In this document: positions 1 through 57,321 of the stretch, piece by piece | Numbering within the stretch: the first letter of the stretch is position 1 | How the letters are laid out: each line of letters begins with the position of its first letter | DNA from: a virus | Lineage: Duplodnaviria > Caudoviricetes | Length of the DNA: 57,321 nt | Virus record (IMG/VR): IMGVR_UViG_3300038478_000018 | Coordinates: 1-57,321 of that record | Direction: 5' to 3' (one strand) | Notes under the pieces: generated by a model | Seen by the model: only the letters and a program-made list of their open reading frames with translations | The model's database searches: none | Told to the model about the DNA's origin: nothing | Program-made: the position numbers and the translations under genes

Positions 1-184
1 CTGCTTGAGATAGAGTTTCTCCGTCGCTCGGACATCCTGTATGTTATACTTCTTGAGTTCCGCCCAGGCCGCGGGGTTGTCTTTCATGCACTCGAGCCAT
101 AACTCGATCCCCGGAAAGCGCTTGTGCCTAGATTTCGGCGTGTTGGTTAGATGCTTTGACTGCCACTCGAGCTTGTTGGACGTG
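1..184. repeat. Terminal direct repeat, left copy (circular overlap)
   Basis: Matches 57138-57321 except C128 vs T57265. Confidence 0.97.
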
Positions 185-570
185 AACTTGAAATACTTGC
201 GAGCCGCGCTCAAGGTATCGATAACGCGAATCGGGGAATAGGGACCAAAACCGTGCTCTATGAGTCTGGCGTTGATTTTTTTGATATCAAACGACACACC
301 GTTTTGTGCAACCACTATATCGGTTTCGTCCAGTAATTTCCATAACTGTGCACACAATTTCTTATCGTCGCGCACATACTTGACGCCGCGACCGGATGTA
401 TCCGCGTATATCACCCCCCGTTTGCCCAACCATTTCGCGGCATAGGATAGGATTGACCATTCTGTCTCGATCATATCAAGCCCTATCTGTTGATCCCAAA
501 GGCCCCAGTGATACGATCGCAGCGGCGTGCTTTCGATATCTAAAGTTAGTACCCTAGGCTGTGCCATCAT
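1..570 (-). CDS. DEDD/RNase H-like 3'-5' exonuclease, 5' part (continues across the junction to 56922; ~261 aa)
   Basis: Hand translation from ATG 570: MMAQPRVLTLDIESTP...AQNGVSFD...YNIQDV with no stop; ExoI/II/III motifs; missing from the ORF track because it runs off the end. Confidence 0.88.
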   Translation of the reverse strand, partial: MMAQPRVLTLDIESTPLRSYHWGLWDQQIGLDMIETEWSILSYAAKWLGKRGVIYADTSGRGVKYVRDDKKLCAQLWKLLDETDIVVAQNGVSFDIKKINARLIEHGFGPYSPIRVIDTLSAARKYFKFTSNKLEWQSKHLTNTPKSRHKRFPGIELWLECMKDNPAAWAELKKYNIQDVRATEKLYLKQ

Positions 571-1933
571 TCATCCTTCGGGCACGCGCCCGCTTTAATG
601 CAGCTTCAACTGATATCTTCCCTTCATTGCTCGCAATTACATCGCTCTCTATAGTCCCCGCTGCGCTGATATCCCAGATCCTGACCACTCGTTTATAGCC
701 GGCCTGCGCTTGACGCGCGGGGCCGCAGCGCTCGATCATCTGCTGACGTAGCTCCGCGTTCCACACGTAACTATAAAAAACAATATCTCTCCCTCCCCGG
801 TGTAGTGATATCCCATAAGCCGACTGTTCGTGTAGAAGGAGAAGTTTGATCCTACCGGCGTTGAAGTCTTCCTGTTCACGGCTACCGTTATACGCGACGG
901 CTCCTGGAAACGCTTGAATAATTCGCTCTTTATCAAAGCGCCACCAGTAAGTGACAATGAGCGGTTCATCCCCCGTCTGCTCGATAATGTCAGCAAGGGC
1001 CTCAACTTTCGCATCGTGTACGTGATGCGCGGTTCCAGTATCGTCATATACGCTCCCCGAGCACATTTGCAGCAGCTTGAAACTCTTCGCGGCGGCGGTG
1101 CCTGCCTCTATGTCCTTATCATTCAGCGACAGAAAGTAGTCCTTCTCCATCGCGTCGTATTGCTCTCGTGCTTTCAAGGGCATCTTAAACGCAATTGGGA
1201 TCACTTGAGGGCACAAAACATCTAGCCAGTCCTCAACCCTGAAAGCAACCATGCGATCAGATACCGCCTCGTGGATACGCTTCTCGGCGCCGTACTGCAT
1301 CGTGATCTTGTGCGTGTACTCATTTTCGATGAAGTTCTGCTGCATGAAGTGCGTGTACGTGCGGCCAAGGCGTTCTCCGTAATCTATAAACCACATCTGG
1401 CCCCAAAGATCCTGCAGGCCGTTCGGTGTCGGTGTGCCCGTGAGGTTCCACCAGCGCTCAGTGTGCTTCGCTATCTTGGCAAGCGCGCCTGCGCGCACGC
1501 CGCCTTTGTTGAGGCGGAAGGACTTGAGCTTGGAGCACTCATCAGCTATTACGGTCTTGAAGGGCCATGGCCGATTACCAAATTGATTCACGAGCCACTG
1601 CACGTTCTCGTAGTTTATGACATAAACACCCGCGGGCTTCTCCAGCGCCTGAAGGCGCTCTCGCTGATTGCCTAGGATCTTCACCACTTGAATATGCTTG
1701 AATTCTTCCCATTTCTCTTGCTCGCCGGTCCACACTACATCTGCCACACGCTTGGGCGCGAGCACCAGGGCGGGGAAATAGTTGGAACCAGCGAGCATCA
1801 AAAGATCCAAAGCAGAAAACACCATAGATGTCTTGCCCAAGCCGGGGTCCGCGACCAACATGCAACGCTTATGGTCTATCAGGAACTTAGTTCCGAGGCG
1901 CTGGTACGGGTGCGGTGTGAAATGCTCAGTCAC
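554..1933 (-). CDS. SNF2-like superfamily 2 helicase
   Basis: PGLGKT Walker A, IADECS motif II, LTGTP motif III; follows VRR-NUC gene. Confidence 0.92.
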   Translation of the reverse strand: MTEHFTPHPYQRLGTKFLIDHKRCMLVADPGLGKTSMVFSALDLLMLAGSNYFPALVLAPKRVADVVWTGEQEKWEEFKHIQVVKILGNQRERLQALEKPAGVYVINYENVQWLVNQFGNRPWPFKTVIADECSKLKSFRLNKGGVRAGALAKIAKHTERWWNLTGTPTPNGLQDLWGQMWFIDYGERLGRTYTHFMQQNFIENEYTHKITMQYGAEKRIHEAVSDRMVAFRVEDWLDVLCPQVIPIAFKMPLKAREQYDAMEKDYFLSLNDKDIEAGTAAAKSFKLLQMCSGSVYDDTGTAHHVHDAKVEALADIIEQTGDEPLIVTYWWRFDKERIIQAFPGAVAYNGSREQEDFNAGRIKLLLLHEQSAYGISLHRGGRDIVFYSYVWNAELRQQMIERCGPARQAQAGYKRVVRIWDISAAGTIESDVIASNEGKISVEAALKRARARRMNDGTA

Positions 1934-2225
1934 GTTCGTATTTAACCCGCATCTTGATCATAAACAAAGTTACCTCTTCCAAGCTCCGCACCACGTACAC
2001 GTCCATGCCGCGCTTGCGCCACCAGTCATGTCGGCGCAACTGGTGCGGCTCAGGCTCAACATCTTCAGCCCACTTCGTCTCCACCAGGCACTGATAGCGG
2101 GAAGGAAAGCTGAGTAGCCGATCCGGCTCCCCCCTCACTGTACCCCGGAACTTCGCACACGCTCCCCCCACCGCCTCCACCCGCTTCTGGAGAAAGCGTT
2201 CCACTTTGTTTTCCCGCTGCGCCAT
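1926..2225 (-). CDS. VRR-NUC domain nuclease
   Basis: RENKVE...GEPDRL...LVETK...PHQ PD-(D/E)xK pattern; usual position before SNF2 helicase. Confidence 0.88.
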   Translation of the reverse strand: MAQRENKVERFLQKRVEAVGGACAKFRGTVRGEPDRLLSFPSRYQCLVETKWAEDVEPEPHQLRRHDWWRKRGMDVYVVRSLEEVTLFMIKMRVKYERD

Positions 2226-2421
2226 ATTGACTATCCTTGATTCCTATCACCTCTTGCCCGAACTGCGCGCACCCCTGCATCCACGCTTCGGCTTCCGAGC
2301 GATCAGCGAAGGAGGCGACCCATACATCCTCGAGCTTGCCGCCGAAAATATGCTGTGGCGAAGTATCGGATTCGGCTTTAACAACGAAAGTCTTGGGCCA
2401 GACGGGCTCATAGGAACTCAC
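2065..2421 (-). CDS. Hypothetical protein
   Basis: Start overlaps upstream stop; last ~160 nt overlap VRR-NUC, so the 3' end is uncertain. Confidence 0.45.
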   Translation of the reverse strand: MSSYEPVWPKTFVVKAESDTSPQHIFGGKLEDVWVASFADRSEAEAWMQGCAQFGQEVIGIKDSQYGAAGKQSGTLSPEAGGGGGGSVCEVPGYSEGGAGSATQLSFPLSVPGGDEVG

Positions 2422-2621
2422 GTATTAGCCCCCTTACTTAGTTCAGCCAAAAGCGCGTCCGCGAACGCTACCGCACGAGCGGCCGCCTCTTTAGGCGTAT
2501 AACCTATGTTGATCTGCGGTGCGATAAAGCGACACGCGAAGTATTCGCGTTTTGAAAGCCCGTAGGCGTACATCCCCACATGTAATATAGGGAACGCAGC
2601 ATGATCATAGTTATGGCTCAT
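2418..2621 (-). CDS. Small phage protein (AFP...GLSKREYFA family)
   Basis: Recurrent phage motif; ATGA coupling. Confidence 0.7.
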   Translation of the reverse strand: MSHNYDHAAFPILHVGMYAYGLSKREYFACRFIAPQINIGYTPKEAAARAVAFADALLAELSKGANT

Positions 2622-2827
2622 ATAAGATCCTCGTTTCCCTTGACGCTCTCGTGGCGCAGAATCCGGCCGTCACGGTCGGTGACGGGATATTCATCGGCGA
2701 GTGCCAAGTTGGGCCAGTGCAGCTCGGCGCCGTTGCGGGGCGTAATGTCGCGCGTCCGCCCCAATGCCGTAGTTTGACTGTCGTCAAAGATGTTAATATC
2801 CTGTTTCGTTAGATTCTGTACACTCAT
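2618..2827 (-). CDS. Hypothetical protein
   Basis: Coupled to polymerase stop, GGAGG SD. Confidence 0.6.
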   Translation of the reverse strand: MSVQNLTKQDINIFDDSQTTALGRTRDITPRNGAELHWPNLALADEYPVTDRDGRILRHESVKGNEDLI

Positions 2828-5067
2828 TTACCCTCCCGCTTACCATACCTTGGGAAATTCCACGCATCCGCCGCCAGCGGTAGACCATCGGACCACGGAA
2901 ACGGAGCCGTCATTATTTTCTTCAAGCGCTCCGGCGAATAGCTGCCAATCGGCAGATCAAGCACGATCTCATCATGAACGCAGAGACTTATCGCTGTACG
3001 TTCGTTCTCCGGTAGAGTCTGTAGATACCGAAGCACTTCAGGCACCAGAAGCGTATCCATGTGCACTCGGTCCTTTGCCCAACGTAGCACGTCATGTGCG
3101 GTCGCTTGAACTATGTTCTCAAGCCACAGGCCGCTCCACGCCTTCTCGCGCCGCCAGTTCTTGCCGCGCGCGGTGATATAGGTAACAGTCTCGCGCTTAT
3201 GGATCTTCTTGACCGTGATGTCCTCATCCGGCTCATGCGTAACTTCTATCCGAGGTGATGCGTACATAAGCCGCCGGCCGCTAGGTAACTCGATTATGAG
3301 CCACTTGCCCGTGCACCACACCTTGCAGCGGCCAACAGAATACGCTATTTGGTTCGGTGCTTCGATAGAGTTACGTACCGCGGCGTCAATGTCATGCCTG
3401 AGCTGGTTTATTTTGCCGTTGGATTCGCGGTACGTTTGTTTGAGGACATCGCACGCTTGGTAGACTTTCGGTTCTAGGCCGAAGTCATTGCCTGAGATGA
3501 AAGCCCTTCGCCACATTTGATACGCCTTCTTCTTTTGGGCTTCTGTGGCACGCGGTAGCACGATGTCAGCGAGAGGGGTTAAATCCATTTGGTAGAGCGC
3601 GGCCGTAGCAACAAGCGCGCCGCAGCCCCCGCCAAAACCGAAACCGAGTTCTGCGGCCTTCCCGGACTGACGCTCTGTATCGTTTACATCAGCAATAGCG
3701 GTTCCAAAGAATTGCGAGAAAAGGAGTTTGTAGAGATCGTATCCTGTACCCCTATCATTAGCTCTATAAGCCTCTAACTTCCATTCCTCCCCCGCAAGCC
3801 ACGCAAGAACGCGGCTTTCAATGTTCTTCCAATCCGCAACCACAAGCTCATTGCCGGGGGCCGCTGTAATGACGTGTCGTAGAGCAAGCGCGCACGCTTC
3901 GTTAGGCCCACCGTAAACGAGTGGATTGCAAAGGGCAGCATGACTGTATATTCCGGGTATAATGACAGAATCAATGTAGTCTGCTTTGACTGGTGAGAGC
4001 TCGATCCGCCCATCCTCGCGACGCACGTTGAGCACAGGTCTAGCGAGATTTTGAGGTTGGAATCCTCGTCCAGAATCTCTACCAGTGCGACCGGCTCCGT
4101 TGAACTGGATAGTATGTCGCTGTCGGTTGCCTGGGCCCAACACTTTAAGCCCGCGTGTATACTTTGAGCCAGACGATTTAGATGCTTCAAGACGTTGCTC
4201 CAATAATAGGCGCGCTATGGGGTTTAAGTCATCATGCTCTAGCCACTCGCGCACCTCGCTAGCGCGCAGGTTCTCAATCTCTAAGCCATGTTTCTCGCGC
4301 AAGTAGTGCAGCAGACGGTTCCGCTGGGTCGCCGCGTGCACCTCGCCGGCCGATAGCGCGCTCATGTTGGCGTCGCTTTCGGTCTTTGCGAGCTTTAGGA
4401 ACTCTACGGCCGCGGCGGCTAATCGAGCGTCGAAACCGAAGCCCCGCTCATTTATGATCTGGTCCAAGTGATACGCGCGAAGGTTAAGCCCTTGGTAGTT
4501 GCACTGCGGGAGGCGCTTGTAGATTTCTCGAAGCGTGTGCGTATCCTGCATCGCATAGCGCGTGAAGGCCGCCCACTTCTCTGGGGTCTGCCAAGGCTCT
4601 ACGTACACGCCATTCCCGTTAGGGCTACAGAATAAATCAATTAGGTGCTTATCTTCTGCGCGCTTCTGGTCCGCTTCCTCAAGCCCCGACACGATCCCCA
4701 GTAGCTCGAGCGAGCCCGGTAGGCCGGCTGTGTAGGCTTGGGACCGTGTACAGCGCCAGCGTGAGAGCGGGATGTGAATCTTAAGGCTTCGTTGCAGCGC
4801 TAGACGGTCAAAGACAGCTGAGTGTGCGACGAAAATAACGTCAGGATTGGCGACGGCCACGGCAAAATCCGCGGGGGTTGCCGGATCTTGCCATGGCTCC
4901 CAAAGCTGCACCGGCTCATCGTGCCATACCCCATCAATGCATTTAGAGAATGCGTATGTGACTATTCGCACTTCGCAGGCGCGCGAATATAGATCCGTGC
5001 CGGCGCTAATATCTACAGCACTGCGCGTTTCCGTGTCGCACATGCAATACTTAGTCACGCGGCGCAA
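2824..5067 (-). CDS. polA: Family A DNA polymerase with 3'-5' exonuclease
   Basis: CDTETRS ExoI, AHSAVFD ExoII, ADWKNIESRVLAW motif A, RQSGKAAELGFGFG motif B, VHDE motif C. Confidence 0.95.
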   Translation of the reverse strand: MRRVTKYCMCDTETRSAVDISAGTDLYSRACEVRIVTYAFSKCIDGVWHDEPVQLWEPWQDPATPADFAVAVANPDVIFVAHSAVFDRLALQRSLKIHIPLSRWRCTRSQAYTAGLPGSLELLGIVSGLEEADQKRAEDKHLIDLFCSPNGNGVYVEPWQTPEKWAAFTRYAMQDTHTLREIYKRLPQCNYQGLNLRAYHLDQIINERGFGFDARLAAAAVEFLKLAKTESDANMSALSAGEVHAATQRNRLLHYLREKHGLEIENLRASEVREWLEHDDLNPIARLLLEQRLEASKSSGSKYTRGLKVLGPGNRQRHTIQFNGAGRTGRDSGRGFQPQNLARPVLNVRREDGRIELSPVKADYIDSVIIPGIYSHAALCNPLVYGGPNEACALALRHVITAAPGNELVVADWKNIESRVLAWLAGEEWKLEAYRANDRGTGYDLYKLLFSQFFGTAIADVNDTERQSGKAAELGFGFGGGCGALVATAALYQMDLTPLADIVLPRATEAQKKKAYQMWRRAFISGNDFGLEPKVYQACDVLKQTYRESNGKINQLRHDIDAAVRNSIEAPNQIAYSVGRCKVWCTGKWLIIELPSGRRLMYASPRIEVTHEPDEDITVKKIHKRETVTYITARGKNWRREKAWSGLWLENIVQATAHDVLRWAKDRVHMDTLLVPEVLRYLQTLPENERTAISLCVHDEIVLDLPIGSYSPERLKKIMTAPFPWSDGLPLAADAWNFPRYGKREGK

Positions 5068-5305
5068 CAGCCTTCACGTACTTATCCAACAGCTTCTCAA
5101 ACCTAACCCGCTTCCCCTCCGCATCGATCCGCGGATTCCGTATCAACCGCCGCAGCGCATCGGCGAACAAAAACACGCCCTTGTCCATAAACACTTTGAG
5201 CATATGCTGCCGTGCCCGCTTGCTTATCGCGCGCTCCTCGCCGTAACCGCGAAACGCCTTGCGTCCGCCGCGAAGGGCCGCGGTTCGTAGGTTCTTCTCC
5301 GTCAT
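5051..5305 (-). CDS. Hypothetical basic protein
   Basis: Strong SD AAGGAGG upstream. Confidence 0.65.
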   Translation of the reverse strand: MTEKNLRTAALRGGRKAFRGYGEERAISKRARQHMLKVFMDKGVFLFADALRRLIRNPRIDAEGKRVRFEKLLDKYVKAVAPRD

Positions 5306-5367
5306 GTGTCCTCCTTAAAAGGACGGGGGCCTTTCAATGTGCCCTCCTTAAAAGGACGGGGGCCTTT
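5304..5367. repeat. 31-bp direct duplication (5304-5334 and 5337-5367)
   Basis: atgtg(t/c)cctccttaaaaggacgggggccttt twice. Confidence 0.9.
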
Positions 5368-5380
5368 TGACGGCCCCCGT
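5348..5380 (-). terminator. Intrinsic terminator after ssb
   Basis: ACGGGGGCC-N7-GGCCCCCGT stem followed by CCTTTT. Confidence 0.65.
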
Positions 5381-5384
5381 TGGG

Positions 5385-6044
5385 TCAGATCAGACCACTG
5401 CCGCCAGAGGCGCCCACCGCGGCCGGGGCCGCGCCATCAGCCTCGCCGCTAACTAGCGAGAACTCGCTAGTGCTTGCCACGGGGGACCCGGCCAAGTGTG
5501 CGTCGTGACGCAGGAATTGCACGCCCAAGAGCGTGCTTGAAATTCCCTTGCCTCCTGTCAGATGATCATACGCCCAGAAATCGACAATCACGTTAGCGCG
5601 ACAGCCGGCGTAGGGGTACGAAGGATGTCCGGGCGTCAAGGAGCCGTCCTGGGTTGACAGGTTGATTCCGGCATCTGTGACCACGACATTAGGCTGCACG
5701 GAATTGCTCGCCGAAATGTAGAGCATACCAGCGAACTCCGGCTTCCCCGCTCGGGTGATATCGCCCCGGTGCAAAGCGAGCTTATCTTGCGCGGCGATTT
5801 GAGTAAGTACCTGCTCGGCGTCACTCTTCCACTTCTTCACGGCCGCAGCACGCATAAGCTCCTTGATGCGAGCTAGCTGTGGGTGAGTGGGTGCAAGGAT
5901 GAGGTCGGCGCGATACTTGCCAATCGGCTTGCCGGTCGCGGGGTCGATCTTTGCGTCTTTGCCGACGTAAGGCCGAATCAGCGACACGAACGCAAGGCGC
6001 ACATCTTGTATCATCAAAGTCAAAGGTTGATTGATTTCAGTCAT
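5385..6044 (-). CDS. ssb: Single-stranded DNA-binding protein (DUF2815)
   Basis: DVRLAF...YAGCRANV...GKGISSTLLGVQFLRHD signature. Confidence 0.88.
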   Translation of the reverse strand: MTEINQPLTLMIQDVRLAFVSLIRPYVGKDAKIDPATGKPIGKYRADLILAPTHPQLARIKELMRAAAVKKWKSDAEQVLTQIAAQDKLALHRGDITRAGKPEFAGMLYISASNSVQPNVVVTDAGINLSTQDGSLTPGHPSYPYAGCRANVIVDFWAYDHLTGGKGISSTLLGVQFLRHDAHLAGSPVASTSEFSLVSGEADGAAPAAVGASGGSGLI

Positions 6045-6105
6045 TATTAATCCTTAAAGTTACAGTCTACAGCTCAAACACGCAACGGATTACCCGGTGC
6101 GACCC

Positions 6106-6321
6106 TCATCCGCAAAACCTTAAGTTACCGTTGGGCGCGTCATAATACGCGGGGCAATCGTCTCGCTCTTGCCGCTTCAAGTTCTCCTGATCAAAGCTTT
6201 GATTCTTGGGCCTATGTGGCAGCCCCTTGGATTCTGAGTGCAAGCCGCCGATAGCGGCACAGAGTACGAGCAAAAGCGCGAGCGCATAAAGCGCCATAGC
6301 TACCTTAAAGGGCAGTCTCAT
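6106..6321 (-). CDS. Small membrane-anchored protein
   Basis: N-terminal hydrophobic helix. Confidence 0.5.
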   Translation of the reverse strand: MRLPFKVAMALYALALLLVLCAAIGGLHSESKGLPHRPKNQSFDQENLKRQERDDCPAYYDAPNGNLRFCG

Positions 6322-7507
6322 TCAAAACCTCGAATTGTGTCAGTTTGATCGGATCACGCTTATCATTCTCAGGTACCAGCGTCGGCGCGCCATCGGCCTG
6401 ACCTACCAGTTCTTTGAGAGCATCCATGCTCTTGTAGGCTTTCTTACCGATGACGCGCTCAATCTCCGTGGGGCTTACGAGCGCCCGCGGCTCGTAGAGC
6501 TTATCGTCCGGCACCGTCAACCCTAGCACCTCTTCCGCCTTCTTGGCATCCTTCCAGAATCGGCGCCCACGATTACCCTGTACAAGCTTGAATCCTTGGA
6601 TAGCGCGCCCCTGCAGCGCGCGGTCGTAGGCTTCCTTGCGAAAATCATGAATCGCGCTCTCAAGTTCATCTAGCTTGACATAGATATCCGCAAGCGTTAT
6701 ATCGTCGATCTCATGCTTGACAGCCAGCACTTGGAACATATCAACGATACGCTTAGCCCTAGCCGGGCACGAGCCCCGCACGGGGCACCACATGCACTGC
6801 TCTTCGCCCGCGTTTAGGTGGAAACGGGGGTCAAACGATTCGTTTCCGTAGTATAGATCGTATGCGAGCTTAGCAGCAGGCCGAATAATCGAAATGAAAT
6901 GCTCGATTTCCGCTCTGCTATAGGTCCATTCGTCGTAGTGATTGAGTCGCGGCTGATGGATACAGAACCTAACAGCCATGAACGGCGATAGGAGGTCGAA
7001 CTCGTATAAAGCGGCAGATCCATAAATAAGCCCCTGCAATTGGTTCTTAGCCCAGACAATATGCCCGGCCCCGTCTTTCAAGTCATGTACCGAGATCACG
7101 CCCTTATGCTCAACTCCGTCTATGACAACACTGCCCAACGGGTCTAAAGCTACACAATCCGCGTGCCCCGCTTGGTCCTCTATCCCCAGGATGGGGCTCG
7201 TATTCAGACGGTGCTCAACGAAGCGGTGTGAAGCTGGCTCCCGCAGCACGTTGTTAGCATATGCAAGCGCTCGGTCAATCCTATCTTGGTCAATTGTGAA
7301 CGTAAATCCTTCGACTATGTGCGTGTCCCCGACCTTGGGCGCACCCAAACCTTTCAATAGGCTCTCGCCGATGCTGTGCGTGCAGGTGCCGCTAGCGGCA
7401 TCTTTGCTTGCCTTCTTGTCCCGTCCCTTGGACAAAAGCAAGGCGCCCGCGCACCGCGCCCAGCGGGCGGCGTCGGAAGGCGCGAGCAGGGAGTGGGTGC
7501 CGCTCAT
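6305..7507 (-). CDS. DUF2800 Cas4-like PD-(D/E)xK exonuclease
   Basis: HSLLAPS..RWARC, GHADC, DLKDG, CMWCPVRGSC; ATG 7507 overlaps upstream TGA. Confidence 0.88.
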   Translation of the reverse strand: MSGTHSLLAPSDAARWARCAGALLLSKGRDKKASKDAASGTCTHSIGESLLKGLGAPKVGDTHIVEGFTFTIDQDRIDRALAYANNVLREPASHRFVEHRLNTSPILGIEDQAGHADCVALDPLGSVVIDGVEHKGVISVHDLKDGAGHIVWAKNQLQGLIYGSAALYEFDLLSPFMAVRFCIHQPRLNHYDEWTYSRAEIEHFISIIRPAAKLAYDLYYGNESFDPRFHLNAGEEQCMWCPVRGSCPARAKRIVDMFQVLAVKHEIDDITLADIYVKLDELESAIHDFRKEAYDRALQGRAIQGFKLVQGNRGRRFWKDAKKAEEVLGLTVPDDKLYEPRALVSPTEIERVIGKKAYKSMDALKELVGQADGAPTLVPENDKRDPIKLTQFEVLNETAL

Positions 7508-7914
7508 CCGATCTCCCGTGTCAAATCCCTCAGCGCCTCGCGCATCGTCGGCTGCTGTGATCCGTACTCGTAAAATGGCGCCAAGAGCCGCGCTACGGTC
7601 GCTATCTTCAAGCACGCATTACGGTTCCTATCCCCGCCGGCTTGTGCTCGGTACTCGGCTGCATGGGCTTTAAGCTCCTCTTGGTAGCGAAACGCCGCAT
7701 CGTCAATGTACTTACGCCACCACTTCTCGGGCCCGTAGCCGTTATGCTGCCGATAGCCGTGCTCTGCCTCGTGCGCTACGATCGCGGGCGGCAGGAAGTG
7801 GCCGCCTGGGTTGTAAATAATATCCCCAAAGGCGTAAATCACGCCGGGCGGCCTGTTAGGGAACGCCCGGCGGATCTCTTCGAGCATCGGAGGCTCTGCG
7901 ACCTCGATCCTCAC
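7504..7914 (-). CDS. HExxH zinc-metallopeptidase-like protein
   Basis: AHEAEHGYRQ...EELKAH. Confidence 0.6.
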   Translation of the reverse strand: MRIEVAEPPMLEEIRRAFPNRPPGVIYAFGDIIYNPGGHFLPPAIVAHEAEHGYRQHNGYGPEKWWRKYIDDAAFRYQEELKAHAAEYRAQAGGDRNRNACLKIATVARLLAPFYEYGSQQPTMREALRDLTREIG

Positions 7915-8327
7915 ACCAGCGACTCGTTCGATTTCTTAGCCTTCTCCGCCGCGATCCGCACCGTGGCGTTGTTCAAAAGCGCCGCAAGATCGCCCGGTTT
8001 GACTTGGCTAACCTTCTGAGCACCGAACTTCGCCATTTCCTCCACGGCCGCGTCGCGGCTGTAATTGTTGGCAAGATCAATAACGGCGTTAGCGGTCTGG
8101 GTCATAAGGTCAGGGGCACCAGGCGATACCGCCGCAGGTGTTGGCGCCGTAGCGGCGGGGGCAGCTGCTGAAGGCTGCGCCGCCGGAACAGCGGCAGCTG
8201 GCGCTGAGTCCGCTTTAGGTGCCTTTTTACCGCTCACCTTGGCCTCTACCTTTTGAACGTCCGACTTCACATGCGCAAGGAGCGCCTCCAAAGTCTCGGC
8301 AATCCGGGTCAGTAATGCGTCGCTCAT
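7911..8327 (-). CDS. Ala/Pro-rich linker protein typical upstream of DUF2800
   Basis: Start MSDALL at 8327 with GGAG SD; C-terminal KFGAQKVSQV motif. Confidence 0.7.
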   Translation of the reverse strand: MSDALLTRIAETLEALLAHVKSDVQKVEAKVSGKKAPKADSAPAAAVPAAQPSAAAPAATAPTPAAVSPGAPDLMTQTANAVIDLANNYSRDAAVEEMAKFGAQKVSQVKPGDLAALLNNATVRIAAEKAKKSNESLV

Positions 8328-8701
8328 CGTTTGCTCCAAGTAATGGTAGGAATAGTCGGGCGCTCGACGCTGGGCTTCGTATCCGGCTCCGCGCTCTCTT
8401 TCTCGGGCGGCGCACAAGGGATCTGCACGAGCATAAGCTTCGCGTTCGGGAATTTCTTCATAAGCGCCAAGGCGTCGTCTTTGGACATATTAAAGCCCAC
8501 ATACGCCCCATCGCTTTGCTCGGCTACGAAGCCACGAAGGGCGTTGCACTGAAGAACGGCAACAAAGCCCACCATTTGCACTTCGGTAGGCCGCGCCGTG
8601 CGCTCGAGCAGATACGCCACGCCGAACGCAACTAGGCCAACAGACAAGGCCGCAGAGGCTAAAATAAGCAATCTTTTCAAGTGATCTCCTTTAAGGCGCA
8701 T
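8324..8701 (-). CDS. Membrane-anchored hypothetical protein
   Basis: N-terminal TM helix; true start may be ~8680 (AAGGAG SD). Confidence 0.55.
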   Translation of the reverse strand: MRLKGDHLKRLLILASAALSVGLVAFGVAYLLERTARPTEVQMVGFVAVLQCNALRGFVAEQSDGAYVGFNMSKDDALALMKKFPNAKLMLVQIPCAPPEKESAEPDTKPSVERPTIPTITWSKR

Positions 8702-8705
8702 GCGC

Positions 8706-8745
8706 CCTATATTCTTAAAATACGCCGATCCGATTCAGTTTGCAA
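8706..8745 (-). promoter_or_regulatory. Sigma70-like leftward promoter
   Basis: TTGCAA-17-TATTTT; 20 bp GCGTATTTTAAGAATATAGG identical to 20861-20880. Confidence 0.7.
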
Positions 8746-8908
8746 GTGCTCTTTCTCGCCAAGCCAAGATCCGCGCTTCCACGGTCTGGAAGTCCGTGGG
8801 CGGCCCCTCGGCGATGGGCTTCGGTTCCGTGATGCCGCGGGCCTCCAAGAACTTCCGAGCGACGCTTAGCTTACCGCCGTAACGCTCCATAAACTCTGTA
8901 GTATTCAT
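8735..8908 (-). CDS. 57-aa protein ending in a PolA motif A-like peptide
   Basis: Hand translation MNTTEFMERY...TDFQTVEARILAWRERALAN; AAGGAGG SD, ATGA coupling. Confidence 0.7.
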   Translation of the reverse strand: MNTTEFMERYGGKLSVARKFLEARGITEPKPIAEGPPTDFQTVEARILAWRERALAN

Positions 8909-9147
8909 GCTGCCTCCTTAATGGCTTCATTCGCAATCTGCCGCGCTTGCGATGTATCGACTTGGGTCGCCCAGGAGAACTCCCGCACGACCACATCGTA
9001 GATCGCCTCCTGCACCGCAATGACCGCAAGCACGTAGGAGTTATGCTCCGTGCCGCCTTGCGCTAAGTTCGCTTCGTACTGCCGCCGCGCGATGCGTTGC
9101 AAATACGCCCGCGTATGGGGGTTAAAGTTGATCATTTCTGTATGCAC
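8905..9147 (-). CDS. Hypothetical protein
   Basis: Coupled ORF in leftward operon. Confidence 0.6.
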   Translation of the reverse strand: MHTEMINFNPHTRAYLQRIARRQYEANLAQGGTEHNSYVLAVIAVQEAIYDVVVREFSWATQVDTSQARQIANEAIKEAA

Positions 9148-9968
9148 GCGGTCACGGGCGCGGGCTTACCCGCCGCCTTCTTGTGCTTGATGACGGGTTT
9201 GATCACCGTCTGCGGGGCTAGCACAGGCGATTGCTCGGGCATCACGGCCGCAACCGGCAGCGGGGTTTGAATGACTACGACAGGCACCGGGGCCGGAGCG
9301 GGCTGCGTCCATATGGATTCGCACGTCTGCCCCGAATCTTTTAACGCCTGGGCCAAGCCTTTATCATTAGCAATACGATAATGACAGCCGGCCAGAGGAC
9401 TAATCTGATCGGCCAAGTGCGCTTTTTTGATGAATTCGCAGTTTTTATCGCGCTTCGTATGCCCAAGTGATATACCAAATATACCGGTCTGCGCGCCAGC
9501 GGATTCAGAACCCAGGCAAGTATCGATGCCTGACGTAAGGGCGGGGGCATACGCTGTCGATACAGGGATACGCGATGACTCATAGTTCTGTGTAACCCCC
9601 TGCACATTACCCGTATCCTGCGCGCTAGCCGCACCGCCCGTGCCGCCTTCCGCGGTCTGGCTCTGCTTTTGCTGCTGAGACTGATTGCCGCCTGTCGCGG
9701 TCAAGGGGCCGATGTTGACGTTGCTTGTGCCGCCCACGCCTACCGCATTTGCGCTACCGCCCGTAGCTTTGCTTGTGCTATTCGAGCTGCTCGCACTCAC
9801 GGCGCCAGCGGATGAACTGCTCGTGGCCGTAGTCGCGGGTTTCGCATTGAGTGCCGCCGTAATTGTTGCGGCGCACACCGGGTTGCCGTATTCTGAGGGT
9901 AGGCTACAATCGCAAGCCATCACGCGGCTAGCCCCAAGGATCAAAGCTATCGCAATTCCAGTTTTCAT
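9132..9968 (-). CDS. Secreted or periplasmic Cys-containing protein
   Basis: Signal peptide; TAYAP..TCLGS..Q...FGISLG...DKNCE motif; Pro-rich tail. Confidence 0.7.
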   Translation of the reverse strand: MKTGIAIALILGASRVMACDCSLPSEYGNPVCAATITAALNAKPATTATSSSSAGAVSASSSNSTSKATGGSANAVGVGGTSNVNIGPLTATGGNQSQQQKQSQTAEGGTGGAASAQDTGNVQGVTQNYESSRIPVSTAYAPALTSGIDTCLGSESAGAQTGIFGISLGHTKRDKNCEFIKKAHLADQISPLAGCHYRIANDKGLAQALKDSGQTCESIWTQPAPAPVPVVVIQTPLPVAAVMPEQSPVLAPQTVIKPVIKHKKAAGKPAPVTACIQK

Positions 9969-10063
9969 TTACGTCAAGCCCCCAATTTTGGTAAAAAACG
10001 CCACCACAGTCAGCAACGACAGCAGGGGGTAGAGCCAGTTATTCAAGAATTTGTCGCTCATCT

Positions 10064-10960
10064 TTAATCTCCAGGTTGATTTAACGCGGAGAAATTGTCC
10101 GCTTTCCACGGGCGGATTGCAAGAGACTTAGCTCTCACTTTTTGCACTTTGTCGAAAAGCTCTTGGCTGATAATCGCCAATTCGGGCGCCTGCCTCACCG
10201 ATAGTGGTTCTGGGCGCCGTATACGCACCCTACGGGCGCTGTCGCGGGCGGAGCTACGGACCTCGTTCGCCCCATAGATCACCTCGCCCAGATACCTTCT
10301 ATTGCGCAGGATCGCCCTTATGGTCGAATCCGCCCACGCCCCGCCGCGAGGGGCCGGCACCCCGGCCCGGTTTAGGTGCGCTGCAATATAGTTAGCTGGC
10401 TTACCAGCGGCCGCCCAGCTGAAGATATCCCGTATAATCGTCGCCTGAGCCACGGAGACGCTCCAGGAGCCGTCCGGGTTACGGGAGTACCCAAAGCAGC
10501 GGCCCCCCGTCGATAAACCGGCCAGGGCCTTGCCTTCAAGGCCGCGGCGGGTCTTATGGGAGATATCCTTGCGCAGGGCCTCCGCTACCGCGTTTTTGAT
10601 GCCGAGTATCAGTCCCCAGCCGTTGCGGCGAGTGTCATCACCCACCGCGGTTATCAGATGTATTCCGATATCTTCGAGCTCGGCGGATCTTGATCCGAAT
10701 TCGCTTCGGCTGCGCCATAGGCGGCTAATGTCCTCAACCACAATTATATCGAATAACTTAGCGCGTGCCGTGGTCAGGAGCGCCTGGTAGCCGGGTCGCT
10801 GATCGGTGCCGCCGCTGATACCCCGGTCCTCAAAGCGGGTCACCAGCTCAAAGCCCTCAGCATCCACGATACGCTGACAGATGCGCATCTGGTCCTCGAT
10901 ACTGGCGTCACGCTGGTTTTCCGTAGAGTACCGGGCGTATATGACGGCACGCAGTTTCAT
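10064..10960 (-). CDS. Serine recombinase (catalytic and recombinase domains; no zinc ribbon or coiled coil)
   Basis: IYARYST catalytic Ser, EDISRLWR, W..STIRAILRNRRYLG, AIISQELFDKVQ. Confidence 0.92.
   Translation of the reverse strand: MKLRAVIYARYSTENQRDASIEDQMRICQRIVDAEGFELVTRFEDRGISGGTDQRPGYQALLTTARAKLFDIIVVEDISRLWRSRSEFGSRSAELEDIGIHLITAVGDDTRRNGWGLILGIKNAVAEALRKDISHKTRRGLEGKALAGLSTGGRCFGYSRNPDGSWSVSVAQATIIRDIFSWAAAGKPANYIAAHLNRAGVPAPRGGAWADSTIRAILRNRRYLGEVIYGANEVRSSARDSARRVRIRRPEPLSVRQAPELAIISQELFDKVQKVRAKSLAIRPWKADNFSALNQPGD
10094..10122 (-). promoter_or_regulatory. Sigma70-like leftward promoter in the 3' end of the recombinase gene
   Basis: TTGCAA-17-GACAAT, GCG before the -10. Confidence 0.5.
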
Positions 10961-10994
10961 TGCCTTTCATCCTCGCCGCTGCATTTTAGACACT

Positions 10995-11189
10995 TCATGG
11001 CTTCTCTACGGCATCAACAGTAGATGCTTCGTCGCCGTACACCTTTGCCTGCGTGAAGGTGAACCGCCCGTAATAGCGGGAGCGCATATTCTGCTGCTGG
11101 CAATAGGCACGTGCCCCAGCCTCGGTGGCGTAAAGGCGATCAAATTCGGGTTGGCCATCGATTCGGCACCACACAATAAAAACGTTCAT
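10995..11189 (-). CDS. Small hypothetical protein
   Basis: GAGG SD, ATGA coupling. Confidence 0.65.
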   Translation of the reverse strand: MNVFIVWCRIDGQPEFDRLYATEAGARAYCQQQNMRSRYYGRFTFTQAKVYGDEASTVDAVEKP

Positions 11190-11338
11190 GACTTCGCCTC
11201 TCCGTTTTCCACATCCGCCACTTTCAAGTCAAACTTAGCCTTGCACTCAAGCGTCACATGCTCGATTAGCGTGCCGGGCTCGGTCACTTCGAACTTAGTG
11301 GTCACGGTACAGCCTTGGCGCGTCTGTTGGATATTCAT
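11186..11338 (-). CDS. 50-aa hypothetical protein
   Basis: Hand translation MNIQQTRQGC...GEAKS; coupled at both ends. Confidence 0.55.
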   Translation of the reverse strand: MNIQQTRQGCTVTTKFEVTEPGTLIEHVTLECKAKFDLKVADVENGEAKS

Positions 11339-11535
11339 TCGGCTTGCCTCTGACACCACATAGGGCGTTCTAGATTATCGGCGCCGGGCGCTTCCTTGGA
11401 GGCGGGCTCGTGCCGTGTATCGCGGAACGCGTCCGTTATGCGAATGCGCGCCGTGTCAGTAAGGCCGATGCTCGCGGTAGTTTCGCTGCGCGGAGCGCGG
11501 CGGTTGATCTCTGCTAAAATGTACTTGTTGCTCAT
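11335..11535 (-). CDS. Small hypothetical protein
   Basis: ATGA coupling. Confidence 0.5.
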   Translation of the reverse strand: MSNKYILAEINRRAPRSETTASIGLTDTARIRITDAFRDTRHEPASKEAPGADNLERPMWCQRQAE

Positions 11536-11750
11536 AGTAGGTCGGTATTATCCGCGCCCTGTGGCGCCTTGTCAATGCCGCGCTCTACCATATTCGTGAG
11601 CAAGTTCACAAAATTGTCAATCTCGCACTCTAGTTGCTTGGGTAACGTCCGAGGCCGGCTCACGCCTACAGCACCGATAATAGCGCGCATCGCGGGTAGC
11701 GATAAGTCAACGATCAACTCGCGCTGCGTCAATATCTTTTCAACTCTCAT
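11532..11750 (-). CDS. Small hypothetical protein (starts in a dyad site)
   Basis: MRVEKILTQ...; ATG 11750 lies at the edge of a 25-bp repeat. Confidence 0.65.
   Translation of the reverse strand: MRVEKILTQRELIVDLSLPAMRAIIGAVGVSRPRTLPKQLECEIDNFVNLLTNMVERGIDKAPQGADNTDLL
11547..11575 (-). promoter_or_regulatory. Sigma70-like leftward promoter
   Basis: TTGACA-17-GATAAT. Confidence 0.65.
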
Positions 11751-11964
11751 CGGGTTCTCTTTGAGGCACCGAATTGCGGCTACGAACGAAATAACCATCG
11801 TTGTAGGCGCACAGCAGTTCAGTGCACAAGATAAGGGCGCTTCGTTCACGCCACACTCGGAACAGCACTCGCGTGCCCGTGCCCGCACGGATCGCGTAGC
11901 GCAGCCCTTCGCGCTTCCAGCGATAACGCTCGTGTTCGCCTTCCGCTTCAACTGTTCGCATCAT
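11740..11964 (-). CDS. Cassette gene, hypothetical
   Basis: MMRTVEAEG...SVPQREPDES, bounded by 25-bp repeats. Confidence 0.65.
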   Translation of the reverse strand: MMRTVEAEGEHERYRWKREGLRYAIRAGTGTRVLFRVWRERSALILCTELLCAYNDGYFVRSRNSVPQREPDES

Positions 11965-12136
11965 CGACTCCCTTTTGAGGACTCGATTTAGGCGGCAGGT
12001 CGTTACGCATGCCAAACAGATATTTCAAACACTCCCGGTCGTACTCCGAAAGACCCATGACGCCGGACACACGGTGTAACGCCTCATCGACCTTAGCTTG
12101 CTTCTCCGGATCCGAAAGCTGGTAGATGGTGCTCAT
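11948..12136 (-). CDS. Cassette gene, hypothetical
   Basis: Ends SSPQKGVDDANS through a repeat. Confidence 0.65.
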   Translation of the reverse strand: MSTIYQLSDPEKQAKVDEALHRVSGVMGLSEYDRECLKYLFGMRNDLPPKSSPQKGVDDANS

Positions 12137-12396
12137 TCTTCGACTCCCTTTTGAGGCACCGATTTGATCGCCTTTCGCAACTGGCCTATTACTTCATCGC
12201 GCCGCCAGCGCGGCAGACGGATCAGTTCTCGGTAGGCGCTGACAATGGAGGCGGCAAGGAATCTATCTTTCACGAGTTGCTCGGGATTGGCGTAGCGCAA
12301 GCGCCATTCAAGGCTGGTCTCGGCCTCATCCATAGGCGTGGGCCATGTGCCGCCCTCGGTCATCACAGCATATTTGCCACCGGCTAACACTTTCAT
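12133..12396 (-). CDS. Cassette gene, hypothetical
   Basis: Ends SVPQKGVEE through a repeat. Confidence 0.7.
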   Translation of the reverse strand: MKVLAGGKYAVMTEGGTWPTPMDEAETSLEWRLRYANPEQLVKDRFLAASIVSAYRELIRLPRWRRDEVIGQLRKAIKSVPQKGVEE

Positions 12397-12605
12397 TGAT
12401 CGAGTCCTTTTTGGGGCACCAAGTTACCGTCGTCATCGTGGAATTCCCACCATAGATCGCACAAGCGCCCAGTGGCCTCGGCGGGCCATCCGTTTTCGCG
12501 GCACCATCTAAGCCATTCAGCGCATTTGCGTGCCGCGTTTGATGTGGGGTTGCGGCCATCCTGCCATCCGTCATTAGGTGCACCCGGCCATGCTAGTTCA
12601 CTCAT
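12393..12605 (-). CDS. Cassette gene, Trp-rich hypothetical
   Basis: MSELAWPG...LVPQKGLDQ; in-frame upstream ATG at 12683 is also possible. Confidence 0.65.
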   Translation of the reverse strand: MSELAWPGAPNDGWQDGRNPTSNAARKCAEWLRWCRENGWPAEATGRLCDLWWEFHDDDGNLVPQKGLDQ

Positions 12606-12706
12606 TATCGTTGCTTCCCTTGGGAACCGATTTCCTGTCCTCACACTTCGCTGTGTAGGCTGCATTGCGCGCAGCTTATCCATGATCGAGTCCTTTCTGA
12701 GGCGTA

Positions 12707-12985
12707 TCAGTTTGCACGTTGGTCTCCTGTATCCATTGCCGCCTCACCTAGCGTCTGCGCGCCTACCGAGCTCATATCGCCGCCCGCGGCGTTAATGAGC
12801 TGCGCGGCGGCGGCCCTGAGCGCGTTCACAAGTTCCGATGCCATCACGTTCGCCCGTGCGGCCACGGTCACGGCGTACAGGTGCCCGTCCGATTTGAAGG
12901 CTAGCGTGATCGCGTCCGTGCCTTCCTTCTCGTCATGGTCGGTGCGTACATCGATACACCGCCAGACGGACTTAGTTTCGGTCAT
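12707..12985 (-). CDS. Hypothetical protein
   Basis: GGAGG SD, ATGA coupling. Confidence 0.65.
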   Translation of the reverse strand: MTETKSVWRCIDVRTDHDEKEGTDAITLAFKSDGHLYAVTVAARANVMASELVNALRAAAAQLINAAGGDMSSVGAQTLGEAAMDTGDQRAN

Positions 12986-13263
12986 GCCGCCTCCGCTCGC
13001 TTCGCATAGTATCCATGTCGGGCCTCAACGAGTGCTTGGTGATTGGAGACACACCGCGGCGCGCCATTCTGTCGCAACGCTGTCGCCATCTTATCCGCCG
13101 TCCGCGCCGCCCGTTTCGCGGCGTTGATACCTAGCTTCATGGGCCCTTTGCTAGAATCCCAGATCAGGCGCGCTTTGGTGCTGATGCGGGGGGCGCGGTA
13201 CTCGAGCCAAATATCGCGGTCAGGGTAATCCTGGCCGGGAAACCAGTTTTGCGAGGGGGTCAT
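12982..13263 (-). CDS. Hypothetical protein
   Basis: Coupled ORF. Confidence 0.6.
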   Translation of the reverse strand: MTPSQNWFPGQDYPDRDIWLEYRAPRISTKARLIWDSSKGPMKLGINAAKRAARTADKMATALRQNGAPRCVSNHQALVEARHGYYAKRAEAA

Positions 13264-13865
13264 TTTTTAGGCGCCTTAACGCATACTTTAGCCATCACGA
13301 GCGCCGCCGCATACTGTTTAGCGTACAGACTCCTAGCGCCGTGGGTTTTCTTGACCGCCTTGATCAACTCAGCGCGCGTACCGCTAAAGCAGCCGGTAGT
13401 GTAACGCACCGATATCTTAGCGTCCGCATGAACGGTCAGAAAACTGTTCCGCGACCCTATCGGGCCAACCAAGAGAGAATCAACATTGCCGCAGACCCGG
13501 GCATTGCCGCAGACCCGGGCATTGCCGCAGACCCCGGCATTGCCGTAGACCCAGGCATTGCCGTAGACCCAGGCATTGCCGCAGACCTGGGCATCGCCGA
13601 AGACCCGGGCATTGCCGAAGACCCGGGCATTGCCGAAGACCCAGGCATCGCCGTAGACCTGGGCATTGCCGTAGACCCGGGCATTGCCGCAGACCCCGGC
13701 ATTGCCGCAGACCCAGGCATCGCCGTCTTGAGATAGATTCTTGGCGTCGGCTATCCATCCGCCCACGGCGCCGATAGCGACCGCACCAAACGCGGTCACG
13801 GCACGTATGCGCCAAAGCTTAATGCCTAGTTCAACTTTACTCTCGCCGGTGAATTCGTATTTCAC
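13260..13865 (-). CDS. Hexapeptide-repeat (left-handed beta-helix-like) phage protein
   Basis: MKYEFTGE...RIRA...GGWI N-terminus, G[ND]AxV[CYF] x13, GCFSGT C-terminus. Confidence 0.85.
   Translation of the reverse strand: MKYEFTGESKVELGIKLWRIRAVTAFGAVAIGAVGGWIADAKNLSQDGDAWVCGNAGVCGNARVYGNAQVYGDAWVFGNARVFGNARVFGDAQVCGNAWVYGNAWVYGNAGVCGNARVCGNARVCGNVDSLLVGPIGSRNSFLTVHADAKISVRYTTGCFSGTRAELIKAVKKTHGARSLYAKQYAAALVMAKVCVKAPKK
13485..13724 (-). repeat. 13 tandem 18-bp repeats
   Basis: GGCRATGCCNRGGTCTNC units. Confidence 0.92.
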
Positions 13866-14017
13866 GCTGCCTCCGCATAGTATATCTTCCCATCAAGCCC
13901 CAGTTCAAAGGCGCGGCCGGTCCGTAAATACTCGTTCAGAATCTCGCGCTCGGCTTTATCCACCAAGAATGAGCTGGCCAAATTCTGCACCATTCGCCGC
14001 ATGTCTTCGTTGCTCAT
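13862..14017 (-). CDS. 51-aa hypothetical protein
   Basis: Hand translation MSNEDMRR...YYAEAA; GAGG SD. Confidence 0.55.
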   Translation of the reverse strand: MSNEDMRRMVQNLASSFLVDKAEREILNEYLRTGRAFELGLDGKIYYAEAA

Positions 14018-14235
14018 ATAAACCTCTGCGTGATGCGCTCAAACTTAAAGCAAGCTGCCTGTACGCGATAACGCCAACCCCGGTAAAATAACGTTGGGCG
14101 CACGCTGCCATCCTTGCGAATCTTGTGGAACTGAATTCCGCATAATGCTTGGATACCGTGGCTAACCCAGGTGCTAGGACGAAACTCATACTTTAGGCGT
14201 AACGCGCCGTCACCGTGAACCGCTAAGACACTCAT
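14014..14235 (-). CDS. Hypothetical protein
   Basis: GAGG SD; first ORF after a promoter. Confidence 0.55.
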   Translation of the reverse strand: MSVLAVHGDGALRLKYEFRPSTWVSHGIQALCGIQFHKIRKDGSVRPTLFYRGWRYRVQAACFKFERITQRFI

Positions 14236-14267
14236 GTTTCTGACCCTCAGTTACCTAACGCGAGCCA

Positions 14268-14296
14268 ACTATACGCCCCAACGCGCGCCGAAACAA
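14268..14296 (-). promoter_or_regulatory. Sigma70-like leftward promoter with upstream TGTGA half-site
   Basis: TTGTTT-17-TATAGT; TGTGA at 14309-14305. Confidence 0.55.
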
Positions 14297-14321
14297 GACC
14301 CGCGTCACAGTTTCCGCCAAT

Positions 14322-14675
14322 TTACTTAAGAGGCGAAGCATCGGCAGGCGCCGAAACAGTAGCAGGACTCGGAGCAGGCGCCGTTGTCGCAGGTGTTTCG
14401 ACAATAGCAGGCGAGACAGCGGAATCGCGGCCCGTCTCTATCTTCGCGATCTGCGCTTTGAGTTCCTTCTCTATCCGCGCCTGCTCCGCCGCCAGATGCG
14501 CCTTGATCCGTTCCCATACGCCCTCCGCCGCTTTGTAGAGATTGTAGCGCCCGATCAACGCAACTTGGTGCGGATTATCGGTTTGGTTAACAGAATTACC
14601 GGGGTTCGGCTCCATCTCAAACGCCTGCTTGATCGCACCCGCGATCAGCTGCACTTCTTTGGAAATTATGTTCAT
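14322..14675 (-). CDS. Hypothetical coiled-coil protein
   Basis: AGGAG SD, coupling. Confidence 0.65.
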   Translation of the reverse strand: MNIISKEVQLIAGAIKQAFEMEPNPGNSVNQTDNPHQVALIGRYNLYKAAEGVWERIKAHLAAEQARIEKELKAQIAKIETGRDSAVSPAIVETPATTAPAPSPATVSAPADASPLK

Positions 14676-15442
14676 TTTGCATTGACTCCTGTGAATTCTA
14701 ATGTCCCGGCCCTAAGCCGTTTGGCTATATCAATCTTTCGCTCTTCCGTATCCCATATCGCCTTCTGTACTTCGGCGTCCGCGGGCGTTGTCACCTTACG
14801 CTTGTACCTGATCGGCATATACGCGTAAAACCACATACATCTAAAGCACGGGGGGCAGTCCTTCGTGCCTCTAGGCGGCAGGGAAAGCTTCGCCAATTCC
14901 CGATCTATACGTACCGGCTTCTTATCTTTCGTCAAGCTATCCGATTCGCGCGCCACCGTTCGCAATACCTTTTGGCGCTCGAAGCTATCGGGCATTAAGT
15001 ACTTAAGCTTCGTTAACTTGCGCTTCAATGACGGCGTAGGCTCCCCTGTACCGTTTACTATGCCGGGCACTTGCGCGCGCTCATCGGGCGTCAAGAGCCG
15101 CATCAGCTCCTCGACGGCGCTTTTAGCTTCCGCGGCTTGGGCTACCGGATCGGGTAAGTGTTTCGACATCATCTCGTTGAACTCCTGCGCGCTCATCATC
15201 GGATCTTGCTTTTGCTTTGACCCCTGTTTATACAATCGGCGCCTTGCGTCCCGAAGCGCCATGTCGAACCACTCCTCCAGCGTATACGACGGGTCGTATT
15301 TAGCTCTATGCTCCCAGCACCAAGCGAGCGCCGTTGCGATTACATCGTCCCGATTAGGCCCGTGAAGTCCGCGCAAGTGCCATGTGCCGCGCTTCGAGGC
15401 GCGCGCCAAGGATAAAACGAAGCTTTCAACAGGGTTCGTCAT
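14672..15442 (-). CDS. ECF sigma-factor-like protein (region 2-like)
   Basis: RDDVIATALAWCWEHRAKYDPSYTLEEWFDMALRDARR resembles ECF region 2; LLTPDERAQV resembles the start of region 4; start uncertain (15442 or 15505). Confidence 0.55.
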   Translation of the reverse strand: MTNPVESFVLSLARASKRGTWHLRGLHGPNRDDVIATALAWCWEHRAKYDPSYTLEEWFDMALRDARRRLYKQGSKQKQDPMMSAQEFNEMMSKHLPDPVAQAAEAKSAVEELMRLLTPDERAQVPGIVNGTGEPTPSLKRKLTKLKYLMPDSFERQKVLRTVARESDSLTKDKKPVRIDRELAKLSLPPRGTKDCPPCFRCMWFYAYMPIRYKRKVTTPADAEVQKAIWDTEERKIDIAKRLRAGTLEFTGVNAK

Positions 15443-15542
15443 TGCGTATAGTAGACCATCGCAAGAAGTATGAGTGCAAGGGAGAATACAAGAAGCTGCA
15501 CACAACCTAGTATGTGCTTACGAAATACTTCGTCCTCATCCT

Positions 15543-15845
15543 TCATACTTTACGGCCGAGATCGATATCGGATCGCGCGTGCAAGATGCCGGCGCTCACT
15601 ATCGCTTTGAACTCCTCCGGTATCTTACCCTCCATGTCATCGCAGGCTTTCGAGAATACGCGGCACATTTCCCATAATGCATTCGACACTAGATGGCTGT
15701 TGAAGGCTTCACACACCAAACGCCTGATATCCTGCGAGCCATCGCCCGAGAACTTGAAGTTCTTGAGTCCTATATCGCGCACATGAATCTGCACCAGCTG
15801 GCTCGTAGCATCGCCGATGAGATTGGGTTTCGGGGTGTCGGTCAT
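15543..15845 (-). CDS. Hypothetical protein
   Basis: Coupled ORF. Confidence 0.6.
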   Translation of the reverse strand: MTDTPKPNLIGDATSQLVQIHVRDIGLKNFKFSGDGSQDIRRLVCEAFNSHLVSNALWEMCRVFSKACDDMEGKIPEEFKAIVSAGILHARSDIDLGRKV

Positions 15846-16090
15846 TTCGCGAACGCCAAGGGGTACACAGCAACAAGATAGGAGCGCAGCTCCTCAACGG
15901 TTTTGCTGCGCCACTCCGAGGCCAAGGAAAAGTTAAAATTAGTGCCGTTAGCATCGGTCATACGAGCCTCAATACCCCCTGTGTGCGTGTCACAGTACAC
16001 TTCGCACGAGGCTACGGTGTGGCCAGCCTCTACCGCTAGTTGACGTGCCAGCACCCCCGCGCGCGCTGCGGTTACTAGTTTATCACTCAT
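15842..16090 (-). CDS. Hypothetical protein
   Basis: GGAG SD, coupled to primase stop. Confidence 0.6.
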   Translation of the reverse strand: MSDKLVTAARAGVLARQLAVEAGHTVASCEVYCDTHTGGIEARMTDANGTNFNFSLASEWRSKTVEELRSYLVAVYPLAFAK

Positions 16091-18657
16091 ACTAAATCTC
16101 CGTTAATTGGTTTCAATACCCAGCGAGCGCCAGCCCGCGCGTCGCGTCCGCCGCGAATAAGCTTATACCCGCCGCCAATCTTATCCCTACAATTTCTAAG
16201 CCAGTAGCCCAGCTTCGCCGGGTTCAGGGGGTCCTGGCAGCCGGCGGCTATCAGCAGTTGGCTTAAGTTGCCGTCCGTATCAGTAAATCCGCCGCATAGA
16301 TCGCGTAGCGACAGAGCGTAGAACTCGCGCCCAGCGAAATGAGCGCCCAGCGCTTTGAACGCCTCGCCAACAGCATCAGCCTCGTCATCCGTTTCCTCTA
16401 TTTGCGTCTCTACCGGATCGGGCATGCCTAGCCAGATGAGCGGTTCGCGCACAAAATACGACCAATCCTCAAATGCGGGCAGCGGCACAGGCATGGCATC
16501 GCTTGCGGCGTTTCGCTGCCACCCCACGATAACCGTCAGCGCCGCCATCAGCAGCCTAACTCTATGCGTTCGTGCATAGGCGCGCAGGTCCGGGATCTTG
16601 AATCGGCGCTGCTTACGCTCTACGCTATTGGCGTCTAGCCTTATGACTATGGAGCGGCGGGCCAAGTCCCCGACGGGCGTTATATTATTACCCGTCCCTG
16701 AAACGACCGCGCGGTTGGGAAGCTTGATCAACTCACTCCCGCCTAGCTTCCGATCCCCATATCTTGGGCTGGTAAGAAATAAGCACAACTCCGCCAGTCT
16801 CACCTTACAGCCCGAGGGTATGTTATCGAAGAGGATGGATCTATCCCCTATCATCAGGGAGGCAAATAGCGTCTTACGGATCTCTTCCGAATTGGAAACC
16901 CACGGCCGCGTCGCGGGCTGCACGCCGTGAATGATGATGCTTGGCATCTCGGAGAGCAAGGATTTGCCCGTCCCGGGGTCCGGTGCCGTGTAGAAGAACA
17001 TGGGCGATGTGCGTAGCGCCGAGCGCGCGGCTTCGGTTAGTATGTGCGCGGCAAATGCCGACTCGGCAGACGCGGATGCGTAGGGGATCTCGCGAAAAGG
17101 CGCAAGTAGCGTGGTCAACGCCTCTAGCGCTGTGTCGCGAGTTATGGCATCCGGTAGCTTAGGGAAATCCGCGTTCTTCATCAAAAAGACGCTGCTCGCC
17201 GTATCATATCCTTCATCCTCGCATACCGAGCCGTCCAAGCGCACGAAGGGCGCGCGTGCAATAGCCTCTATTTCACGCACGCGCGGCCAATCGCCCATTG
17301 ATATGATCGACATAGCTACGTCCAACGGGCAGTCGGCGGGGCGCCAGCTTTTCGTGCGGCCGTCGTACTTCACAAAATCCGCTATATCACCCAACGTCAC
17401 GCGCACGTAGGCAGGCGATATGCGCAAGATAGATCGATAATCGCCCCTGCGTACCGTGCCGTCTATCTCTTCGTCCGGCCGCCCGATGCGCACGAGCGAT
17501 GAGCCTTGCTTGTAGGCAACCGGCGCGAGGATGCCCGTAGCTTGCTCGACGATGTTGTGGAGCTGCCCTTCGCTGAGACGGACTTGCGGTTTTTCCGGGG
17601 GCGGGGCTTGCTCGATATCCAAGGGGTCCTTGGTATAAGCGCCACGGCCATCGCTCTTTGAGTCGCCTCCAGTCCACACAACCGGATCAAAAGCGGACGT
17701 AGGAGCTGCAGCACCGTATCCGAGGCGTCGGGCGAGCGTGAATATGTGTCGGTAATCAGTTCTAGGAGCCTGATCAGCGTGCGCAGCCCACCAGTCTTCG
17801 GGGGCGTTAACGGCATAGCTTTTGACATCTTTACTCCACTCGCAAAATAGATCCTTACCTTGGGGTCCTAATGATAGCAGCGCGTAGCCCACCTCAGACC
17901 ATGCATCGTTATCCGCGCAGCGTTCGCGCAGCTTCGGCCACCAGAGCGCGTCCATTAAAGCAGCGGCGCCCTCCTCGCTGATGCTCATAGGGGGGGTTTC
18001 TTGCGGTTGATCGCTAGGTATGGGTTGTAGCTTCATGGGTTCTTCAACGCCGAACGTGCTTTGCAAGCCGCTCCACATGAGTTCAAACTCTTCTCGCGAA
18101 TAAACTTTCACGGTTACGGGGAGCTTCGGTTGCCACTCGTACCTAGCGCCTGACGGATGCGCGCCAATCAGCAGCGCCTGCTGCCCGTCGCCAAGAAACT
18201 CAATGCGCCCGTGCGCTGTTTTGATGATGCGCTTATCGATCGCAGGGTTGCCCTCAATTTGAACCAGCACTAGGTATTTAGGCGAGTTGGCGCGCGTGCG
18301 ACGCGACCCCGCAATCCCAGTTTGTATGAGCCGCGCCTGCTGCTCATCCTCCACATCTACGTCAACTGCATATACGCCGCTGATGCTGCCGGTCCTTACG
18401 CATATGCCTAATCGCGGATCTTGCCGCCACAGCGCCACTTCGTTATCCAGAATAGGCCGCGTAGCCCAATCTTTGAGTCCGTGCGCCTGCCCCTGTGCGT
18501 TATATGCACTAGGGACTTTGCCGAACTTTTTGATTTTGCTGTTGTGCGCAACTACGGGGCTAGGCTCGCACACTACGGGCAATAGATTACCGTGCAAGCC
18601 CAGCACTTCGCTAAACCAACCCCACTCAGCAGGCGTCGCACCCTTATTCTCCGCCAT
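16087..18657 (-). CDS. Primase-polymerase / PriCT-2 / P-loop helicase fusion
   Basis: GICVRTG...VDVDVED...GAHPSGARYEW prim-pol; WSEVGYAL PriCT; PGTGKS Walker A, LFDN. Confidence 0.87.
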   Translation of the reverse strand: MAENKGATPAEWGWFSEVLGLHGNLLPVVCEPSPVVAHNSKIKKFGKVPSAYNAQGQAHGLKDWATRPILDNEVALWRQDPRLGICVRTGSISGVYAVDVDVEDEQQARLIQTGIAGSRRTRANSPKYLVLVQIEGNPAIDKRIIKTAHGRIEFLGDGQQALLIGAHPSGARYEWQPKLPVTVKVYSREEFELMWSGLQSTFGVEEPMKLQPIPSDQPQETPPMSISEEGAAALMDALWWPKLRERCADNDAWSEVGYALLSLGPQGKDLFCEWSKDVKSYAVNAPEDWWAAHADQAPRTDYRHIFTLARRLGYGAAAPTSAFDPVVWTGGDSKSDGRGAYTKDPLDIEQAPPPEKPQVRLSEGQLHNIVEQATGILAPVAYKQGSSLVRIGRPDEEIDGTVRRGDYRSILRISPAYVRVTLGDIADFVKYDGRTKSWRPADCPLDVAMSIISMGDWPRVREIEAIARAPFVRLDGSVCEDEGYDTASSVFLMKNADFPKLPDAITRDTALEALTTLLAPFREIPYASASAESAFAAHILTEAARSALRTSPMFFYTAPDPGTGKSLLSEMPSIIIHGVQPATRPWVSNSEEIRKTLFASLMIGDRSILFDNIPSGCKVRLAELCLFLTSPRYGDRKLGGSELIKLPNRAVVSGTGNNITPVGDLARRSIVIRLDANSVERKQRRFKIPDLRAYARTHRVRLLMAALTVIVGWQRNAASDAMPVPLPAFEDWSYFVREPLIWLGMPDPVETQIEETDDEADAVGEAFKALGAHFAGREFYALSLRDLCGGFTDTDGNLSQLLIAAGCQDPLNPAKLGYWLRNCRDKIGGGYKLIRGGRDARAGARWVLKPINGDLV

Positions 18658-18755
18658 CTGTCTCTACCGTATGCTCATAGCCGTCGTAATCTGCGGGCAC
18701 TTCCGGGAAGCGCCAATCTAGAGGCGGGGTCATTTCTTCTGGGTCCTGCATTTAG

Positions 18756-19277
18756 CTATTTATACCGAGCTTCCAAAAGATCGGCATACTCGCGCGCCTC
18801 GGCTGCAGAGATGGCCACACCGTAAGAGCACCAGCCGTGGCTTTGTATGGCCTTAGCGCGTAGAATAGCGATCACGGTCTCATCGCGCTGTGCTCCACCC
18901 CCACTAGACAACGGTACCCAAGTACCCTTACAACTTTCCCGCCTACCATGTACTGTACCATGGACTGCGCACGTACCTAGCCTATCATCTTCCGGGTGCG
19001 CAAACGCTTGCGCCCCCGGCGCGTCAACTTCATACTTCTCGCGCTCGCTTATCACACATATCGTGGCGGGGGTGGTATAAAGCCGCGCGAATATGCCGAA
19101 CATACCCAGCTCCGGCACAACTGTCACTTCGTCGGGTAAGTCCGCGGCCTCAAACACTAGTTGCATGTGGTTCTTGGGGCTTGTAAGCAACACTCGAATG
19201 GTGCGAGCGAACTTAGGCTTGCGCCAAGTACCTACCTTGGTGAAAGTTTCCGCAGTCACGGTATAACCCCTCCCCAA
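18756..19277 (-). CDS. Hypothetical protein
   Basis: ORF in leftward operon; start may be GTG 19259. Confidence 0.55.
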   Translation of the reverse strand: MGRGYTVTAETFTKVGTWRKPKFARTIRVLLTSPKNHMQLVFEAADLPDEVTVVPELGMFGIFARLYTTPATICVISEREKYEVDAPGAQAFAHPEDDRLGTCAVHGTVHGRRESCKGTWVPLSSGGGAQRDETVIAILRAKAIQSHGWCSYGVAISAAEAREYADLLEARYK

Positions 19278-19543
19278 AGCAAACTGTTGCCGGCATCGGC
19301 TGCCTGCGGCGCAGGCGAGCTGCCCGGCTGATCCTTAGGCGGCCCCGCTATTTCCCGCCACCGCACGCCTCGCTCCACGTGCGTTACGTAGCGCGTCTCG
19401 CCGGGCCCTAGGATGCAAAGTCCAACCCACGTATCGTCGATGCTCGTGCCTTGATAGTGAAGCTTATTGACGATTGCGGGCAGCGGTTCATCGTGGGGTT
19501 GATAGCGGTACTCAACGATCATGCCGATATACGGTGTAGTCAT
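19256..19543 (-). CDS. Small beta-rich (SH3-like) phage protein
   Basis: PYIGMIVEY...PAIV motif; GGAGG SD. Confidence 0.65.
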   Translation of the reverse strand: MTTPYIGMIVEYRYQPHDEPLPAIVNKLHYQGTSIDDTWVGLCILGPGETRYVTHVERGVRWREIAGPPKDQPGSSPAPQAADAGNSLLWGGVIP

Positions 19544-19546
19544 AGA

Positions 19547-20398
19547 CTATGCCTCCGTCAAATGCAAGAAGGCCGTGCCTGGTGCCTTCATTTCAATCAG
19601 TATCTGCACTACGTCCTCACCAAACTCTGCGAGGATCGAATCTCGCTTTTCGGCGGCGTTGGCGGCGTAGGCGGCGGCGTTGGCGGCGTAGGCGGCGGCG
19701 TTGGCGGCGGCGTGGGCGGCGTAGGCGTCGTCGGCGGCGTAGGCGTCGTGGGCGGCGGCGTGGGCGGCGTAGGCGTCGTCGGCGGCGGCGTAGGCGGCGT
19801 GGGCGGCGTAGGCGTCGTCGGCGGCGGCGTGGGCGTCGTCGGCGGCGGCGTGGGCGGCGGCGTGGGCGGCGGCGTGGGCGGCGTAGGCGTCGTTGGCGGC
19901 GGCGTAGGCGGCGTAGGCGTCGTCGGCGGCGGCGTAGGCGGCGGTTTTTGCCTTATTAGCGCTTTCTATCGACGGGTCTGAGGAGCAAAGCGTAGCCGCT
20001 TCAATCAGTGCGATCCTATGCGCACCTTTAGCTTTAGTGGCCGCCGCGTTCAATGCAATTGGCGCATATTTTTGAATAGCCAGTGTAGAGCATTTGATGG
20101 CGAACTCTTTGTCATCCAACACGCCTGCGCTGCCCAGCTGCGCGATCGCCAGCCTGCGTAGTCCTTTCGTGCGCGCTTCATCAGATGACCATTCGGAGTC
20201 GTTGAGCCTAATCTTCAAGGCTCGCAGCGCGGGAGATACGCATGTGGGCTGGTCCGAATGCGGCAGGCCCATCGCATAGCATACAGCCGCCTCAACGCAC
20301 ATCTGTCCTGGCACGGGTTGTCCCATGCCGGCAACCAAGCCCGCGTCCACGACGGTCAACACCTTTTTAGCAAGCTCTAAGTCAATTGCGGCGGTCAT
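19547..20398 (-). CDS. Phage protein with Ala-rich low-complexity repeat
   Basis: MCVEAAV...HSDQPTCV...LND motif followed by a (AA[YDHN])n tract. Confidence 0.8.
   Translation of the reverse strand: MTAAIDLELAKKVLTVVDAGLVAGMGQPVPGQMCVEAAVCYAMGLPHSDQPTCVSPALRALKIRLNDSEWSSDEARTKGLRRLAIAQLGSAGVLDDKEFAIKCSTLAIQKYAPIALNAAATKAKGAHRIALIEAATLCSSDPSIESANKAKTAAYAAADDAYAAYAAANDAYAAHAAAHAAAHAAADDAHAAADDAYAAHAAYAAADDAYAAHAAAHDAYAADDAYAAHAAANAAAYAANAAAYAANAAEKRDSILAEFGEDVVQILIEMKAPGTAFLHLTEA
19651..19944 (-). repeat. GCC/NAC codon repeat tract
   Basis: Almost only GCC, TAC, GAC, CAC and AAC codons. Confidence 0.85.
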
Positions 20399-20562
20399 AT
20401 CAGGTCCTCATTGGCAGTTGGTTCACGTTCATCGACGAGCGTATATGTTTTTACTCTGTCGCGCGAGCTAAATAGTTCGCGTCTGTGATCTATGCACAGT
20501 TTGGTGTGGCTGTGTCCTTGCGTTTCGGTGCGGATGCAGCCGCAGGGTTCCTGCACGATCAT
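20395..20562 (-). CDS. 55-aa Cys/His-rich protein
   Basis: Hand translation MIVQEPCGC...HSHTKLCIDH...NEDLI; ATGA coupling. Confidence 0.5.
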   Translation of the reverse strand: MIVQEPCGCIRTETQGHSHTKLCIDHRRELFSSRDRVKTYTLVDEREPTANEDLI

Positions 20563-20638
20563 CCGGCTATCCAGGCGACTACCGCTACGTATACAATGAT
20601 AAGCCAGCTGATCGTGCCTAAGATTACTTCGGGGCGTC

Positions 20639-20839
20639 TCATGTCGGCTCCTTGCCTTCCGTGATGGGTTTTAGCTCGGTCAGGCCGAACATTATCGACT
20701 CCGCCTCGCGCAGGCGCGCCCGCTTCCATACACCGGGCATGCGTTGGGTGCGCTCCAGAGCTTCGCGTACGTCGCGCTGGTGCGCGGTTTCGTATTCATT
20801 TAGCGCCCTACGCGGCCGCGGACCCTTAGGCTTATCCAT
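20639..20839 (-). CDS. First early protein, hypothetical
   Basis: GAGGT SD just downstream of a promoter. Confidence 0.65.
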   Translation of the reverse strand: MDKPKGPRPRRALNEYETAHQRDVREALERTQRMPGVWKRARLREAESIMFGLTELKPITEGKEPT

Positions 20840-20860
20840 ACCTCGCCTCGCTGTAATTGA

Positions 20861-20900
20861 CCTATATTCTTAAAATACGCGTGCCCAGGGCAGATGTCAA
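20861..20900 (-). promoter_or_regulatory. Major leftward sigma70-like promoter
   Basis: TTGACA-17-TATTTT; shares 20 bp with 8706-8725. Confidence 0.75.
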
Positions 20901-20951
20901 CCATCGGGTGCTAGCGTCGGGAAATAGGTGTTGTCCACCTAGCGGTTGAAA

Positions 20952-21070
20952 AATGATGATACATTGATACATAATGATACATAGGCGCAACCCCGCGTAT
21001 GAAACTGGCAATGACATCTACTATACTAAACTCTCAGGGGATGTCTCATCATCACTCATGTATCATCATT
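20952..21070. repeat. TGATACAT x3 plus 13-bp inverted repeat (candidate origin)
   Basis: AATGATGATACAT 20952-20964 and ATGTATCATCATT 21058-21070. Confidence 0.7.
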
Positions 21071-21142
21071 ACGCTCGCTTGACCCTCTTGCGTGATGTTC
21101 GGGGCTCTTTGAAGCCGTTCATCGTGCTCTGTGCCCTTGAAG

Positions 21143-21592
21143 TGTGATGCAGTTCACACGTTGTAAGAAAGTGTGATGTAGTTCACACTTAGCGTGTCCT
21201 GTGTCCTCAAAGTGTGATGTAGTTCACACTTAGCGTGTCCTGTGTCCTCGGAGTTGGGCCGCCAAGCAGCAAAGTGTGACGTAGTTCACACTTTTTAGGG
21301 CCGTTGTCACTCGATTTTTCCTTACATAAGTCGCGCAATCCGCGCCCCCGGTTTGCTGATGGGCGGGTTCTGGGCGCTCGGCTCTGGGACCTGGGCTCTG
21401 CTGCGCTGCACCCCGGACATAATCACGCAGGAGTATGTCAAAACCCCCAAGGCAACGCCTGGATTGTGATGGGCCCTCGATCGTCGCGCCGCGGCCAGGA
21501 TCGGTAACAAGAAAGTGAGAACCAGATCACACTTCTAGTGTGAACTGCGTCACAGATATGAAATAAATATTCGATTTGTGACGCAGATCACA
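21143..21592. promoter_or_regulatory. Seven CRP-family boxes TGTGA-N6-TCACA
   Basis: Cores start at 21143, 21172, 21213, 21275, 21516 (TGAGA), 21539, 21577. Confidence 0.85.
21168..21249. repeat. Perfect 41-bp tandem duplication containing a CRP-like box
   Basis: 21168-21208 = 21209-21249. Confidence 0.92.
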
Positions 21593-21643
21593 CTTTTAAA
21601 TCTCAATTCCCGCGTTTACTATACTGGAGAGGCGTGATCGCCC

Positions 21644-22009
21644 GTGCGTACCCCAGCTAGTAGGACCAATCATCATGAACCGAATACCTCACGACTGGGA
21701 CCCGCGCGATCACGGCTCGCCCTCGCGGCCATGAACGACTTGGGCGAGGTGGCGGCCGCGGTCGATAACTCCAAGGTCCCAACCCCCAGGACCGTCCTCC
21801 TGCCTTTGGGTGGCGAGGCCCGGATGTACAGCCGCGAGCACGTGACCGTCTGCTACCGCTGCTCACACGGCGAACTAGGTCGCTTGCTTGCTAGACATCA
21901 AGCGCCCTTGCCCGTGCGAATTGATGGATTTATTTGCTGGTACGTCGACGAAGTGCTGAACGCCATGCCCCAGGTCATCAGAACCCTCGAGCGGTGGAGG
22001 AAGCGTTGA
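21644..22009 (+). CDS. AlpA/excisionase-like winged-helix protein
   Basis: APLPVRIDGFICWYVDEVLN resembles the AlpA/Xis wing; start uncertain (21644, 21676 region or 21731). Confidence 0.55.
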   Translation: MRTPASRTNHHEPNTSRLGPARSRLALAAMNDLGEVAAAVDNSKVPTPRTVLLPLGGEARMYSREHVTVCYRCSHGELGRLLARHQAPLPVRIDGFICWYVDEVLNAMPQVIRTLERWRKR

Positions 22010-22147
22010 CCCCCTCTAAAACCGAATACGAAGCCCACCACGAGGCGCTCGTCGCCTACCTTCACGAGAAGGTCAAGATAAGCGATTGGCACGGCGTGGC
22101 GGACGCTGCTTGCGATTTACGCGTCCTAGAGGCGCAAGGATACACCG

Positions 22148-22345
22148 ATGTCGAACGAAAACCTTAACACCCCCGCCCCCCTGGCGAATAACCTATCGAC
22201 CTGCCAGGTATCGACGAACGCCCTCGTGCATCCGAATATCAGCCTCCTGGCTCGAATCTCCAGCGGCAACATCTCGCTCTCGAGCGCGGCCAACGGCATC
22301 GGCACACTGACCCAGTCCCCGCCCTTGGGCTACGCGGGCGCTTAA
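22148..22345 (+). CDS. Small hypothetical protein
   Basis: AAGGA SD; paralog of next gene. Confidence 0.6.
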   Translation: MSNENLNTPAPLANNLSTCQVSTNALVHPNISLLARISSGNISLSSAANGIGTLTQSPPLGYAGA

Positions 22346-22566
22346 TGTCGAACCCTAACCCGATCCCCGGCATCCCGCCCAACATGAGCTTGCTGGCCGC
22401 ACTCTCCGCCGGCTTAATCTCCGCCAATACCCAGATCACGAATGCGGGCATCGGCGAGCCGAACCCGACCATCATGCGCAATCTCTCGAAGGCGCACCTG
22501 GCGGCGAATCTAGCCGAGAGCTCCCTGACTCTGGTGACCCCCAGCCCGATCTACGGCGGCACTTAG
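22345..22566 (+). CDS. Small hypothetical protein
   Basis: TAATG coupling; shares PNxSLLAxxSxGxIS with previous gene. Confidence 0.6.
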   Translation: MSNPNPIPGIPPNMSLLAALSAGLISANTQITNAGIGEPNPTIMRNLSKAHLAANLAESSLTLVTPSPIYGGT

Positions 22567-22567
22567 A

Positions 22568-22834
22568 ATGGACAAGCCAACGCCGACCGTCACTTACACT
22601 GACGCGGCTGAGGCTCCGGTCTTGGGCAAGTCTATCAGGGTTCAAGTGCTCGATCACCCGCGCTTTCTACCGGGGACTTGGGTGCACACATCGCCGATTA
22701 CGTTCGTGATAGGCGAGAAGTTTTTAACGAAGAACACGGCATATTTGCCCGGCCTGCGGGACGATGCGGATAATCTGAGGCGGCTCACACAGCTAGCTCA
22801 GCGACAACAGCAGCAGAGGAAAATAAGACAGTGA
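22568..22834 (+). CDS. Conserved small phage protein
   Basis: DHPR...VHTSPI...F.TKNT.Y motif. Confidence 0.7.
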   Translation: MDKPTPTVTYTDAAEAPVLGKSIRVQVLDHPRFLPGTWVHTSPITFVIGEKFLTKNTAYLPGLRDDADNLRRLTQLAQRQQQQRKIRQ

Positions 22835-23301
22835 CAACTTTAGGCGTCATGAGAGATGATTACTACAATTCGGTCGGTGTTCTAACCGCCGGACAATATA
22901 CCGCGACCACGCAGACGAGCGGCACGCTTGCAGCTTCTGCCATGGCAGGCGCGGCTCGCGTCTTTGTCGCGAGCTCGGCCGCTACGGCGCTGACAACCGA
23001 CACAGCCGCGAACATCGTGGCCTACTTGCAGAATGCGGTTTACACGCAGCTGATTGCAAGCGGTGCGGTGGGCGCGGGCGTGCAGGGCGGGGTTCCGGCC
23101 GGTGTGCCGAACTTGGTTAACTTAACCTACCTGCTCACGATCTTGAATAGCGACGGCAGCACCTTGACGCTGTCCGCAGGGACGGGCGTGACTATCACGG
23201 GTACGGCTACCATGGCAACCGCGACCTCGCGTACCTATCTGGTCACCGTGACCAGCTCTACGTCGGTCACATTGCAGAACGTCGGTTCGGGCACCAATTA
23301 A
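22831..23301 (+). CDS. Putative virion decoration protein
   Basis: Thr/Ala/Gly-rich, TLSAGTGVTITG beta-sandwich-type motif. Confidence 0.6.
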   Translation: MTTLGVMRDDYYNSVGVLTAGQYTATTQTSGTLAASAMAGAARVFVASSAATALTTDTAANIVAYLQNAVYTQLIASGAVGAGVQGGVPAGVPNLVNLTYLLTILNSDGSTLTLSAGTGVTITGTATMATATSRTYLVTVTSSTSVTLQNVGSGTN

Positions 23302-23322
23302 TTTAATTTCAGGAGATTCAAA

Positions 23323-23580
23323 ATGGCGAAGTCAAAGGTTCACACGAAAGAAGGCATGGACAAGGGAAGTGAGGAGTATGTGCGCGGACGCCGTGCCGGC
23401 GTTGAAGGCACGTATGGCGAGAAAGATGACGATGTGGCTGAGAAGACCATCGTGTCCGCTATCGGCAATGGCGATGGTGGCGGCGAGGACGGGCTTGCGG
23501 CTACGGCGCGCAGCATCTACCAGAAAGCGGTGAAGAACGAAGGCGACGATATAGGGGACCGAGCCCTCATCGAGCGTTGA
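23323..23580 (+). CDS. Hypothetical hydrophilic protein
   Basis: AGGAG SD. Confidence 0.65.
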   Translation: MAKSKVHTKEGMDKGSEEYVRGRRAGVEGTYGEKDDDVAEKTIVSAIGNGDGGGEDGLAATARSIYQKAVKNEGDDIGDRALIER

Positions 23581-23669
23581 ACGAGCATGGTGAGGCTCTC
23601 GTTACGTAAAGTAAGTGAACTGACGCCAGAACAGTTAGCTAAGCATCGCGCGCCCGTAATAGGCGCGCG

Positions 23670-24011
23670 ATGCTTAAGCAGTACGCTAAAATAAAGGCGG
23701 ACCCGATCGCGTATGAGAAACGGTTGGCCTATCAACGCTCTCGGCAAGAACGGCACCAAGCCCGCAGAAGGTTTAAATTAACCGGCAGTGAGTATAAGCC
23801 CGACATCTGTGAAGTTTGCGGGTTCAAAGATGACTATACCCACAGAAACATATGCCTGGACCATGACCATAAGACCGGCAAGTTTCGTGGATGGTTATGT
23901 AGCAGATGTAACCTAGCGGTAGGTTTAGCAAGGGACGACGAAGAGATCTTACTTAAGTTAGCGATGTACTTGGAGAAGCATAAACGTGCCCCTGATCAAG
24001 AGCGCCTCTAA
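23670..24011 (+). CDS. Endonuclease VII-type (His-Me finger) nuclease
   Basis: CEVC...DHDHKTGKFRGWLCSRCN; possible frameshifted N-terminus from 23587. Confidence 0.88.
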   Translation: MLKQYAKIKADPIAYEKRLAYQRSRQERHQARRRFKLTGSEYKPDICEVCGFKDDYTHRNICLDHDHKTGKFRGWLCSRCNLAVGLARDDEEILLKLAMYLEKHKRAPDQERL

Positions 24012-24210
24012 GGCGGCTCGTCAGAAAAACATCAAAGCCGAGATAGACGCAGACAAGCCTATAAAGCAAGCCGTGGCTATTGGCTACTCTGAGCAAAGAC
24101 AAGCGAGCCGTCGAAAAGGAGTTTCGCGAAATCGCGCCGAGCGCGCGCAGCGGAAAGAGGACACCAATCGGTGGACTCGCACTTCACACGCGAAGATGAG
24201 TGACTTTTAG
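23986..24210 (+). CDS. Small basic phage protein (MPL...KQAVAI family)
   Basis: Recurrent motif in genes preceding terminases. Confidence 0.7.
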   Translation: MPLIKSASKAARQKNIKAEIDADKPIKQAVAIGYSEQRQASRRKGVSRNRAERAQRKEDTNRWTRTSHAKMSDF

Positions 24211-24221
24211 GAAACACCATT

Positions 24222-24578
24222 ATGGCAAGCATGAGAGGCGGCCTAGTCGGCGACGCCGGGGCGAGAGGCCCGAAGAAACTATCGGGCGTGACGGAGTACA
24301 AGGATAAGCGCAGTAGGCGTAGGTCCTACGAAGCCGTAGACTCTACGCCCGAGGAGGATTCGGGCGGCGATGCCGAGGGGCATGCTGCCGCTAAAAGGTC
24401 CACGAAGGGCATGCGGGTTGGTCCCGGCTTGAAGGGTGCCGAAGTATTCGATGCCGTGGGCAATATGCGCAACGCCACCAAGAAATCGTTCAAGACGATC
24501 TATCCGAAGGATGACAACTCGGATGCGGGTTCGCATGTGGAAGAGTGGTGCCAAGGCAAACGAAAGAGTTATAAATAA
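24222..24578 (+). CDS. Hypothetical charged protein
   Basis: AGGA SD; fits the operon. Confidence 0.6.
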   Translation: MASMRGGLVGDAGARGPKKLSGVTEYKDKRSRRRSYEAVDSTPEEDSGGDAEGHAAAKRSTKGMRVGPGLKGAEVFDAVGNMRNATKKSFKTIYPKDDNSDAGSHVEEWCQGKRKSYK

Positions 24579-24893
24579 ATGGCAATAGATACCGTTTTTT
24601 GTCCGCTCGGCCCTACCACGTTAGTTGCTAACACGGCGGTCACTATCCAGAAATCGCAAGGTGCGGGTTCGTATAGCTACCGCGTGCGAAACCTCTCAAG
24701 CTCCCAGCAGTGGTTTACCTGGGGCGGCACTTCGAGTGTCGCATCGTTGACGCCGGCCGCCGGGGTGCCTGCGCCTAACACCATCGGCATGCTGCCGACG
24801 AGTGTCGAGACGTTTGAGATCACGGGTGCAACGGTTTACTTCATTGCATCGAGTTCGACGGGCTTTGAGTTTACCCCCGGACAGGGCGCATGA
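24579..24893 (+). CDS. Small virion structural protein
   Basis: YRVRN...GMLPTSVETF...TPGQGA beta-rich family. Confidence 0.65.
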   Translation: MAIDTVFCPLGPTTLVANTAVTIQKSQGAGSYSYRVRNLSSSQQWFTWGGTSSVASLTPAAGVPAPNTIGMLPTSVETFEITGATVYFIASSSTGFEFTPGQGA

Positions 24894-26479
24894 CACTTCG
24901 GGCAGTATCGGGTGCCGGCGGCGGTGGCGGGGGTACGGTAAATGATATTACCAGTACCGGCGGCACGATCACGGTTACGAATCCTACGGGGCCTACAACT
25001 AACGTTGACTTGGCGCCCACGGGAGTTACCCCAGGTTCATACACTAATACAAACCTGACCGTCAATGCGGACGGTCAGATTACGGCCGCCTCGAATGGAA
25101 GCGCCGCCGGTACGGGCACAGTTACTTCTGTATCGGTTGTTAGCGCTAACGGCTTTGCCGGTACGGTGGCCACGGCCACGACTACGCCGGCCATTACACT
25201 ATCAACCACAGATACCGGCATTCTTACCGGCAACGGCACGGCCATGTCCGGCGGCCAACTTAGCGGCGATGTCACGACTACCGGCTCATCGCTCGCTACT
25301 ACGCTCGCCACAGTAAATGCAAGCCCTGGTACGTACACTAATGCGACGGTAACGGTAAACGGTAAGGGGCTAGTTACCTCTGCTTCATCCGGTTCTGTTA
25401 CTTCCGGTACAGTCACTTCTGTTTCTGTAGTCAGCGCTAACGGCTTGGCTGGAACTGTTGCTAATCCAACTACTACGCCAGCTATTACACTTTCCGTACC
25501 GGAAACCGGAGTATTGTACAGTAACGGGACGGCGGTATCTGCCGCTACGCAGGCGCAACTTATTGCGGCAGGCGCGCCAGCGGCTACCGATGTTCAGGTC
25601 TTTACCTCATCCGGTACGTGGACTAAGCCTACTTCCGGTACACCAAAAGTAACGAAAGTTATTGCGATAGGCGCGGGCGGAGGCGGCGGCTCTGGCTATT
25701 CTGAACTAGCATTAGGAACTATTGAATCCGGCGGCGGTGGCGGCGGCTCTGGCGGGTATATTGAGCAGTGGTTCGCTACATCGGCATTAGGAGCCACCGA
25801 AACCGTAACTATTGGGGCGGGCGGGGCAGGCGGGGCTTCGGTAAGCACCGGCAATCCGGGGAATGTTGGTAACGCTGGAGGTAATTCTTCATTCGGTACA
25901 ACCCCGTGGGTAACTGCCTATGGCGGCGGTCGCGGCGCCGGCGGTCAGTCGGCCGCTAATAGCGGCGGTGGCGGGGGCGCCGGGGTCGTGGCAGCTGGCG
26001 GTAACGCTGCTGGTAGTTCGGCAGGCGGGGCAGGCGCAGGCGGAGGGTCAAGCGGGGCTAGTGGTGGAGGTTCTCCCGGCGCGAATGGGGCAATTAACAC
26101 TGGAGCCGGGGCGGGAAGCTCTGGAACTACCGGGAACGCAGGAGGTGGCGGCGGCGGTATTGCCGGCGGTGGCGGCGGCGGGGCAGGTGTTACAGCTTCG
26201 GCGGCGGGTACAGCGGGTGCTGGCGGCGCTACACCTGGTACAGCAGGAGGTGCTGCGGGGTCGGCAAGTGTTGGTGGAAACGGCACGCAAAGCACCGCAG
26301 GATATGTGCCCGGCTCAGGAGGCGGCGGAGGTGCCGCTAACATTACTGGCGCAGGATACGCCGGAGGAAACGGCTCTATAGGTGCTGGCGGCGGCGGTGG
26401 CGGCGTTGGTGTAACTGCCGGCAGTGGCGCAGGCGGAAATGGCGGCGGCGGCGAAGTTGTCGTTATTACCTACTTCTAA
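24890..26479 (+). CDS. Glycine-rich fibre protein
   Basis: GTVTSVSV and TYTNATVTVN shaft repeats; VQVFTSSGTWTKP...IGAGGGGG Gly-rich domain. Confidence 0.8.
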   Translation: MTLRAVSGAGGGGGGTVNDITSTGGTITVTNPTGPTTNVDLAPTGVTPGSYTNTNLTVNADGQITAASNGSAAGTGTVTSVSVVSANGFAGTVATATTTPAITLSTTDTGILTGNGTAMSGGQLSGDVTTTGSSLATTLATVNASPGTYTNATVTVNGKGLVTSASSGSVTSGTVTSVSVVSANGLAGTVANPTTTPAITLSVPETGVLYSNGTAVSAATQAQLIAAGAPAATDVQVFTSSGTWTKPTSGTPKVTKVIAIGAGGGGGSGYSELALGTIESGGGGGGSGGYIEQWFATSALGATETVTIGAGGAGGASVSTGNPGNVGNAGGNSSFGTTPWVTAYGGGRGAGGQSAANSGGGGGAGVVAAGGNAAGSSAGGAGAGGGSSGASGGGSPGANGAINTGAGAGSSGTTGNAGGGGGGIAGGGGGGAGVTASAAGTAGAGGATPGTAGGAAGSASVGGNGTQSTAGYVPGSGGGGGAANITGAGYAGGNGSIGAGGGGGGVGVTAGSGAGGNGGGGEVVVITYF

Positions 26480-26982
26480 TGGCTAGCCAACCATATGCGG
26501 TTGTTAACACAGCCAGCACAATTGTACAAAATATAGTTCAATGGGACGGAGTTAGTTCATTCCCGCCGCCAAGCGGCTGTACGTTGGTTAGCGCCGTAAG
26601 CCAACCTAATGCACAGATTGGCGGCACGTATGTTGGCGGAGTGTTTACGGCGCCAGCAGCGCCAGCGGCTCAACAGGGGCAGGTATTCATAAATTCGCCG
26701 ACATCCGGCGCAACAGTACCGATACCCAATCCTCCGCCGGCCCCTGGTACACAGACGCTCTATGTTATCCTTGAGCCAGCCGCAGCACTTACTTCGCTGG
26801 TGCTAGCCCTGCCGCCGCTTCAACCTAACGACGGTACAGTGTTAACGCTGTTCTCGACGCGTAATATATCAAATCTTACGTTTAGCGGCGGAACAGTCAA
26901 CAATGCGCCTACAAGCCTTACTGCCCTAACCCAATATAACATTATCTGGTCATCGCAGTATAACGTTTACTTTCAATTATAA
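26479..26982 (+). CDS. Fibre-associated protein fused to a decoration-like domain
   Basis: YAVV...VQNIVQWDG...IGGTY N-terminus; C-terminus resembles 40339-40752 product. Confidence 0.6.
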   Translation: MASQPYAVVNTASTIVQNIVQWDGVSSFPPPSGCTLVSAVSQPNAQIGGTYVGGVFTAPAAPAAQQGQVFINSPTSGATVPIPNPPPAPGTQTLYVILEPAAALTSLVLALPPLQPNDGTVLTLFSTRNISNLTFSGGTVNNAPTSLTALTQYNIIWSSQYNVYFQL

Positions 26983-27242
26983 TGGCTAAATTAACCGCAG
27001 CAGCCCGGAAAAAGATCCCGTCAAAAGACTTCGCTCTACCAGGCGGACGGTATCCGATTGAGGATAAGAGTCACGCCAGGAACGCGCTTGCGCGCGTATC
27101 GCAGCACGGGTCCTCAGAAGAGAAAGCCAAAGTGCGCGCTAAGGTCCATTCGAAGTATCCGGGCATAGGCTCATCGTCCAAGCCCGGCGAGTCGAAGGGC
27201 GAACGCTCGGAGCGATTGGATAAGTGGGCTAGGGGCAAATAA
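26982..27242 (+). CDS. Small basic protein (DUF6582-like)
   Basis: LTAAARKKIPSKDFALP..RYPIEDKSHARNALAR. Confidence 0.75.
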   Translation: MAKLTAAARKKIPSKDFALPGGRYPIEDKSHARNALARVSQHGSSEEKAKVRAKVHSKYPGIGSSSKPGESKGERSERLDKWARGK

Positions 27243-27812
27243 GTGGCGACGGTGCCGAACGTTGTAGGCGCATCGTTAATGACGGCGCTCGCGGCGTTGG
27301 TCGGCGCGGGTCTTTTGACAACAGTTCAGCAGAGTTACAATACACCGACGTCTATAGTCGGTATAGGTAACATCGCTAGCCAGAACCCCGCAGCGGGCGC
27401 AACGGTAGCCGCAGGCACGAACGTTATTATTGTAATATCGGCGGGCGTTGCCCCTGTTGCGGGCAACGGATACGACAAATGGGGCGCGACAGGGGGCGGG
27501 ATCACGGCGGTTAATGCGCCGGAGCCGTTAGGGCAGGCGCTAGCAAATGCGATGCAGCCGGACAATGCGGTATATGCGGCGAACCAATCGGTACTCGCTA
27601 CGCTCGCGCGCGGTACGGCCATAAATCAGAATACGCCGGCTTATCAAGTACCTGTTGCCCCGACTATGGGGCCGTTTGGGTTCGGATACGGACTTACAGA
27701 TGTCTTCTACCCATACGTGTATTTCACGAATACGCCTGTTAACCAGCATCAAGGAAACGTAGTGCCCGTCGCATGGACCAACGGTAAGAATACGGCGGTG
27801 GATTGGGTATGA
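27243..27812 (+). CDS. PASTA-domain protein
   Basis: VPNVVG.SL..A..AL..AGL...G.I.SQNPAAG..V..G..V.IVIS. Confidence 0.75.
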   Translation: MATVPNVVGASLMTALAALVGAGLLTTVQQSYNTPTSIVGIGNIASQNPAAGATVAAGTNVIIVISAGVAPVAGNGYDKWGATGGGITAVNAPEPLGQALANAMQPDNAVYAANQSVLATLARGTAINQNTPAYQVPVAPTMGPFGFGYGLTDVFYPYVYFTNTPVNQHQGNVVPVAWTNGKNTAVDWV

Positions 27813-29353
27813 CGGCAAGCGTCCCGTATCTCTTTGCGCCGCAGGCAGGTCCCATACCGCTCTCTGAGCTAGATGCGGACTTTGCGTACGTATTGATGCA
27901 AGGCGCCAACCCCGGCGCAATTTTGTACGGACAGAATGCGGCGGAAGCCGCGGCCGGCGTTACGCCTACTAACGACATCTCAAAACTGATCGCAACGCCT
28001 AAGCGCTATGGCGCCGCAGGCGACGGGGTCACGAATGATACTGTTGCCGTTCAGACTTGGATCAATAGCGGCAACAAAGACCTGTACCTAGATGACGGCG
28101 CCACGTACCTGATTACGGGCGTGACCATCACGGGTGCTCTTGCTGCGAACATTAAAATACAAGGTAGCGGGCAGCTCTCCCAGTTCTTAATCAGCAGCGC
28201 TGCCGGGTCCTACGGCTTTCAGGTTGTGTGGTCAAATGCGGAGGCCGGCGCGGTTGGAACGGCGCTTACGTCGCCCGCCACGACGCACTTTAACAGCGGA
28301 TTGATCTTAAAAGACTTTGCGATCAACTGCCAGGCGGGCCCTAATCAGTCTTATGGGTTCTGGCTCAATAACGCCGAGATCCTGTACGCTGAGAATATCG
28401 TCATTGATATGTACCCGAACACATTCGCAGGGTCGGCAACCGCCGGTAACCCGAACGGCACCTACGGTTGGGTCGGGTACTTCATGCAAGACGGCGTATA
28501 CGTCAAGTGTGAATTTACGGGCGGCTCCGGCGTGGCTGGCGACGGTATAGCGATACTCGGCGTTGTCGCAGCGAATCAGACTTCGAACAATAATCTATTC
28601 TTGGGCTGCCGCGCGCAAGAGTGCGGCGGCTACGGCGTGCGTAACCAAGCCGCGGACGGTAGTGTCTGGTACGGCGGCAAGTTCCAAGGTAATACCGCAG
28701 GCGGCTGGCTCGAAGCCGAGGATATCAACGGCGCAGGTGCCACGGATACCGTAATCGAGGCGGCAGGCTTTGAGGGCAACTCTGGATACGAATTCCAGGG
28801 CCAAGTCTCAACGCACATGGTAGTTAGGAACAATACGTTTGAAAGCACCTCGGTCACCGGGATCTTTAACCAAGCGTTCTGCGACTACATGCTGTTCGAA
28901 GATAACCGCACATACAACAATAAATCTTGTACGATTGTAGCGAGCGGCTCGGGCGCTACTAACGTGTGGGGCCGAGGGAATTTAGGTTTCGGCCTTAACA
29001 ACTTCACCAACGGCACCATGCAGGCGCAGACGGGCGCCCCGGTAGTTCTGACGTACAGCGCGTCAATAACCCCCGATGCTTCGATGGGTGAATACTTTAC
29101 GCTCAACGTGACGAACGGCACGGCGTTTACCATAAACTACCCGACTAACTTAGGTTACGGGCAACGGCTAACGCTTGATATTACGAATAGCAGCGGCGGG
29201 GCGATGGGTACGGTTACGTTCAACGCATCGTACTTCCTAGCCGGCGCGTTGACGCAGGCGGCCACAGGGCATCACAGGGTTATCTCGTTCCAGAACGACG
29301 GGCTGACAGGGTTGGTTGAACAATACCGATCCGTCGCCGATATAGCTACCTAA
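27809..29353 (+). CDS. Tailspike or depolymerase with pectate-lyase-like beta-helix
   Basis: YGAAGDGVTNDTVAVQ, Asn/Gly-rich beta-helix pattern. Confidence 0.8.
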   Translation: MTASVPYLFAPQAGPIPLSELDADFAYVLMQGANPGAILYGQNAAEAAAGVTPTNDISKLIATPKRYGAAGDGVTNDTVAVQTWINSGNKDLYLDDGATYLITGVTITGALAANIKIQGSGQLSQFLISSAAGSYGFQVVWSNAEAGAVGTALTSPATTHFNSGLILKDFAINCQAGPNQSYGFWLNNAEILYAENIVIDMYPNTFAGSATAGNPNGTYGWVGYFMQDGVYVKCEFTGGSGVAGDGIAILGVVAANQTSNNNLFLGCRAQECGGYGVRNQAADGSVWYGGKFQGNTAGGWLEAEDINGAGATDTVIEAAGFEGNSGYEFQGQVSTHMVVRNNTFESTSVTGIFNQAFCDYMLFEDNRTYNNKSCTIVASGSGATNVWGRGNLGFGLNNFTNGTMQAQTGAPVVLTYSASITPDASMGEYFTLNVTNGTAFTINYPTNLGYGQRLTLDITNSSGGAMGTVTFNASYFLAGALTQAATGHHRVISFQNDGLTGLVEQYRSVADIAT

Positions 29354-29366
29354 AGGGAAAGTAAAA

Positions 29367-29780
29367 ATGGCAAGTTCATTAGGGGCGTTGATCGGCCCGT
29401 TATTTGATGCAGCGGAGTCGCCGAAAGAGCAGAAAAAGCGTACGCCGAAGCCCAAGTCCAAGAAGTCCGGGCACGGCACCGCGAAGTTTCAGACCACGGA
29501 GGGCGAGGGTTCCGTAGCGCAGCAAGGTCAGCAGCACGGTGAGCTTGCCGCATCAATGGCACCCAAGCCTCCGACCCCGCAAGAGCAGACACACGACCAT
29601 GCGCGCAGCGCCAAGGTGCGAGCTACTCAGGATTGGGTCGAGGGGCGCATCACGTCGAAGCAACACGCGAACGTGCATGAGCGCGCGAACCATATTCTCA
29701 TGAACCGTCAGCCGAAAGTGTTCAAGGGCAGCACGGGCGAGAAGGCTCCGAAGAAAGGTATGGGAGTGCACGGCTGGTGA
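29367..29780 (+). CDS. Hypothetical basic protein
   Basis: Fits the operon. Confidence 0.6.
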   Translation: MASSLGALIGPLFDAAESPKEQKKRTPKPKSKKSGHGTAKFQTTEGEGSVAQQGQQHGELAASMAPKPPTPQEQTHDHARSAKVRATQDWVEGRITSKQHANVHERANHILMNRQPKVFKGSTGEKAPKKGMGVHGW

Positions 29781-29859
29781 TCATCTGCTCGCAAGTTCGT
29801 CAAGGAATGGTTATCTGCTCGCAAGTGCGGCCTAACGTCGCATGGCTGCGTAACTAACA

Positions 29860-30258
29860 ATGTCATCCGCTATCGGGAATCGGGGACTCAATGGCACCAC
29901 GATTTTACCCTACGCCAATTACAAGCTCTATTCCGGTAGCGACGCGTTCTTAGACCTTGAGTTTGTCGACCATACGTTAACGCCTGTGACGCCTACCGCG
30001 TTCACGTGGCAGATGGATGACTTGACGAACGACGTTAACATGATTCCGTCGACAACGACAACGACTCTTACGTCACCGTCCGAGACGCTGCAGATTCCAG
30101 GCGCGCAGATGGTCATGACGTATCCGTACATAGGGTCGCAGCTTTGTCAGTTCTCGTTCACGATGACCGCGATTGATTCGGTGACGGGGAACCCGTTCAA
30201 CGCTACTGGCGTGATCGTGATAGAACTTTGCGCGGTGCAGACCCCTACTGGCTTGTAA
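29860..30258 (+). CDS. Putative virion protein
   Basis: Beta-rich, Thr-rich. Confidence 0.55.
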   Translation: MSSAIGNRGLNGTTILPYANYKLYSGSDAFLDLEFVDHTLTPVTPTAFTWQMDDLTNDVNMIPSTTTTTLTSPSETLQIPGAQMVMTYPYIGSQLCQFSFTMTAIDSVTGNPFNATGVIVIELCAVQTPTGL

Positions 30259-30273
30259 CTTGAGGTGAGACTC

Positions 30274-30552
30274 ATGGGTGAGTTTAAGCAGCGTCTCTTA
30301 GGCGATATGGTCGCCGTAGAGCCAGAAGTAGAGCCGCAAGGTAAGATCAAACTCCCGGACTGGCAGCGTATATTGCGAGGCACAGTGGTGGCTACCGGGC
30401 CGGGCGCACCGCTCTACAACGGCAAGATCGCGCCTATGGAGTGCAAGGTAGGGGATCGGGTAATCTTCGGTGCGGCCACTGGGATGGAATCGGTATACTG
30501 CGGCAAGCCGCTGCGCATCATGCGCGATAGTGATGTGGACGCGGTGCTATGA
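30274..30552 (+). CDS. groES: GroES-like co-chaperonin 1
   Basis: LLGDMVAV...GTVVATGPG...PMECKVGDRVIF...IMRDSDVDAVL; GAGGTG SD before ATG 30274. Confidence 0.9.
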   Translation: MGEFKQRLLGDMVAVEPEVEPQGKIKLPDWQRILRGTVVATGPGAPLYNGKIAPMECKVGDRVIFGAATGMESVYCGKPLRIMRDSDVDAVL

Positions 30553-31055
30553 AGCTGTCACCGGAGCTGCAGGAAGTTGGACGGCGGGTGCGTGTGCTAC
30601 GCGATCGCGTACTAATTAAACCGCTGCCGTATGTAAATGCTGTATTGCTAACGCCAGGCGTCAACATCCAAAAAGGCGTGGTAGTCTCTGTCGGCTACGG
30701 TCGACGCGAGCGGCGCAAAGTGCGCTTTGATCGCATGGAAGGCCATTTGAGCACCGGGCGATCTTTATATTACGAGGACGGCGAAGAGTTAGGGCGCATA
30801 GCGCCAATGCGCGTCTCTGTTGGGGACGTGGTTGAATTTTCGCCCAGGAGTGTATTTGTCATCTTTGAACACGATTTGTTGCAAGCAGGCTTGCCAGACG
30901 TTGGTGATCTGCTCATGGTTTGGCAAGCAGGGATCATGACGATTGACCCTGATGAGTCTTTGAGCGACGCGCTCATGTGGCAACAGCCCGCGGGCTACGA
31001 CAAAGACGGCAACTTCATGAGCGGCAAAGAAGAATGGCAACGTACCCAGAGCTAA
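30549..31055 (+). CDS. groES: Divergent GroES-like protein 2
   Basis: LRDRVLIKP...GVVVSVGYG...PMRVSVGDVVEF with long insertion and C-terminal extension. Confidence 0.7.
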   Translation: MKLSPELQEVGRRVRVLRDRVLIKPLPYVNAVLLTPGVNIQKGVVVSVGYGRRERRKVRFDRMEGHLSTGRSLYYEDGEELGRIAPMRVSVGDVVEFSPRSVFVIFEHDLLQAGLPDVGDLLMVWQAGIMTIDPDESLSDALMWQQPAGYDKDGNFMSGKEEWQRTQS

Positions 31056-32080
31056 ACGAACGGGAGTTGGCTCTGATTGCCCCGCTTTCGAAAGACGGGA
31101 AGCCAGATTTCTTTAACTATCTACCCACAAGATTCGTCCCGCTGGACGAAGCGAAGGCCCGCGGGTGGGCGTGGTTTTACGTAGGCGATGTGTGCTCACA
31201 CGGACATAAGGCGGCTCGCTATGTCAGTAATACAAGGTACTGCGTGGATTGTCGCAGGATTAAAGCCGGGCTGCAACCCATTGGCGGCAAGGGGGTGGCG
31301 GAGTACACCAACCGCCCGCGCGCGTATTCGCAGCCCGCTCCGCGATCCAGTGCCGGCGAGTCTGCTGCCCCGCCTCGTCCTTTGCAGCCTGATGCTTCAG
31401 AAAAGAAGTTTCTCGTGGCCTATGCCCGCCTCAAGGACTTTGCGGCCGCCGCGCGCGAGGTCGGGACGGATGATGCAGTCTTTCGAGCGCGATTAAGCTA
31501 CTCGAAGGTGTTTAAAGATGCCGTAAATGCGCTCGAAGAGCAGTTAGGCATGACACATACGGCAAAATTAGACGAGGATTTTGACTGGACCGAAGACAAG
31601 CGCGCTGTTTTGGTCCGTGTTTACATCGACACGGGTGATTTAGGGCTAGCGCGCGATGCAATTCAGGTGTCTAACTACCATTTTCAGCGCGAGTTGCAGG
31701 ATAATGGCGAATTTGCGTCGATGTTAGCTGATGCTGAGCCGCTCGCTAACCGAATTTTAGACGAGCACGCGATTCGTAAGGCGAAAAACGGCGATTCCAG
31801 GTTGTTAGATCGCGTTTTGACGGCAAAACTGCCTGAGTATAGTCCAAAAGTTCGAATGGACGTAAACGTCACCGAGAAATTAACCGATGACCAAATCAAC
31901 GCCCGATTCAACCAAGTCCTCAAGCAACTCATCGTCCTCGGAGGAGAAAAATACCTCTTACCTGACGCAGTTGACGCGGAATTTTCAGAACCTGGATCGC
32001 CGGACGAAGCTGAAGATGCTGGAAACAGTAGCGGCGAAAGTCCGCTACATGAGTCAGCACAAAATCTCGATCTACTTTGA
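31034..32080 (+). CDS. terS: Probable terminase small subunit with N-terminal Zn finger and tandem HTH repeats
   Basis: Directly before TerL; CSHGH...CVDC; two HTH-like repeats; GDSRLL...LPEY. Confidence 0.6.
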   Translation: MATYPELNERELALIAPLSKDGKPDFFNYLPTRFVPLDEAKARGWAWFYVGDVCSHGHKAARYVSNTRYCVDCRRIKAGLQPIGGKGVAEYTNRPRAYSQPAPRSSAGESAAPPRPLQPDASEKKFLVAYARLKDFAAAAREVGTDDAVFRARLSYSKVFKDAVNALEEQLGMTHTAKLDEDFDWTEDKRAVLVRVYIDTGDLGLARDAIQVSNYHFQRELQDNGEFASMLADAEPLANRILDEHAIRKAKNGDSRLLDRVLTAKLPEYSPKVRMDVNVTEKLTDDQINARFNQVLKQLIVLGGEKYLLPDAVDAEFSEPGSPDEAEDAGNSSGESPLHESAQNLDLL

Positions 32081-33554
32081 TTCGCCAGAGGTTCGCGCAT
32101 CGTATCCTAAGCAGATACAGTGGTTCGCTCTAAGCAAAGAGCATCAAGAAACAGCCCTCTTTGGCGGTAATCGTTGCCTCACACCGTGGACGGTAATACC
32201 CACGGATCGCGGTGAGCGCCAAGTTCACGAAGTTTGCGGCGAGGAATCATTCGGTGTTCAGGCGTGGGACGGTGCGACTCGACGAAGTGCGCAATCAACA
32301 GGCGTGTTTCTAAAGGGCATTGAGCCAGCGTTTCGGATTCATCTGGACAACGGAGAAGTTTTTGAGTGCTCCGGTAAGCACCGGGTATTAACCAGCGCTG
32401 GCTGGCGGCCCATTTACCGGTTAGTTCATAGCGCAGGTGTTCTGCATTGGACGAGAACACCGTCAGGTTGGAAGGCCAGTTGTGGCGTGGATGACTGTCT
32501 TCGTGGTTCACTACCTCGATCGGTAGCAGATAACGTTTATGCACTACTTCGGCAACAACGCGATGCTCCCAGCAACGCCCTGAATTGTTTGCTCGAGGGT
32601 GTAACGGCATCCAGACCTGAACATAACCGTATTTATCGTAGGTTCGACCTCCGACCCATTCAGGGTGGCCGGAACCCGGTTTTGGACCGGTACGGCATTT
32701 CGGAATGGGCAGCCCCAGTAAATCGGCCCAACGCCTTACCGAAGTTTCCGGAATGCCTGTTTGACGGCATATCTCATTTAGATAAATGCCAGCGCGTAGC
32801 AGAGTGGCAATTTGCCGTTTTGCAGCAGTCACCTCATCTGGAGAACGTCTGTATACCATGCGAACCTCTACTCGTATTCGGGGGTAACACTATACTAGTG
32901 GTAGAGGATATAGGTTGTCAACCTATAATTGATTTCGAGGTGCCGGGGCCTCACAACTATGTGGCAGCCGGGGCGATTCACCATAATAGCGGTAAGACGG
33001 TGGCAGGCACATACGCGGACACCGTTCATTTAACTGGCCAATACCCTAGCTGGTGGCCGGGCCATAGATTTGACAGACCTACCGAAGTGTGGGCCGCGAG
33101 TGATACCGGCAAGAGTACGCGCGACATTTTGCAGAGCACTCTTTGTGGGAAGTACGGCGATGAGTCCGCCCGCGGCACCGGAATGATACCGGGGGATCTA
33201 ATCCTGCGGACCACGGTGAAGCACGGTATTCCCGACGCGTATGAAACCGTATACGTGCGGCATGTGCCGACTGGCGGAGTCTCTACGCTTCAGTTCAAGA
33301 GTTATGATCAGGGCCGGGAGGCGTTTCAAGGGACGGCCCAAGATGTGGTCCACCTAGATGAGGAACCGTCAATCGAGATATACACGGAATGCCTCTTGCG
33401 ACTTATGACGCGGGACGGAAGGTTGTTACTAACAGCCACGCCGTTGCGCGGAGTTACTCAGTTGATGCTTCAGTATATGCCATCACTGGCTCCTACGCCG
33501 ATGGAAGATTTGGAAGAGAACTACGATGAAGAAGAGGCGGCCGTAGATGAGTAA
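31887..33554 (+). CDS. terL: Terminase large subunit, ATPase part (P22-like), intein-containing
   Basis: GGNR|SGKT Walker A split by intein; FKSYDQGREAFQG, HLDEEP, TATP; start codon uncertain. Confidence 0.92.
   Translation: MTKSTPDSTKSSSNSSSSEEKNTSYLTQLTRNFQNLDRRTKLKMLETVAAKVRYMSQHKISIYFDSPEVRASYPKQIQWFALSKEHQETALFGGNRCLTPWTVIPTDRGERQVHEVCGEESFGVQAWDGATRRSAQSTGVFLKGIEPAFRIHLDNGEVFECSGKHRVLTSAGWRPIYRLVHSAGVLHWTRTPSGWKASCGVDDCLRGSLPRSVADNVYALLRQQRDAPSNALNCLLEGVTASRPEHNRIYRRFDLRPIQGGRNPVLDRYGISEWAAPVNRPNALPKFPECLFDGISHLDKCQRVAEWQFAVLQQSPHLENVCIPCEPLLVFGGNTILVVEDIGCQPIIDFEVPGPHNYVAAGAIHHNSGKTVAGTYADTVHLTGQYPSWWPGHRFDRPTEVWAASDTGKSTRDILQSTLCGKYGDESARGTGMIPGDLILRTTVKHGIPDAYETVYVRHVPTGGVSTLQFKSYDQGREAFQGTAQDVVHLDEEPSIEIYTECLLRLMTRDGRLLLTATPLRGVTQLMLQYMPSLAPTPMEDLEENYDEEEAAVDE
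32179..32859 (-). CDS. HTH-HNH homing endonuclease encoded antisense inside the intein
   Basis: LNEICRQTGIPETSVRRW HTH; W.GGR...GYV....P.HP.A...EHRVVAE...EVVNHEDSHPRHNWPSNL...EH; AGAGGT SD. Confidence 0.88.
   Translation of the reverse strand: MVYRRSPDEVTAAKRQIATLLRAGIYLNEICRQTGIPETSVRRWADLLGLPIPKCRTGPKPGSGHPEWVGGRTYDKYGYVQVWMPLHPRANNSGRCWEHRVVAEVVHKRYLLPIEVVNHEDSHPRHNWPSNLTVFSSNAEHLRYELTGKWAASQRWLIPGAYRSTQKLLRCPDESETLAQCPLETRLLIAHFVESHRPTPEHRMIPRRKLRELGAHRDPWVLPSTV
32892..32927 (-). promoter_or_regulatory. Antisense promoter and palindromic operator for the HNH gene
   Basis: TTGACA (32921-32916)-18-TAGTAT (32897-32892); TATAGGTTG-T-CAACCTATA at 32909-32927. Confidence 0.7.
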
Positions 33555-34296
33555 GGCGGCCGTTATGGTCGGCTGGCGAGATGTGCCGCACCTATCTGAA
33601 GAACAGAAGAAATCCATTCTGTCCGGTATCCCGCCGTGGCAACGTCAGGCAAGAACGCTCGGCTTGCCGTCTATAGGTTCAGGGGCAGTTTATCCGCTTG
33701 ACGAAAGCGAAATAGTTATCACACCCTTCGAGATCCCGCACCATTGGGCTAGAGGGTACGGCTTCGATACCGGCTGGAATCGTACCGCGGCTATATTTAT
33801 GGCACGCGACCCCGATTCGGGCGGTTGGGTAGCGTATAAAGAATACTACCGTGGCAAAGTAGACCCGGCCATCCACGTGCGGGGCTTGAAGCAATTGGGC
33901 GCGGATTGGATGACGGGCGTTATAGACCCCGCAAGCCGCGGTCAGCGCGGATTGGCCGGCGAGAAGCTGCTAGATGTGTACCGCGAGATGGGGCTGAACC
34001 TCGAGTTAGCCGATAACGCGGTAGGTGCCGGCATCACAATGGTGTGGGACTGGCTCTCGACGGGGAAGCTTAAGCTTTTCTCCAACCTTTCTAATACGCT
34101 TGCGGAGTTTAGACTCTACCAGCGGGATGAGAAAGGCAACATCGTGAAGACTAATGATCACCTTATGGACGCATTGCGTTACGCCGTGATGAGCCTCATG
34201 ACCGAAGAGCATAATTATCTGAAAACGGCGCCCGCAGGCAGTGCTAGCGGATCGCCTTGGTTTTCTTGGACACCGCCGCCCGTTTGGAGCGGCTGA
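33547..34296 (+). CDS. terL: Terminase large subunit, nuclease part (separate gene)
   Basis: WRDVPHL...GSGAVYP...GFDTGWN...DHLMDALRYA. Confidence 0.9.
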   Translation: MSKAAVMVGWRDVPHLSEEQKKSILSGIPPWQRQARTLGLPSIGSGAVYPLDESEIVITPFEIPHHWARGYGFDTGWNRTAAIFMARDPDSGGWVAYKEYYRGKVDPAIHVRGLKQLGADWMTGVIDPASRGQRGLAGEKLLDVYREMGLNLELADNAVGAGITMVWDWLSTGKLKLFSNLSNTLAEFRLYQRDEKGNIVKTNDHLMDALRYAVMSLMTEEHNYLKTAPAGSASGSPWFSWTPPPVWSG

Positions 34297-34320
34297 AATT
34301 AAATAGGAGTGAGACACTAG

Positions 34321-34794
34321 ATGGCTATTTCATTACGAATTGATCACAAAGAGGGCTTGCGCCTGCGCCAGCAGCAGGCTAAGCAGGTTGAGTACGCTAC
34401 GGGCGATGGCGGCGGCAACGGCGCGGCCATGAAGGGTACGGAGTGGGCCTTTGACGGCGCCGATTGCCAGCAGGACACAGACCCCCGCCGCGTAGACAAT
34501 AAAGGCAAACCGTTACCCTTGGGCACGTACACCGTGCACATAGCAGCGAACCTGCGTAACTTGGTGATTGAGCGCAAGGGTAAGGTAGACACGATTCAGT
34601 TTCGCAACTCGGCGCTGCGCAACCAAATGAAGATTCGCCAGCAGGAATTCATTGATTCGGAGCGGAAAGATAAAACCGGCAAACACATCAAAGAATGGAA
34701 GACTACGAAGCAAGAGTACGTGCCGGCGAACACTTGGACCGGCGTGTACGCAGGTGACGGTATTCGTGCAATCTGTGATGAAGTGCCAACATGA
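34321..34794 (+). CDS. Hypothetical protein
   Basis: AGGAG SD. Confidence 0.65.
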   Translation: MAISLRIDHKEGLRLRQQQAKQVEYATGDGGGNGAAMKGTEWAFDGADCQQDTDPRRVDNKGKPLPLGTYTVHIAANLRNLVIERKGKVDTIQFRNSALRNQMKIRQQEFIDSERKDKTGKHIKEWKTTKQEYVPANTWTGVYAGDGIRAICDEVPT

Positions 34795-34970
34795 AGATGA
34801 GACGGTTCTTTTACGTAACCGCGCCACGCAGCCGCGTGTTACATATACAGTTTGGTGCATCTCATAGTGAAGGGCGTGTTGCCTGTGGCCGCAATAGTAA
34901 GAAAGGCTGGAGCTGGTATAGAGAACGCATAAAGCTAGCCCGCTGCAAGCAGTGCGAGGCCGCCACGTAG
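34791..34970 (+). CDS. 59-aa putative Zn-finger protein
   Basis: Hand translation: LH...ACGR...RCKQC; ATGA coupling, stop abuts portal ATG. Confidence 0.55.
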   Translation: MKMRRFFYVTAPRSRVLHIQFGASHSEGRVACGRNSKKGWSWYRERIKLARCKQCEAAT

Positions 34971-37220
34971 ATGGCTAGTTATCTTCAGAAGGACAACGCG
35001 GAAGACGGCTCACCACGGTACGGTAACCCAAGGGGTTTCCGTGATCCGCAGGACAACTCCGACCTAATCGGGGATGTGCCGGGCTATACAGGCGAGTTCT
35101 CAAACGTTGAAGCCTATGAAGATGTCAACGAGGATGAATCGCTCCTTTCGCGCGTTAGGAAGTTCTACGACGAAGCCATAGGTTCGTTCGAAGAGAATCG
35201 CCGCATGTTCTCCGAGGACCTAAACTTTATCTATAACTCCGAGGCGATGGGACAATGGGACCCCGTTGTGCTGCAAAATCGCAGAGGCAAGCCGTGCTAC
35301 ACATTTAACCGTGTGATCGGTCCCGTGAACATAGTCGTAGCCGACATGCGGCAGACGAAGCCCGCCGGCAAGGTGCGGCCGGCATCTGATGATTCGCAGG
35401 AAGCGATAGCTAATATCTACGAAGGGCTCTGCCGCTCGATCGAGCAGGCATCGCGCGCCGAGCACATCTACAAAGAGCAGTACAAGTACGCGGTAGCCGG
35501 CGGTTTCGGTGCCTGGCGTGTGATCCCGAAGTATATGTCGGACGACGGTGCCCGCGCCTTCGATCAGGTGCTACGCATTGCCAGTATTCCGAACCCGCTG
35601 ACCGTGGTGTGGGACCCGGAATGCGATGACCCCTGCGCGGGCGACGCGAACCGGGCCATAGTTGCAGAGCGTATCTCGGATGATACGTATCGCGCGAACT
35701 ATGGCGGCCAGAAGGGCATGAGCTTTAACTTCTCGCGTGACAGCTACGGCTGGTTCACGGATAAGGAAGTACGAGTAGCCGAGTATTACGAGCGCGTACC
35801 CACAGAGAAGTGGATTGCGCAAATGACGAACGGCGAGGTGCGCGACTATGACGCGAAGCTCAAAGAGTTAGAGAAGCACTTCGAGGACAATGAAATCGAA
35901 CCTTCCGAGGGCGGCGCCGTAGGTGCGGTGCGTATCGCGAAGGACAAGCACGGGAATTTAAAGACCCGCAAAACCATAGCTTGGAAAGTGCTTTGGGTCA
36001 AGTGCGACGGCTCTAACGTGCTGGAAGGCCCGTTCCTCTATAACTGGAAGCGCATCCCGATCGTCCGCTGCCCTGGCCGGTACGTCAATATCGAGGGTCG
36101 TAAAAAGCTACAGTCGCTCGTGCGTCACTCGAAAGACGCGCAGCGCAGCTACAACAGCCGCATGAGCGATATGATCGAGCGCAGCGCGCTTGTGCCAAAG
36201 GCCCCGTACTTAGTTACGGAGACGATGGTCAAGGGCTACGAGAATGAGTGGAACCAGGCGAACGTACAGTCTCGCCCGTATCTGCCGTATAACGTAGATC
36301 CCAAGGCACCAGAAGGCGGGATGCCGTTCCGCACGCCGCCGATTGACTTGCCGCAAGGCGCTATGGCGCTCGCACAGCTCGCGCAGCAGGATATTCAGGC
36401 GACCACGGGATACTTTGACCCGGCGCTCGGCAACTCGGAAGATATGAACCGAGTTTCTGGCAAGGCGCTTGTGCAGCATACGCGCCGCTCGGATCTTGGC
36501 AGCTTTGAATTCGTTGACGGGTTCTCCGCAGCCCTTCAGCTTACGTGGGAGATCATGATAGACATGATCCCGACCGTGTACGATACGGAACGCGTTGAGC
36601 GCATCATCGGGAACGACGGAATAGAGAAGCTCATGAAGCTTAACGCCGCGCACCCGAACGGTAGCGATGTAATGAACGACTTGACCGCCGGCTCATACGA
36701 TTGCACTGTCACGATAGGCCCAAGCTATCAGACCGCGCGTCAGGAAGTTCTGCAGACGCTTATTGATGCAAGCGCTACGATTCCGCAAGTCGCGCAGCTG
36801 TGCCCGGATCTTCTGGTCAAGAATATTGATTCGCCGGATTCTATTGAGATGGCTCGCCGCTTGCGTATACCGTTGATCCAACAGGGCATCGTGCAGCCGA
36901 CGCCAGAGGAAAAGAAAAACACCCCTCCGGCGCCCGCAGACCAGGCTAAGCAGTTGGCGGATCAGCTACTGCACGCGAAGTTGCAGAAGACGGCGGCCGA
37001 CGCGCAGATAGCAACCTCCAAGGCTAGCGCGAGCCATTTGGAAGGGCTGCGCTTGATGTATGAGACGGCAGGGAAACACCTCGCCAATCAAAAAATGGCC
37101 CAAGATATGCATAACGACGCACTAGCCGCGCAGGCGGAGGCCGCAGCGGCGGGCGCTGAAGTAGCGCCCCCGCAACCGGGCCAACAGAACGCGCCGCAGC
37201 CTCAACCCGCTGCAGCTTGA
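34971..37220 (+). CDS. Portal protein (P22 gp1-like)
   Basis: GQWDP...GKPCYTFN, GGFGAWRV, SGKAL, YDTER, G.YD.TV.IGPSY.T.RQE. Confidence 0.93.
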   Translation: MASYLQKDNAEDGSPRYGNPRGFRDPQDNSDLIGDVPGYTGEFSNVEAYEDVNEDESLLSRVRKFYDEAIGSFEENRRMFSEDLNFIYNSEAMGQWDPVVLQNRRGKPCYTFNRVIGPVNIVVADMRQTKPAGKVRPASDDSQEAIANIYEGLCRSIEQASRAEHIYKEQYKYAVAGGFGAWRVIPKYMSDDGARAFDQVLRIASIPNPLTVVWDPECDDPCAGDANRAIVAERISDDTYRANYGGQKGMSFNFSRDSYGWFTDKEVRVAEYYERVPTEKWIAQMTNGEVRDYDAKLKELEKHFEDNEIEPSEGGAVGAVRIAKDKHGNLKTRKTIAWKVLWVKCDGSNVLEGPFLYNWKRIPIVRCPGRYVNIEGRKKLQSLVRHSKDAQRSYNSRMSDMIERSALVPKAPYLVTETMVKGYENEWNQANVQSRPYLPYNVDPKAPEGGMPFRTPPIDLPQGAMALAQLAQQDIQATTGYFDPALGNSEDMNRVSGKALVQHTRRSDLGSFEFVDGFSAALQLTWEIMIDMIPTVYDTERVERIIGNDGIEKLMKLNAAHPNGSDVMNDLTAGSYDCTVTIGPSYQTARQEVLQTLIDASATIPQVAQLCPDLLVKNIDSPDSIEMARRLRIPLIQQGIVQPTPEEKKNTPPAPADQAKQLADQLLHAKLQKTAADAQIATSKASASHLEGLRLMYETAGKHLANQKMAQDMHNDALAAQAEAAAAGAEVAPPQPGQQNAPQPQPAAA

Positions 37221-37246
37221 TGACGAATCTTTAAGGAGCTAAACGA

Positions 37247-37762
37247 ATGACTGAGTTTTTTCCCAACCCCGCCGCGGGCGTACCGTTCCCTCAAGTGGCT
37301 CCCTTGGTGCCGCCGAACGGCCAGGGCATATCGCCCTTCCTGACGATTCTGCAAGCGATGGCTACCGGCCAGCTGCCTGCGCAGACGATTGTATATAATT
37401 CGGGTCCGCAAGGCAACTCGATTATGCAGTTGCTGAGCGATGGCGTACTTAGCGCCTCTGCTCTGACTTCTACCCTCCAGTTTGCGCCGACCTACACGAT
37501 TACGAACGTGAGTCAGGCATCGTCCGCGGTTGTCACTATTAGTTCGACCGCCGCAGCGAACCCGATGACGGTTGGTCAAACGGCGTACTTCTCGGGTGTT
37601 GTCGGCATGACGCAGATCAATAACCAGTATGGCACGATTACCGCTACGGGCGGCTCCTCGGGCGCATGGACTGCGACGGTCAACATTGCGTCTACGAGCT
37701 ATACCGCCTACTCGAGCGGCGGCACGCTGCAAGTTGGCGAGACGACCTACGCCGGTAATTAA
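37247..37762 (+). CDS. Virion accessory protein with FCCH-like beta-barrel
   Basis: ITNVSQASSAVVT...SGVVGMTQIN...YTAYSSGG. Confidence 0.65.
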   Translation: MTEFFPNPAAGVPFPQVAPLVPPNGQGISPFLTILQAMATGQLPAQTIVYNSGPQGNSIMQLLSDGVLSASALTSTLQFAPTYTITNVSQASSAVVTISSTAAANPMTVGQTAYFSGVVGMTQINNQYGTITATGGSSGAWTATVNIASTSYTAYSSGGTLQVGETTYAGN

Positions 37763-37833
37763 TAATTCTTTTCAACAATCCCGTTGGTGAGATCGCGCCG
37801 CAGCCGCGTTAACGCTGTGTAATGGAGATTGTA

Positions 37834-38988
37834 ATGGCATTTACTCGTGAAGAGATGGCCGCTTATGAACAGCAGCCGCAGACTCAAGTACCAGACCCAG
37901 TTATCGCCAAGCCTGCCGCGTTAGAGCAGGAAACCTCGCAGGAAGCCCCTGCAGCAGAGGCGGAATCGTCAGCCGCCGATGTATCGGACCAGACCGACTC
38001 TGGAGACGTGACTTCGGACGAAGAGGCGGCACCGTCCACCGCAAGCGCTACCGACGATGAATCAGAAGCTGGCGAAACGGAGGGCGAAGAGACCGACGAG
38101 GTTGAAGCGCACGCCGAAGGTGAAGAGAGCACCGACCAGCCGACGAAGCCCATCAGTCGCGCGTCTAAACGCATACAGGAACTTAACTCCAAGATGTTGG
38201 AGGCGAGTGACCTAGCGGAAGGCTACAAGGAATTCGGAAAACTCACGCAGGAACAGTTGAAGGCTGCGCGTGAGGAACTTGCAGAGTTGAGGGCTAAACT
38301 GAAGCCCGCAACCCCTGCGGCCGAACCTTCACCCGCGGTAGCCGATAAGTTAGGGCCAATGCCCAAGCTTACTGATCCAGACGTGAATTTCGATCCCGAC
38401 ATTCTAGCCGCAAAAACGGAAGAATGGACGGACAAGAAAGTCAAGCTCACGGTAGCCGAGGCGATCAAGCAGAGTCAACCAGACCCTGTAAAGATTGCCG
38501 CGCAAAAGGCTGTCGAATCTTTTACGTCCAAAATTGAAGACTTTAAGAAAAATACTCCTGATTGGGACGCGAAAGTAAAGAACCCTGAATTGCCCTCGTT
38601 GCATGATGTGACGAAGGCGGTCATCGTGAGATCGGGCGAACCTGCCATACTCTATTTCTTGGGTTCGAACATCGGAGAGGCGAAACGCATCGCCGCTCTG
38701 CCGGCCGAAGAACAAGTCCTAGAGATTGGCATGATCAAAGCCCGCCTGGAAACGCAAGCCGGCGCTAAGCCAGTCACTCCGAAGACTCCTGTGACGGGTG
38801 CGAAACCCGTCGCCAAGAAGTCCGTCTCTCAAGCACCCCCGCCCCCTACTCCTGTACCCGCCGGCAAGCGCTCGCAGGACCGCGATATGACCGACCCTAC
38901 CATGGACATGGAAGCATTCGCCAGGAAGCACCGGGAGGGGAAAAACAACGCGCGTTTAGCAGCACGCAAAATGCGCGGTCTGAACTAA
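37834..38988 (+). CDS. Scaffolding protein
   Basis: Acidic N-terminus, coiled coil, ILYFLG.N..EA.RIA, between portal and coat. Confidence 0.85.
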   Translation: MAFTREEMAAYEQQPQTQVPDPVIAKPAALEQETSQEAPAAEAESSAADVSDQTDSGDVTSDEEAAPSTASATDDESEAGETEGEETDEVEAHAEGEESTDQPTKPISRASKRIQELNSKMLEASDLAEGYKEFGKLTQEQLKAAREELAELRAKLKPATPAAEPSPAVADKLGPMPKLTDPDVNFDPDILAAKTEEWTDKKVKLTVAEAIKQSQPDPVKIAAQKAVESFTSKIEDFKKNTPDWDAKVKNPELPSLHDVTKAVIVRSGEPAILYFLGSNIGEAKRIAALPAEEQVLEIGMIKARLETQAGAKPVTPKTPVTGAKPVAKKSVSQAPPPPTPVPAGKRSQDRDMTDPTMDMEAFARKHREGKNNARLAARKMRGLN

Positions 38989-39006
38989 CTCCGAAAGGCT
39001 TAAGCA

Positions 39007-40281
39007 ATGGCTAACTCCCTGATTACGGCTCAATGGGTCGCGCGAAAGGCGCTCGTCCTGTTGCACGCCAAGTCAAACTTCACGGGTCGCACGAACCGTG
39101 ATTATCAGAGCCTGCTCCCTGGACCCATTAATGGCGTGATCCTCGGTCAGCAGCTCTCTATCCGTCTCCCCTTCCAGTACACTCTGCGTACCGGAGCGGC
39201 GATGAATGCCCAGAACAGCGTACAGCGTTTTGCGACGTTGAACGTTAACCAGCAAGTTGGTGTCGACATCAACTTCACCTCCGTTGAGCGCGCGATGCTC
39301 TTGAATAACTTCGAAGAGCAAGTCCTCGAGCCCGCAATGGCCCGCATGGCATCCGGTATCGAGAACATCTCGACCGCGGTTGTCAACAGCGTGCCCAAGT
39401 TCGTGGGTGCTTATAACACGACTGCCACCTATCAGCAACTGCTCCTGAACGAGCGGTTCCTGACTGAGACCCTGGCGCCGGAAGATGATCGCCGCACGTT
39501 CACTGCGACCCCGCAGGCGAACATGTACTTCGTCAACGACAACAAGGGCCTCTTTAACCCTGAGTCGACGATCTCTGACCAGTGGTTGGAAGGTGTTATT
39601 TCTGATAAGGCCGCGGGCTTCGTATGCTTCCGTAACACGAAGCTTCCGACCCACACCATCGGCACCGTGACCGGCTCGACCCCGGTTGTGAACGGCGCGG
39701 GACAGAGCAACTCGGGCGTCGGTAACGCCTTTGTTGCAACGTTCACGCTGAACACCAACGGTTGGGGTTCGGGAACCACGACTCTTAACGCGGGCGATGT
39801 CATTTCGATCGCGAACGTTAACGATGTCGATCCCGAGACTAAGGCTTCCCTGGGCCGCTTGAAGCAATTCGTTGTGACCGCGACCATTAGCGACACCACG
39901 GGCGCGATAGCGATCCCGATTGCCCCCGGCATCATTACGGGCGGCGCTTATCAGAACGTGGATTCCGTGCCGGCTACGGGCGCTGCCATCTACGTGTTCG
40001 GTCAGACGGGAACGGCGCCTATTGCCGCGACCTCCGGCCTCCTGATCAAGCAGTCGCTTGGCTGGTACCGTGACGCGGTTGTGTTTGCTAACCCGCCGAT
40101 GCTCGACCTCTCACCGCTCGTGAAAATGACGGCCGCGGAGAGCTTCGAGGGTTATAACATCCGCTTCGCGCAGCAATGGGACCCGTCTAACGACGTGCTC
40201 CCGGCGCGTCTCGATTCGATTGTCGGCGTTGTCTTGGCTTACCCCGAGCTTGCCGTCCGTTTGATCGAAACCCCGGCCTAA
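39007..40281 (+). CDS. Major capsid protein (P22 gp5-like)
   Basis: MANSLIT..WVARKAL, RLP, EPAMARMA, RLD...G....PELA. Confidence 0.93.
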   Translation: MANSLITAQWVARKALVLLHAKSNFTGRTNRDYQSLLPGPINGVILGQQLSIRLPFQYTLRTGAAMNAQNSVQRFATLNVNQQVGVDINFTSVERAMLLNNFEEQVLEPAMARMASGIENISTAVVNSVPKFVGAYNTTATYQQLLLNERFLTETLAPEDDRRTFTATPQANMYFVNDNKGLFNPESTISDQWLEGVISDKAAGFVCFRNTKLPTHTIGTVTGSTPVVNGAGQSNSGVGNAFVATFTLNTNGWGSGTTTLNAGDVISIANVNDVDPETKASLGRLKQFVVTATISDTTGAIAIPIAPGIITGGAYQNVDSVPATGAAIYVFGQTGTAPIAATSGLLIKQSLGWYRDAVVFANPPMLDLSPLVKMTAAESFEGYNIRFAQQWDPSNDVLPARLDSIVGVVLAYPELAVRLIETPA

Positions 40282-40286
40282 GCCGA

Positions 40287-40320
40287 ATAGGGGCGGGGCT
40301 GATGCCCACCCCTATCTTTA
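40287..40320 (+). terminator. Possible weak terminator after the coat gene
   Basis: ATAGGGG...CCCCTAT imperfect stem followed by CTTT. Confidence 0.4.
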
Positions 40321-40338
40321 ACGAAAGGAATTATCTTA

Positions 40339-40752
40339 ATGGCTAACGTTCAACAGGGCTATGGTCACAGCGATGTCTGTGCAGAGCCTTTTGACTTCTA
40401 TGTGCCGCTGACCGGGTTCTCTATCACGATGCAGACCGCTAAGCTCGTGTTGAATCCGGCGGGCACGCTTGCCACGGGGACGGTGACGCTGCCGCTGAAC
40501 CCTCCCGATGGCGCGGTGGCTGAGATCAGCTCAACGCAGATTATCTCTGCGCTGACCGTGAGCGCGAATACCGGCGATCTTATCGTCAACGGTGTCCTCG
40601 CTGCGGTGACCGCTCTCACCCCGGCCGCCTCTGCTACGGCGGGCAGTGCATCTGCAACCATCAAGTACAAGTACGCGCTGTTTGGCGCGACTCCGTACAC
40701 TGTTTCCACGGGCACGGGTGCAAATCCGCGCACTTGGATTAGGGTGCAGTAA
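40339..40752 (+). CDS. Capsid decoration-like protein
   Basis: LNPAGTLATGTVTLPLNPPDG; follows coat. Confidence 0.65.
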   Translation: MANVQQGYGHSDVCAEPFDFYVPLTGFSITMQTAKLVLNPAGTLATGTVTLPLNPPDGAVAEISSTQIISALTVSANTGDLIVNGVLAAVTALTPAASATAGSASATIKYKYALFGATPYTVSTGTGANPRTWIRVQ

Positions 40753-40861
40753 TAGGGTTCGCCCGCTGCCCTCACCCGGCGGGCACAAAGGCGGAACGTC
40801 CCGCTACAATGCAGACGTGACAGGGAGCCGAGAGAGACTCCACTTATTTTAAGGGGTAGGC

Positions 40862-41287
40862 ATGTCCAGCACCATTCAGGCAATAATCACCGAAGCTTTT
40901 CAAACGATCGGCGTTGTTGCTGATGGCCGCTCGCCTACCGCCACGCAGTCACAGGTCGCATTGACCGTGATGAACGACCGCATCATGTCCCAACAGCGCG
41001 ACGGATGGCGGCTCGGCTGGTTCCCACAGACGAACGTTGCGGCTACAGCCCCGTTGCGCGATGAGGATATTGGCGAGGTGAAGCTGTGCCTAGCGGCATG
41101 GCTCGCGCCTAAGTACGGCGTGACTATTGATCCGGTGAAGGACCCGACTGACCCGTCCGAACTTGGGAACCAGATCAAGGATGCGTTCCGTATGCTTACG
41201 AAGCGCAGTATCTTGTTCACGGAAAGCGACCTTGGTGAGCTGTCTCGTCCGCAGGGCGGGCCCTGGGGTGGGCCCAACTGGCTGTAA
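40862..41287 (+). CDS. Head-to-tail adaptor (P22 gp4-like)
   Basis: IITEAFQTIGV...LAAWLAPKYG. Confidence 0.8.
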   Translation: MSSTIQAIITEAFQTIGVVADGRSPTATQSQVALTVMNDRIMSQQRDGWRLGWFPQTNVAATAPLRDEDIGEVKLCLAAWLAPKYGVTIDPVKDPTDPSELGNQIKDAFRMLTKRSILFTESDLGELSRPQGGPWGGPNWL

Positions 41288-41328
41288 TAAAATCAGTAAC
41301 TTACATTCTTTAGCGTTGACATTACGAC

Positions 41329-41892
41329 GTGGAAACAAATAAACTTCGGGCGTCAGAGTGGGCAGTACGACCAGTACCCATAACAATAGCGCGGCGTCTC
41401 GTTGAAACGCACCACTACGCCAAAGGCGCGGCGAACACCGCAACGTATTTGCATGGCCTCTACAGTACACTAAGCGATGAAGTATGTCTTGGGGTAGCGT
41501 GGTGGATACCGCCAACTAAAGGCGCGGCGCAGGCGACATATCCAGAGCGTTGGACAGGTGTCTTGAGTTTAAGTCGTCTAGTGATAGCGCCCGGGGTACC
41601 GAAGAACGCGTGTACATTCTTGCTAGCGCGCTCGCGCAAGTTGATAGACCCCATGAAATGGCCGTGTCTCGTAACATACGCGGATGACTGGCAGGGGCAT
41701 ACGGGCGGCATCTACCGCGCTGACAATTGGGTGTATGTCGGTAAAACAAAACCGGAGCGCACATATAGAATCGAGGGCAGAATGGTTTCCCGAAAAGCCG
41801 GCGGCAAGACCAGAACGCATGCTGAGATGTTGGCGCTAGGCGCCGAACTTGTAGGCTCGTTCGCGAAGCATAACTACACCATGCTACGATAG
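41329..41892 (+). CDS. mom: Mom-family DNA modification enzyme (GNAT fold)
   Basis: HHY...LSRLVI...KNACTFLL...TYAD..QGHTGGIYRADNW.Y.G. Confidence 0.85.
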   Translation: METNKLRASEWAVRPVPITIARRLVETHHYAKGAANTATYLHGLYSTLSDEVCLGVAWWIPPTKGAAQATYPERWTGVLSLSRLVIAPGVPKNACTFLLARSRKLIDPMKWPCLVTYADDWQGHTGGIYRADNWVYVGKTKPERTYRIEGRMVSRKAGGKTRTHAEMLALGAELVGSFAKHNYTMLR

Positions 41893-43400
41893 TGGCAACT
41901 ACAGTCCCGATTCCGTTAGGTAGCTACACGGACCTAGACCCGCGCGCAAGCTCCAAGCAGCTCATCGGATGCTTCAGCGAAGCCCTGGATTCAGACTCGC
42001 CAGCAGATACTAAGAATGCCACTAACACGGCCCCGATGACCCTGCGGCGTATGCCCGGCATGACACAGTTGCCGGGATTCGGCGATGGTACCGGCAACCC
42101 CGTGCGGGGTATGTGGGAAATGGCCGGCGTGCAATACGTCGTGATTGGACCCACCCTCTACTCCGCAACGATCGATGCGGCAAATAATGTTACCCTTACC
42201 GTCATAGTATCAGATACGATAGCCGGCGGCTCGCGCTTCGTGCGTATGACCGATAACGGCGCGTGCATGGTTATCTTGGTTCCCGGCACCCCGATTGCGT
42301 ACACGTACACCACGTCCGGGTCGTTTGCCCCGCTCACGAGCACCTTCTTTACCGCATTAGGTGCAATTGATTGCTGGTTCATCGACTCGTACATAGTGTT
42401 CCTCGCTATCAACGGCACGACGTTCTTTAACGATGACGGGCGCCAGGTATCGGGCGGCGGACAGATTACATTCACGACAGCGGCTTCGTTCACGCGGGAA
42501 TTCGGCACCGACCTCTTCGTAGGCGGTATCGTAGATCACCGCGAAGTGGTACTCTTCGGCTCACGGACGACGGAAGGCTACATCAACGCGGGCAACCCCA
42601 CAGGATCTCCGTTCTCGAGCGCACCGGATAGCTTCATGCAGATAGGTGCGCACCCTTTGTGCGCCTACGCCGTGGTAGAGCAAGATCAGTCGGTGTTCTG
42701 GGTGGCGAACGATAAGACCGTGCGTCGACGTAATGGCCAGACCCCGACGATTGTTTCTAACTCGGGCGTTGAGCAGATTCTCAATACCATTAACCTGACA
42801 GGCAGTTATGCGCTATTCCCGACTGTTTACGGCCATCTGCTCTATGTGCTCACGTGCCCGAACGCGAACGGTCCCGGCGCCGGCCGTACCCTCGTGTATA
42901 ATTGCCGAACCCAAAAATGGTTCGAACTTGAGTCTTACGATCTGGAGAACTCCGTTAACGCCTGGCGGCCGTTATGTTACTACAATGGTTTCGGGTACCA
43001 ACTCGTGGGTGACACTTATTCCGACGCTGTAGGCATACTTAATGAGAACGCCTTCACGGAATTCGCCAACACGCAAATCTGTGAGTTCGTAACGCAATCT
43101 ATCTACGACGGCCATAATCGCATACAGCATCGCCGCCTAGAGATCATCTGCACAGCGGGCGGCGCAACTACGCAGACCGCGGTGCCGCTTATCGACATCT
43201 TCGAATCGGACGATAGCGGCAGGACGTTTGTCCAATGCTGGGATGTGCAGAACCTGGGCGGTCAAGGACAATACGATGCGCGCGCCGTGGTGTTTAACTT
43301 GGGGCAAAGCCGCGATCGCGTATACAAAATCCGAGTAACGGACCCGACGCCTGTGTTTACCGTGGACATCCAGGCGGAACTTCAAGGGGGTAAATGGTGA
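41892..43400 (+). CDS. Tail hub / DNA stabilisation protein (P22 gp10-like)
   Basis: PVRGM, DNG, SDDSGRTF...G..GQY..R.V..LGQSRDRV.KIRVTDP. Confidence 0.9.
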   Translation: MATTVPIPLGSYTDLDPRASSKQLIGCFSEALDSDSPADTKNATNTAPMTLRRMPGMTQLPGFGDGTGNPVRGMWEMAGVQYVVIGPTLYSATIDAANNVTLTVIVSDTIAGGSRFVRMTDNGACMVILVPGTPIAYTYTTSGSFAPLTSTFFTALGAIDCWFIDSYIVFLAINGTTFFNDDGRQVSGGGQITFTTAASFTREFGTDLFVGGIVDHREVVLFGSRTTEGYINAGNPTGSPFSSAPDSFMQIGAHPLCAYAVVEQDQSVFWVANDKTVRRRNGQTPTIVSNSGVEQILNTINLTGSYALFPTVYGHLLYVLTCPNANGPGAGRTLVYNCRTQKWFELESYDLENSVNAWRPLCYYNGFGYQLVGDTYSDAVGILNENAFTEFANTQICEFVTQSIYDGHNRIQHRRLEIICTAGGATTQTAVPLIDIFESDDSGRTFVQCWDVQNLGGQGQYDARAVVFNLGQSRDRVYKIRVTDPTPVFTVDIQAELQGGKW

Positions 43401-44470
43401 CGGGCCCTAATTTACCCATCCACATGGGGATCAATTCGCAGGCTGTGCGATCGATTCCTAAAGACTGGGATCCGCACTGGTTTCGTCGGTTTATCACCGA
43501 TCATATGAAGTGGGCGGACTTCAGGAATGCGATAGCGGGCCCCGGCATTACGATCACAGGTACGGAGCAGCAGCAAGGCGAGATAAGCGCTACAGGCGGC
43601 GGGACCGTGAGCACGATCACGAGTAGCGGCGGCTCGATTACGGTTACGAATCCGAGCGGCCCTACCACTAACCTTGACTTAACGCCTACGGGCGTAACCC
43701 CTGGTTCGTATACCAACACCAACCTCACTGTTAACGCTGATGGTCAGATTACCGCGGCCGCGAACGGAACCGCAACCACCGCGAACATAACGGCTGATAC
43801 GCATCCCGCCACGGAACTGTCAGTAAACGATGAGTTTGAGTACGGCACCGCTATTGACACGACGGGCGCGCGGTTCGCGGGTGCTAGCGGCTGGACGGCC
43901 TTCGGCCCCGGTTACACTACATCGGTAAGTGAGGGTTCACTAGTCCTCACGAACGCTACCGCTAGCACGGTATCTTGCGGCGGATATACGCAGCCCATAG
44001 CGGGCGCTACATGGGCCTACGCATGCAAGTGCACGCCGCTTCCTTCAACGGACCAGACAATTGGCCTCCTGCTGGCTACATCCGCAGGTACATCCGGCAA
44101 TATTATTATATTCGGGTTTACTAACGTAGCTAACGATGGCACGGTAGTTTTGCACACACCTAATAACGGTTCGGTAGGGCTTACCGCGGCCTACGTTGCG
44201 GGCACGACGCTGCAAACGGCCGCCGTGCTGCAGGCGCCAAGCAACTACCCGGCGATTTATCCGCCGCTTTACTTACAGATATACTTTGATGGCACGAATA
44301 TAAACTATCAGCTTAGCACTATCGGCATACCGGGATCTTTCTCGACCGTATATTCAGAAACCCCAGGTGCGTTTATAGGGACGCCGACTCTCGTTGGTTT
44401 GACGGTCGGTTCTAGTGGTTCCGTCGCAGGCGGCTCCGGCATATATGATTGGTTTAGAAAGACATTGTAG
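43394..44470 (+). CDS. Tail needle or fibre with C-terminal lectin-like domain
   Basis: gp26 position; shaft module shared with 24890 fibre. Confidence 0.65.
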   Translation: MVTGPNLPIHMGINSQAVRSIPKDWDPHWFRRFITDHMKWADFRNAIAGPGITITGTEQQQGEISATGGGTVSTITSSGGSITVTNPSGPTTNLDLTPTGVTPGSYTNTNLTVNADGQITAAANGTATTANITADTHPATELSVNDEFEYGTAIDTTGARFAGASGWTAFGPGYTTSVSEGSLVLTNATASTVSCGGYTQPIAGATWAYACKCTPLPSTDQTIGLLLATSAGTSGNIIIFGFTNVANDGTVVLHTPNNGSVGLTAAYVAGTTLQTAAVLQAPSNYPAIYPPLYLQIYFDGTNINYQLSTIGIPGSFSTVYSETPGAFIGTPTLVGLTVGSSGSVAGGSGIYDWFRKTL

Positions 44471-44478
44471 GGGTAGCG

Positions 44479-44775
44479 ATGCTTAAGTGGAGCCCGGAGG
44501 CGATAGTGGGTGTTGTAGCGTTGAGCTTGTCAACCGTTGGCGGCTTGGCGACTACGGCTGTGCACTGGGGCGCCACCAAGAGTCAAATAGAGCACTTGGA
44601 GCAGGGGCAGACACAGATGTCGCAGAAGTTGGATGCCCATCAAGTCGAGTTGTCCATGCAGTCATCGCATGAAGCTACCGTGGAACAGAAACTAGATGAC
44701 ATGATTGACCGGCTAGATCGAATTGAGAAAGAGGTGAACTATGGCCAGCGATCCGCGGCTAGTCACGGACATTAA
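44479..44775 (+). CDS. Single-TM coiled-coil protein (holin or antiholin candidate)
   Basis: N-terminal TM helix; precedes lysozyme. Confidence 0.55.
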   Translation: MLKWSPEAIVGVVALSLSTVGGLATTAVHWGATKSQIEHLEQGQTQMSQKLDAHQVELSMQSSHEATVEQKLDDMIDRLDRIEKEVNYGQRSAASHGH

Positions 44776-45193
44776 GGGTGCCGAAGGCGAGAAACTAACG
44801 GCTTACAAAGACACTTTAGGTAACTGGACGATCGGCTACGGGCATCTGCTACCTAAGCCCTGTACGCCTGAAGGCTGGCAAGGTTTTACGATCTCTCAAG
44901 CGGTGTGCGACAACTACCTGCAGGAAGATTTAGCGAAAGCCCTCAAGTACGCAAGCTCGCTACCTGAATGGGCCTCTTGCGATACGACATGCCGGCAGAA
45001 TGCGCTCGAAGAGTTAGTTTTCAACATGGGTGTGCATACATGGCAGGAATTTCACCAGACGCGGGCGGCGTGGCTAGCGAAGAACTGGCAAGCGGCACAC
45101 GACGGCCTCTTGGCGAGCGCGTGGGCCAAGGAAGTGGGGCCGACCCGGTCCAACCGGCTGGCAAACTACGTGCTAAGTGGCCAATATCCGTGA
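44741..45193 (+). CDS. Endolysin, GH24 (T4-like) lysozyme
   Basis: EG....YKDTLG.WTIGYGH catalytic E-D-T, FNMG, S.WAKEVG..R..RL. Confidence 0.92.
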   Translation: MASDPRLVTDIKGAEGEKLTAYKDTLGNWTIGYGHLLPKPCTPEGWQGFTISQAVCDNYLQEDLAKALKYASSLPEWASCDTTCRQNALEELVFNMGVHTWQEFHQTRAAWLAKNWQAAHDGLLASAWAKEVGPTRSNRLANYVLSGQYP

Positions 45194-45378
45194 TGTGGGA
45201 TTTCAGCGACTGGATGATCCTGGCGCACGTGAATGCGGCAGGTATCGCAGGGACTGTGTATCTATTCATGTACCACACTGATTCTAACTTCCTAGGTTGG
45301 TGCGGGTTAGTAGGTACTCTGGTGCCGGCCTACCATTGGTTCGTCCTGCGCGATGCGAAAATACCGGATGCCGTATAA
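45193..45378 (+). CDS. Small two-TM protein (holin candidate)
   Basis: TGATG coupling; two hydrophobic segments. Confidence 0.6.
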   Translation: MWDFSDWMILAHVNAAGIAGTVYLFMYHTDSNFLGWCGLVGTLVPAYHWFVLRDAKIPDAV

Positions 45379-45887
45379 TGCCCGCGTTACTTGCTTTGGT
45401 TCCCCTAAAGGATTGGATCTACGCCGGCATAATCGCGACGCTGCTAGTCGGGTTCGGTGTGTACACCGTCCATGAGCGCCATGAGGGCGCACATAAGATT
45501 GAGATAGCAGACGCTAAGGTAGCGGCTGCGCAAACCATCCATAACGAAGAGGTGCAGAGTGTTATCCAAGCAAAGGTCCAATCAGCTATCAACGACTACG
45601 ATGCTTTGGCTCCTATTCCTAGCCCTGTGCCTGTGCCTCGCCTCGTGTGCCGCCCGGCCGGTAGCGGTAACGTGCCCCAAGGCACCCAGTCCGCCAGCGG
45701 CGGCGATGGCGCCGGAGGCGGTGTACCCGTCAGTTCAAGCGCAGATAGTTTCGGATTTGACCCAGCCCCGGCCCTTAGCGCAACCGGCACCGACGCCGAC
45801 GCCGAAATAGAGCATCTGCAGAAAAAGGTGAAGCTCCTGCAAGACCTCGTGCACGCTTACCAGGATGGCGGCCTAGTCGCGAAGTAA
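45378..45887 (+). CDS. Rz: i-spanin (Rz-like)
   Basis: N-terminal TM, periplasmic helices, embedded lipoprotein gene. Confidence 0.75.
   Translation: MPALLALVPLKDWIYAGIIATLLVGFGVYTVHERHEGAHKIEIADAKVAAAQTIHNEEVQSVIQAKVQSAINDYDALAPIPSPVPVPRLVCRPAGSGNVPQGTQSASGGDGAGGGVPVSSSADSFGFDPAPALSATGTDADAEIEHLQKKVKLLQDLVHAYQDGGLVAK
45601..45810 (+). CDS. Rz1: o-spanin lipoprotein (Rz1-like), nested in +1 frame
   Basis: MLWLLFLALCLCLAS-C lipobox, Pro-rich mature part; implies a diderm host. Confidence 0.8.
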   Translation: MLWLLFLALCLCLASCAARPVAVTCPKAPSPPAAAMAPEAVYPSVQAQIVSDLTQPRPLAQPAPTPTPK

Positions 45888-45888
45888 A

Positions 45889-48030
45889 ATGGCATCAAGC
45901 GCGGTCGACGACGATAACGGCGATTTAGTATCCACACTTGCCGCGAACTCGTTGACCGGGTTCGCTGACAACACCATCAACGTAGGCACCCCGGCCGCCA
46001 ATGCGGCCGTCTACGGCGGTGGGCTTGACAGCACATTGCTAGGCCAGATTGCGACGAACGCGCAGACGCAGAATAACGTCGAAGCCAACAAGGTCGACAC
46101 TAGTCTAGCGCCGTATACATCGCAAGTAATCAGTGACCTTAACAGCAATAACTTCGCGGGTGCATGGGCAACCGCCGAGGGCACGGCTCCGGCCTTCGGC
46201 ACCAACTCCAAGAGCGCGACTACCGACCCTCTTTTGCAGGCGTTGGAGTCTTCGGAAGGGTTAGAGGCGCTAGACCCTAGCAAGCAGTGGACCGCTGCGG
46301 AGACCGGCAACTATTACGCGGCTCTCGGCGATTCAGCGGGTTACACGAACGGAAGCCTTCTAGGTCAGAATCAATACGGCCTTTGGGGCAATCAAGCCGA
46401 TGTCACCAACGGTACGGACGCCAAGACTAACATAGCCCAAGGCGGCGATACGCCGAACGTTGAGCAGTTCGCGGGTCAGGTGCCGCCGAAGACATTCCTC
46501 GATAAGTATGGCCCCGCAATCGCGGCACTCGTTGCTACGGTAGCCACGGCGGGCGCAGGTGCCGGCACCTTGGGGGCGGCGTTCTCGGGCACTGTGGCGG
46601 GGGATCTAGCCACCGCAGGCGCGGGCGGTACTCCGAGCATCCTGGGTAACGTCTTGGGGCTCGCTGGGGCCGCCATACCGGGCGCGGGACAGGCGTTGGG
46701 TTCGCTCACAGGTATAGGGACCACTGCCGGGAGCGCGGCCGTAGGTGCGGGCGTAGGCGCTTTGACGGGCAAGCTCACGGGTGGCAGTCCTTTGGTGGGG
46801 GCGCTCTCGGGCGGTGTTAGCGGCGCGGTGCAGGGATCGGGACTCACGAACCAGGCCGGGCAGGCGATTAATAGTGCTACAGGGCTGCCCGTATCGGTCG
46901 GGGCGGGGCTTACGGGCGGCGCGGTAGGCGCGGCCACGGGCGCAGGGCTGGGGGCGCTCACAGGGACAGGGGTCGCAGGCGGCGCTCTTTCGGGCGGCGT
47001 GACGGGGGCTTTAAGGAGCGGCATCGGTTCAGCAACCGGCAGCTCAGGACTAGGAACAGCAGCAGGGGCATTAGGCGGTATGGCAATTTCTCCATTACTC
47101 AGTAACGGCGGCGGATCGGCTGTCGCGGCACCGGCTACGGCTACGGGCACTATGGACAGTACCGGGACTACCGGCACGGGCTATGATTTCAGCTCCGTAG
47201 GGTCCACACTCGGAAGCCTCTTGGGACCCGCGCTTCAGGCAGGGGCCGGTGTGTACGGTGCGCAGAATGCGGCGGAGGATGAATCGAATTGGATCAATAA
47301 CGCCATCAATGAACAGAACACGACGCTAGGGAACGTGACCGGGATCTACGGCGCGCAAACGAGCGCGGGCAATAATGCGTTTAACGCACTGCAAGGTCTC
47401 CAAGGGGGCACGACTACCCCGGCTAGTTACGCCAACTTTGAGAATTCGCCCGGCTATCAGTACGCCATAAGCCAAGGTACACAAGCGATCCAGCGACAGG
47501 CCGCCGCAACAGGGCAGGGTTATACACCTAACACAGAAGCTGCGGTTGGGCAGTACGTCACGGGCACGGCCTCCCAGAACTATAACAATTACGTGAGCCA
47601 ATTGCTATCGACGGCGCAGTTAGGTTCTGCGGGCAATCAGGGCTTAGCCAGCGCGAATACGACGATCGGCGGTAATATCAGCCAGCTCATGCAGAGCGAG
47701 GGTCAAGCGCAAGCGGGTGGCGTTGCAGGCAGCGCGGGTGCGGTTAGCTCCGTGCTCGGCGGTGTTGGCAGCGGGATCTCGAATCTGCTAGGCGGCGGTA
47801 GCGGACTGACTTCGACTAGCTCGGGCAATGGTACGTTGCTTGATAACGGCTCTACGGCCGGATCGGTTGATACTAGCGATCTAGGGACGAACCTAGTTGA
47901 TACGACCAACTTCGGCACCTTGAATAACAGCGGCTTCAACAGCGTGACAGACACCGGGAACAGTGACCTGTATAGCGGCGCTACGGGCGGCGTCGGCAGT
48001 ATTGACTGGTTAGATTTAGGCAATCCCTAA
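45889..48030 (+). CDS. Ejection (DNA transfer) protein, gp7-like with Gly-zipper region
   Basis: SPGYQY..SQG..A....AAA.G...ASQNYNNY motif. Confidence 0.75.
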   Translation: MASSAVDDDNGDLVSTLAANSLTGFADNTINVGTPAANAAVYGGGLDSTLLGQIATNAQTQNNVEANKVDTSLAPYTSQVISDLNSNNFAGAWATAEGTAPAFGTNSKSATTDPLLQALESSEGLEALDPSKQWTAAETGNYYAALGDSAGYTNGSLLGQNQYGLWGNQADVTNGTDAKTNIAQGGDTPNVEQFAGQVPPKTFLDKYGPAIAALVATVATAGAGAGTLGAAFSGTVAGDLATAGAGGTPSILGNVLGLAGAAIPGAGQALGSLTGIGTTAGSAAVGAGVGALTGKLTGGSPLVGALSGGVSGAVQGSGLTNQAGQAINSATGLPVSVGAGLTGGAVGAATGAGLGALTGTGVAGGALSGGVTGALRSGIGSATGSSGLGTAAGALGGMAISPLLSNGGGSAVAAPATATGTMDSTGTTGTGYDFSSVGSTLGSLLGPALQAGAGVYGAQNAAEDESNWINNAINEQNTTLGNVTGIYGAQTSAGNNAFNALQGLQGGTTTPASYANFENSPGYQYAISQGTQAIQRQAAATGQGYTPNTEAAVGQYVTGTASQNYNNYVSQLLSTAQLGSAGNQGLASANTTIGGNISQLMQSEGQAQAGGVAGSAGAVSSVLGGVGSGISNLLGGGSGLTSTSSGNGTLLDNGSTAGSVDTSDLGTNLVDTTNFGTLNNSGFNSVTDTGNSDLYSGATGGVGSIDWLDLGNP

Positions 48031-48045
48031 GGATATAATATAGTT

Positions 48046-50031
48046 ATGGCCGATATCGCACCTCTTGGCGTAACAGATTGGGGCAACCTCATGACCAGCT
48101 TTGGTCAGGGTACCGCTGCCGCGAATGCGGCCAATGCCTCTGCCGCCAATACGCAGGCACAAACCGGGCTTGTGAATCAGCAGACTCAAGCAGCCGCAAT
48201 GCAGAATCAGCTCATGAAGGCGCGCATGCCGGCCGTGCTGAAAGCTCTTGCGGACTATAACCCGCAGCAAAGCGATGATAGCGGTGCGCCGCCCACGGGC
48301 GGCAACGGCGCCGGGCTCCAGGCAACGCCTGGTACCTCCGGGCGTGCGGTTCCCACCGACCCTTCAAACCCTAACGCACCCACCGTAGTTCCGAATCAGC
48401 CCGCGGATGATGCAACACCCGATAACTGGTATGATCCGGCCCGCGTAGATCAGGGACTGCGGGCGCGATACTTCGTAAATCCGGCCGGCACGCCCCAAGA
48501 GATGCAGGGAGTAGTCAAAGCCGCGTTTATCGACCCCGATAACAAAATGGGGCTGCTCGAGCAGGCTAAGCAACAGCGGCAGCTAGGGGTAGATTCCCGA
48601 CTCGCGGCTAGTCAAAATGATGCGAGCCAGTTATATGATACGATGACTGATGGCGTCGTGAACGCGCCCGCCGGCCGTGCGCTTGATGCACTTGAGGCGA
48701 TCTCCCCGCAAGCAGCCGCACAGATCCGTAAGCTAATTCCAGATGGCATGGAAGAGGACGAAGCCGCGCGCTCCTACGCTACGCATGTTGCGAATACCGT
48801 GCATCAATTCAGCGGCCGCACCATCGAGAAGGACGAATCGGGCCAATATCGCGACGGTAAAACTGGTAATCCGCTTACGGGCGCACAACCCGTGGGGCTT
48901 AAGCCGGATGCCATGGCGCAGCTCGCCGCCAAGGGTAATGAGCTTGTAACCATGCAGCGTAGTGACCGTTCAACCATACAAATGCCGCGGTTTAAGGCAG
49001 AAGGCTCGCCGAATCTACAGACTTGGTTAACCAAGATCGCGGATAAGAATAACGTACCCGGGGCCTCACCATCGATCACGGGTGTGCCAAGAGCGCAGTT
49101 TCAAGAGACCGTCAAGGACGCAGCAGCTAAGGCCCCGCCTCCGGGTGCTGTGCCCCCGCAGCAGCCGGCCACCGCGGGCGGCACCCCAGGTGTTCCCGGT
49201 GCCGCTCCTGGGCAACCGGGGCAACCCGCGCCAGCCGGCGCCCCTCAAGCCCCCGCCGCAGGCGGTCCTGTAGCCATCGCCCTTCAGGATAAATCATTCC
49301 GTTCGCCCGTAGCGAATGCCCCTGTGCAGACGGGCGTAAGTCAGAGCAAACTAAACGAAGGCGAGACGGAGAACTACGTCAAGCAGAAAGCCGAGCTTCA
49401 GAATTCCGCCGGAGAGAATTCGCAGGCTGCCTCGCAAGCGCTCGCAAGTTTCCGCGCCGCACAGGCTATCATGAATGCGCCGGACGGCAGCAACATCGCG
49501 GGCCAACGCGGCGCCATTTGGCAGGAGCTTGCTAAGCTCGGCCTTAACACAGACACAGGCGCGCATCGTATTGAGGCGGCTAAGTACCTTACCAACGGCG
49601 CGTTGCAGAATCTGAAGAACGTATACGGCGCCAAGCCGGGCGTATTTGACGTGAAGGTGAACTTGGAGCAAGCATTCCCTAACATCAAGGAAATGAATGA
49701 TCAATCGGTGAAAGATTTAATCAGCTCGCAAATTCGCAACGCTTCCTATATTCGCGATTCGGCGGCGCGAGTGCCGCTATACCTGGCCGCGAAGAACGAC
49801 CCTTCCACCTTCAATCAGTGGAACGAGAAGTATTTCACACGATCGAACGCGGTTAATGAACCCGCCGGTCAAGAGCAGAATCAGACGAAGACTTCGGCCG
49901 CGACTACCGGGAACACCCCGGCGCTCCCGAAGTACGCCAACGCCGCCGCGGTAAAAGCGGACTTCCAGGCCGGCAAACTTACGCGCGATCAAGCTAAGGC
50001 AATTTTGCAGCAACAGCACGGGATGCAGTAA
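48046..50031 (+). CDS. Ejection or internal virion protein
   Basis: Position; Ala/Gln-rich. Confidence 0.65.
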   Translation: MADIAPLGVTDWGNLMTSFGQGTAAANAANASAANTQAQTGLVNQQTQAAAMQNQLMKARMPAVLKALADYNPQQSDDSGAPPTGGNGAGLQATPGTSGRAVPTDPSNPNAPTVVPNQPADDATPDNWYDPARVDQGLRARYFVNPAGTPQEMQGVVKAAFIDPDNKMGLLEQAKQQRQLGVDSRLAASQNDASQLYDTMTDGVVNAPAGRALDALEAISPQAAAQIRKLIPDGMEEDEAARSYATHVANTVHQFSGRTIEKDESGQYRDGKTGNPLTGAQPVGLKPDAMAQLAAKGNELVTMQRSDRSTIQMPRFKAEGSPNLQTWLTKIADKNNVPGASPSITGVPRAQFQETVKDAAAKAPPPGAVPPQQPATAGGTPGVPGAAPGQPGQPAPAGAPQAPAAGGPVAIALQDKSFRSPVANAPVQTGVSQSKLNEGETENYVKQKAELQNSAGENSQAASQALASFRAAQAIMNAPDGSNIAGQRGAIWQELAKLGLNTDTGAHRIEAAKYLTNGALQNLKNVYGAKPGVFDVKVNLEQAFPNIKEMNDQSVKDLISSQIRNASYIRDSAARVPLYLAAKNDPSTFNQWNEKYFTRSNAVNEPAGQEQNQTKTSAATTGNTPALPKYANAAAVKADFQAGKLTRDQAKAILQQQHGMQ

Positions 50032-53000
50032 TGGCGGACGCACAGTCTGCGGATGACTTCTTGGGTACGGGACCATCTGCGGATGATTTCCTTGGCCCCG
50101 ACGCGCCGACTTCGACTCAGTCGCTCTTGGGTCCCGTCTCCGTGGCGCCGGCCGAACCGGACGCGCCTGGGAGCGACGGGAACATTAAAGGCATGGTGCG
50201 TAACCTTGCCGGCTCTAACCTCGTAGATGGGAAAGAGCGCTCGATATTGAGCAAGTACGCCGATACCGTAGCAGGCCCCTGGGAGGCCGCGGCGACTACC
50301 CTTACGGGCACGCTCGCTAAGCCTATCTCCGATATTGCGGGCTTAGCCGCCACGGGATACGATGCGGCCACAGGTCAGCAGGGCGATCCCGAAGGCTTTC
50401 GACGCGCCGTGCAAGAAAAACTCACCTATTCACCCCGCACCGAGCTAGGCAAAGAGACCGTTGGCGCAATCGGCGATATCGGCAATGCAACCATCGGCGC
50501 CGCCGCCCGAACCGCTAAGAAAGGCGCGGCCGGCGCGGCTAACCTCCTAGGCGCCCCGCAAGCGATCTCCGAGGCAGCGGGCAATGCCGCCGAGGAAGCG
50601 GTGCAGCAGGCCCCAGGCTTCCTGGGTGTGCGCGGTGGACGGGCCGCCAAGGCGGTCACTCCCGGCGCCACGATAGCAGAGGCGGCTCCTAGGACCGTAG
50701 ATGCCGTGGGCAGCATCTTGGATACCCCTGACGTTGTGCACGAAGGCTCAGGCGCCGAGCCCGCTGTCGCCCCCACCGCTAGCGCTCCCCCCACCCCGAT
50801 CGGCGCTCCTGGGGCTTCTCCGGCCGCCGTTGGAGCTACGCAAACGGCCGAGGGCGTGCCCGGAACCCCAAAGCCGCAGGACGGCTTCATGGCGGATCTG
50901 CACGCGCAATCCACCCCGCATCCTACCGAACCTGCGCAGCGTAAGATCGGAAATGCGACGGTTGAGGCATACAAAGACCCGACAGACCCCGATACGGTGC
51001 ACGTGCAGCACTTCGCGGCGGATGAGCCTGGCAAGGGCCAAGGCACCGCTGCTATGCAGCAGCTCACCGATTTGGCAGATAAGCATGGCGCTACGCTCTC
51101 GCTCGATGCGAAGCCTTTAGCCGGTGCGGAGCCTATAGCGCCGGAGAAGCTGCAGCAATTCTACGCCAATCACGGCTTTGAGCCTACGGAAGCGGGCGGC
51201 GCTGCTATGGAGAGGCCGCCAACTGCCCCCAGCGCGCCGCAAGAACCCGCTCCACCTTTAGGCGGCACCGCACACCCGATGCGGAACGGCGAGCCGTATA
51301 GTTTGATCTCAGCCGAGCGAGCCGGCGCCTCGCCCGCGGAGAACATCAACCGTAGCCAGATCCTAAATCAGATGCTGCGGAAGTCTGACATGACCTCAGC
51401 CCCGGCTATCGGGTCCTTCCAAGGTCAGCCTGAACGCTCTTTTTCGGTGTCAACGCCGGACGCTGCGTCCAGGGCGCAGGTTGAGAAGATGGGCCAGGCT
51501 TTCGGCCGCGACTCCGTAATGCATGTCGAGGGCGATGGGACCGCTACATTAAAGAACCTTAACGGCTCACAACCGGATCAGGTCTTAGGCAAAATCACTC
51601 GCGTACCGCAGGGTGAAGCGGAAGCGCACGCCAGTTGGACGCGGGATGCGCAGGGCAATCATTATGTCGTCAAGCCGAGCATAGAGGCGCAGGCACCCCC
51701 TGAGACTCGCAACGGCATGGGTGCGGAGCCTGAAGAGACTATGAAGTCCCTCTATGGCGGGCCGGCTAAGATAGGCAGCATGGAGGCTGAGAAGAGCGCC
51801 GCAGGCCAACAGGCGCGCGTCGACACTTTCAAGCGTATAGGGTTGGATGAAACCCGCAAATCCGCCATCAATGGCGATTCCCGCGCTGCGGGCGTTGAAT
51901 TTCAGACCTCGAAGCTTAAGGACCATCCCGCAGGCGATCGCCTCGCGGGCGTGATCGACGCGGAGCATCAGGCGCTGCGATCGCACGCGGAAGAGGCGGT
52001 CAATATGGCCGGCGGCTCCAAGGGCTTAGGGCAAAACGAGCTTTACGCGCGTGGCAATAAGATGACCGCGCCCGTTAACAGCCTGCATGAGCACCTAGAA
52101 GACGCCATGAATCAGGCCTATGAGACGGCGAAGGTGCGCGCCAAGGGCGTGCCTTTCAAGATGGATGCCTTCGGCAACATGATCAACAATCAGAAGGCGG
52201 GGTTTCTATCCACCGTCGAGGGCAAGCAGCTGCTTGAAGGCGTCACAGCGCGCGCCAAGGAGTTGGGCTTCACGGACGAGAGCAACGTCTTTAAACCCGC
52301 AACCGTCGAGCAAGCCGAACGCATGCGCCAATATTTGAACGATGCGTGGACCCCGCGCACGAATAAGCTCATCGGGCAGCTGAAGGGCACGCTCGATCAG
52401 GATGTTGGCCGCGCCGCGGGCGAGGACATCTTTGAAAAGGGCCGAAACGTGCGCACATTGATGTCGAAGATTCTAGAGGAGCCGGAGGGTGTCTCCAAGC
52501 TCTTGCAAACCAAGCAGGCTAATAAGCTAGGCATCAACAAGCAGGTTGACAGTGAGAACGTGCCGAGCTACATCACGAAGCTACCCTTTGACCAACTGCG
52601 CCAGTACGTCAGTGTCTTGAAACAAGCGGCGGGTGCCGGAGTGCCTAAGCTTCGTTCCCAGGCCGAAGCGGCGCTCAAAGAGACGCGCGGGCAGTTCGCG
52701 AACGAGTACCAGGCCGCGGGTGATAATCTTAAAGGCCAATGGAATCAGAAAGCCGCAAATAAATATCTGCACGATAACGAGATGGCAATGCGCTACGTCT
52801 TCTCCCCGGAAGAAATGCAGCACTTCGTGGATAGTGATAATGCGGGCCGCTGGCTTTCCATGGATAGAAGCTACCCCGGCGCCGAGGCGCAGAAACAGAA
52901 CATCATGACGCACCTTGCGAGGATGGCCACAAAGCACGCAGGAGAGGCGGGTGCGGTGGCGGGGCACATCCCTGGGGCCATCGCGGGCGTCGCCGCAGGT

Positions 53001-53303
53001 AAGTTGGGCGATGTGATGGTTAATAAATTGGCCGCCAGGGGCGCTGAGAATCTAGTACAGGATTTGAACGCTTGGAAGCCGCCCAAAGGCCCTGTAAAGC
53101 CGGGATCGAGCCAACGCGGCAGTTTCTCGCTACAGAACGATAACCCTATCAACCGCTTCGGCACCAAGAACTCGCAGCGAAGCGGCGGGGCGCCCAAAGT
53201 TGAACGCAATCCGCGTTCTGAGTATAACGCTAATAAACAAATAGCGGGCGTTCCTGTGCGTTCACAAGAGCAAGAAGATATGCTAGAGAGGATGTCCAAA
53301 TGA
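50031..53303 (+). CDS. Large ejection protein with GNAT and DUF3293-like domains
   Basis: SADDFLG repeats; GKGQGTAAMQQL...L.LDA...LQQFY.NHGF; LISAE...EN...GSFQGQPERSF...F.RDSV. Confidence 0.7.
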   Translation: MADAQSADDFLGTGPSADDFLGPDAPTSTQSLLGPVSVAPAEPDAPGSDGNIKGMVRNLAGSNLVDGKERSILSKYADTVAGPWEAAATTLTGTLAKPISDIAGLAATGYDAATGQQGDPEGFRRAVQEKLTYSPRTELGKETVGAIGDIGNATIGAAARTAKKGAAGAANLLGAPQAISEAAGNAAEEAVQQAPGFLGVRGGRAAKAVTPGATIAEAAPRTVDAVGSILDTPDVVHEGSGAEPAVAPTASAPPTPIGAPGASPAAVGATQTAEGVPGTPKPQDGFMADLHAQSTPHPTEPAQRKIGNATVEAYKDPTDPDTVHVQHFAADEPGKGQGTAAMQQLTDLADKHGATLSLDAKPLAGAEPIAPEKLQQFYANHGFEPTEAGGAAMERPPTAPSAPQEPAPPLGGTAHPMRNGEPYSLISAERAGASPAENINRSQILNQMLRKSDMTSAPAIGSFQGQPERSFSVSTPDAASRAQVEKMGQAFGRDSVMHVEGDGTATLKNLNGSQPDQVLGKITRVPQGEAEAHASWTRDAQGNHYVVKPSIEAQAPPETRNGMGAEPEETMKSLYGGPAKIGSMEAEKSAAGQQARVDTFKRIGLDETRKSAINGDSRAAGVEFQTSKLKDHPAGDRLAGVIDAEHQALRSHAEEAVNMAGGSKGLGQNELYARGNKMTAPVNSLHEHLEDAMNQAYETAKVRAKGVPFKMDAFGNMINNQKAGFLSTVEGKQLLEGVTARAKELGFTDESNVFKPATVEQAERMRQYLNDAWTPRTNKLIGQLKGTLDQDVGRAAGEDIFEKGRNVRTLMSKILEEPEGVSKLLQTKQANKLGINKQVDSENVPSYITKLPFDQLRQYVSVLKQAAGAGVPKLRSQAEAALKETRGQFANEYQAAGDNLKGQWNQKAANKYLHDNEMAMRYVFSPEEMQHFVDSDNAGRWLSMDRSYPGAEAQKQNIMTHLARMATKHAGEAGAVAGHIPGAIAGVAAGKLGDVMVNKLAARGAENLVQDLNAWKPPKGPVKPGSSQRGSFSLQNDNPINRFGTKNSQRSGGAPKVERNPRSEYNANKQIAGVPVRSQEQEDMLERMSK

Positions 53304-53473
53304 AAGGCCCGCAAGTAACCCCCGCGACCGTGCCTGGTGGCCCGACACCCTCCGCGCAGGTCAAGCCTCCTGCGGCAGCCGTGCCCTTAGCGCCCGGTTG
53401 GCGTCCGATGATCCGTAAGGCGCAGCCGCCAGGTGCGCAGAAACGTGTGGCGCCGGGTACCGAGCCCTTTTAA
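53300..53473 (+). CDS. 57-aa Pro-rich protein
   Basis: Hand translation; ATGA and TAATG coupling. Confidence 0.45.
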   Translation: MKGPQVTPATVPGGPTPSAQVKPPAAAVPLAPGWRPMIRKAQPPGAQKRVAPGTEPF

Positions 53474-54294
53474 TGACGCAACTACTCTCGTACACGGGGC
53501 AGCTCTTCCGAAGCCCGTACAGCCAGCCTCTGTCTGTCGACGGGAAGCTCCTCTTGGGTGCATATCGGATGTTCTACCTTACGAACTCCACCACAATAGC
53601 AACCGTATATGCGGATGCGGGACTTACCCTTCCGCTCACGCAGCCTGTCTTCTCTAGCACCACGGTCGGCGGATTCTTCCCCGCCATATACTTGAACCCC
53701 GCAATTGAGTACCGAAGTCAGCTATTCGACTCTACCGGGAGGCTCCTTGAAGATGTCGATACGGTCAACAATAACACGGGCGGCGCGCCATACATATCAG
53801 GCTACGGCCGCGCTGCGTTCAAAGCAGGCCCTACTACCCGTACCAGCACCACGACCCTGACAGCCGATCCTGAACTTTCGGTCTATCTCCCCGCGGCGGG
53901 CACCTACAAGGTAGATATGGACTTGGTATTCGAGGCGGGCACGGCAGGAGGCACTCCGGGCGCATCGATTGAGCTTGAATTTAGCGGTAAGTTAGGCGTG
54001 GGCTCCCTTGCCATCTCGGGAAGCGCTACGGGTGTCTATAACTTGATGTTCATGGGCACCATGAACGGCATCGGGAACCAGAATATCCCGACCCCCGCTT
54101 GTCTGCAGATCAATTCGCCGTACACGGGCATAGCCCTAGGAACTACGCCTATTGCAAATACGATGCGTTGGACAGGCACCTTCCAATCGCTCACGGCCGG
54201 CACGCTCGCGCTCTATTGGGCGCAGGCCGTATCTAGCAGCGCCGTCGTATCGCTCCTTGCGGGCAGCTCTCTAAGCGTTCTGCAGGTGGCGTAA
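53473..54294 (+). CDS. Virion appendage protein, paralog 1
   Basis: Head-binding-like FY...VYADAGLT.PLTQP; C-terminal DPEL...GTY...GTLALYWAQ. Confidence 0.7.
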   Translation: MTQLLSYTGQLFRSPYSQPLSVDGKLLLGAYRMFYLTNSTTIATVYADAGLTLPLTQPVFSSTTVGGFFPAIYLNPAIEYRSQLFDSTGRLLEDVDTVNNNTGGAPYISGYGRAAFKAGPTTRTSTTTLTADPELSVYLPAAGTYKVDMDLVFEAGTAGGTPGASIELEFSGKLGVGSLAISGSATGVYNLMFMGTMNGIGNQNIPTPACLQINSPYTGIALGTTPIANTMRWTGTFQSLTAGTLALYWAQAVSSSAVVSLLAGSSLSVLQVA

Positions 54295-55070
54295 TGACCA
54301 GCATCAAGATCGGCCAGCTATTTACGCTCGCCTACACTAAACCCTTGTCGATCACCTCCGCCGCGGTGACCCGACTCCCCGGCGCGCAGATGTACTTCTA
54401 CGTGAACGGATTCGGCGCGTACATCACACAGCAAACCGTGTACGCAGATTCAGGGCTCACAACCCCACTTACGCAGCCGATCACGGCGGATGCCAACGGG
54501 CGCTTTGTGCCCGTATATATGAATCCGGCGCTCCAGTATAGCTGGCAATTGTACAGCGCGGGCGGCACTCTCTTGGAGCAGGTGAGCACGCTCAACTACC
54601 AGAATACCGCGATCTCGGTGCAGATCACGAAGCCCGTGAGCACGATTGTCAATAATAACGCGACGTTATTTGCGGACCCCGACCTCACCTACGTGATCCC
54701 CGCGGCGGGTACTTACCGCGTAGAGCTGGATCTTTCTTTATCGGCCGGTGTCGCGGGCGCAACTCCTGGTATCCAGTTTGAGCTTGAATTCTCCGGGGTC
54801 TTGAACTCAAGCGCCGGGAATACGCTTGCAATGGTGGGCGCGGTCGATAACGCCGTGGTATCGAATGCGCAAAGTGCGATACAAATAAACGTGCCCGTGA
54901 CCAGCGTCTCGTTGAGCACGCCGCCGTATCAGAATACATTGCGTATCGCGGGCACGATCCAAGTTGTGTTCCCCGGCACCCTTGCACTTTATTGGGCCCA
55001 GGCGGTATCAAACGCTGCGGGCACTAGCGTTGTCGCTAGTAGCGCGATGTGCGTCACGAGGATCGGATAA
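54294..55070 (+). CDS. Virion appendage protein, paralog 2
   Basis: Same two-domain pattern. Confidence 0.7.
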   Translation: MTSIKIGQLFTLAYTKPLSITSAAVTRLPGAQMYFYVNGFGAYITQQTVYADSGLTTPLTQPITADANGRFVPVYMNPALQYSWQLYSAGGTLLEQVSTLNYQNTAISVQITKPVSTIVNNNATLFADPDLTYVIPAAGTYRVELDLSLSAGVAGATPGIQFELEFSGVLNSSAGNTLAMVGAVDNAVVSNAQSAIQINVPVTSVSLSTPPYQNTLRIAGTIQVVFPGTLALYWAQAVSNAAGTSVVASSAMCVTRIG

Positions 55071-55855
55071 TGGGTCCTATAACTCAAACCGGGATCTTGT
55101 TCGCGGAACCTTTGAACCGGCCGCTATCGGCCGCAGGGCAGTTCCAATCCGGGTGCTACCTCACATTCTACGCCAATTCGGTCCTTGCGCCCGTGTATCG
55201 AGATCCTGCGCTCAAGTGGCCGTATAACCAGACGAACATCCCAGGTTCCGGGCCGCCTTCCGAGGACAGCGTACTCACCGGCATACCGTCCGATGCCACA
55301 GGTAGGTTCGATGCAATCTACCTAGATCCCGCATTAGAGTACAGCTACAATTTGTATTCAGCTACAGGCACGCTCTTGGAGACGGGAATTAACGTGAACG
55401 TCTCCAACCCCCCGGAGACCCTAGTTGCGTATAAACTGAGCACCACGGCGCGTTCGAATACGACCGTACTTACGAACGACCCGGATCTACAGCTTGAGAT
55501 CATGACGCCTGGTTTCTACCGCGTGGAGATTGATGTCACATTCTTCGCCTCGGCCGCGGCCTCTGCCAATATGGAGGTGGCGTATTCTACCTCGGTAAGC
55601 GCGCTTACCGGCAATACTCTGGCGGTATTCGGCATCAGCAACGATCTTAACACCGTGTTCGTGGCCCCCGTCAATACGGCCACGGGTGTATTTAACGTCA
55701 ACACCTTACCTAATCAGAACTGCCTGCACTTAGTTGGCGTGATGGACTTTACCTCTGCCGGCACCCTATCGCTCAAATGGGCGCAAGGCGCGGCTAGTGA
55801 TAACGCCGTGTGCTTAGGCATCGGCAGTGCGATATACGCAACGCTACTCACTTAA
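55070..55855 (+). CDS. Virion appendage protein, paralog 3
   Basis: Same pattern; TAATG start at 55070. Confidence 0.7.
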   Translation: MGPITQTGILFAEPLNRPLSAAGQFQSGCYLTFYANSVLAPVYRDPALKWPYNQTNIPGSGPPSEDSVLTGIPSDATGRFDAIYLDPALEYSYNLYSATGTLLETGINVNVSNPPETLVAYKLSTTARSNTTVLTNDPDLQLEIMTPGFYRVEIDVTFFASAAASANMEVAYSTSVSALTGNTLAVFGISNDLNTVFVAPVNTATGVFNVNTLPNQNCLHLVGVMDFTSAGTLSLKWAQGAASDNAVCLGIGSAIYATLLT

Positions 55856-56311
55856 GGGATCAGCTCTCTGCAGTATCCGGGTAGTTGGGAGGGCCGTTCG
55901 GCCAGCGAGACGCATATGCAGCAGGTGCCAGTTGGTCCCCCATGGATGATGAGCCGACGCCCTTAGACCGCACCGTAGCAGGTTGTACAGCGATGCGTAA
56001 TTCCACCTCTCGCAGTACGTCCAGATAAACCTGCAGCCACGCACGGAACGAGACCACTTGATCCTTGTTTGGATCAATCTCCGCTGTAAATTGCAGCGTC
56101 TTGCAGTCGCCACGACCGCTGCTCGTGATAAAAATACGCATTTCAAATCCTCCCAATAGATAGCACTGCCAAACCCCACCACGCGCCCCGCTTCGTCCGT
56201 CACGAGCCAATACTCATGATCATCGCCCGGCCAAGGATCGTGCGGGAATGCGAGCTTGTGGGCCTCGCGTACCGTCTCTAGGTCTTCAGACCTTCTGATT
56301 TTGTAGGCCAC
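55844..56311 (-). CDS. GNAT-family acetyltransferase
   Basis: FLSRAAV...ARRCNLQRRLI..R...TY....N.AS..NL..CG. Confidence 0.8.
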   Translation of the reverse strand: MAYKIRRSEDLETVREAHKLAFPHDPWPGDDHEYWLVTDEAGRVVGFGSAIYWEDLKCVFLSRAAVVATARRCNLQRRLIQTRIKWSRSVRGCRFIWTYCERWNYASLYNLLRCGLRASAHHPWGTNWHLLHMRLAGRTALPTTRILQRADPLSE

Positions 56312-56696
56312 TGCCGTAGGCTTGTTGTGCGGAAGAGTATTGGTGCTGCAGCTGAATGTTGCTAAGGTTATTTCGCCCCGCCTCCTCTATATCTAACTGC
56401 AACTGCGCGCTCAGCCTCCAGATCGCTTTAGCCAGGTGCCACTGTCCGTCAGCGTCTTTCTTAACCCCGGTGCCGTAGTCCCACATATGCCGCATAGCGG
56501 TATTCATCTGATCGATTGATTTGTCGCGACTCCACTGAATGTCGCTAGAAGCCAACTCAGGGTTATGCTGCTTATTACCCGCAACGCAGACGCCGACCAC
56601 GGCTAGCAGTGCGTCGGGGAAGTAGCGCATCAAAAAGGACCAAATAGGGATCTCTTTGCGTGCTTTGTCATCAGTTGGCAGGGACATTGATAGCAA
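56286..56696 (-). CDS. dATP/dGTP diphosphohydrolase-like protein (DUF5664)
   Basis: YFPDAL.AV.....GN.QHNP...W.R.KS.D.....RH...HLAK..WR. Confidence 0.75.
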   Translation of the reverse strand: MLSMSLPTDDKARKEIPIWSFLMRYFPDALLAVVGVCVAGNKQHNPELASSDIQWSRDKSIDQMNTAMRHMWDYGTGVKKDADGQWHLAKAIWRLSAQLQLDIEEAGRNNLSNIQLQHQYSSAQQAYGSGLQNQKV

Positions 56697-56925
56697 CCTC
56701 CGCTTTATTACCGAATTTCAGGCCGTTGAACCAGCGCCGCAGCACATAGCTGCGCGCTAGCGAGATGATCGTGTACAACATCCCGATCTCAAAGTTAGTG
56801 CGCAACGTCAGCGTATGGAAGCCGAACAACGGCAGAAGGCACCAGTTGGCGGTAAAGTTGACCGCGAAGCCTACGGCAATGTTCGCCCAAGCCTCCGCTA
56901 TCGATCCGAGTTTTGTCTGTGTCAT
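56671..56925 (-). CDS. Small two-TM phage membrane protein
   Basis: QTK.GS..EA..N.AVG...S.ARSY.LRRWFN family. Confidence 0.75.
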   Translation of the reverse strand: MTQTKLGSIAEAWANIAVGFAVNFTANWCLLPLFGFHTLTLRTNFEIGMLYTIISLARSYVLRRWFNGLKFGNKAEVAINVPAN

Positions 56926-57321
56926 GCTAGCTTAACCTTTCTTACGGCTTTGTCGTTCATCAGAATCTTGCCCCGTGACCATCCACCGCAACCTTGGCAC
57001 TGATAGCGCTGATATACGCCAGCTTGCAGAACGCGTATACCCTGTGCTGTAACTTTAAAGCCCCCGCACTTCGGGCACTGAACATCGCCGCGCAGGTTGT
57101 AGGTACCCATGTTCGGGTGGCTCTCAATCCAGGGACGCTGCTTGAGATAGAGTTTCTCCGTCGCTCGGACATCCTGTATGTTATACTTCTTGAGTTCCGC
57201 CCAGGCCGCGGGGTTGTCTTTCATGCACTCGAGCCATAACTCGATCCCCGGAAAGCGCTTGTGCTTAGATTTCGGCGTGTTGGTTAGATGCTTTGACTGC
57301 CACTCGAGCTTGTTGGACGTG
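56922..57321 (-). CDS. DEDD exonuclease, 3' part with Zn ribbon
   Basis: YNIQDV...CPKCG...YQCQGCG; joins 1-570 on the circle. Confidence 0.85.
   Translation of the reverse strand, partial: TSNKLEWQSKHLTNTPKSKHKRFPGIELWLECMKDNPAAWAELKKYNIQDVRATEKLYLKQRPWIESHPNMGTYNLRGDVQCPKCGGFKVTAQGIRVLQAGVYQRYQCQGCGGWSRGKILMNDKAVRKVKLA
57138..57321. repeat. Terminal direct repeat, right copy
   Basis: Matches 1-184 with one mismatch. Confidence 0.97.

Follow-up and report, generated by a model that had tools for sequence, protein, structure and literature searches.

A 25-nucleotide (nt) repeat carried in six copies by the peat phage IMGVR_UViG_3300038478_000018 probably serves as a standard gene junction that doubles as a boundary sequence for the exchange of single-gene cassettes, with exchange proceeding through the general recombination functions of the phage and a neighbouring serine recombinase playing no part. 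Each copy of the repeat is a gene junction with three roles, encoding the tail of the upstream gene, supplying the ribosome-binding GGA(G) and lying close to the next ATG. At these junctions the gene content of related phages differs by entire genes. Since the junction roles are combined in one sequence, any open reading frame (ORF) joined to another via the motif is properly terminated, is provided with a ribosome site and stays tightly coupled in translation to its neighbour within one operon.

The repeat array

The window, that is the whole stretch of 57,321 nt that was analysed, is a 57-kb phage genome assessed as 99% complete. The initial annotation had listed six ungapped 25-mers on the minus strand and all six are present, confined to 961 bp and separated by units whose lengths of 78, 208, 260, 176 and 214 bp were the same on re-measurement. 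As had been claimed, each of the four larger units holds one gene, and the 78-bp unit has no gene of its own. Five of the sites are strong, the site at 12607 is a weak variant and the genome has no further copies. A degenerate pattern allowing at most one mismatch gave 5 matches against 0.10 expected, a number that none of 100 dinucleotide shuffles reached. With a weight matrix trained only on 24 sites from other contigs, the five window sites scored 26.7-39.6 and the best remaining position in the genome 8.3, equal to the mean of the per-shuffle maxima (8.3), with 23.5 the top score in 200 shuffles. The site at 12607 reached only 9.2 with this matrix, and its first 16 nt are identical to site 460 of contig L005.

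The array is read on the minus strand between two backbone genes, the left one of 93 aa (12982..13263, minus strand) and the right one of 72 aa (11532..11750, minus strand), the latter conserved in relatives whether or not they have the motif. The first array gene (12707..12985, minus strand), encoding 92 aa of no recognised family, has no motif upstream and is followed by site 1 (12685..12709, minus strand; score 26.7), the first three bases of which are the TGA stop of this gene, with ATG 12683 lying 1 nt on. Homologues of the 92-aa gene are found elsewhere in L009 and in L044, the latter an 18-kb locus free of the motif, and the gene was accordingly rejected as a candidate for a motif-specific factor. 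A 96-codon ORF (12393..12683, minus strand) with two candidate starts is made up of the 78-nt unit that separates sites 1 and 2 and of a 70-aa gene from 12605. Site 2 (12607..12631, minus strand; score 9.2) belongs to an 'SVPKG' class lacking the Gln codon and lies within this ORF in another frame, with ATG 12605 next. At site 3 (12399..12423, minus strand; score 34.5) the upstream gene ends in LVPQKGLDQ and ATG 12396 overlaps its stop (ATGA). This ATG opens an 87-aa cassette gene assigned to phrog_3472, a family of unassigned function (12133..12396, minus strand), which ends in SVPQKGVEE at site 4 (12139..12163, minus strand; score 39.6), where ATG 12136 again overlaps the stop. The next cassette gene, of 62 aa and no family (11948..12136, minus strand), ends in SSPQKGVDDANS at site 5 (11963..11987, minus strand; score 34.4), with ATG 11964 beginning within the site. 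Finally, a 74-aa cassette gene, also of no family (11740..11964, minus strand), ends in SVPQREPDES at site 6 (11749..11773, minus strand; score 27.4), within which ATG 11750 of the right backbone gene begins. Contigs of other studies span sites 3, 4 and 6 in the window arrangement (X3 record 5 for site 4 and X3 record 4 for site 6). A further contig, seen in run X7, has 26 nt of site 4 in another context.

Coding and start signals at the junctions

The claim that each site ends at the next ATG holds throughout the window, where all six sites end within -2 to +2 nt of an ATG opening an ORF of 62-96 codons, and the Shine-Dalgarno (SD)-like run was likewise recovered as GGA(G) located 6-7 nt before the ATG. 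The anatomy was then counted over 30 non-redundant sites, all on the coding strand in sense orientation. At 25 of the 30 a start codon is found at -2 to +5 nt relative to the end of the motif, and ATG accounts for 27 of the 28 starts identified; at two sites no start codon follows the motif and the reading frame runs on. On the upstream side, the frame stops within four codons or fewer at 25/30 sites and the longest open frame is one and the same at 26/30. The motif as such makes up roughly the final eight codons of the gene before it, with the downstream ATG and the upstream stop overlapping or a few codons apart.

The encoded tail, mostly in one fixed frame, reads S-x-P-Q-K-G-(V/L)-(D/E). 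The ending (V/S)PQ(K/R)(G/E) attributed to otherwise unrelated proteins was found at four of the six window sites (12399, 12139, 11963 and 11749), all in one frame, but not at the remaining two, since 12685 starts with the upstream stop and 12607 lies in the other frame of the 96-codon ORF. Codon choice inside the motif is frozen, Ser being TCG in 22/22 cases, Val GTC in 14/14, Leu CTC in 10/10 and Gly GGA in 27/28 (against 11% genome-wide), with Pro never CCG (0/30; 39% genome-wide), and a search of gene ends for the PQ(K/R)G tail in alternative codons found no instance. The constraint is therefore on the nucleotides and not on the peptide. The tail is an add-on to the cassette proteins: none of 49 homologues of the 87-aa gene bears it, and in a trio of homologues the two copies within arrays have the tail and the copy outside an array does not. 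P0002, encoded on a 57,489-bp contig, is homologous to the product of the 87-aa gene at 84% identity and likewise has no motif tail.

Dyad symmetry, folding and regulatory signals

The dyad originally described (ATCG-N17-CGAT with inner CC/GG) survives in part, in that conservation holds for the outer TCG/CGA and the inner CC/GG but not for the three middle pairs. What is kept across lineages is a partial dyad, TCG-N3-CC-N7-GG-N3-CGA, centred on a single base within an odd 7-nt centre, with 5/9 symmetric pairs retained in most sequences; the pairs that are not kept are the terminal one and the three in the middle. The A-rich centre of the motif is conserved as well. The partial dyad and A-rich centre are features for which homology alone does not account, and they could mark a protein-binding site.

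The suggestion that the repeats act as translational hairpins finds no support in covariation, with 72.2% of cells paired compared with 72.9% in shuffles. An RNA hairpin hiding the ribosome site was rejected as 370 of 500 shuffles paired at least as much as the real sequences, and of the six window sites only site 5 (11963) folds better than its shuffles (z -3.5). No RNA family matched between 11000 and 13500 at E<=1, none of 17 promoter-like matches in 9000-23000 falls at a site, and no terminator-like match was found at the sites.

Gene exchange at the motif

A single metagenome scan with one strict pattern identified motif arrays in at least nine further lineages of peat and soil viral contigs, the genes of which are otherwise mostly unrelated. 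The motif had no match in 596 Gb of prokaryote genomes and the 31-nt site none in 50,697 deposited phage records, among which the region has no close relative. All the distant matches of the region to deposited phages are due to a repeat protein at 13260-13865.

The proposal that single genes are gained, lost and exchanged at the sites is supported by pairs of contigs in which homology begins or ends within the motif. Over 7.4 kb L001 and L003 show 95.9% identity as far as the motif; on its other side L003 matches a different one of the L009 cassettes at 99%, and exchange in L003 compared with L009 was seen within as little as 8-9 nt at the end of the motif. L001 and L009 share one cassette site-to-site at 93% with their remaining genes unrelated, L005 and L009 are 100% identical as far as the motif, and homology between L002 and L007 begins at the first base of the motif. 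For the 87-aa gene, the match between L019 and the window opens at the ATG and breaks off 4 nt inside site 4. Cassettes in the relatives include a C5 DNA methylase, a DUF1643 protein and a DUF551 protein. Because every motif lies at a gene boundary, and breakpoints at such places are common in phages, part of this coincidence is expected anyway. In addition, assemblers can misjoin at short repeats, an objection to which the single-contig cases L003 and L005 are open. The L001-type and L009-type arrangements have each been seen again in independent contigs. The assembled contigs of four runs contained no joints indicative of deletions or circles, a result that is neutral on recombination at the sites.

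Relatives of the window were reached via alignment of the exonuclease, a primase-based search having given nothing. A 529-aa protein at 24890-26479 that had been guessed to be the terminase is actually glycine-rich and tail-fibre-like, and a tblastn search with it found nothing. None of the 18 related loci has the motif, nor does any of four related whole records, three of which are 100% complete, and the distribution of the motif is as such sporadic. In the closest relative, L033, array and motif are absent and the flanking backbone genes are joined directly, the homologue of the 12982-13263 gene abutting that of the 11532-11750 gene. These genes are separated by 20 nt in L033, by 314-1225 nt in a further six relatives, by approximately 1.2 kb in the window and by 2.4 kb in L009 and L012, and on this comparison the array is an insertion at a variable spot. 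The motif precedes 11532-11750 in the window but not its homologue in L009, and follows the homologue of 12982-13263 in L009 but not the gene in the window. When the motif-negative L019, L037, L044 and L045 were searched for a second, different junction repeat only short two-copy matches were obtained.

The serine recombinase and the recombination functions of the phage

A short serine recombinase of 298 aa with Resolvase and Recombinase domains is encoded at 10064..10960 on the minus strand, the end of the gene lying 789 bp from the array in agreement with the distance of about 0.8 kb given previously. The role at the sites that was suggested for it did not hold, with homologues of the recombinase in 4/18 relatives and the motif in 0/18. 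The carriers of the recombinase without the motif are L033, which keeps it at 65% identity in a whole record free of the motif, and L047-L049. Conversely, a search of the motif-bearing loci L001-L018 gave no match to the recombinase at E<=10; L012, over a syntenic stretch from primase to DNA polymerase, has the motif and lacks the recombinase, as does L009, and Resolvase domains are absent from both of two motif-bearing viral records that are 54-59% complete. The proposed check on co-occurrence thus failed in both directions and the link between the motif and the serine recombinase is refuted, leaving this gene as a neighbour outside the system. The 99%-complete genome also gave 0 matches to the tyrosine recombinase family PF00589, for which the control was positive in 14/14 genomes.

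The phage does have recombination functions of its own, a Gp2.5/Enc34-type single-stranded DNA-binding and annealing protein (5385-6044, minus strand), a DUF2800 exonuclease (6305-7615, minus strand) and an endonuclease VII. From this gene content, exchange at the motif probably occurs by short-homology recombination by the annealing protein and exonuclease of the phage, which we infer to act on the repeats, although 25 nt is short for homologous recombination. Direct repeats within a genome, and the same repeat in co-infecting phages, would be used as short homology, with the Gp2.5-like annealing protein, the exonuclease and the endonuclease VII carrying out the exchange. Cassettes would be deleted, inserted or swapped in this way with their neighbours left undamaged, and repeated exchange would maintain the uniformity of the motif.

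Alternative explanations

It is possible, but doubtful, that the repeat is a purely translational element associated with starts, through which a factor of phage or host origin, or else extended base pairing to 16S rRNA, sets or co-regulates the translation of the accessory genes, the breakpoints then being simply gene boundaries. The fixed position relative to start codons, the strong preference for ATG, the ribosome-binding core inside the motif and the sense orientation of every copy are all in keeping with this, and there is a parallel, as far as it is described, in the 13-bp start-associated sequence (SAS) of cluster K mycobacteriophages with its symmetric outer bases, its AGGAG core and, as reported, no known function (Pope et al., 2011; PMC3203893). 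Against it, only 6 junctions of the genome carry the motif, the same backbone genes are expressed without it in close relatives, and it is not tied to a given gene, as the homologues of 11532-11750 and 12982-13263 in L009 illustrate; moreover the frame continues at the two sites that lack a following start codon, and hairpin covariation was not found. Very unlikely is conservation of the peptide, with the C-terminal S-x-P-Q-K-G-(V/L)-(D/E) tag acting as a degradation, sorting or packaging signal common to unrelated small early proteins. Such a tag would explain the single reading frame at 26/30 sites and variation that falls mostly at third codon positions plus one whole codon, but synonymous codons are frozen with no alternative encoding of the tail, homologues of the same proteins lack it, and 12685, 12607 and site 11547 of L009 are out of the upstream frame yet keep the nucleotides and the start. 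Most improbable of all is that the repeats are operators, with a dimeric DNA-binding repressor on the dyads shutting off the early operon. For this reading there is the partial dyad and a conserved small protein (21644-22009) that by eye resembles an excisionase-type DNA binder, with no Pfam match. Operators would not be expected to keep a fixed phase to starts and stops, however, and the promoter-like sites in 9000-23000 (0/17 at a motif) lie elsewhere. The small protein, which was also rejected as a motif-specific factor, is in any case present in 5/5 motif-free relatives, four of them whole records and the fifth the 18-kb locus of L044.

Two further explanations accept exchange at the sites and assign it to dedicated machinery. 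A phage 'integron', in which a recombinase recognises the 25-bp partial dyad and moves ORF-plus-site cassettes at a fixed crossover, is improbable. Integron cassettes are promoterless single ORFs, each with a recombination site, in one orientation and expressed from upstream, and the integron-like layout claimed for the array is indeed there, with promoterless ORFs each followed by a site, in one orientation and of variable content, and n+1 sites around n units. The retention of the partial dyad across lineages, the identical or near-identical cassettes in otherwise unrelated contigs and the L003-L009 exchange seen within as little as 8-9 nt at the end of the motif also speak for it. The likeness does not extend to a tyrosine integrase or to an attC-like structure. 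Integron attC sites are imperfect inverted repeats of 57-141 bp that have conserved core sites and fold in single-stranded form, whereas the sites here are 25 nt and translated, with one of the six folding better than shuffles, and the element resides in a phage with its own replication module and no IntI-type integrase. The crossover sites of serine recombinases (res/hix/att) consist of two inverted half-sites around a central 2-bp crossover. The lack of a tyrosine recombinase in a 99%-complete genome, the failure of the sole serine recombinase to co-occur with the motif, the missing Resolvase domains in 2/2 motif-bearing records (54-59% complete), and the odd 7-nt dyad centre together with the three middle arm pairs that are not kept all count against an integron, as does the search for a protein exclusive to motif-bearing genomes, in which none was found, although fragmentary contigs limited it. 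A little less improbable, though still unlikely, is a dedicated dyad-recognising factor that moves selfish or domesticated cassettes of an ORF plus 25 nt between unrelated phages. On this reading the motif would mark the genuine end of a mobile element and not passive homology, and the arrays would be the translational equivalent, in virulent-type phages, of the integron, with each insertion automatically bringing a stop, a ribosome site and a start.

Comparison with known systems

In bicistronic-design junctions the downstream SD sequence lies inside the end of the upstream cistron and the stop overlaps the start, which gives coupled translation independent of context. Unlike this engineered design the motif is natural, repeated and linked to gene exchange. 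For the reading of the repeat as a junction and exchange boundary, the closest functional analogue appears to be the PeSL cassette of T4-type phages, on which Comeau et al. (2014) have reportedly also worked. PeSL, or promoter-early stem-loop, cassettes occur in the hyperplastic regions of these phages (Arbiol et al., 2010; PMC2839356). They are described there as intergenic elements of about 100 bp with a sigma-70 promoter and a terminator stem-loop, for which mini-circles were shown and recombination between repeats was proposed, steering exchange to harmless places (PMC2839356). On that description, in both systems small ORFan genes of variable regions meet at repeats that bound insertions, deletions or replacements between relatives, and both repeats end in an SD sequence and the next start codon. 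Unlike the PeSL as described, the motif is 25 nt long, is part of the upstream coding sequence, read in a fixed frame within one polycistronic message, and has neither promoter nor conserved stem-loop. The part that is shared between cassettes would here be a translational junction and not a promoter-terminator.

The SAS and ESAS of cluster K mycobacteriophages are reported as a 13-bp sequence, GGGATAGGAGCCC, spread across the half of the genome that holds the non-structural genes (Pope et al., 2011; PMC3203893). As far as this account goes, SAS and the motif are alike in being short repeats of one orientation near the starts of non-structural genes, associated with ATG, with an SD core and symmetric outer bases; both lie upstream of various gene families, and are absent from host genomes, and for neither do compensating changes support a hairpin. 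The motif is set apart from the SAS so described by its length of 25 nt, its other sequence, the packing of six copies in an array of about 1 kb, the fixed upstream reading frame and exchange at the sites. In the model of short conserved boundary sequences, modules are joined by homologous recombination at sequences located at gene boundaries (PMC3029335), with the same source stating that such sequences are not findable at most phage mosaic boundaries. Unlike the cases treated there, the boundary sequence described here is explicit and is met in many lineages, with a translational function built in.

Implications

The repeat provides an explicit 25-nt boundary sequence common to phage lineages with unrelated surroundings, at which single-gene swaps are replicated. 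The recombinants would be viable because the gene end, the ribosome site and the next start travel together. As such the motif would carry the PeSL idea beyond transcription units, to junctions that are coupled in translation. It would also provide a compact natural part for testing the minimal homology of Gp2.5-type recombination, and may be of use in marking out the accessory genes of phage contigs from metagenomes.

Genomic setting and reality of the sites

The window, 57,321 bp long, covers an entire viral record that CheckV rates as 99% complete. The minus strand is the coding strand of its left 21 kb, which encodes a primase, DNA polymerase, helicase, Gp2.5/Enc34-type ssDNA-binding and annealing protein and DUF2800 exonuclease, with the remainder carrying structural genes on the plus strand. 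The array occupies a central position in the minus-strand operon, with the primase module on one side and the exonuclease module on the other, and the sequencing runs containing this stretch are peat metagenomes. The six minus-strand 25-nt sites reported in the initial annotation (12685, 12607, 12399, 12139, 11963, and 11749; sites 1-6) were confirmed in position and spacing. Five of the six were matched by a degenerate pattern against 0.10 expected, a count of five being reached in none of 100 shuffles. When a weight matrix was derived from 24 sites outside the window, all on other contigs, it scored five window sites at 26.7-39.6 and the rest of the genome at 9.2 or below; the 9.2 belongs to site 12607, a weak variant that has its left 16 nt in common with a site of the motif-bearing contig L005. 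Contigs from other studies span sites 3, 4, and 6 as assembled here. The proposed dyad symmetry holds in part, with conservation of TCG/CGA and CC/GG but not of the three intervening pairs. The motif is a real, non-random and recurrent element.

Several other features of the window were also recorded. The best sigma-70-like promoter match within 9000-23000 (11547-11575, minus strand; TTGACA, 17 nt, GATAAT; 11/12) lies inside the end of a 72-aa backbone gene, just upstream of a 66-aa ORF (11335-11535). A 201-aa protein (13260-13865, minus strand; phrog_7964 and phrog_5070) comprises about 14 nine-residue repeats of the GNA(R/W/Q)V(C/Y/F)G type and was alone in giving nucleotide matches to deposited phages, one of them Acidovorax phage AP1 (84%). 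Its gene has shrunk in L033, the closest relative, to a 19-codon ORF (6555-6614) retaining only the first and last residues. On the plus strand, a small protein (21644-22009) is unusually strongly conserved within this phage group, with 64-70% identity in five of five relatives and 68% in the motif-bearing L009, compared with 44-47% between window and L009 for core replication proteins; Pfam gave no match, and the C-terminal part of the small protein resembles, by eye, an excisionase-type DNA-binding domain. A very Gly/Ala/Thr/Ser-rich 529-aa protein (24890-26479, plus strand) weakly matches a tail-fibre assembly family, with no tblastn match among deposited phages.

Junction anatomy

All six window sites end within -2 to +2 nt of an ATG; sites 12399, 12139, 11963, and 11749 each share the reading frame of the gene upstream, site 12685 opens with the TGA of its upstream gene and site 12607 sits in a 96-codon ORF in a different frame. 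In a non-redundant set of 30 sites, drawn from the window plus 18 other contigs, a single reading frame, in which the motif reads S-x-P-Q-K-G-(V/L)-(D/E), is the longest open upstream frame at 26, the remaining four being one tie at a contig start and three where it is not the longest (L009 12016, window 12685, and window 12607). This frame meets a stop no more than four codons past the motif end at 25/30 sites, often within the ATGA or ATGAGTGA that opens the next gene. At 25/30 sites an ORF of at least 30 codons begins -2 to +5 nt from the motif end, with GGA(G) 6-7 nt ahead of the start, and ATG accounts for 27 of the 28 starts found. At three sites the start is 17-26 nt further downstream with a second GGAGG, and two (L002 8288 and L009 11732) have no start, the frame continuing into a short in-frame unit that ends in another copy. 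The motif is a standard junction, such that any two ORFs joined through it keep stop, ribosome site and start at the right distances.

The two start-less units (L002 8288-8390 and L009 11732-11873; 78 and 117 nt between two motif copies) add to the upstream protein a Cys/His-rich stretch with CDCG(A/V) at its end; the 78-nt unit between window sites 1 and 2 equals the L002 unit in length and is not similar in sequence. Many cassette genes open with ATGAGTGA (L001 10139, L002 8093, L011 2172 and 2335, and window 12605, for example), which supplies the TGA stop to the upstream gene in the motif frame, and a backbone gene of motif-free L033 (6866) opens likewise. A decayed copy in L009 (11322-11346), keeping the left half and center and lacking the right half, comes immediately after the stop codon of the gene for a 158-aa protein that matches the Mom family below threshold; other half-decayed copies occur at L005 1062, L007 1788, L011 2518 and in L016, where the copy is a PQKG tail with its P codon at 935 of the reverse-complemented locus.

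Constraint on the nucleotide sequence

Codon use within the motif is frozen when compared with codon shares in the long genes of this genome, with TCG used for 22/22 Ser (genome share 24%), GGA for 27/28 Gly (11%), GTC for 14/14 Val (22%), CTC for 10/10 Leu (21%) and CCG for 0/30 Pro (39%). A PQ(K/R)G tail encoded by alternative codons was never found at gene ends. The tail is dispensable for the proteins: it is present in 0/49 homologues (phrog_3472) of the 87-aa cassette gene (12133-12396, minus strand), which have a common body through ...AIK and diverge thereafter, and among three proteins homologous to one another the two from arrays end AVPQKG... and the one from outside an array stops nine residues earlier. 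Because the codons are frozen and the tail is dispensable and never otherwise encoded, the constraint acts on the DNA or RNA sequence with the peptide as a passenger.

Distribution and probable gene exchange at the sites

Exact-pattern scans located the motif in four IMG/VR contigs and 14 JGI metagenome contigs, representing about nine lineages besides that of the window; it was not detected in 596 Gb of prokaryote genomes or 50,697 deposited phage records, and was not found in the published literature searched. Many of these contigs carry arrays of three to seven copies, and all copies lie on the coding strand and abut starts. Most have no protein detectably in common with the window, some having a helicase in common at 27-38% identity, and their cassette genes include a C5 DNA methylase, a DUF1643 protein and a DUF551 protein.

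The proposal that cassettes are gained or lost at the sites is supported, with homology breaking inside the motif and relatives differing there by whole genes. The alignment of L001 with L003 (7.4 kb, 95.9% identity) stops inside the motif, beyond which L003 is 99% identical to the cassette following a different motif copy in L009. L001 and L009 have a small membrane-protein cassette in common (93%), the shared stretch beginning within one motif copy and ending shortly past the next; their other genes show no detectable relation except for two further small cassettes. The gene after this cassette is a different one in each of L001, L003, L005, and L009. L005 and L009 are 100% identical up to the motif and unrelated beyond, while the similarity of L002 and L007 begins at its first base. 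A 90%-identical homologue of the 87-aa gene occurs in L019 in an ordinary context without the motif, the nucleotide match running from the ATG of the gene to 4 nt into site 4. The L001-type and L009-type arrangements are not assembly artefacts since each recurs in several contigs (six and two, respectively); L003 and L005, each known from one contig, could be artefacts.

Within the group itself the array behaves as an insertion. In L033, whose core proteins are 53-80% identical, the homologue of the left backbone gene (12982-13263) runs straight into that of the right (11532-11750), the five genes and six sites being missing. The same interval measures 314-1225 nt in six other relatives and 2.4 kb in L009/L012, where it is occupied by a different motif array. 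Across 18 relative loci collected via the exonuclease no site scored above 14, and four whole relative records (three 100% complete) gave no match at up to two mismatches against four in the window. The motif therefore goes with accessory cassettes and lies outside the core regulation of the group.

Candidate mechanisms

The initial annotation viewed the array as integron-like and perhaps served by the serine recombinase about 0.8 kb away (298 aa; 10064-10960, minus strand), whose gene ends 789 bp from the array. The array is no integron, no tyrosine recombinase being present in the 99%-complete genome. The serine recombinase has Resolvase and Recombinase domains only, entirely lacks the C-terminal region of large serine integrases, and aligns to 86-358 of the 651 positions in the phrog_95 profile. 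It is probably functional, because about the same length is conserved in L033 (65% identity) and in homologues in L047, L048, and L049. All four carriers lack the motif, and no recombinase match was obtained at E ≤ 10 in the loci that bear the motif (L001-L018; 139 kb including redundant sequence), L012 among them covering the syntenic stretch from primase to polymerase; the Resolvase domain is also absent from two motif-bearing viral records. Motif distribution is thus independent of the recombinase, and its role as the cassette enzyme is refuted; the cassette idea itself is supported.

The alternative of a translational hairpin is not supported. The nine pairs proposed for a conserved hairpin were paired in 72.2% of cells over 30 sites against 72.9% in shuffled data, with a covariation score (0.117) below the shuffled mean (0.124), and 11963 alone among the six window sites has a better fold than shuffled sequence (z -3.5). 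An Rfam search of the array region gave no match, and no promoter-like or terminator-like matches were found at the sites.

The nearest described system is the promoter-early stem-loop (PeSL) cassettes of T4-type phages, repeats which lie at ORFan junctions in hyperplastic regions, end in a ribosome-binding sequence and start codon and mediate modular shuffling (PMC2839356). Unlike PeSLs, the motif is translated, has neither promoter nor terminator and measures a quarter of their length. The start-associated sequences of cluster K mycobacteriophages are similar to it in position, orientation and ribosome-binding sequence content and, as described, differ from it in sequence, clustering and evidence for exchange (PMC3203893). 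The motif agrees with the model of 'short conserved boundary sequences' as outlined in PMC3029335.

The annealing protein, exonuclease and endonuclease VII encoded by the phage itself probably use the 25-nt identity as a short region of homology. Phage T7, with recombination proteins of the same type, deletes between direct repeats of this length. Homology-driven exchange does not account for the partial dyad and A-rich center, so a protein may bind the motif. Through short homology, exchange between copies within one genome would generate deletions, duplications and circles, exchange between co-infecting phages could also proceed via motif copies, and recurring exchange would hold the copies alike.

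Follow-up and report, generated by a model that had tools for sequence, protein, structure and literature searches.

The window, meaning the entire 57,321-nt stretch of Caudoviricetes DNA analysed here, encodes a terminase large subunit (TerL) whose plus-strand ORF (31887-33554, 555 aa) carries an in-frame intein, and a 226-aa ORF lies on the minus strand of the intein (Table 1). The intein divides the TerL Walker A motif as GGNR/SGKT, beginning with C1 and ending in HHN directly before the serine. Three ATGs (31887, 32019 and 32052) are candidate starts of the N-extein, the true one being uncertain, and a further ORF (30977-32080) overlaps the N-extein.

Table 1. Features of the intein-bearing terminase locus, in window positions
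Feature	Positions	Strand	Remarks
TerL N-extein	31887..32174	+	up to the first half of Walker A (..LFGGNR)
Class-1 intein, 271 aa	32175..32987	+	C1, block-B His69, Asp253, His270-Asn271, +1 Ser
Hint N-terminal subdomain (~aa 1-102)	32175..32480	+	AF2 pLDDT 80-94; dual-coded with the HNH tail
Stop-free linker (~aa 103-228)	32481..32858	+	usual endonuclease slot; largely disordered in AF2
Hint C-terminal subdomain (~aa 229-271)	32859..32987	+	only the plus strand under selection
TerL C-extein	32988..33554	+	SGKT and remaining ATPase domain (Terminase_6N)
TerL nuclease domain ORF (Terminase_6C)	33547..34296	+	separate ORF in the neighbourhood, outside the element
HTH+HNH endonuclease ORF, 226 aa	32179..32859 (stop included)	-	wholly within the intein
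N-terminal helix-turn-helix (aa 13-45)	32725..32823	-	HTH_23 match, homologues, AF2
HNH nuclease core (aa 58-149)	32413..32688	-	EHR...VNHED...HNWPSNL...NAEH motif
Family-specific C-terminal tail (aa 150-226)	32182..32412	-	antisense to Hint-N blocks; selected
Promoter-like site TTGACA-18-TAGTAT	32892..32921	-	32 nt upstream of the HNH ATG
Shine-Dalgarno-like AGAGG	32865..32869	-	5 nt before ATG 32859

Related terminases fix the ends of the insertion. In 76 of the 80 closest relatives of the TerL C-extein the site is empty (GGNR/[ST]GKT) with nothing between the two halves, so the boundaries are exact and the initial annotation was right to place a 271-aa intein within the P-loop. The four relatives that do bear an intein lie on the contigs of L001-L004. 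A blastn search of GenBank phages with the window DNA returned no similar sequence.

Several lines of evidence identify the insertion as an intein. The splicing residues C1, H69, D253, H270 and N271, which had been read as parts of intact splicing blocks, are invariant in 32/32 related inteins, and the +1 position holds Ser, Thr or Cys in each of the 43 loci for which boundary regexes found both intein ends, from 52 sequences examined with the window included. Pfam Intein_splicing matches only the last 21 residues (E 6e-4, below the cut-off), and an NCBIfam search added a DnaB-intein region match and nothing further. A profile built from the 32 related inteins matches solved DnaB, RecA, DnaX and DnaE inteins, among these matches the DnaB structures 4o1r (2e-13) and 1mi8 (2e-11), PI-MtuI (2in9, 3e-6) and the C-terminus of 7cfv (2e-4). 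An AF2 model of the intein is beta-rich, with pLDDT of 80-95 at aa 1-105 and 225-271, and the modelled ends are consistent with a Hint fold. Between them, the plus frame has no domain match in Pfam or PHROG and pLDDT falls below 50 at aa 106-166, in agreement with the earlier observation that this frame shows no recognisable motif there.

The minus-strand ORF begins at an ATG 128 nt inside the 3' end of the intein, and its stop codon begins 4 nt inside the 5' end, so that, as had been noted, the ORF is wholly contained. phrog_20891, an HNH family, matches aa 58-149 with an E-value of 2.4e-15, and nine more PHROG families named HNH endonuclease match with E-values from 1.9e-14 to 0.097. H99, H119, D121, N127, N131, N138 and H141 are invariant in 28/28 HNH homologues. 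I-HmuI-type HNH_3 proteins are nicking endonucleases of phage introns, and the initial annotation had assigned the ORF to this type with a helix-turn-helix (HTH) in front. The HTH_23 match at aa 13-45 is weak and stays under the Pfam cut-off (E 9e-4), and Pfam HNH_3 does not match the window's own ORF, although it does match 14 of the 28 homologues (best E 1.8e-6). AF2 models the protein with a mean pLDDT of 86.9, placing strands at 116-119 and 132-135 followed by a helix at 138-148. A Foldseek search of this model against the PDB gave weak HTH matches only (best E 0.45) and no HNH structure, and a profile of the protein matched HTH entries only among PDB sequences. The predicted identity as an HNH protein rests on the PHROG families, the homologues and the motif residues.

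Both frames are open in the related intein DNAs. The plus frame is stop-free in 62/62 distinct related intein DNAs, and the minus register stays open for at least 181 codons in the same 62, down to about 25% intein identity, whereas the open runs in four control frames have medians of 47-68 codons. Homologues with stops in the minus ORF had been named in advance as a finding that would refute the proposal, and among these 62 DNAs we found none that closes the register within that length. Over 20,000 trials in which the HNH protein was held fixed and its synonymous codons were resampled, the intein frame acquired 6.1 stops on average and stayed open in 0.085%; the converse resampling, with the intein protein fixed, left the minus frame open in 0.1%. 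The double openness that the initial annotation had pointed out thus exceeds chance. These loci are phylogenetically non-independent and counts such as 62/62 ignore kinship; since all loci share one register, suggesting a single origin, 62/62 overstates the number of independent trials.

The per-strand selection analysis that had been proposed for homologous inteins separated three zones. In the middle zone of the close group, pN/pS is 0.33 on the minus strand and 1.40 on the plus strand; overall, the plus frame of this zone has a pN/pS of 1.3-1.4 and an amino-acid diversity of 0.67-0.88. In Hint-C and the C-extein of the close group the plus strand has a pN/pS of 0.25-0.31 with pS near 0.74. 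Selection thus acts on the minus strand only in the middle and on the plus strand only in Hint-C and the exteins, and the codon-position profile agrees with these zones. The codon analyses leave out exact duplicate DNAs and loci whose intein ends were not found by regex (L005, L036, L037, L044-L047, L050 and L051); the pN/pS figures labelled 'all 31' further exclude L048 and L049, and the profile of the tail-less inteins described below excludes L209 and L211.

These data bear on three other accounts of the overlap. The first regards the HNH ORF as a decaying relic inside an intein that persists by vertical descent only, its open minus frame being inertia or a side effect of plus-strand constraints. 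Intein nucleases often decay after fixation under the general homing-cycle model, as presented in the available portion of a recent preprint (bioRxiv 10.1101/2025.01.02.630785), and the shared register is consistent with one old origin. We nevertheless hold this account to be very improbable: the minus strand is conserved exactly where the plus strand is not, the motif residues do not vary among the 28 homologues, the register survives to about 25% intein identity, the intein protein by itself would leave it open only about one time in a thousand, and the element is patchily distributed among near-identical exteins (see below).

A second account has the plus-strand linker (aa ~103-228) encode a functional domain as well, making the whole 681 nt dual-functional. 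An AF2 helix at aa 201-217 (pLDDT ~74-83) speaks for it, as does a middle-zone minus pS of 0.59, somewhat below saturation; this value is lower than the single-coded ~0.74 and may reflect some residual plus-strand or nucleotide-level constraint. The plus-strand pN/pS above 1, the high amino-acid diversity, the empty Pfam and PHROG searches and the low pLDDT over aa 106-166 all argue the other way, leaving a functional linker with a very slim chance of being correct.

The third account treats TerL as a fractured gene, with no translation of the plus frame across the nuclease region and two separately made TerL pieces that split-intein halves ligate in trans. A nuclease gene lying between the halves of a split intein has precedent in the available part of Dassa et al. 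(2009; PMC2677866), where the cases described have a same-orientation nuclease and a broken host frame. Here the host frame is unbroken, and some 125 otherwise unconstrained plus-strand codons are free of stops in all 62 DNAs. With chance openness at about 0.001, only selection for read-through explains this, and we regard the fractured-gene account as scarcely credible.

Within Hint-N the pattern differs. The C-terminal 77 residues of the nuclease (HNH aa 150-226) are encoded opposite Hint-N aa 3 to ~80, which places both strands under constraint. In the close group, pS is suppressed on both strands (plus 0.26, minus 0.33). The initial annotation had interpreted the antisense reading of the nuclease gene as a stop-free loop of the intein. 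That description fits the middle but is incomplete, since the last 77 codons of the nuclease gene lie across selected Hint-N blocks. A sister subfamily of inteins whose nucleases have no such tail serves as a natural control: there the same Hint-N codons are single-coding, with a plus-strand third-position diversity of 0.62-0.71, and the minus register through them contains 3-8 stops. As the tail is family-specific and under selection, about 230 nt encode two selected proteins. The dual-coding overlap is unusually deep. One origin, to which we give an even chance, is that the tail was born by overprinting: a lost stop would have allowed antisense read-through of the ancient Hint-N blocks, and the product would later have become a folded domain under selection, with target recognition as one conceivable function, so that some 230 nt would specify two functional proteins, with the nuclease promoter lying in Hint-C codons and the tail-less inteins representing the ancestral state. 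The tail-less and tail-bearing subfamilies would then offer a before/after pair for antisense overprinting of a constrained domain.

Intein and nuclease are distributed together. In the flanks fetched for the 76 intein-less TerL loci (365 kb) there is no relative of the HNH gene, while each of the four intein-bearing loci has one. A search with the plus-strand-only motif YxxxGxxHHN yielded 80 loci, and all 72 near-full-length matches carry an intact HNH relative in the same register. The other eight are short partial matches (138-246 nt) that fall outside this count; four have no HNH match and four have partial HNH matches only. The hosts of the combined element are Terminase_6N TerLs, Terminase_3 TerLs (L008 and L041) and a UvrD/RecD-like helicase (L050), and Hint-N identity is 48-50% despite flank identities of only 15-33% for the C-extein and 13-19% for the N-extein. 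With 62 intein DNAs across two TerL families and a helicase, the layout represents a large, old and well-kept lineage and no rare accident. It is also patchy among near-identical exteins: L054 bears the intein, but the site is empty in L055 and L056, whose identity is 88-89%. No signal of co-conversion was seen in the 30 nt on each side of the site, because L054, which has the intein, is no closer to the window (23/30) than the empty L055 (25/30). A search of genome contigs recovered two loci only, one in a Burkholderiales MAG and the other a weak match to an archaeal MAG, which are too few to name a host.

This distribution also weighs on the possibility that the HNH gene is real and selected but serves the phage, as a helper in cos cleavage and packaging, a weapon against competitors, an HTH regulator or an antisense-transcription brake on late genes. 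The gene sits in the packaging module, and HK97-like phages are known to have HNH proteins linked to the terminase. The protein, moreover, has an N-terminal HTH, and its homing target is a predicted one. The flanks fetched for the 76 closest intein-less loci contain no HNH-family match, so that an HNH gene does not recur beside the terminase across these related phages and packaging in this TerL clade does not need the HNH protein. In every case, the helicase included, the gene lies inside an intein at a P-loop, which fits selfish co-mobility, and its nearest annotated relatives are free-standing genes of the homing type. A phage-serving role is therefore unlikely, if less so than the accounts weighed above.

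Annotated free-standing HNH genes match aa 25-150 of the minus ORF. In Pseudoalteromonas phage PHS3, Mycobacterium phage Thibault (gp148), L253 and L257-L262, the free-standing genes share the core (aa 62-149) at 29-46% identity but have neither the C-terminal tail nor a surrounding intein, and their antisense frames are closed. Among 46 metagenome HNH relatives, the 7 that are most distant have closed antisense frames and serve as a negative control.

Sequence signals suggest how the minus gene might be expressed. Hint-C codons double as a promoter-like site and as the Shine-Dalgarno of the minus gene. TTGACA-18-TAGTAT is the sole promoter-like match within 31900-33300, against an average of 0.9 such sites in shuffled versions of this region. 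TAnnAT recurs at the same aligned place in 19/33 loci, and of the 24 facing codons for Leu, Val or Ile, 22 are nTA, as compared with a background of 18%, a count that is uncorrected for the ancestry these loci share. The TTG of the -35 element is common to just 5/33 loci. A promoter embedded in Hint-C codons probably drives the minus gene.

The initial annotation had proposed a contiguous intein with a separate nuclease gene on its opposite strand, and this reading is supported by the strand-specific selection, the strict co-occurrence, the free-standing HNH relatives and the disordered linker. The anatomy and the patchy occurrence are also established by computation. We consider it likely that the TerL P-loop codons house a composite selfish element, made up of a plus-strand class-1 intein and a separate minus-strand HTH+HNH homing endonuclease gene. 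TerL would be translated straight through the element. Hint-N (aa 1 to ~102) and Hint-C (aa ~229-271) would fold together, with the ~125 residues between them, a stop-free antisense reading of the nuclease gene, forming a floppy linker, and the intein would then splice out to restore GGNR-SGKT. TerL is essential and cultured phages of the Ymer genus with the same layout are viable, from which we infer that the TerL intein undergoes protein splicing. The nuclease would be transcribed and made from its own start (ATG 32859, preceded by AGAGG) without depending on late expression of TerL. In a mixed infection it would attack the TerL alleles of other phages that lack the intein, nicking or cutting them close to the P-loop codons, and through repair the entire intein-plus-nuclease unit would be copied into such an allele. 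The nuclease presumably derives from a free-standing HNH gene, and the element offers unusually clean comparative evidence for the view of intein evolution in which splicing came first and a free-standing nuclease invaded later.

The initial annotation had left open whether the architecture is novel; in its general form it is not. Antisense LAGLIDADG ORFs in the inteins of Synechocystis DnaX, a Chloroflexus SpoVR-like protein and actinophages (credited to Gorbalenya 1998 and Gogarten 2002), as well as actinophage 'non-canonical' inteins with an antisense VSR-like or out-of-frame EndoVII-like endonuclease, are described in the available portion of the preprint (Gosselin, Arsenault and Gogarten, bioRxiv 10.1101/2025.01.02.630785). 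As in the described antisense LAGLIDADG cases, the intein here is contiguous, an opposite-strand endonuclease ORF occupies the nuclease slot and the plus frame is open. Unlike in those cases, the nuclease is an HNH protein with an HTH, the host gene and phage group are others, and the minus ORF crosses the N-terminal splicing blocks to within 4 nt of the intein start. With the actinophage inteins, as that portion presents them, the element shares TerL as one of several host genes, a nuclease in a frame of its own, an in-frame reading that lacks structure, a nuclease proposed to stem from a free-standing gene, and spread via nucleotide-binding sites. The same text lists HNH as in-frame only, whereas the HNH here is antisense, and it places the secondary ORF 'typically' outside the splicing domain, whereas about one-third of the present ORF overlaps Hint-N with both frames constrained. 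Being HNH, and neither LAGLIDADG nor VSR-like, the nuclease sets this element apart from the described antisense types as a variant of its own.

Other known systems share parts of this arrangement. The fractured genes described in the available part of Dassa et al. (2009; PMC2677866) combine a split intein with a free-standing GIY-YIG or Vsr-like endonuclease gene. Found, too, in environmental DNA of phage-like character, they resemble the element in that a nuclease gene of free-standing type separates the N-terminal from the C-terminal splicing part. They consist of two host ORFs with a same-orientation nuclease; the present element leaves the host frame intact and has its nuclease in antisense. 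In-frame HNH inteins (Dalgaard et al. 1997, as cited in the available portion of bioRxiv 10.1101/2025.01.02.630785) and I-HmuI-type enzymes have in common with the element an HNH catalytic motif and a self-splicing element in phage genes. The HNH of the former is a domain of the intein polypeptide and that of the latter an RNA-intron ORF, as opposed to the antisense gene over protein-splicing codons seen here. An antisense HNH in an intein was not found in the literature searched, though the preprint's supplementary tables could still list one. The antisense HNH layout is thus apparently undescribed, and HNH with HTH would be the fourth nuclease family among inteins with a separate-frame homing enzyme. 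Two articles considered as precedents were set aside: the content of PMC6669764 is unrelated to an antisense HNH, and 'opposite strand' has another sense in PMC8966425.

The same layout and register occur in cultured, viable Pectobacterium phages of the Ymer genus, in which the minus ORF is unannotated. Pectobacterium phage Koroua encodes a 754-aa TerL with the intein and an unannotated 232-aa antisense HTH-HNH ORF. In GenBank the TerL of these Pectobacterium phages is labelled hypothetical and gene callers miss the minus ORF; the words 'intein', 'HNH' and 'homing' are absent from the main text of the Ymer-genus paper (PMC11445585). With these phages in culture, splicing, the timing of expression and homing can be tested directly. 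The DNA of the window also recurs in public reads. A lone RNA-library contig (151 nt, 32005-32155), which carries no strand information, falls in the N-extein. The public-read contigs are all low-depth and none joins across the intein, so that no empty allele was seen among them; contigs matching the window exactly span the 5' junction (X4, 32097-32332) and the 3' junction (X3, 32814-33095, and X5, 32872-33022), and these come from peat metagenomes of three studies other than the possible source.

The window record represents a ~99% complete virus of 57,321 nt, with early and replication genes to the left on the minus strand and the structural module to the right on the plus strand. Within this genome, the two halves of the TerL Walker A motif (...LFGGNR/SGKT...) flank an intein that carries an HNH gene on its opposite strand. 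The stop codon of the HNH ORF starts 4 nt inside the intein 5' end and its ATG lies 128 nt inside the 3' end. The two frames are registered such that codon positions 1 face each other and position 3 faces position 2 of the opposite strand.

Main features of the terminase locus
Feature	Coordinates	Strand	Description
TerL ATPase ORF	31887-33554	+	555 codons, packaging module; Pfam Terminase_6N at aa 368-530
Intein	32175-32987	+	271 codons, interrupts TerL ORF; first residue Cys, end His-His-Asn, followed by Ser
HNH ORF	32179-32859	-	226 aa, entirely inside intein

The TerL ATPase ORF overlaps a nuclease-domain ORF (33547-34296) by 8 nt at 33547-33554 (ATGAGTAA). As in the window, the ATPase ORF ends 172-205 aa past the P-loop in 78 of the 80 closest TerL relatives, the sole exceptions being two loci (L071 and L075) in which it continues to 425 aa. 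Either the large terminase is truly made in two pieces or the junction is a conserved site of recoding. A 367-aa plus-strand ORF (30977-32080) extends 194 nt into TerL as called from ATG 31887, lacks a match in an NCBIfam search, and may encode the small terminase; TerL may itself start later, perhaps at ATG 32019 or 32052.

Comparative evidence bears out the initial annotation of an intein with splicing residues in the TerL Walker A motif. The site is uninterrupted (GGNR/[ST]GKT) in 76 of the 80 closest IMG/VR relatives of the C-extein (the downstream TerL part), including L055 and L056 at 88-89% protein identity, and contains an insert in the other 4, so that the intein boundaries are exact and its occurrence is patchy. 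Pfam Intein_splicing matches only the last 21 residues of the window intein, below the cut-off, and a profile of 32 related inserts matches solved inteins (DnaB 4o1r, 2e-13; 1mi8, 2e-11; PI-MtuI, 3e-6; the C-terminus of the Spl DnaX mini-intein, 2e-4). All 32 sequences share C1, H69 (block B), D253, H270, and N271. An AlphaFold2 model based on the 32-sequence alignment is beta-rich, with pLDDT values of 80-95 at aa 1-105 and 225-271 and below 50 at aa 106-166, and is consistent with a Hint-domain-like fold.

The minus-strand ORF had been described as an N-terminal HTH followed by an I-HmuI/HNH_3-type nuclease. Sequence comparisons support an HNH nuclease: 10 PHROG families named HNH endonuclease match at E ≤0.1 (7 of these below 1e-3), the best at 2.4e-15 and 1.9e-14 over aa 58-149, and motif residues H99, H119, D121, N127, N131, N138, and H141 are invariant in 28/28 database homologues. 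The HTH is also recovered, through a weak HTH_23 match at aa 13-45 and matches in 25/28 homologues. Pfam HNH_3 itself matches 14/28 homologues and does not match the window ORF. The AlphaFold2 model has a mean pLDDT of 86.9, and Foldseek and PDB sequence searches recovered the HTH alone with no HNH match, so the HNH assignment comes from sequence families and the motif rather than from a structural match.

That both frames stay open for 681 nt proves to exceed chance expectation. When the HNH protein was held fixed and synonymous codons were resampled with the window's own codon usage, the intein frame acquired a mean of 6.1 stops and was open in 0.085% of 20,000 trials; with the intein protein fixed, the HNH frame was open in 0.1%. 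An IMG/VR scan with the HNH protein identified 51 loci, and the antisense frame is open over the entire match in 51/51. A second scan used the motif YxxxGxxHHN, present only in the single-coded Hint-C block (the C-terminal splicing subdomain), and yielded 80 loci; leaving out 8 short partial matches, 72/72 near-full-length matches have an intact minus-strand HNH relative in the same register as one open segment. Among the 62 distinct intein DNAs from these two scans plus the window (duplicates removed), which share ancestry and a single register and are therefore not 62 independent trials, the plus frame lacks stops in 62/62 and the minus register has an open run of 181 codons or more in every one (median 268), compared to a median longest open run of 47-68 codons in the four control frames. 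A scan of metagenome contigs with the HNH protein found 46 loci, 39 of them embedded in an intein; the antisense frames of the 7 most distant are closed, which marks these as free-standing relatives and a negative control.

Selection, compared per strand as had been proposed, differs by strand along the intein. Nucleotide diversity by codon position across 33 unique loci is highest at plus position 3 in the exteins and Hint-C (intein aa 226-271; 0.62-0.71). Over intein aa 91-225, variability peaks at plus position 2, the counterpart of minus position 3 (0.56-0.72), and plus amino-acid diversity is 0.67-0.88; plus position 3 is lowest (0.24-0.39) in the stretch opposite the HNH core (aa 91-180) and climbs to 0.50-0.63 over aa 181-225. 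For the four closest sequences, Nei-Gojobori proportions give a pN/pS in the intein middle of 0.33 on the minus strand versus 1.40 on the plus strand, with plus values of 0.25 in Hint-C and 0.31 in the C-extein (pS ~0.74). Intein aa 1-90 have low diversity at all three positions (0.24-0.53), and pS in Hint-N (the N-terminal splicing subdomain) is suppressed on both strands (plus 0.26, minus 0.33; four closest sequences). A sister subfamily (n=12 loci) has a shorter HNH ORF, with 3-8 stops in the minus register of the first ~63 plus codons, and its Hint-N codons show an ordinary single-coding pattern (plus position 3 at 0.62-0.71). These tail-less sisters provide a natural control, and the Hint-N suppression in the window's subfamily therefore stems from a nuclease C-terminal tail that is read and selected on the minus strand.

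This tail (aa 150-226) is strongly conserved in homologues (RCPDExETLAQCP, ESHRPTxEHR) and predicted to be helical (block-mean pLDDT 77-95). Free-standing HNH relatives lack it, and annotated free-standing HNH endonucleases of GenBank phages align only to aa 25-150 (tblastn). A tail-only search of 1.84 billion representative proteins returned 16 matches at E ≤1e-3, of which 13 are C-termini of 221-278-aa proteins of the same family and 3 are weak, multi-stretch matches. The plus-strand Hint-N blocks are homologous to solved inteins and thus ancient; most simply, the tail would have arisen by overprinting of these blocks. A longer intein class (~317 aa, range 310-320; L144-L178 and others) encodes nucleases of about 265-275 aa with two matches to the HTH part of the profile, so that these may have HTH domains in tandem.

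Antisense nucleases in inteins have precedents. A 2025 preprint (bioRxiv 10.1101/2025.01.02.630785) credits antisense LAGLIDADG nucleases to earlier work (Gorbalenya, 1998; Gogarten, 2002) and proposes that free-standing nuclease genes invade inteins. For actinophage inteins, including those of TerL, it further reports VSR-like nucleases in antisense and EndoVII-like ones out of frame, and in the passages covered it gives HNH solely as in-frame. Same-orientation nuclease genes between split-intein halves are described by Dassa et al., 2009 (PMC2677866). Whereas the published antisense nucleases are LAGLIDADG and VSR-like, the window nuclease is HNH plus HTH, and full-text literature searches of the main texts available returned no description of an intein with HNH on its antisense strand. 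The observation of an intein with an antisense HNH gene is confirmed and its overall reading largely correct, with splicing, transcription, cleavage, and homing as predicted activities. Elements of this kind have been described before; this one stands apart through its HNH+HTH nuclease and the extent to which dual coding reaches into the splicing domain.

Related elements form a substantial and well-conserved family, some of whose members come from cultured phages. The HNH core is matched in Ymer-genus Pectobacterium phages (Koroua, Amona, Sabo, Ymer, Abuela, Taid, and Pappous) and in Dickeya phage Setonix. In Koroua (L052, GenBank PQ008972.1), the match lies antisense within a 754-aa 'hypothetical protein' (1071-3335, minus strand) adjoining the portal gene. 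This protein is a TerL (Terminase_6N + 6C) with an intein (FVAGFG/C...HHN/TGKS), and the unannotated 232-aa HTH-HNH ORF (2444-3142, plus strand) has the same register as in the window. The terms 'intein', 'HNH', and 'homing' are absent from the main text of the Ymer-genus phage paper. The viability of these phages provides indirect evidence that such inteins splice.

Promoter-like and Shine-Dalgarno-like signals before the HNH ATG hint at dedicated expression. The sole sigma-70-like site in 31900-33300, the minus-strand TTGACA-18-TAGTAT (32921-32892), precedes the ATG by 32 nt, although shuffled sequence yields about as many such sites (0.9), and AGAGG lies 5 nt ahead of the ATG. TAnnAT occupies the same aligned position in 19/33 loci, and the -35 TTG is common to only 5/33. 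The plus codon facing TAnnAT is nTA in 22/24 Leu/Val/Ile cases versus 18% elsewhere (171/947), in loci that share ancestry.

Intein and nuclease occur together, as in a single mobile unit: a six-frame search found an HNH relative in 0/76 intein-less TerL loci (365 kb) versus 4/4 intein loci. The unit is present in Terminase_6N-type TerLs, in Terminase_3-type TerLs (L008 and L041), and in a UvrD/RecD-like helicase (AAA_30 + UvrD_C_2; L050:2625-5099, minus strand), and in two loci (L010 and L016) its insertion point within the P-loop is displaced to NRxGK/[ST]. The unit thus apparently switches extein and site among P-loop NTPases. Hint-N is 48-50% identical to the window where C-extein flanks are 15-33% and N-extein flanks 13-19% identical, a pattern that fits horizontal spread through nucleotide-binding sites, a route argued for other inteins in the 2025 preprint (bioRxiv 10.1101/2025.01.02.630785). 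A single metagenome contig of 164,428 nt holds two identical-scoring copies of the element (L244 and L245; 39515-42811 and 105907-109203), separated by ~66 kb, which may reflect concatemeric assembly of a ~66 kb phage rather than two separate insertions. Contigs from three public sequencing runs (X3, X4, and X5), all peat metagenomes and from three studies distinct from that of the possible source sample, are identical to the window within 31400-34000 and span one or other intein junction.
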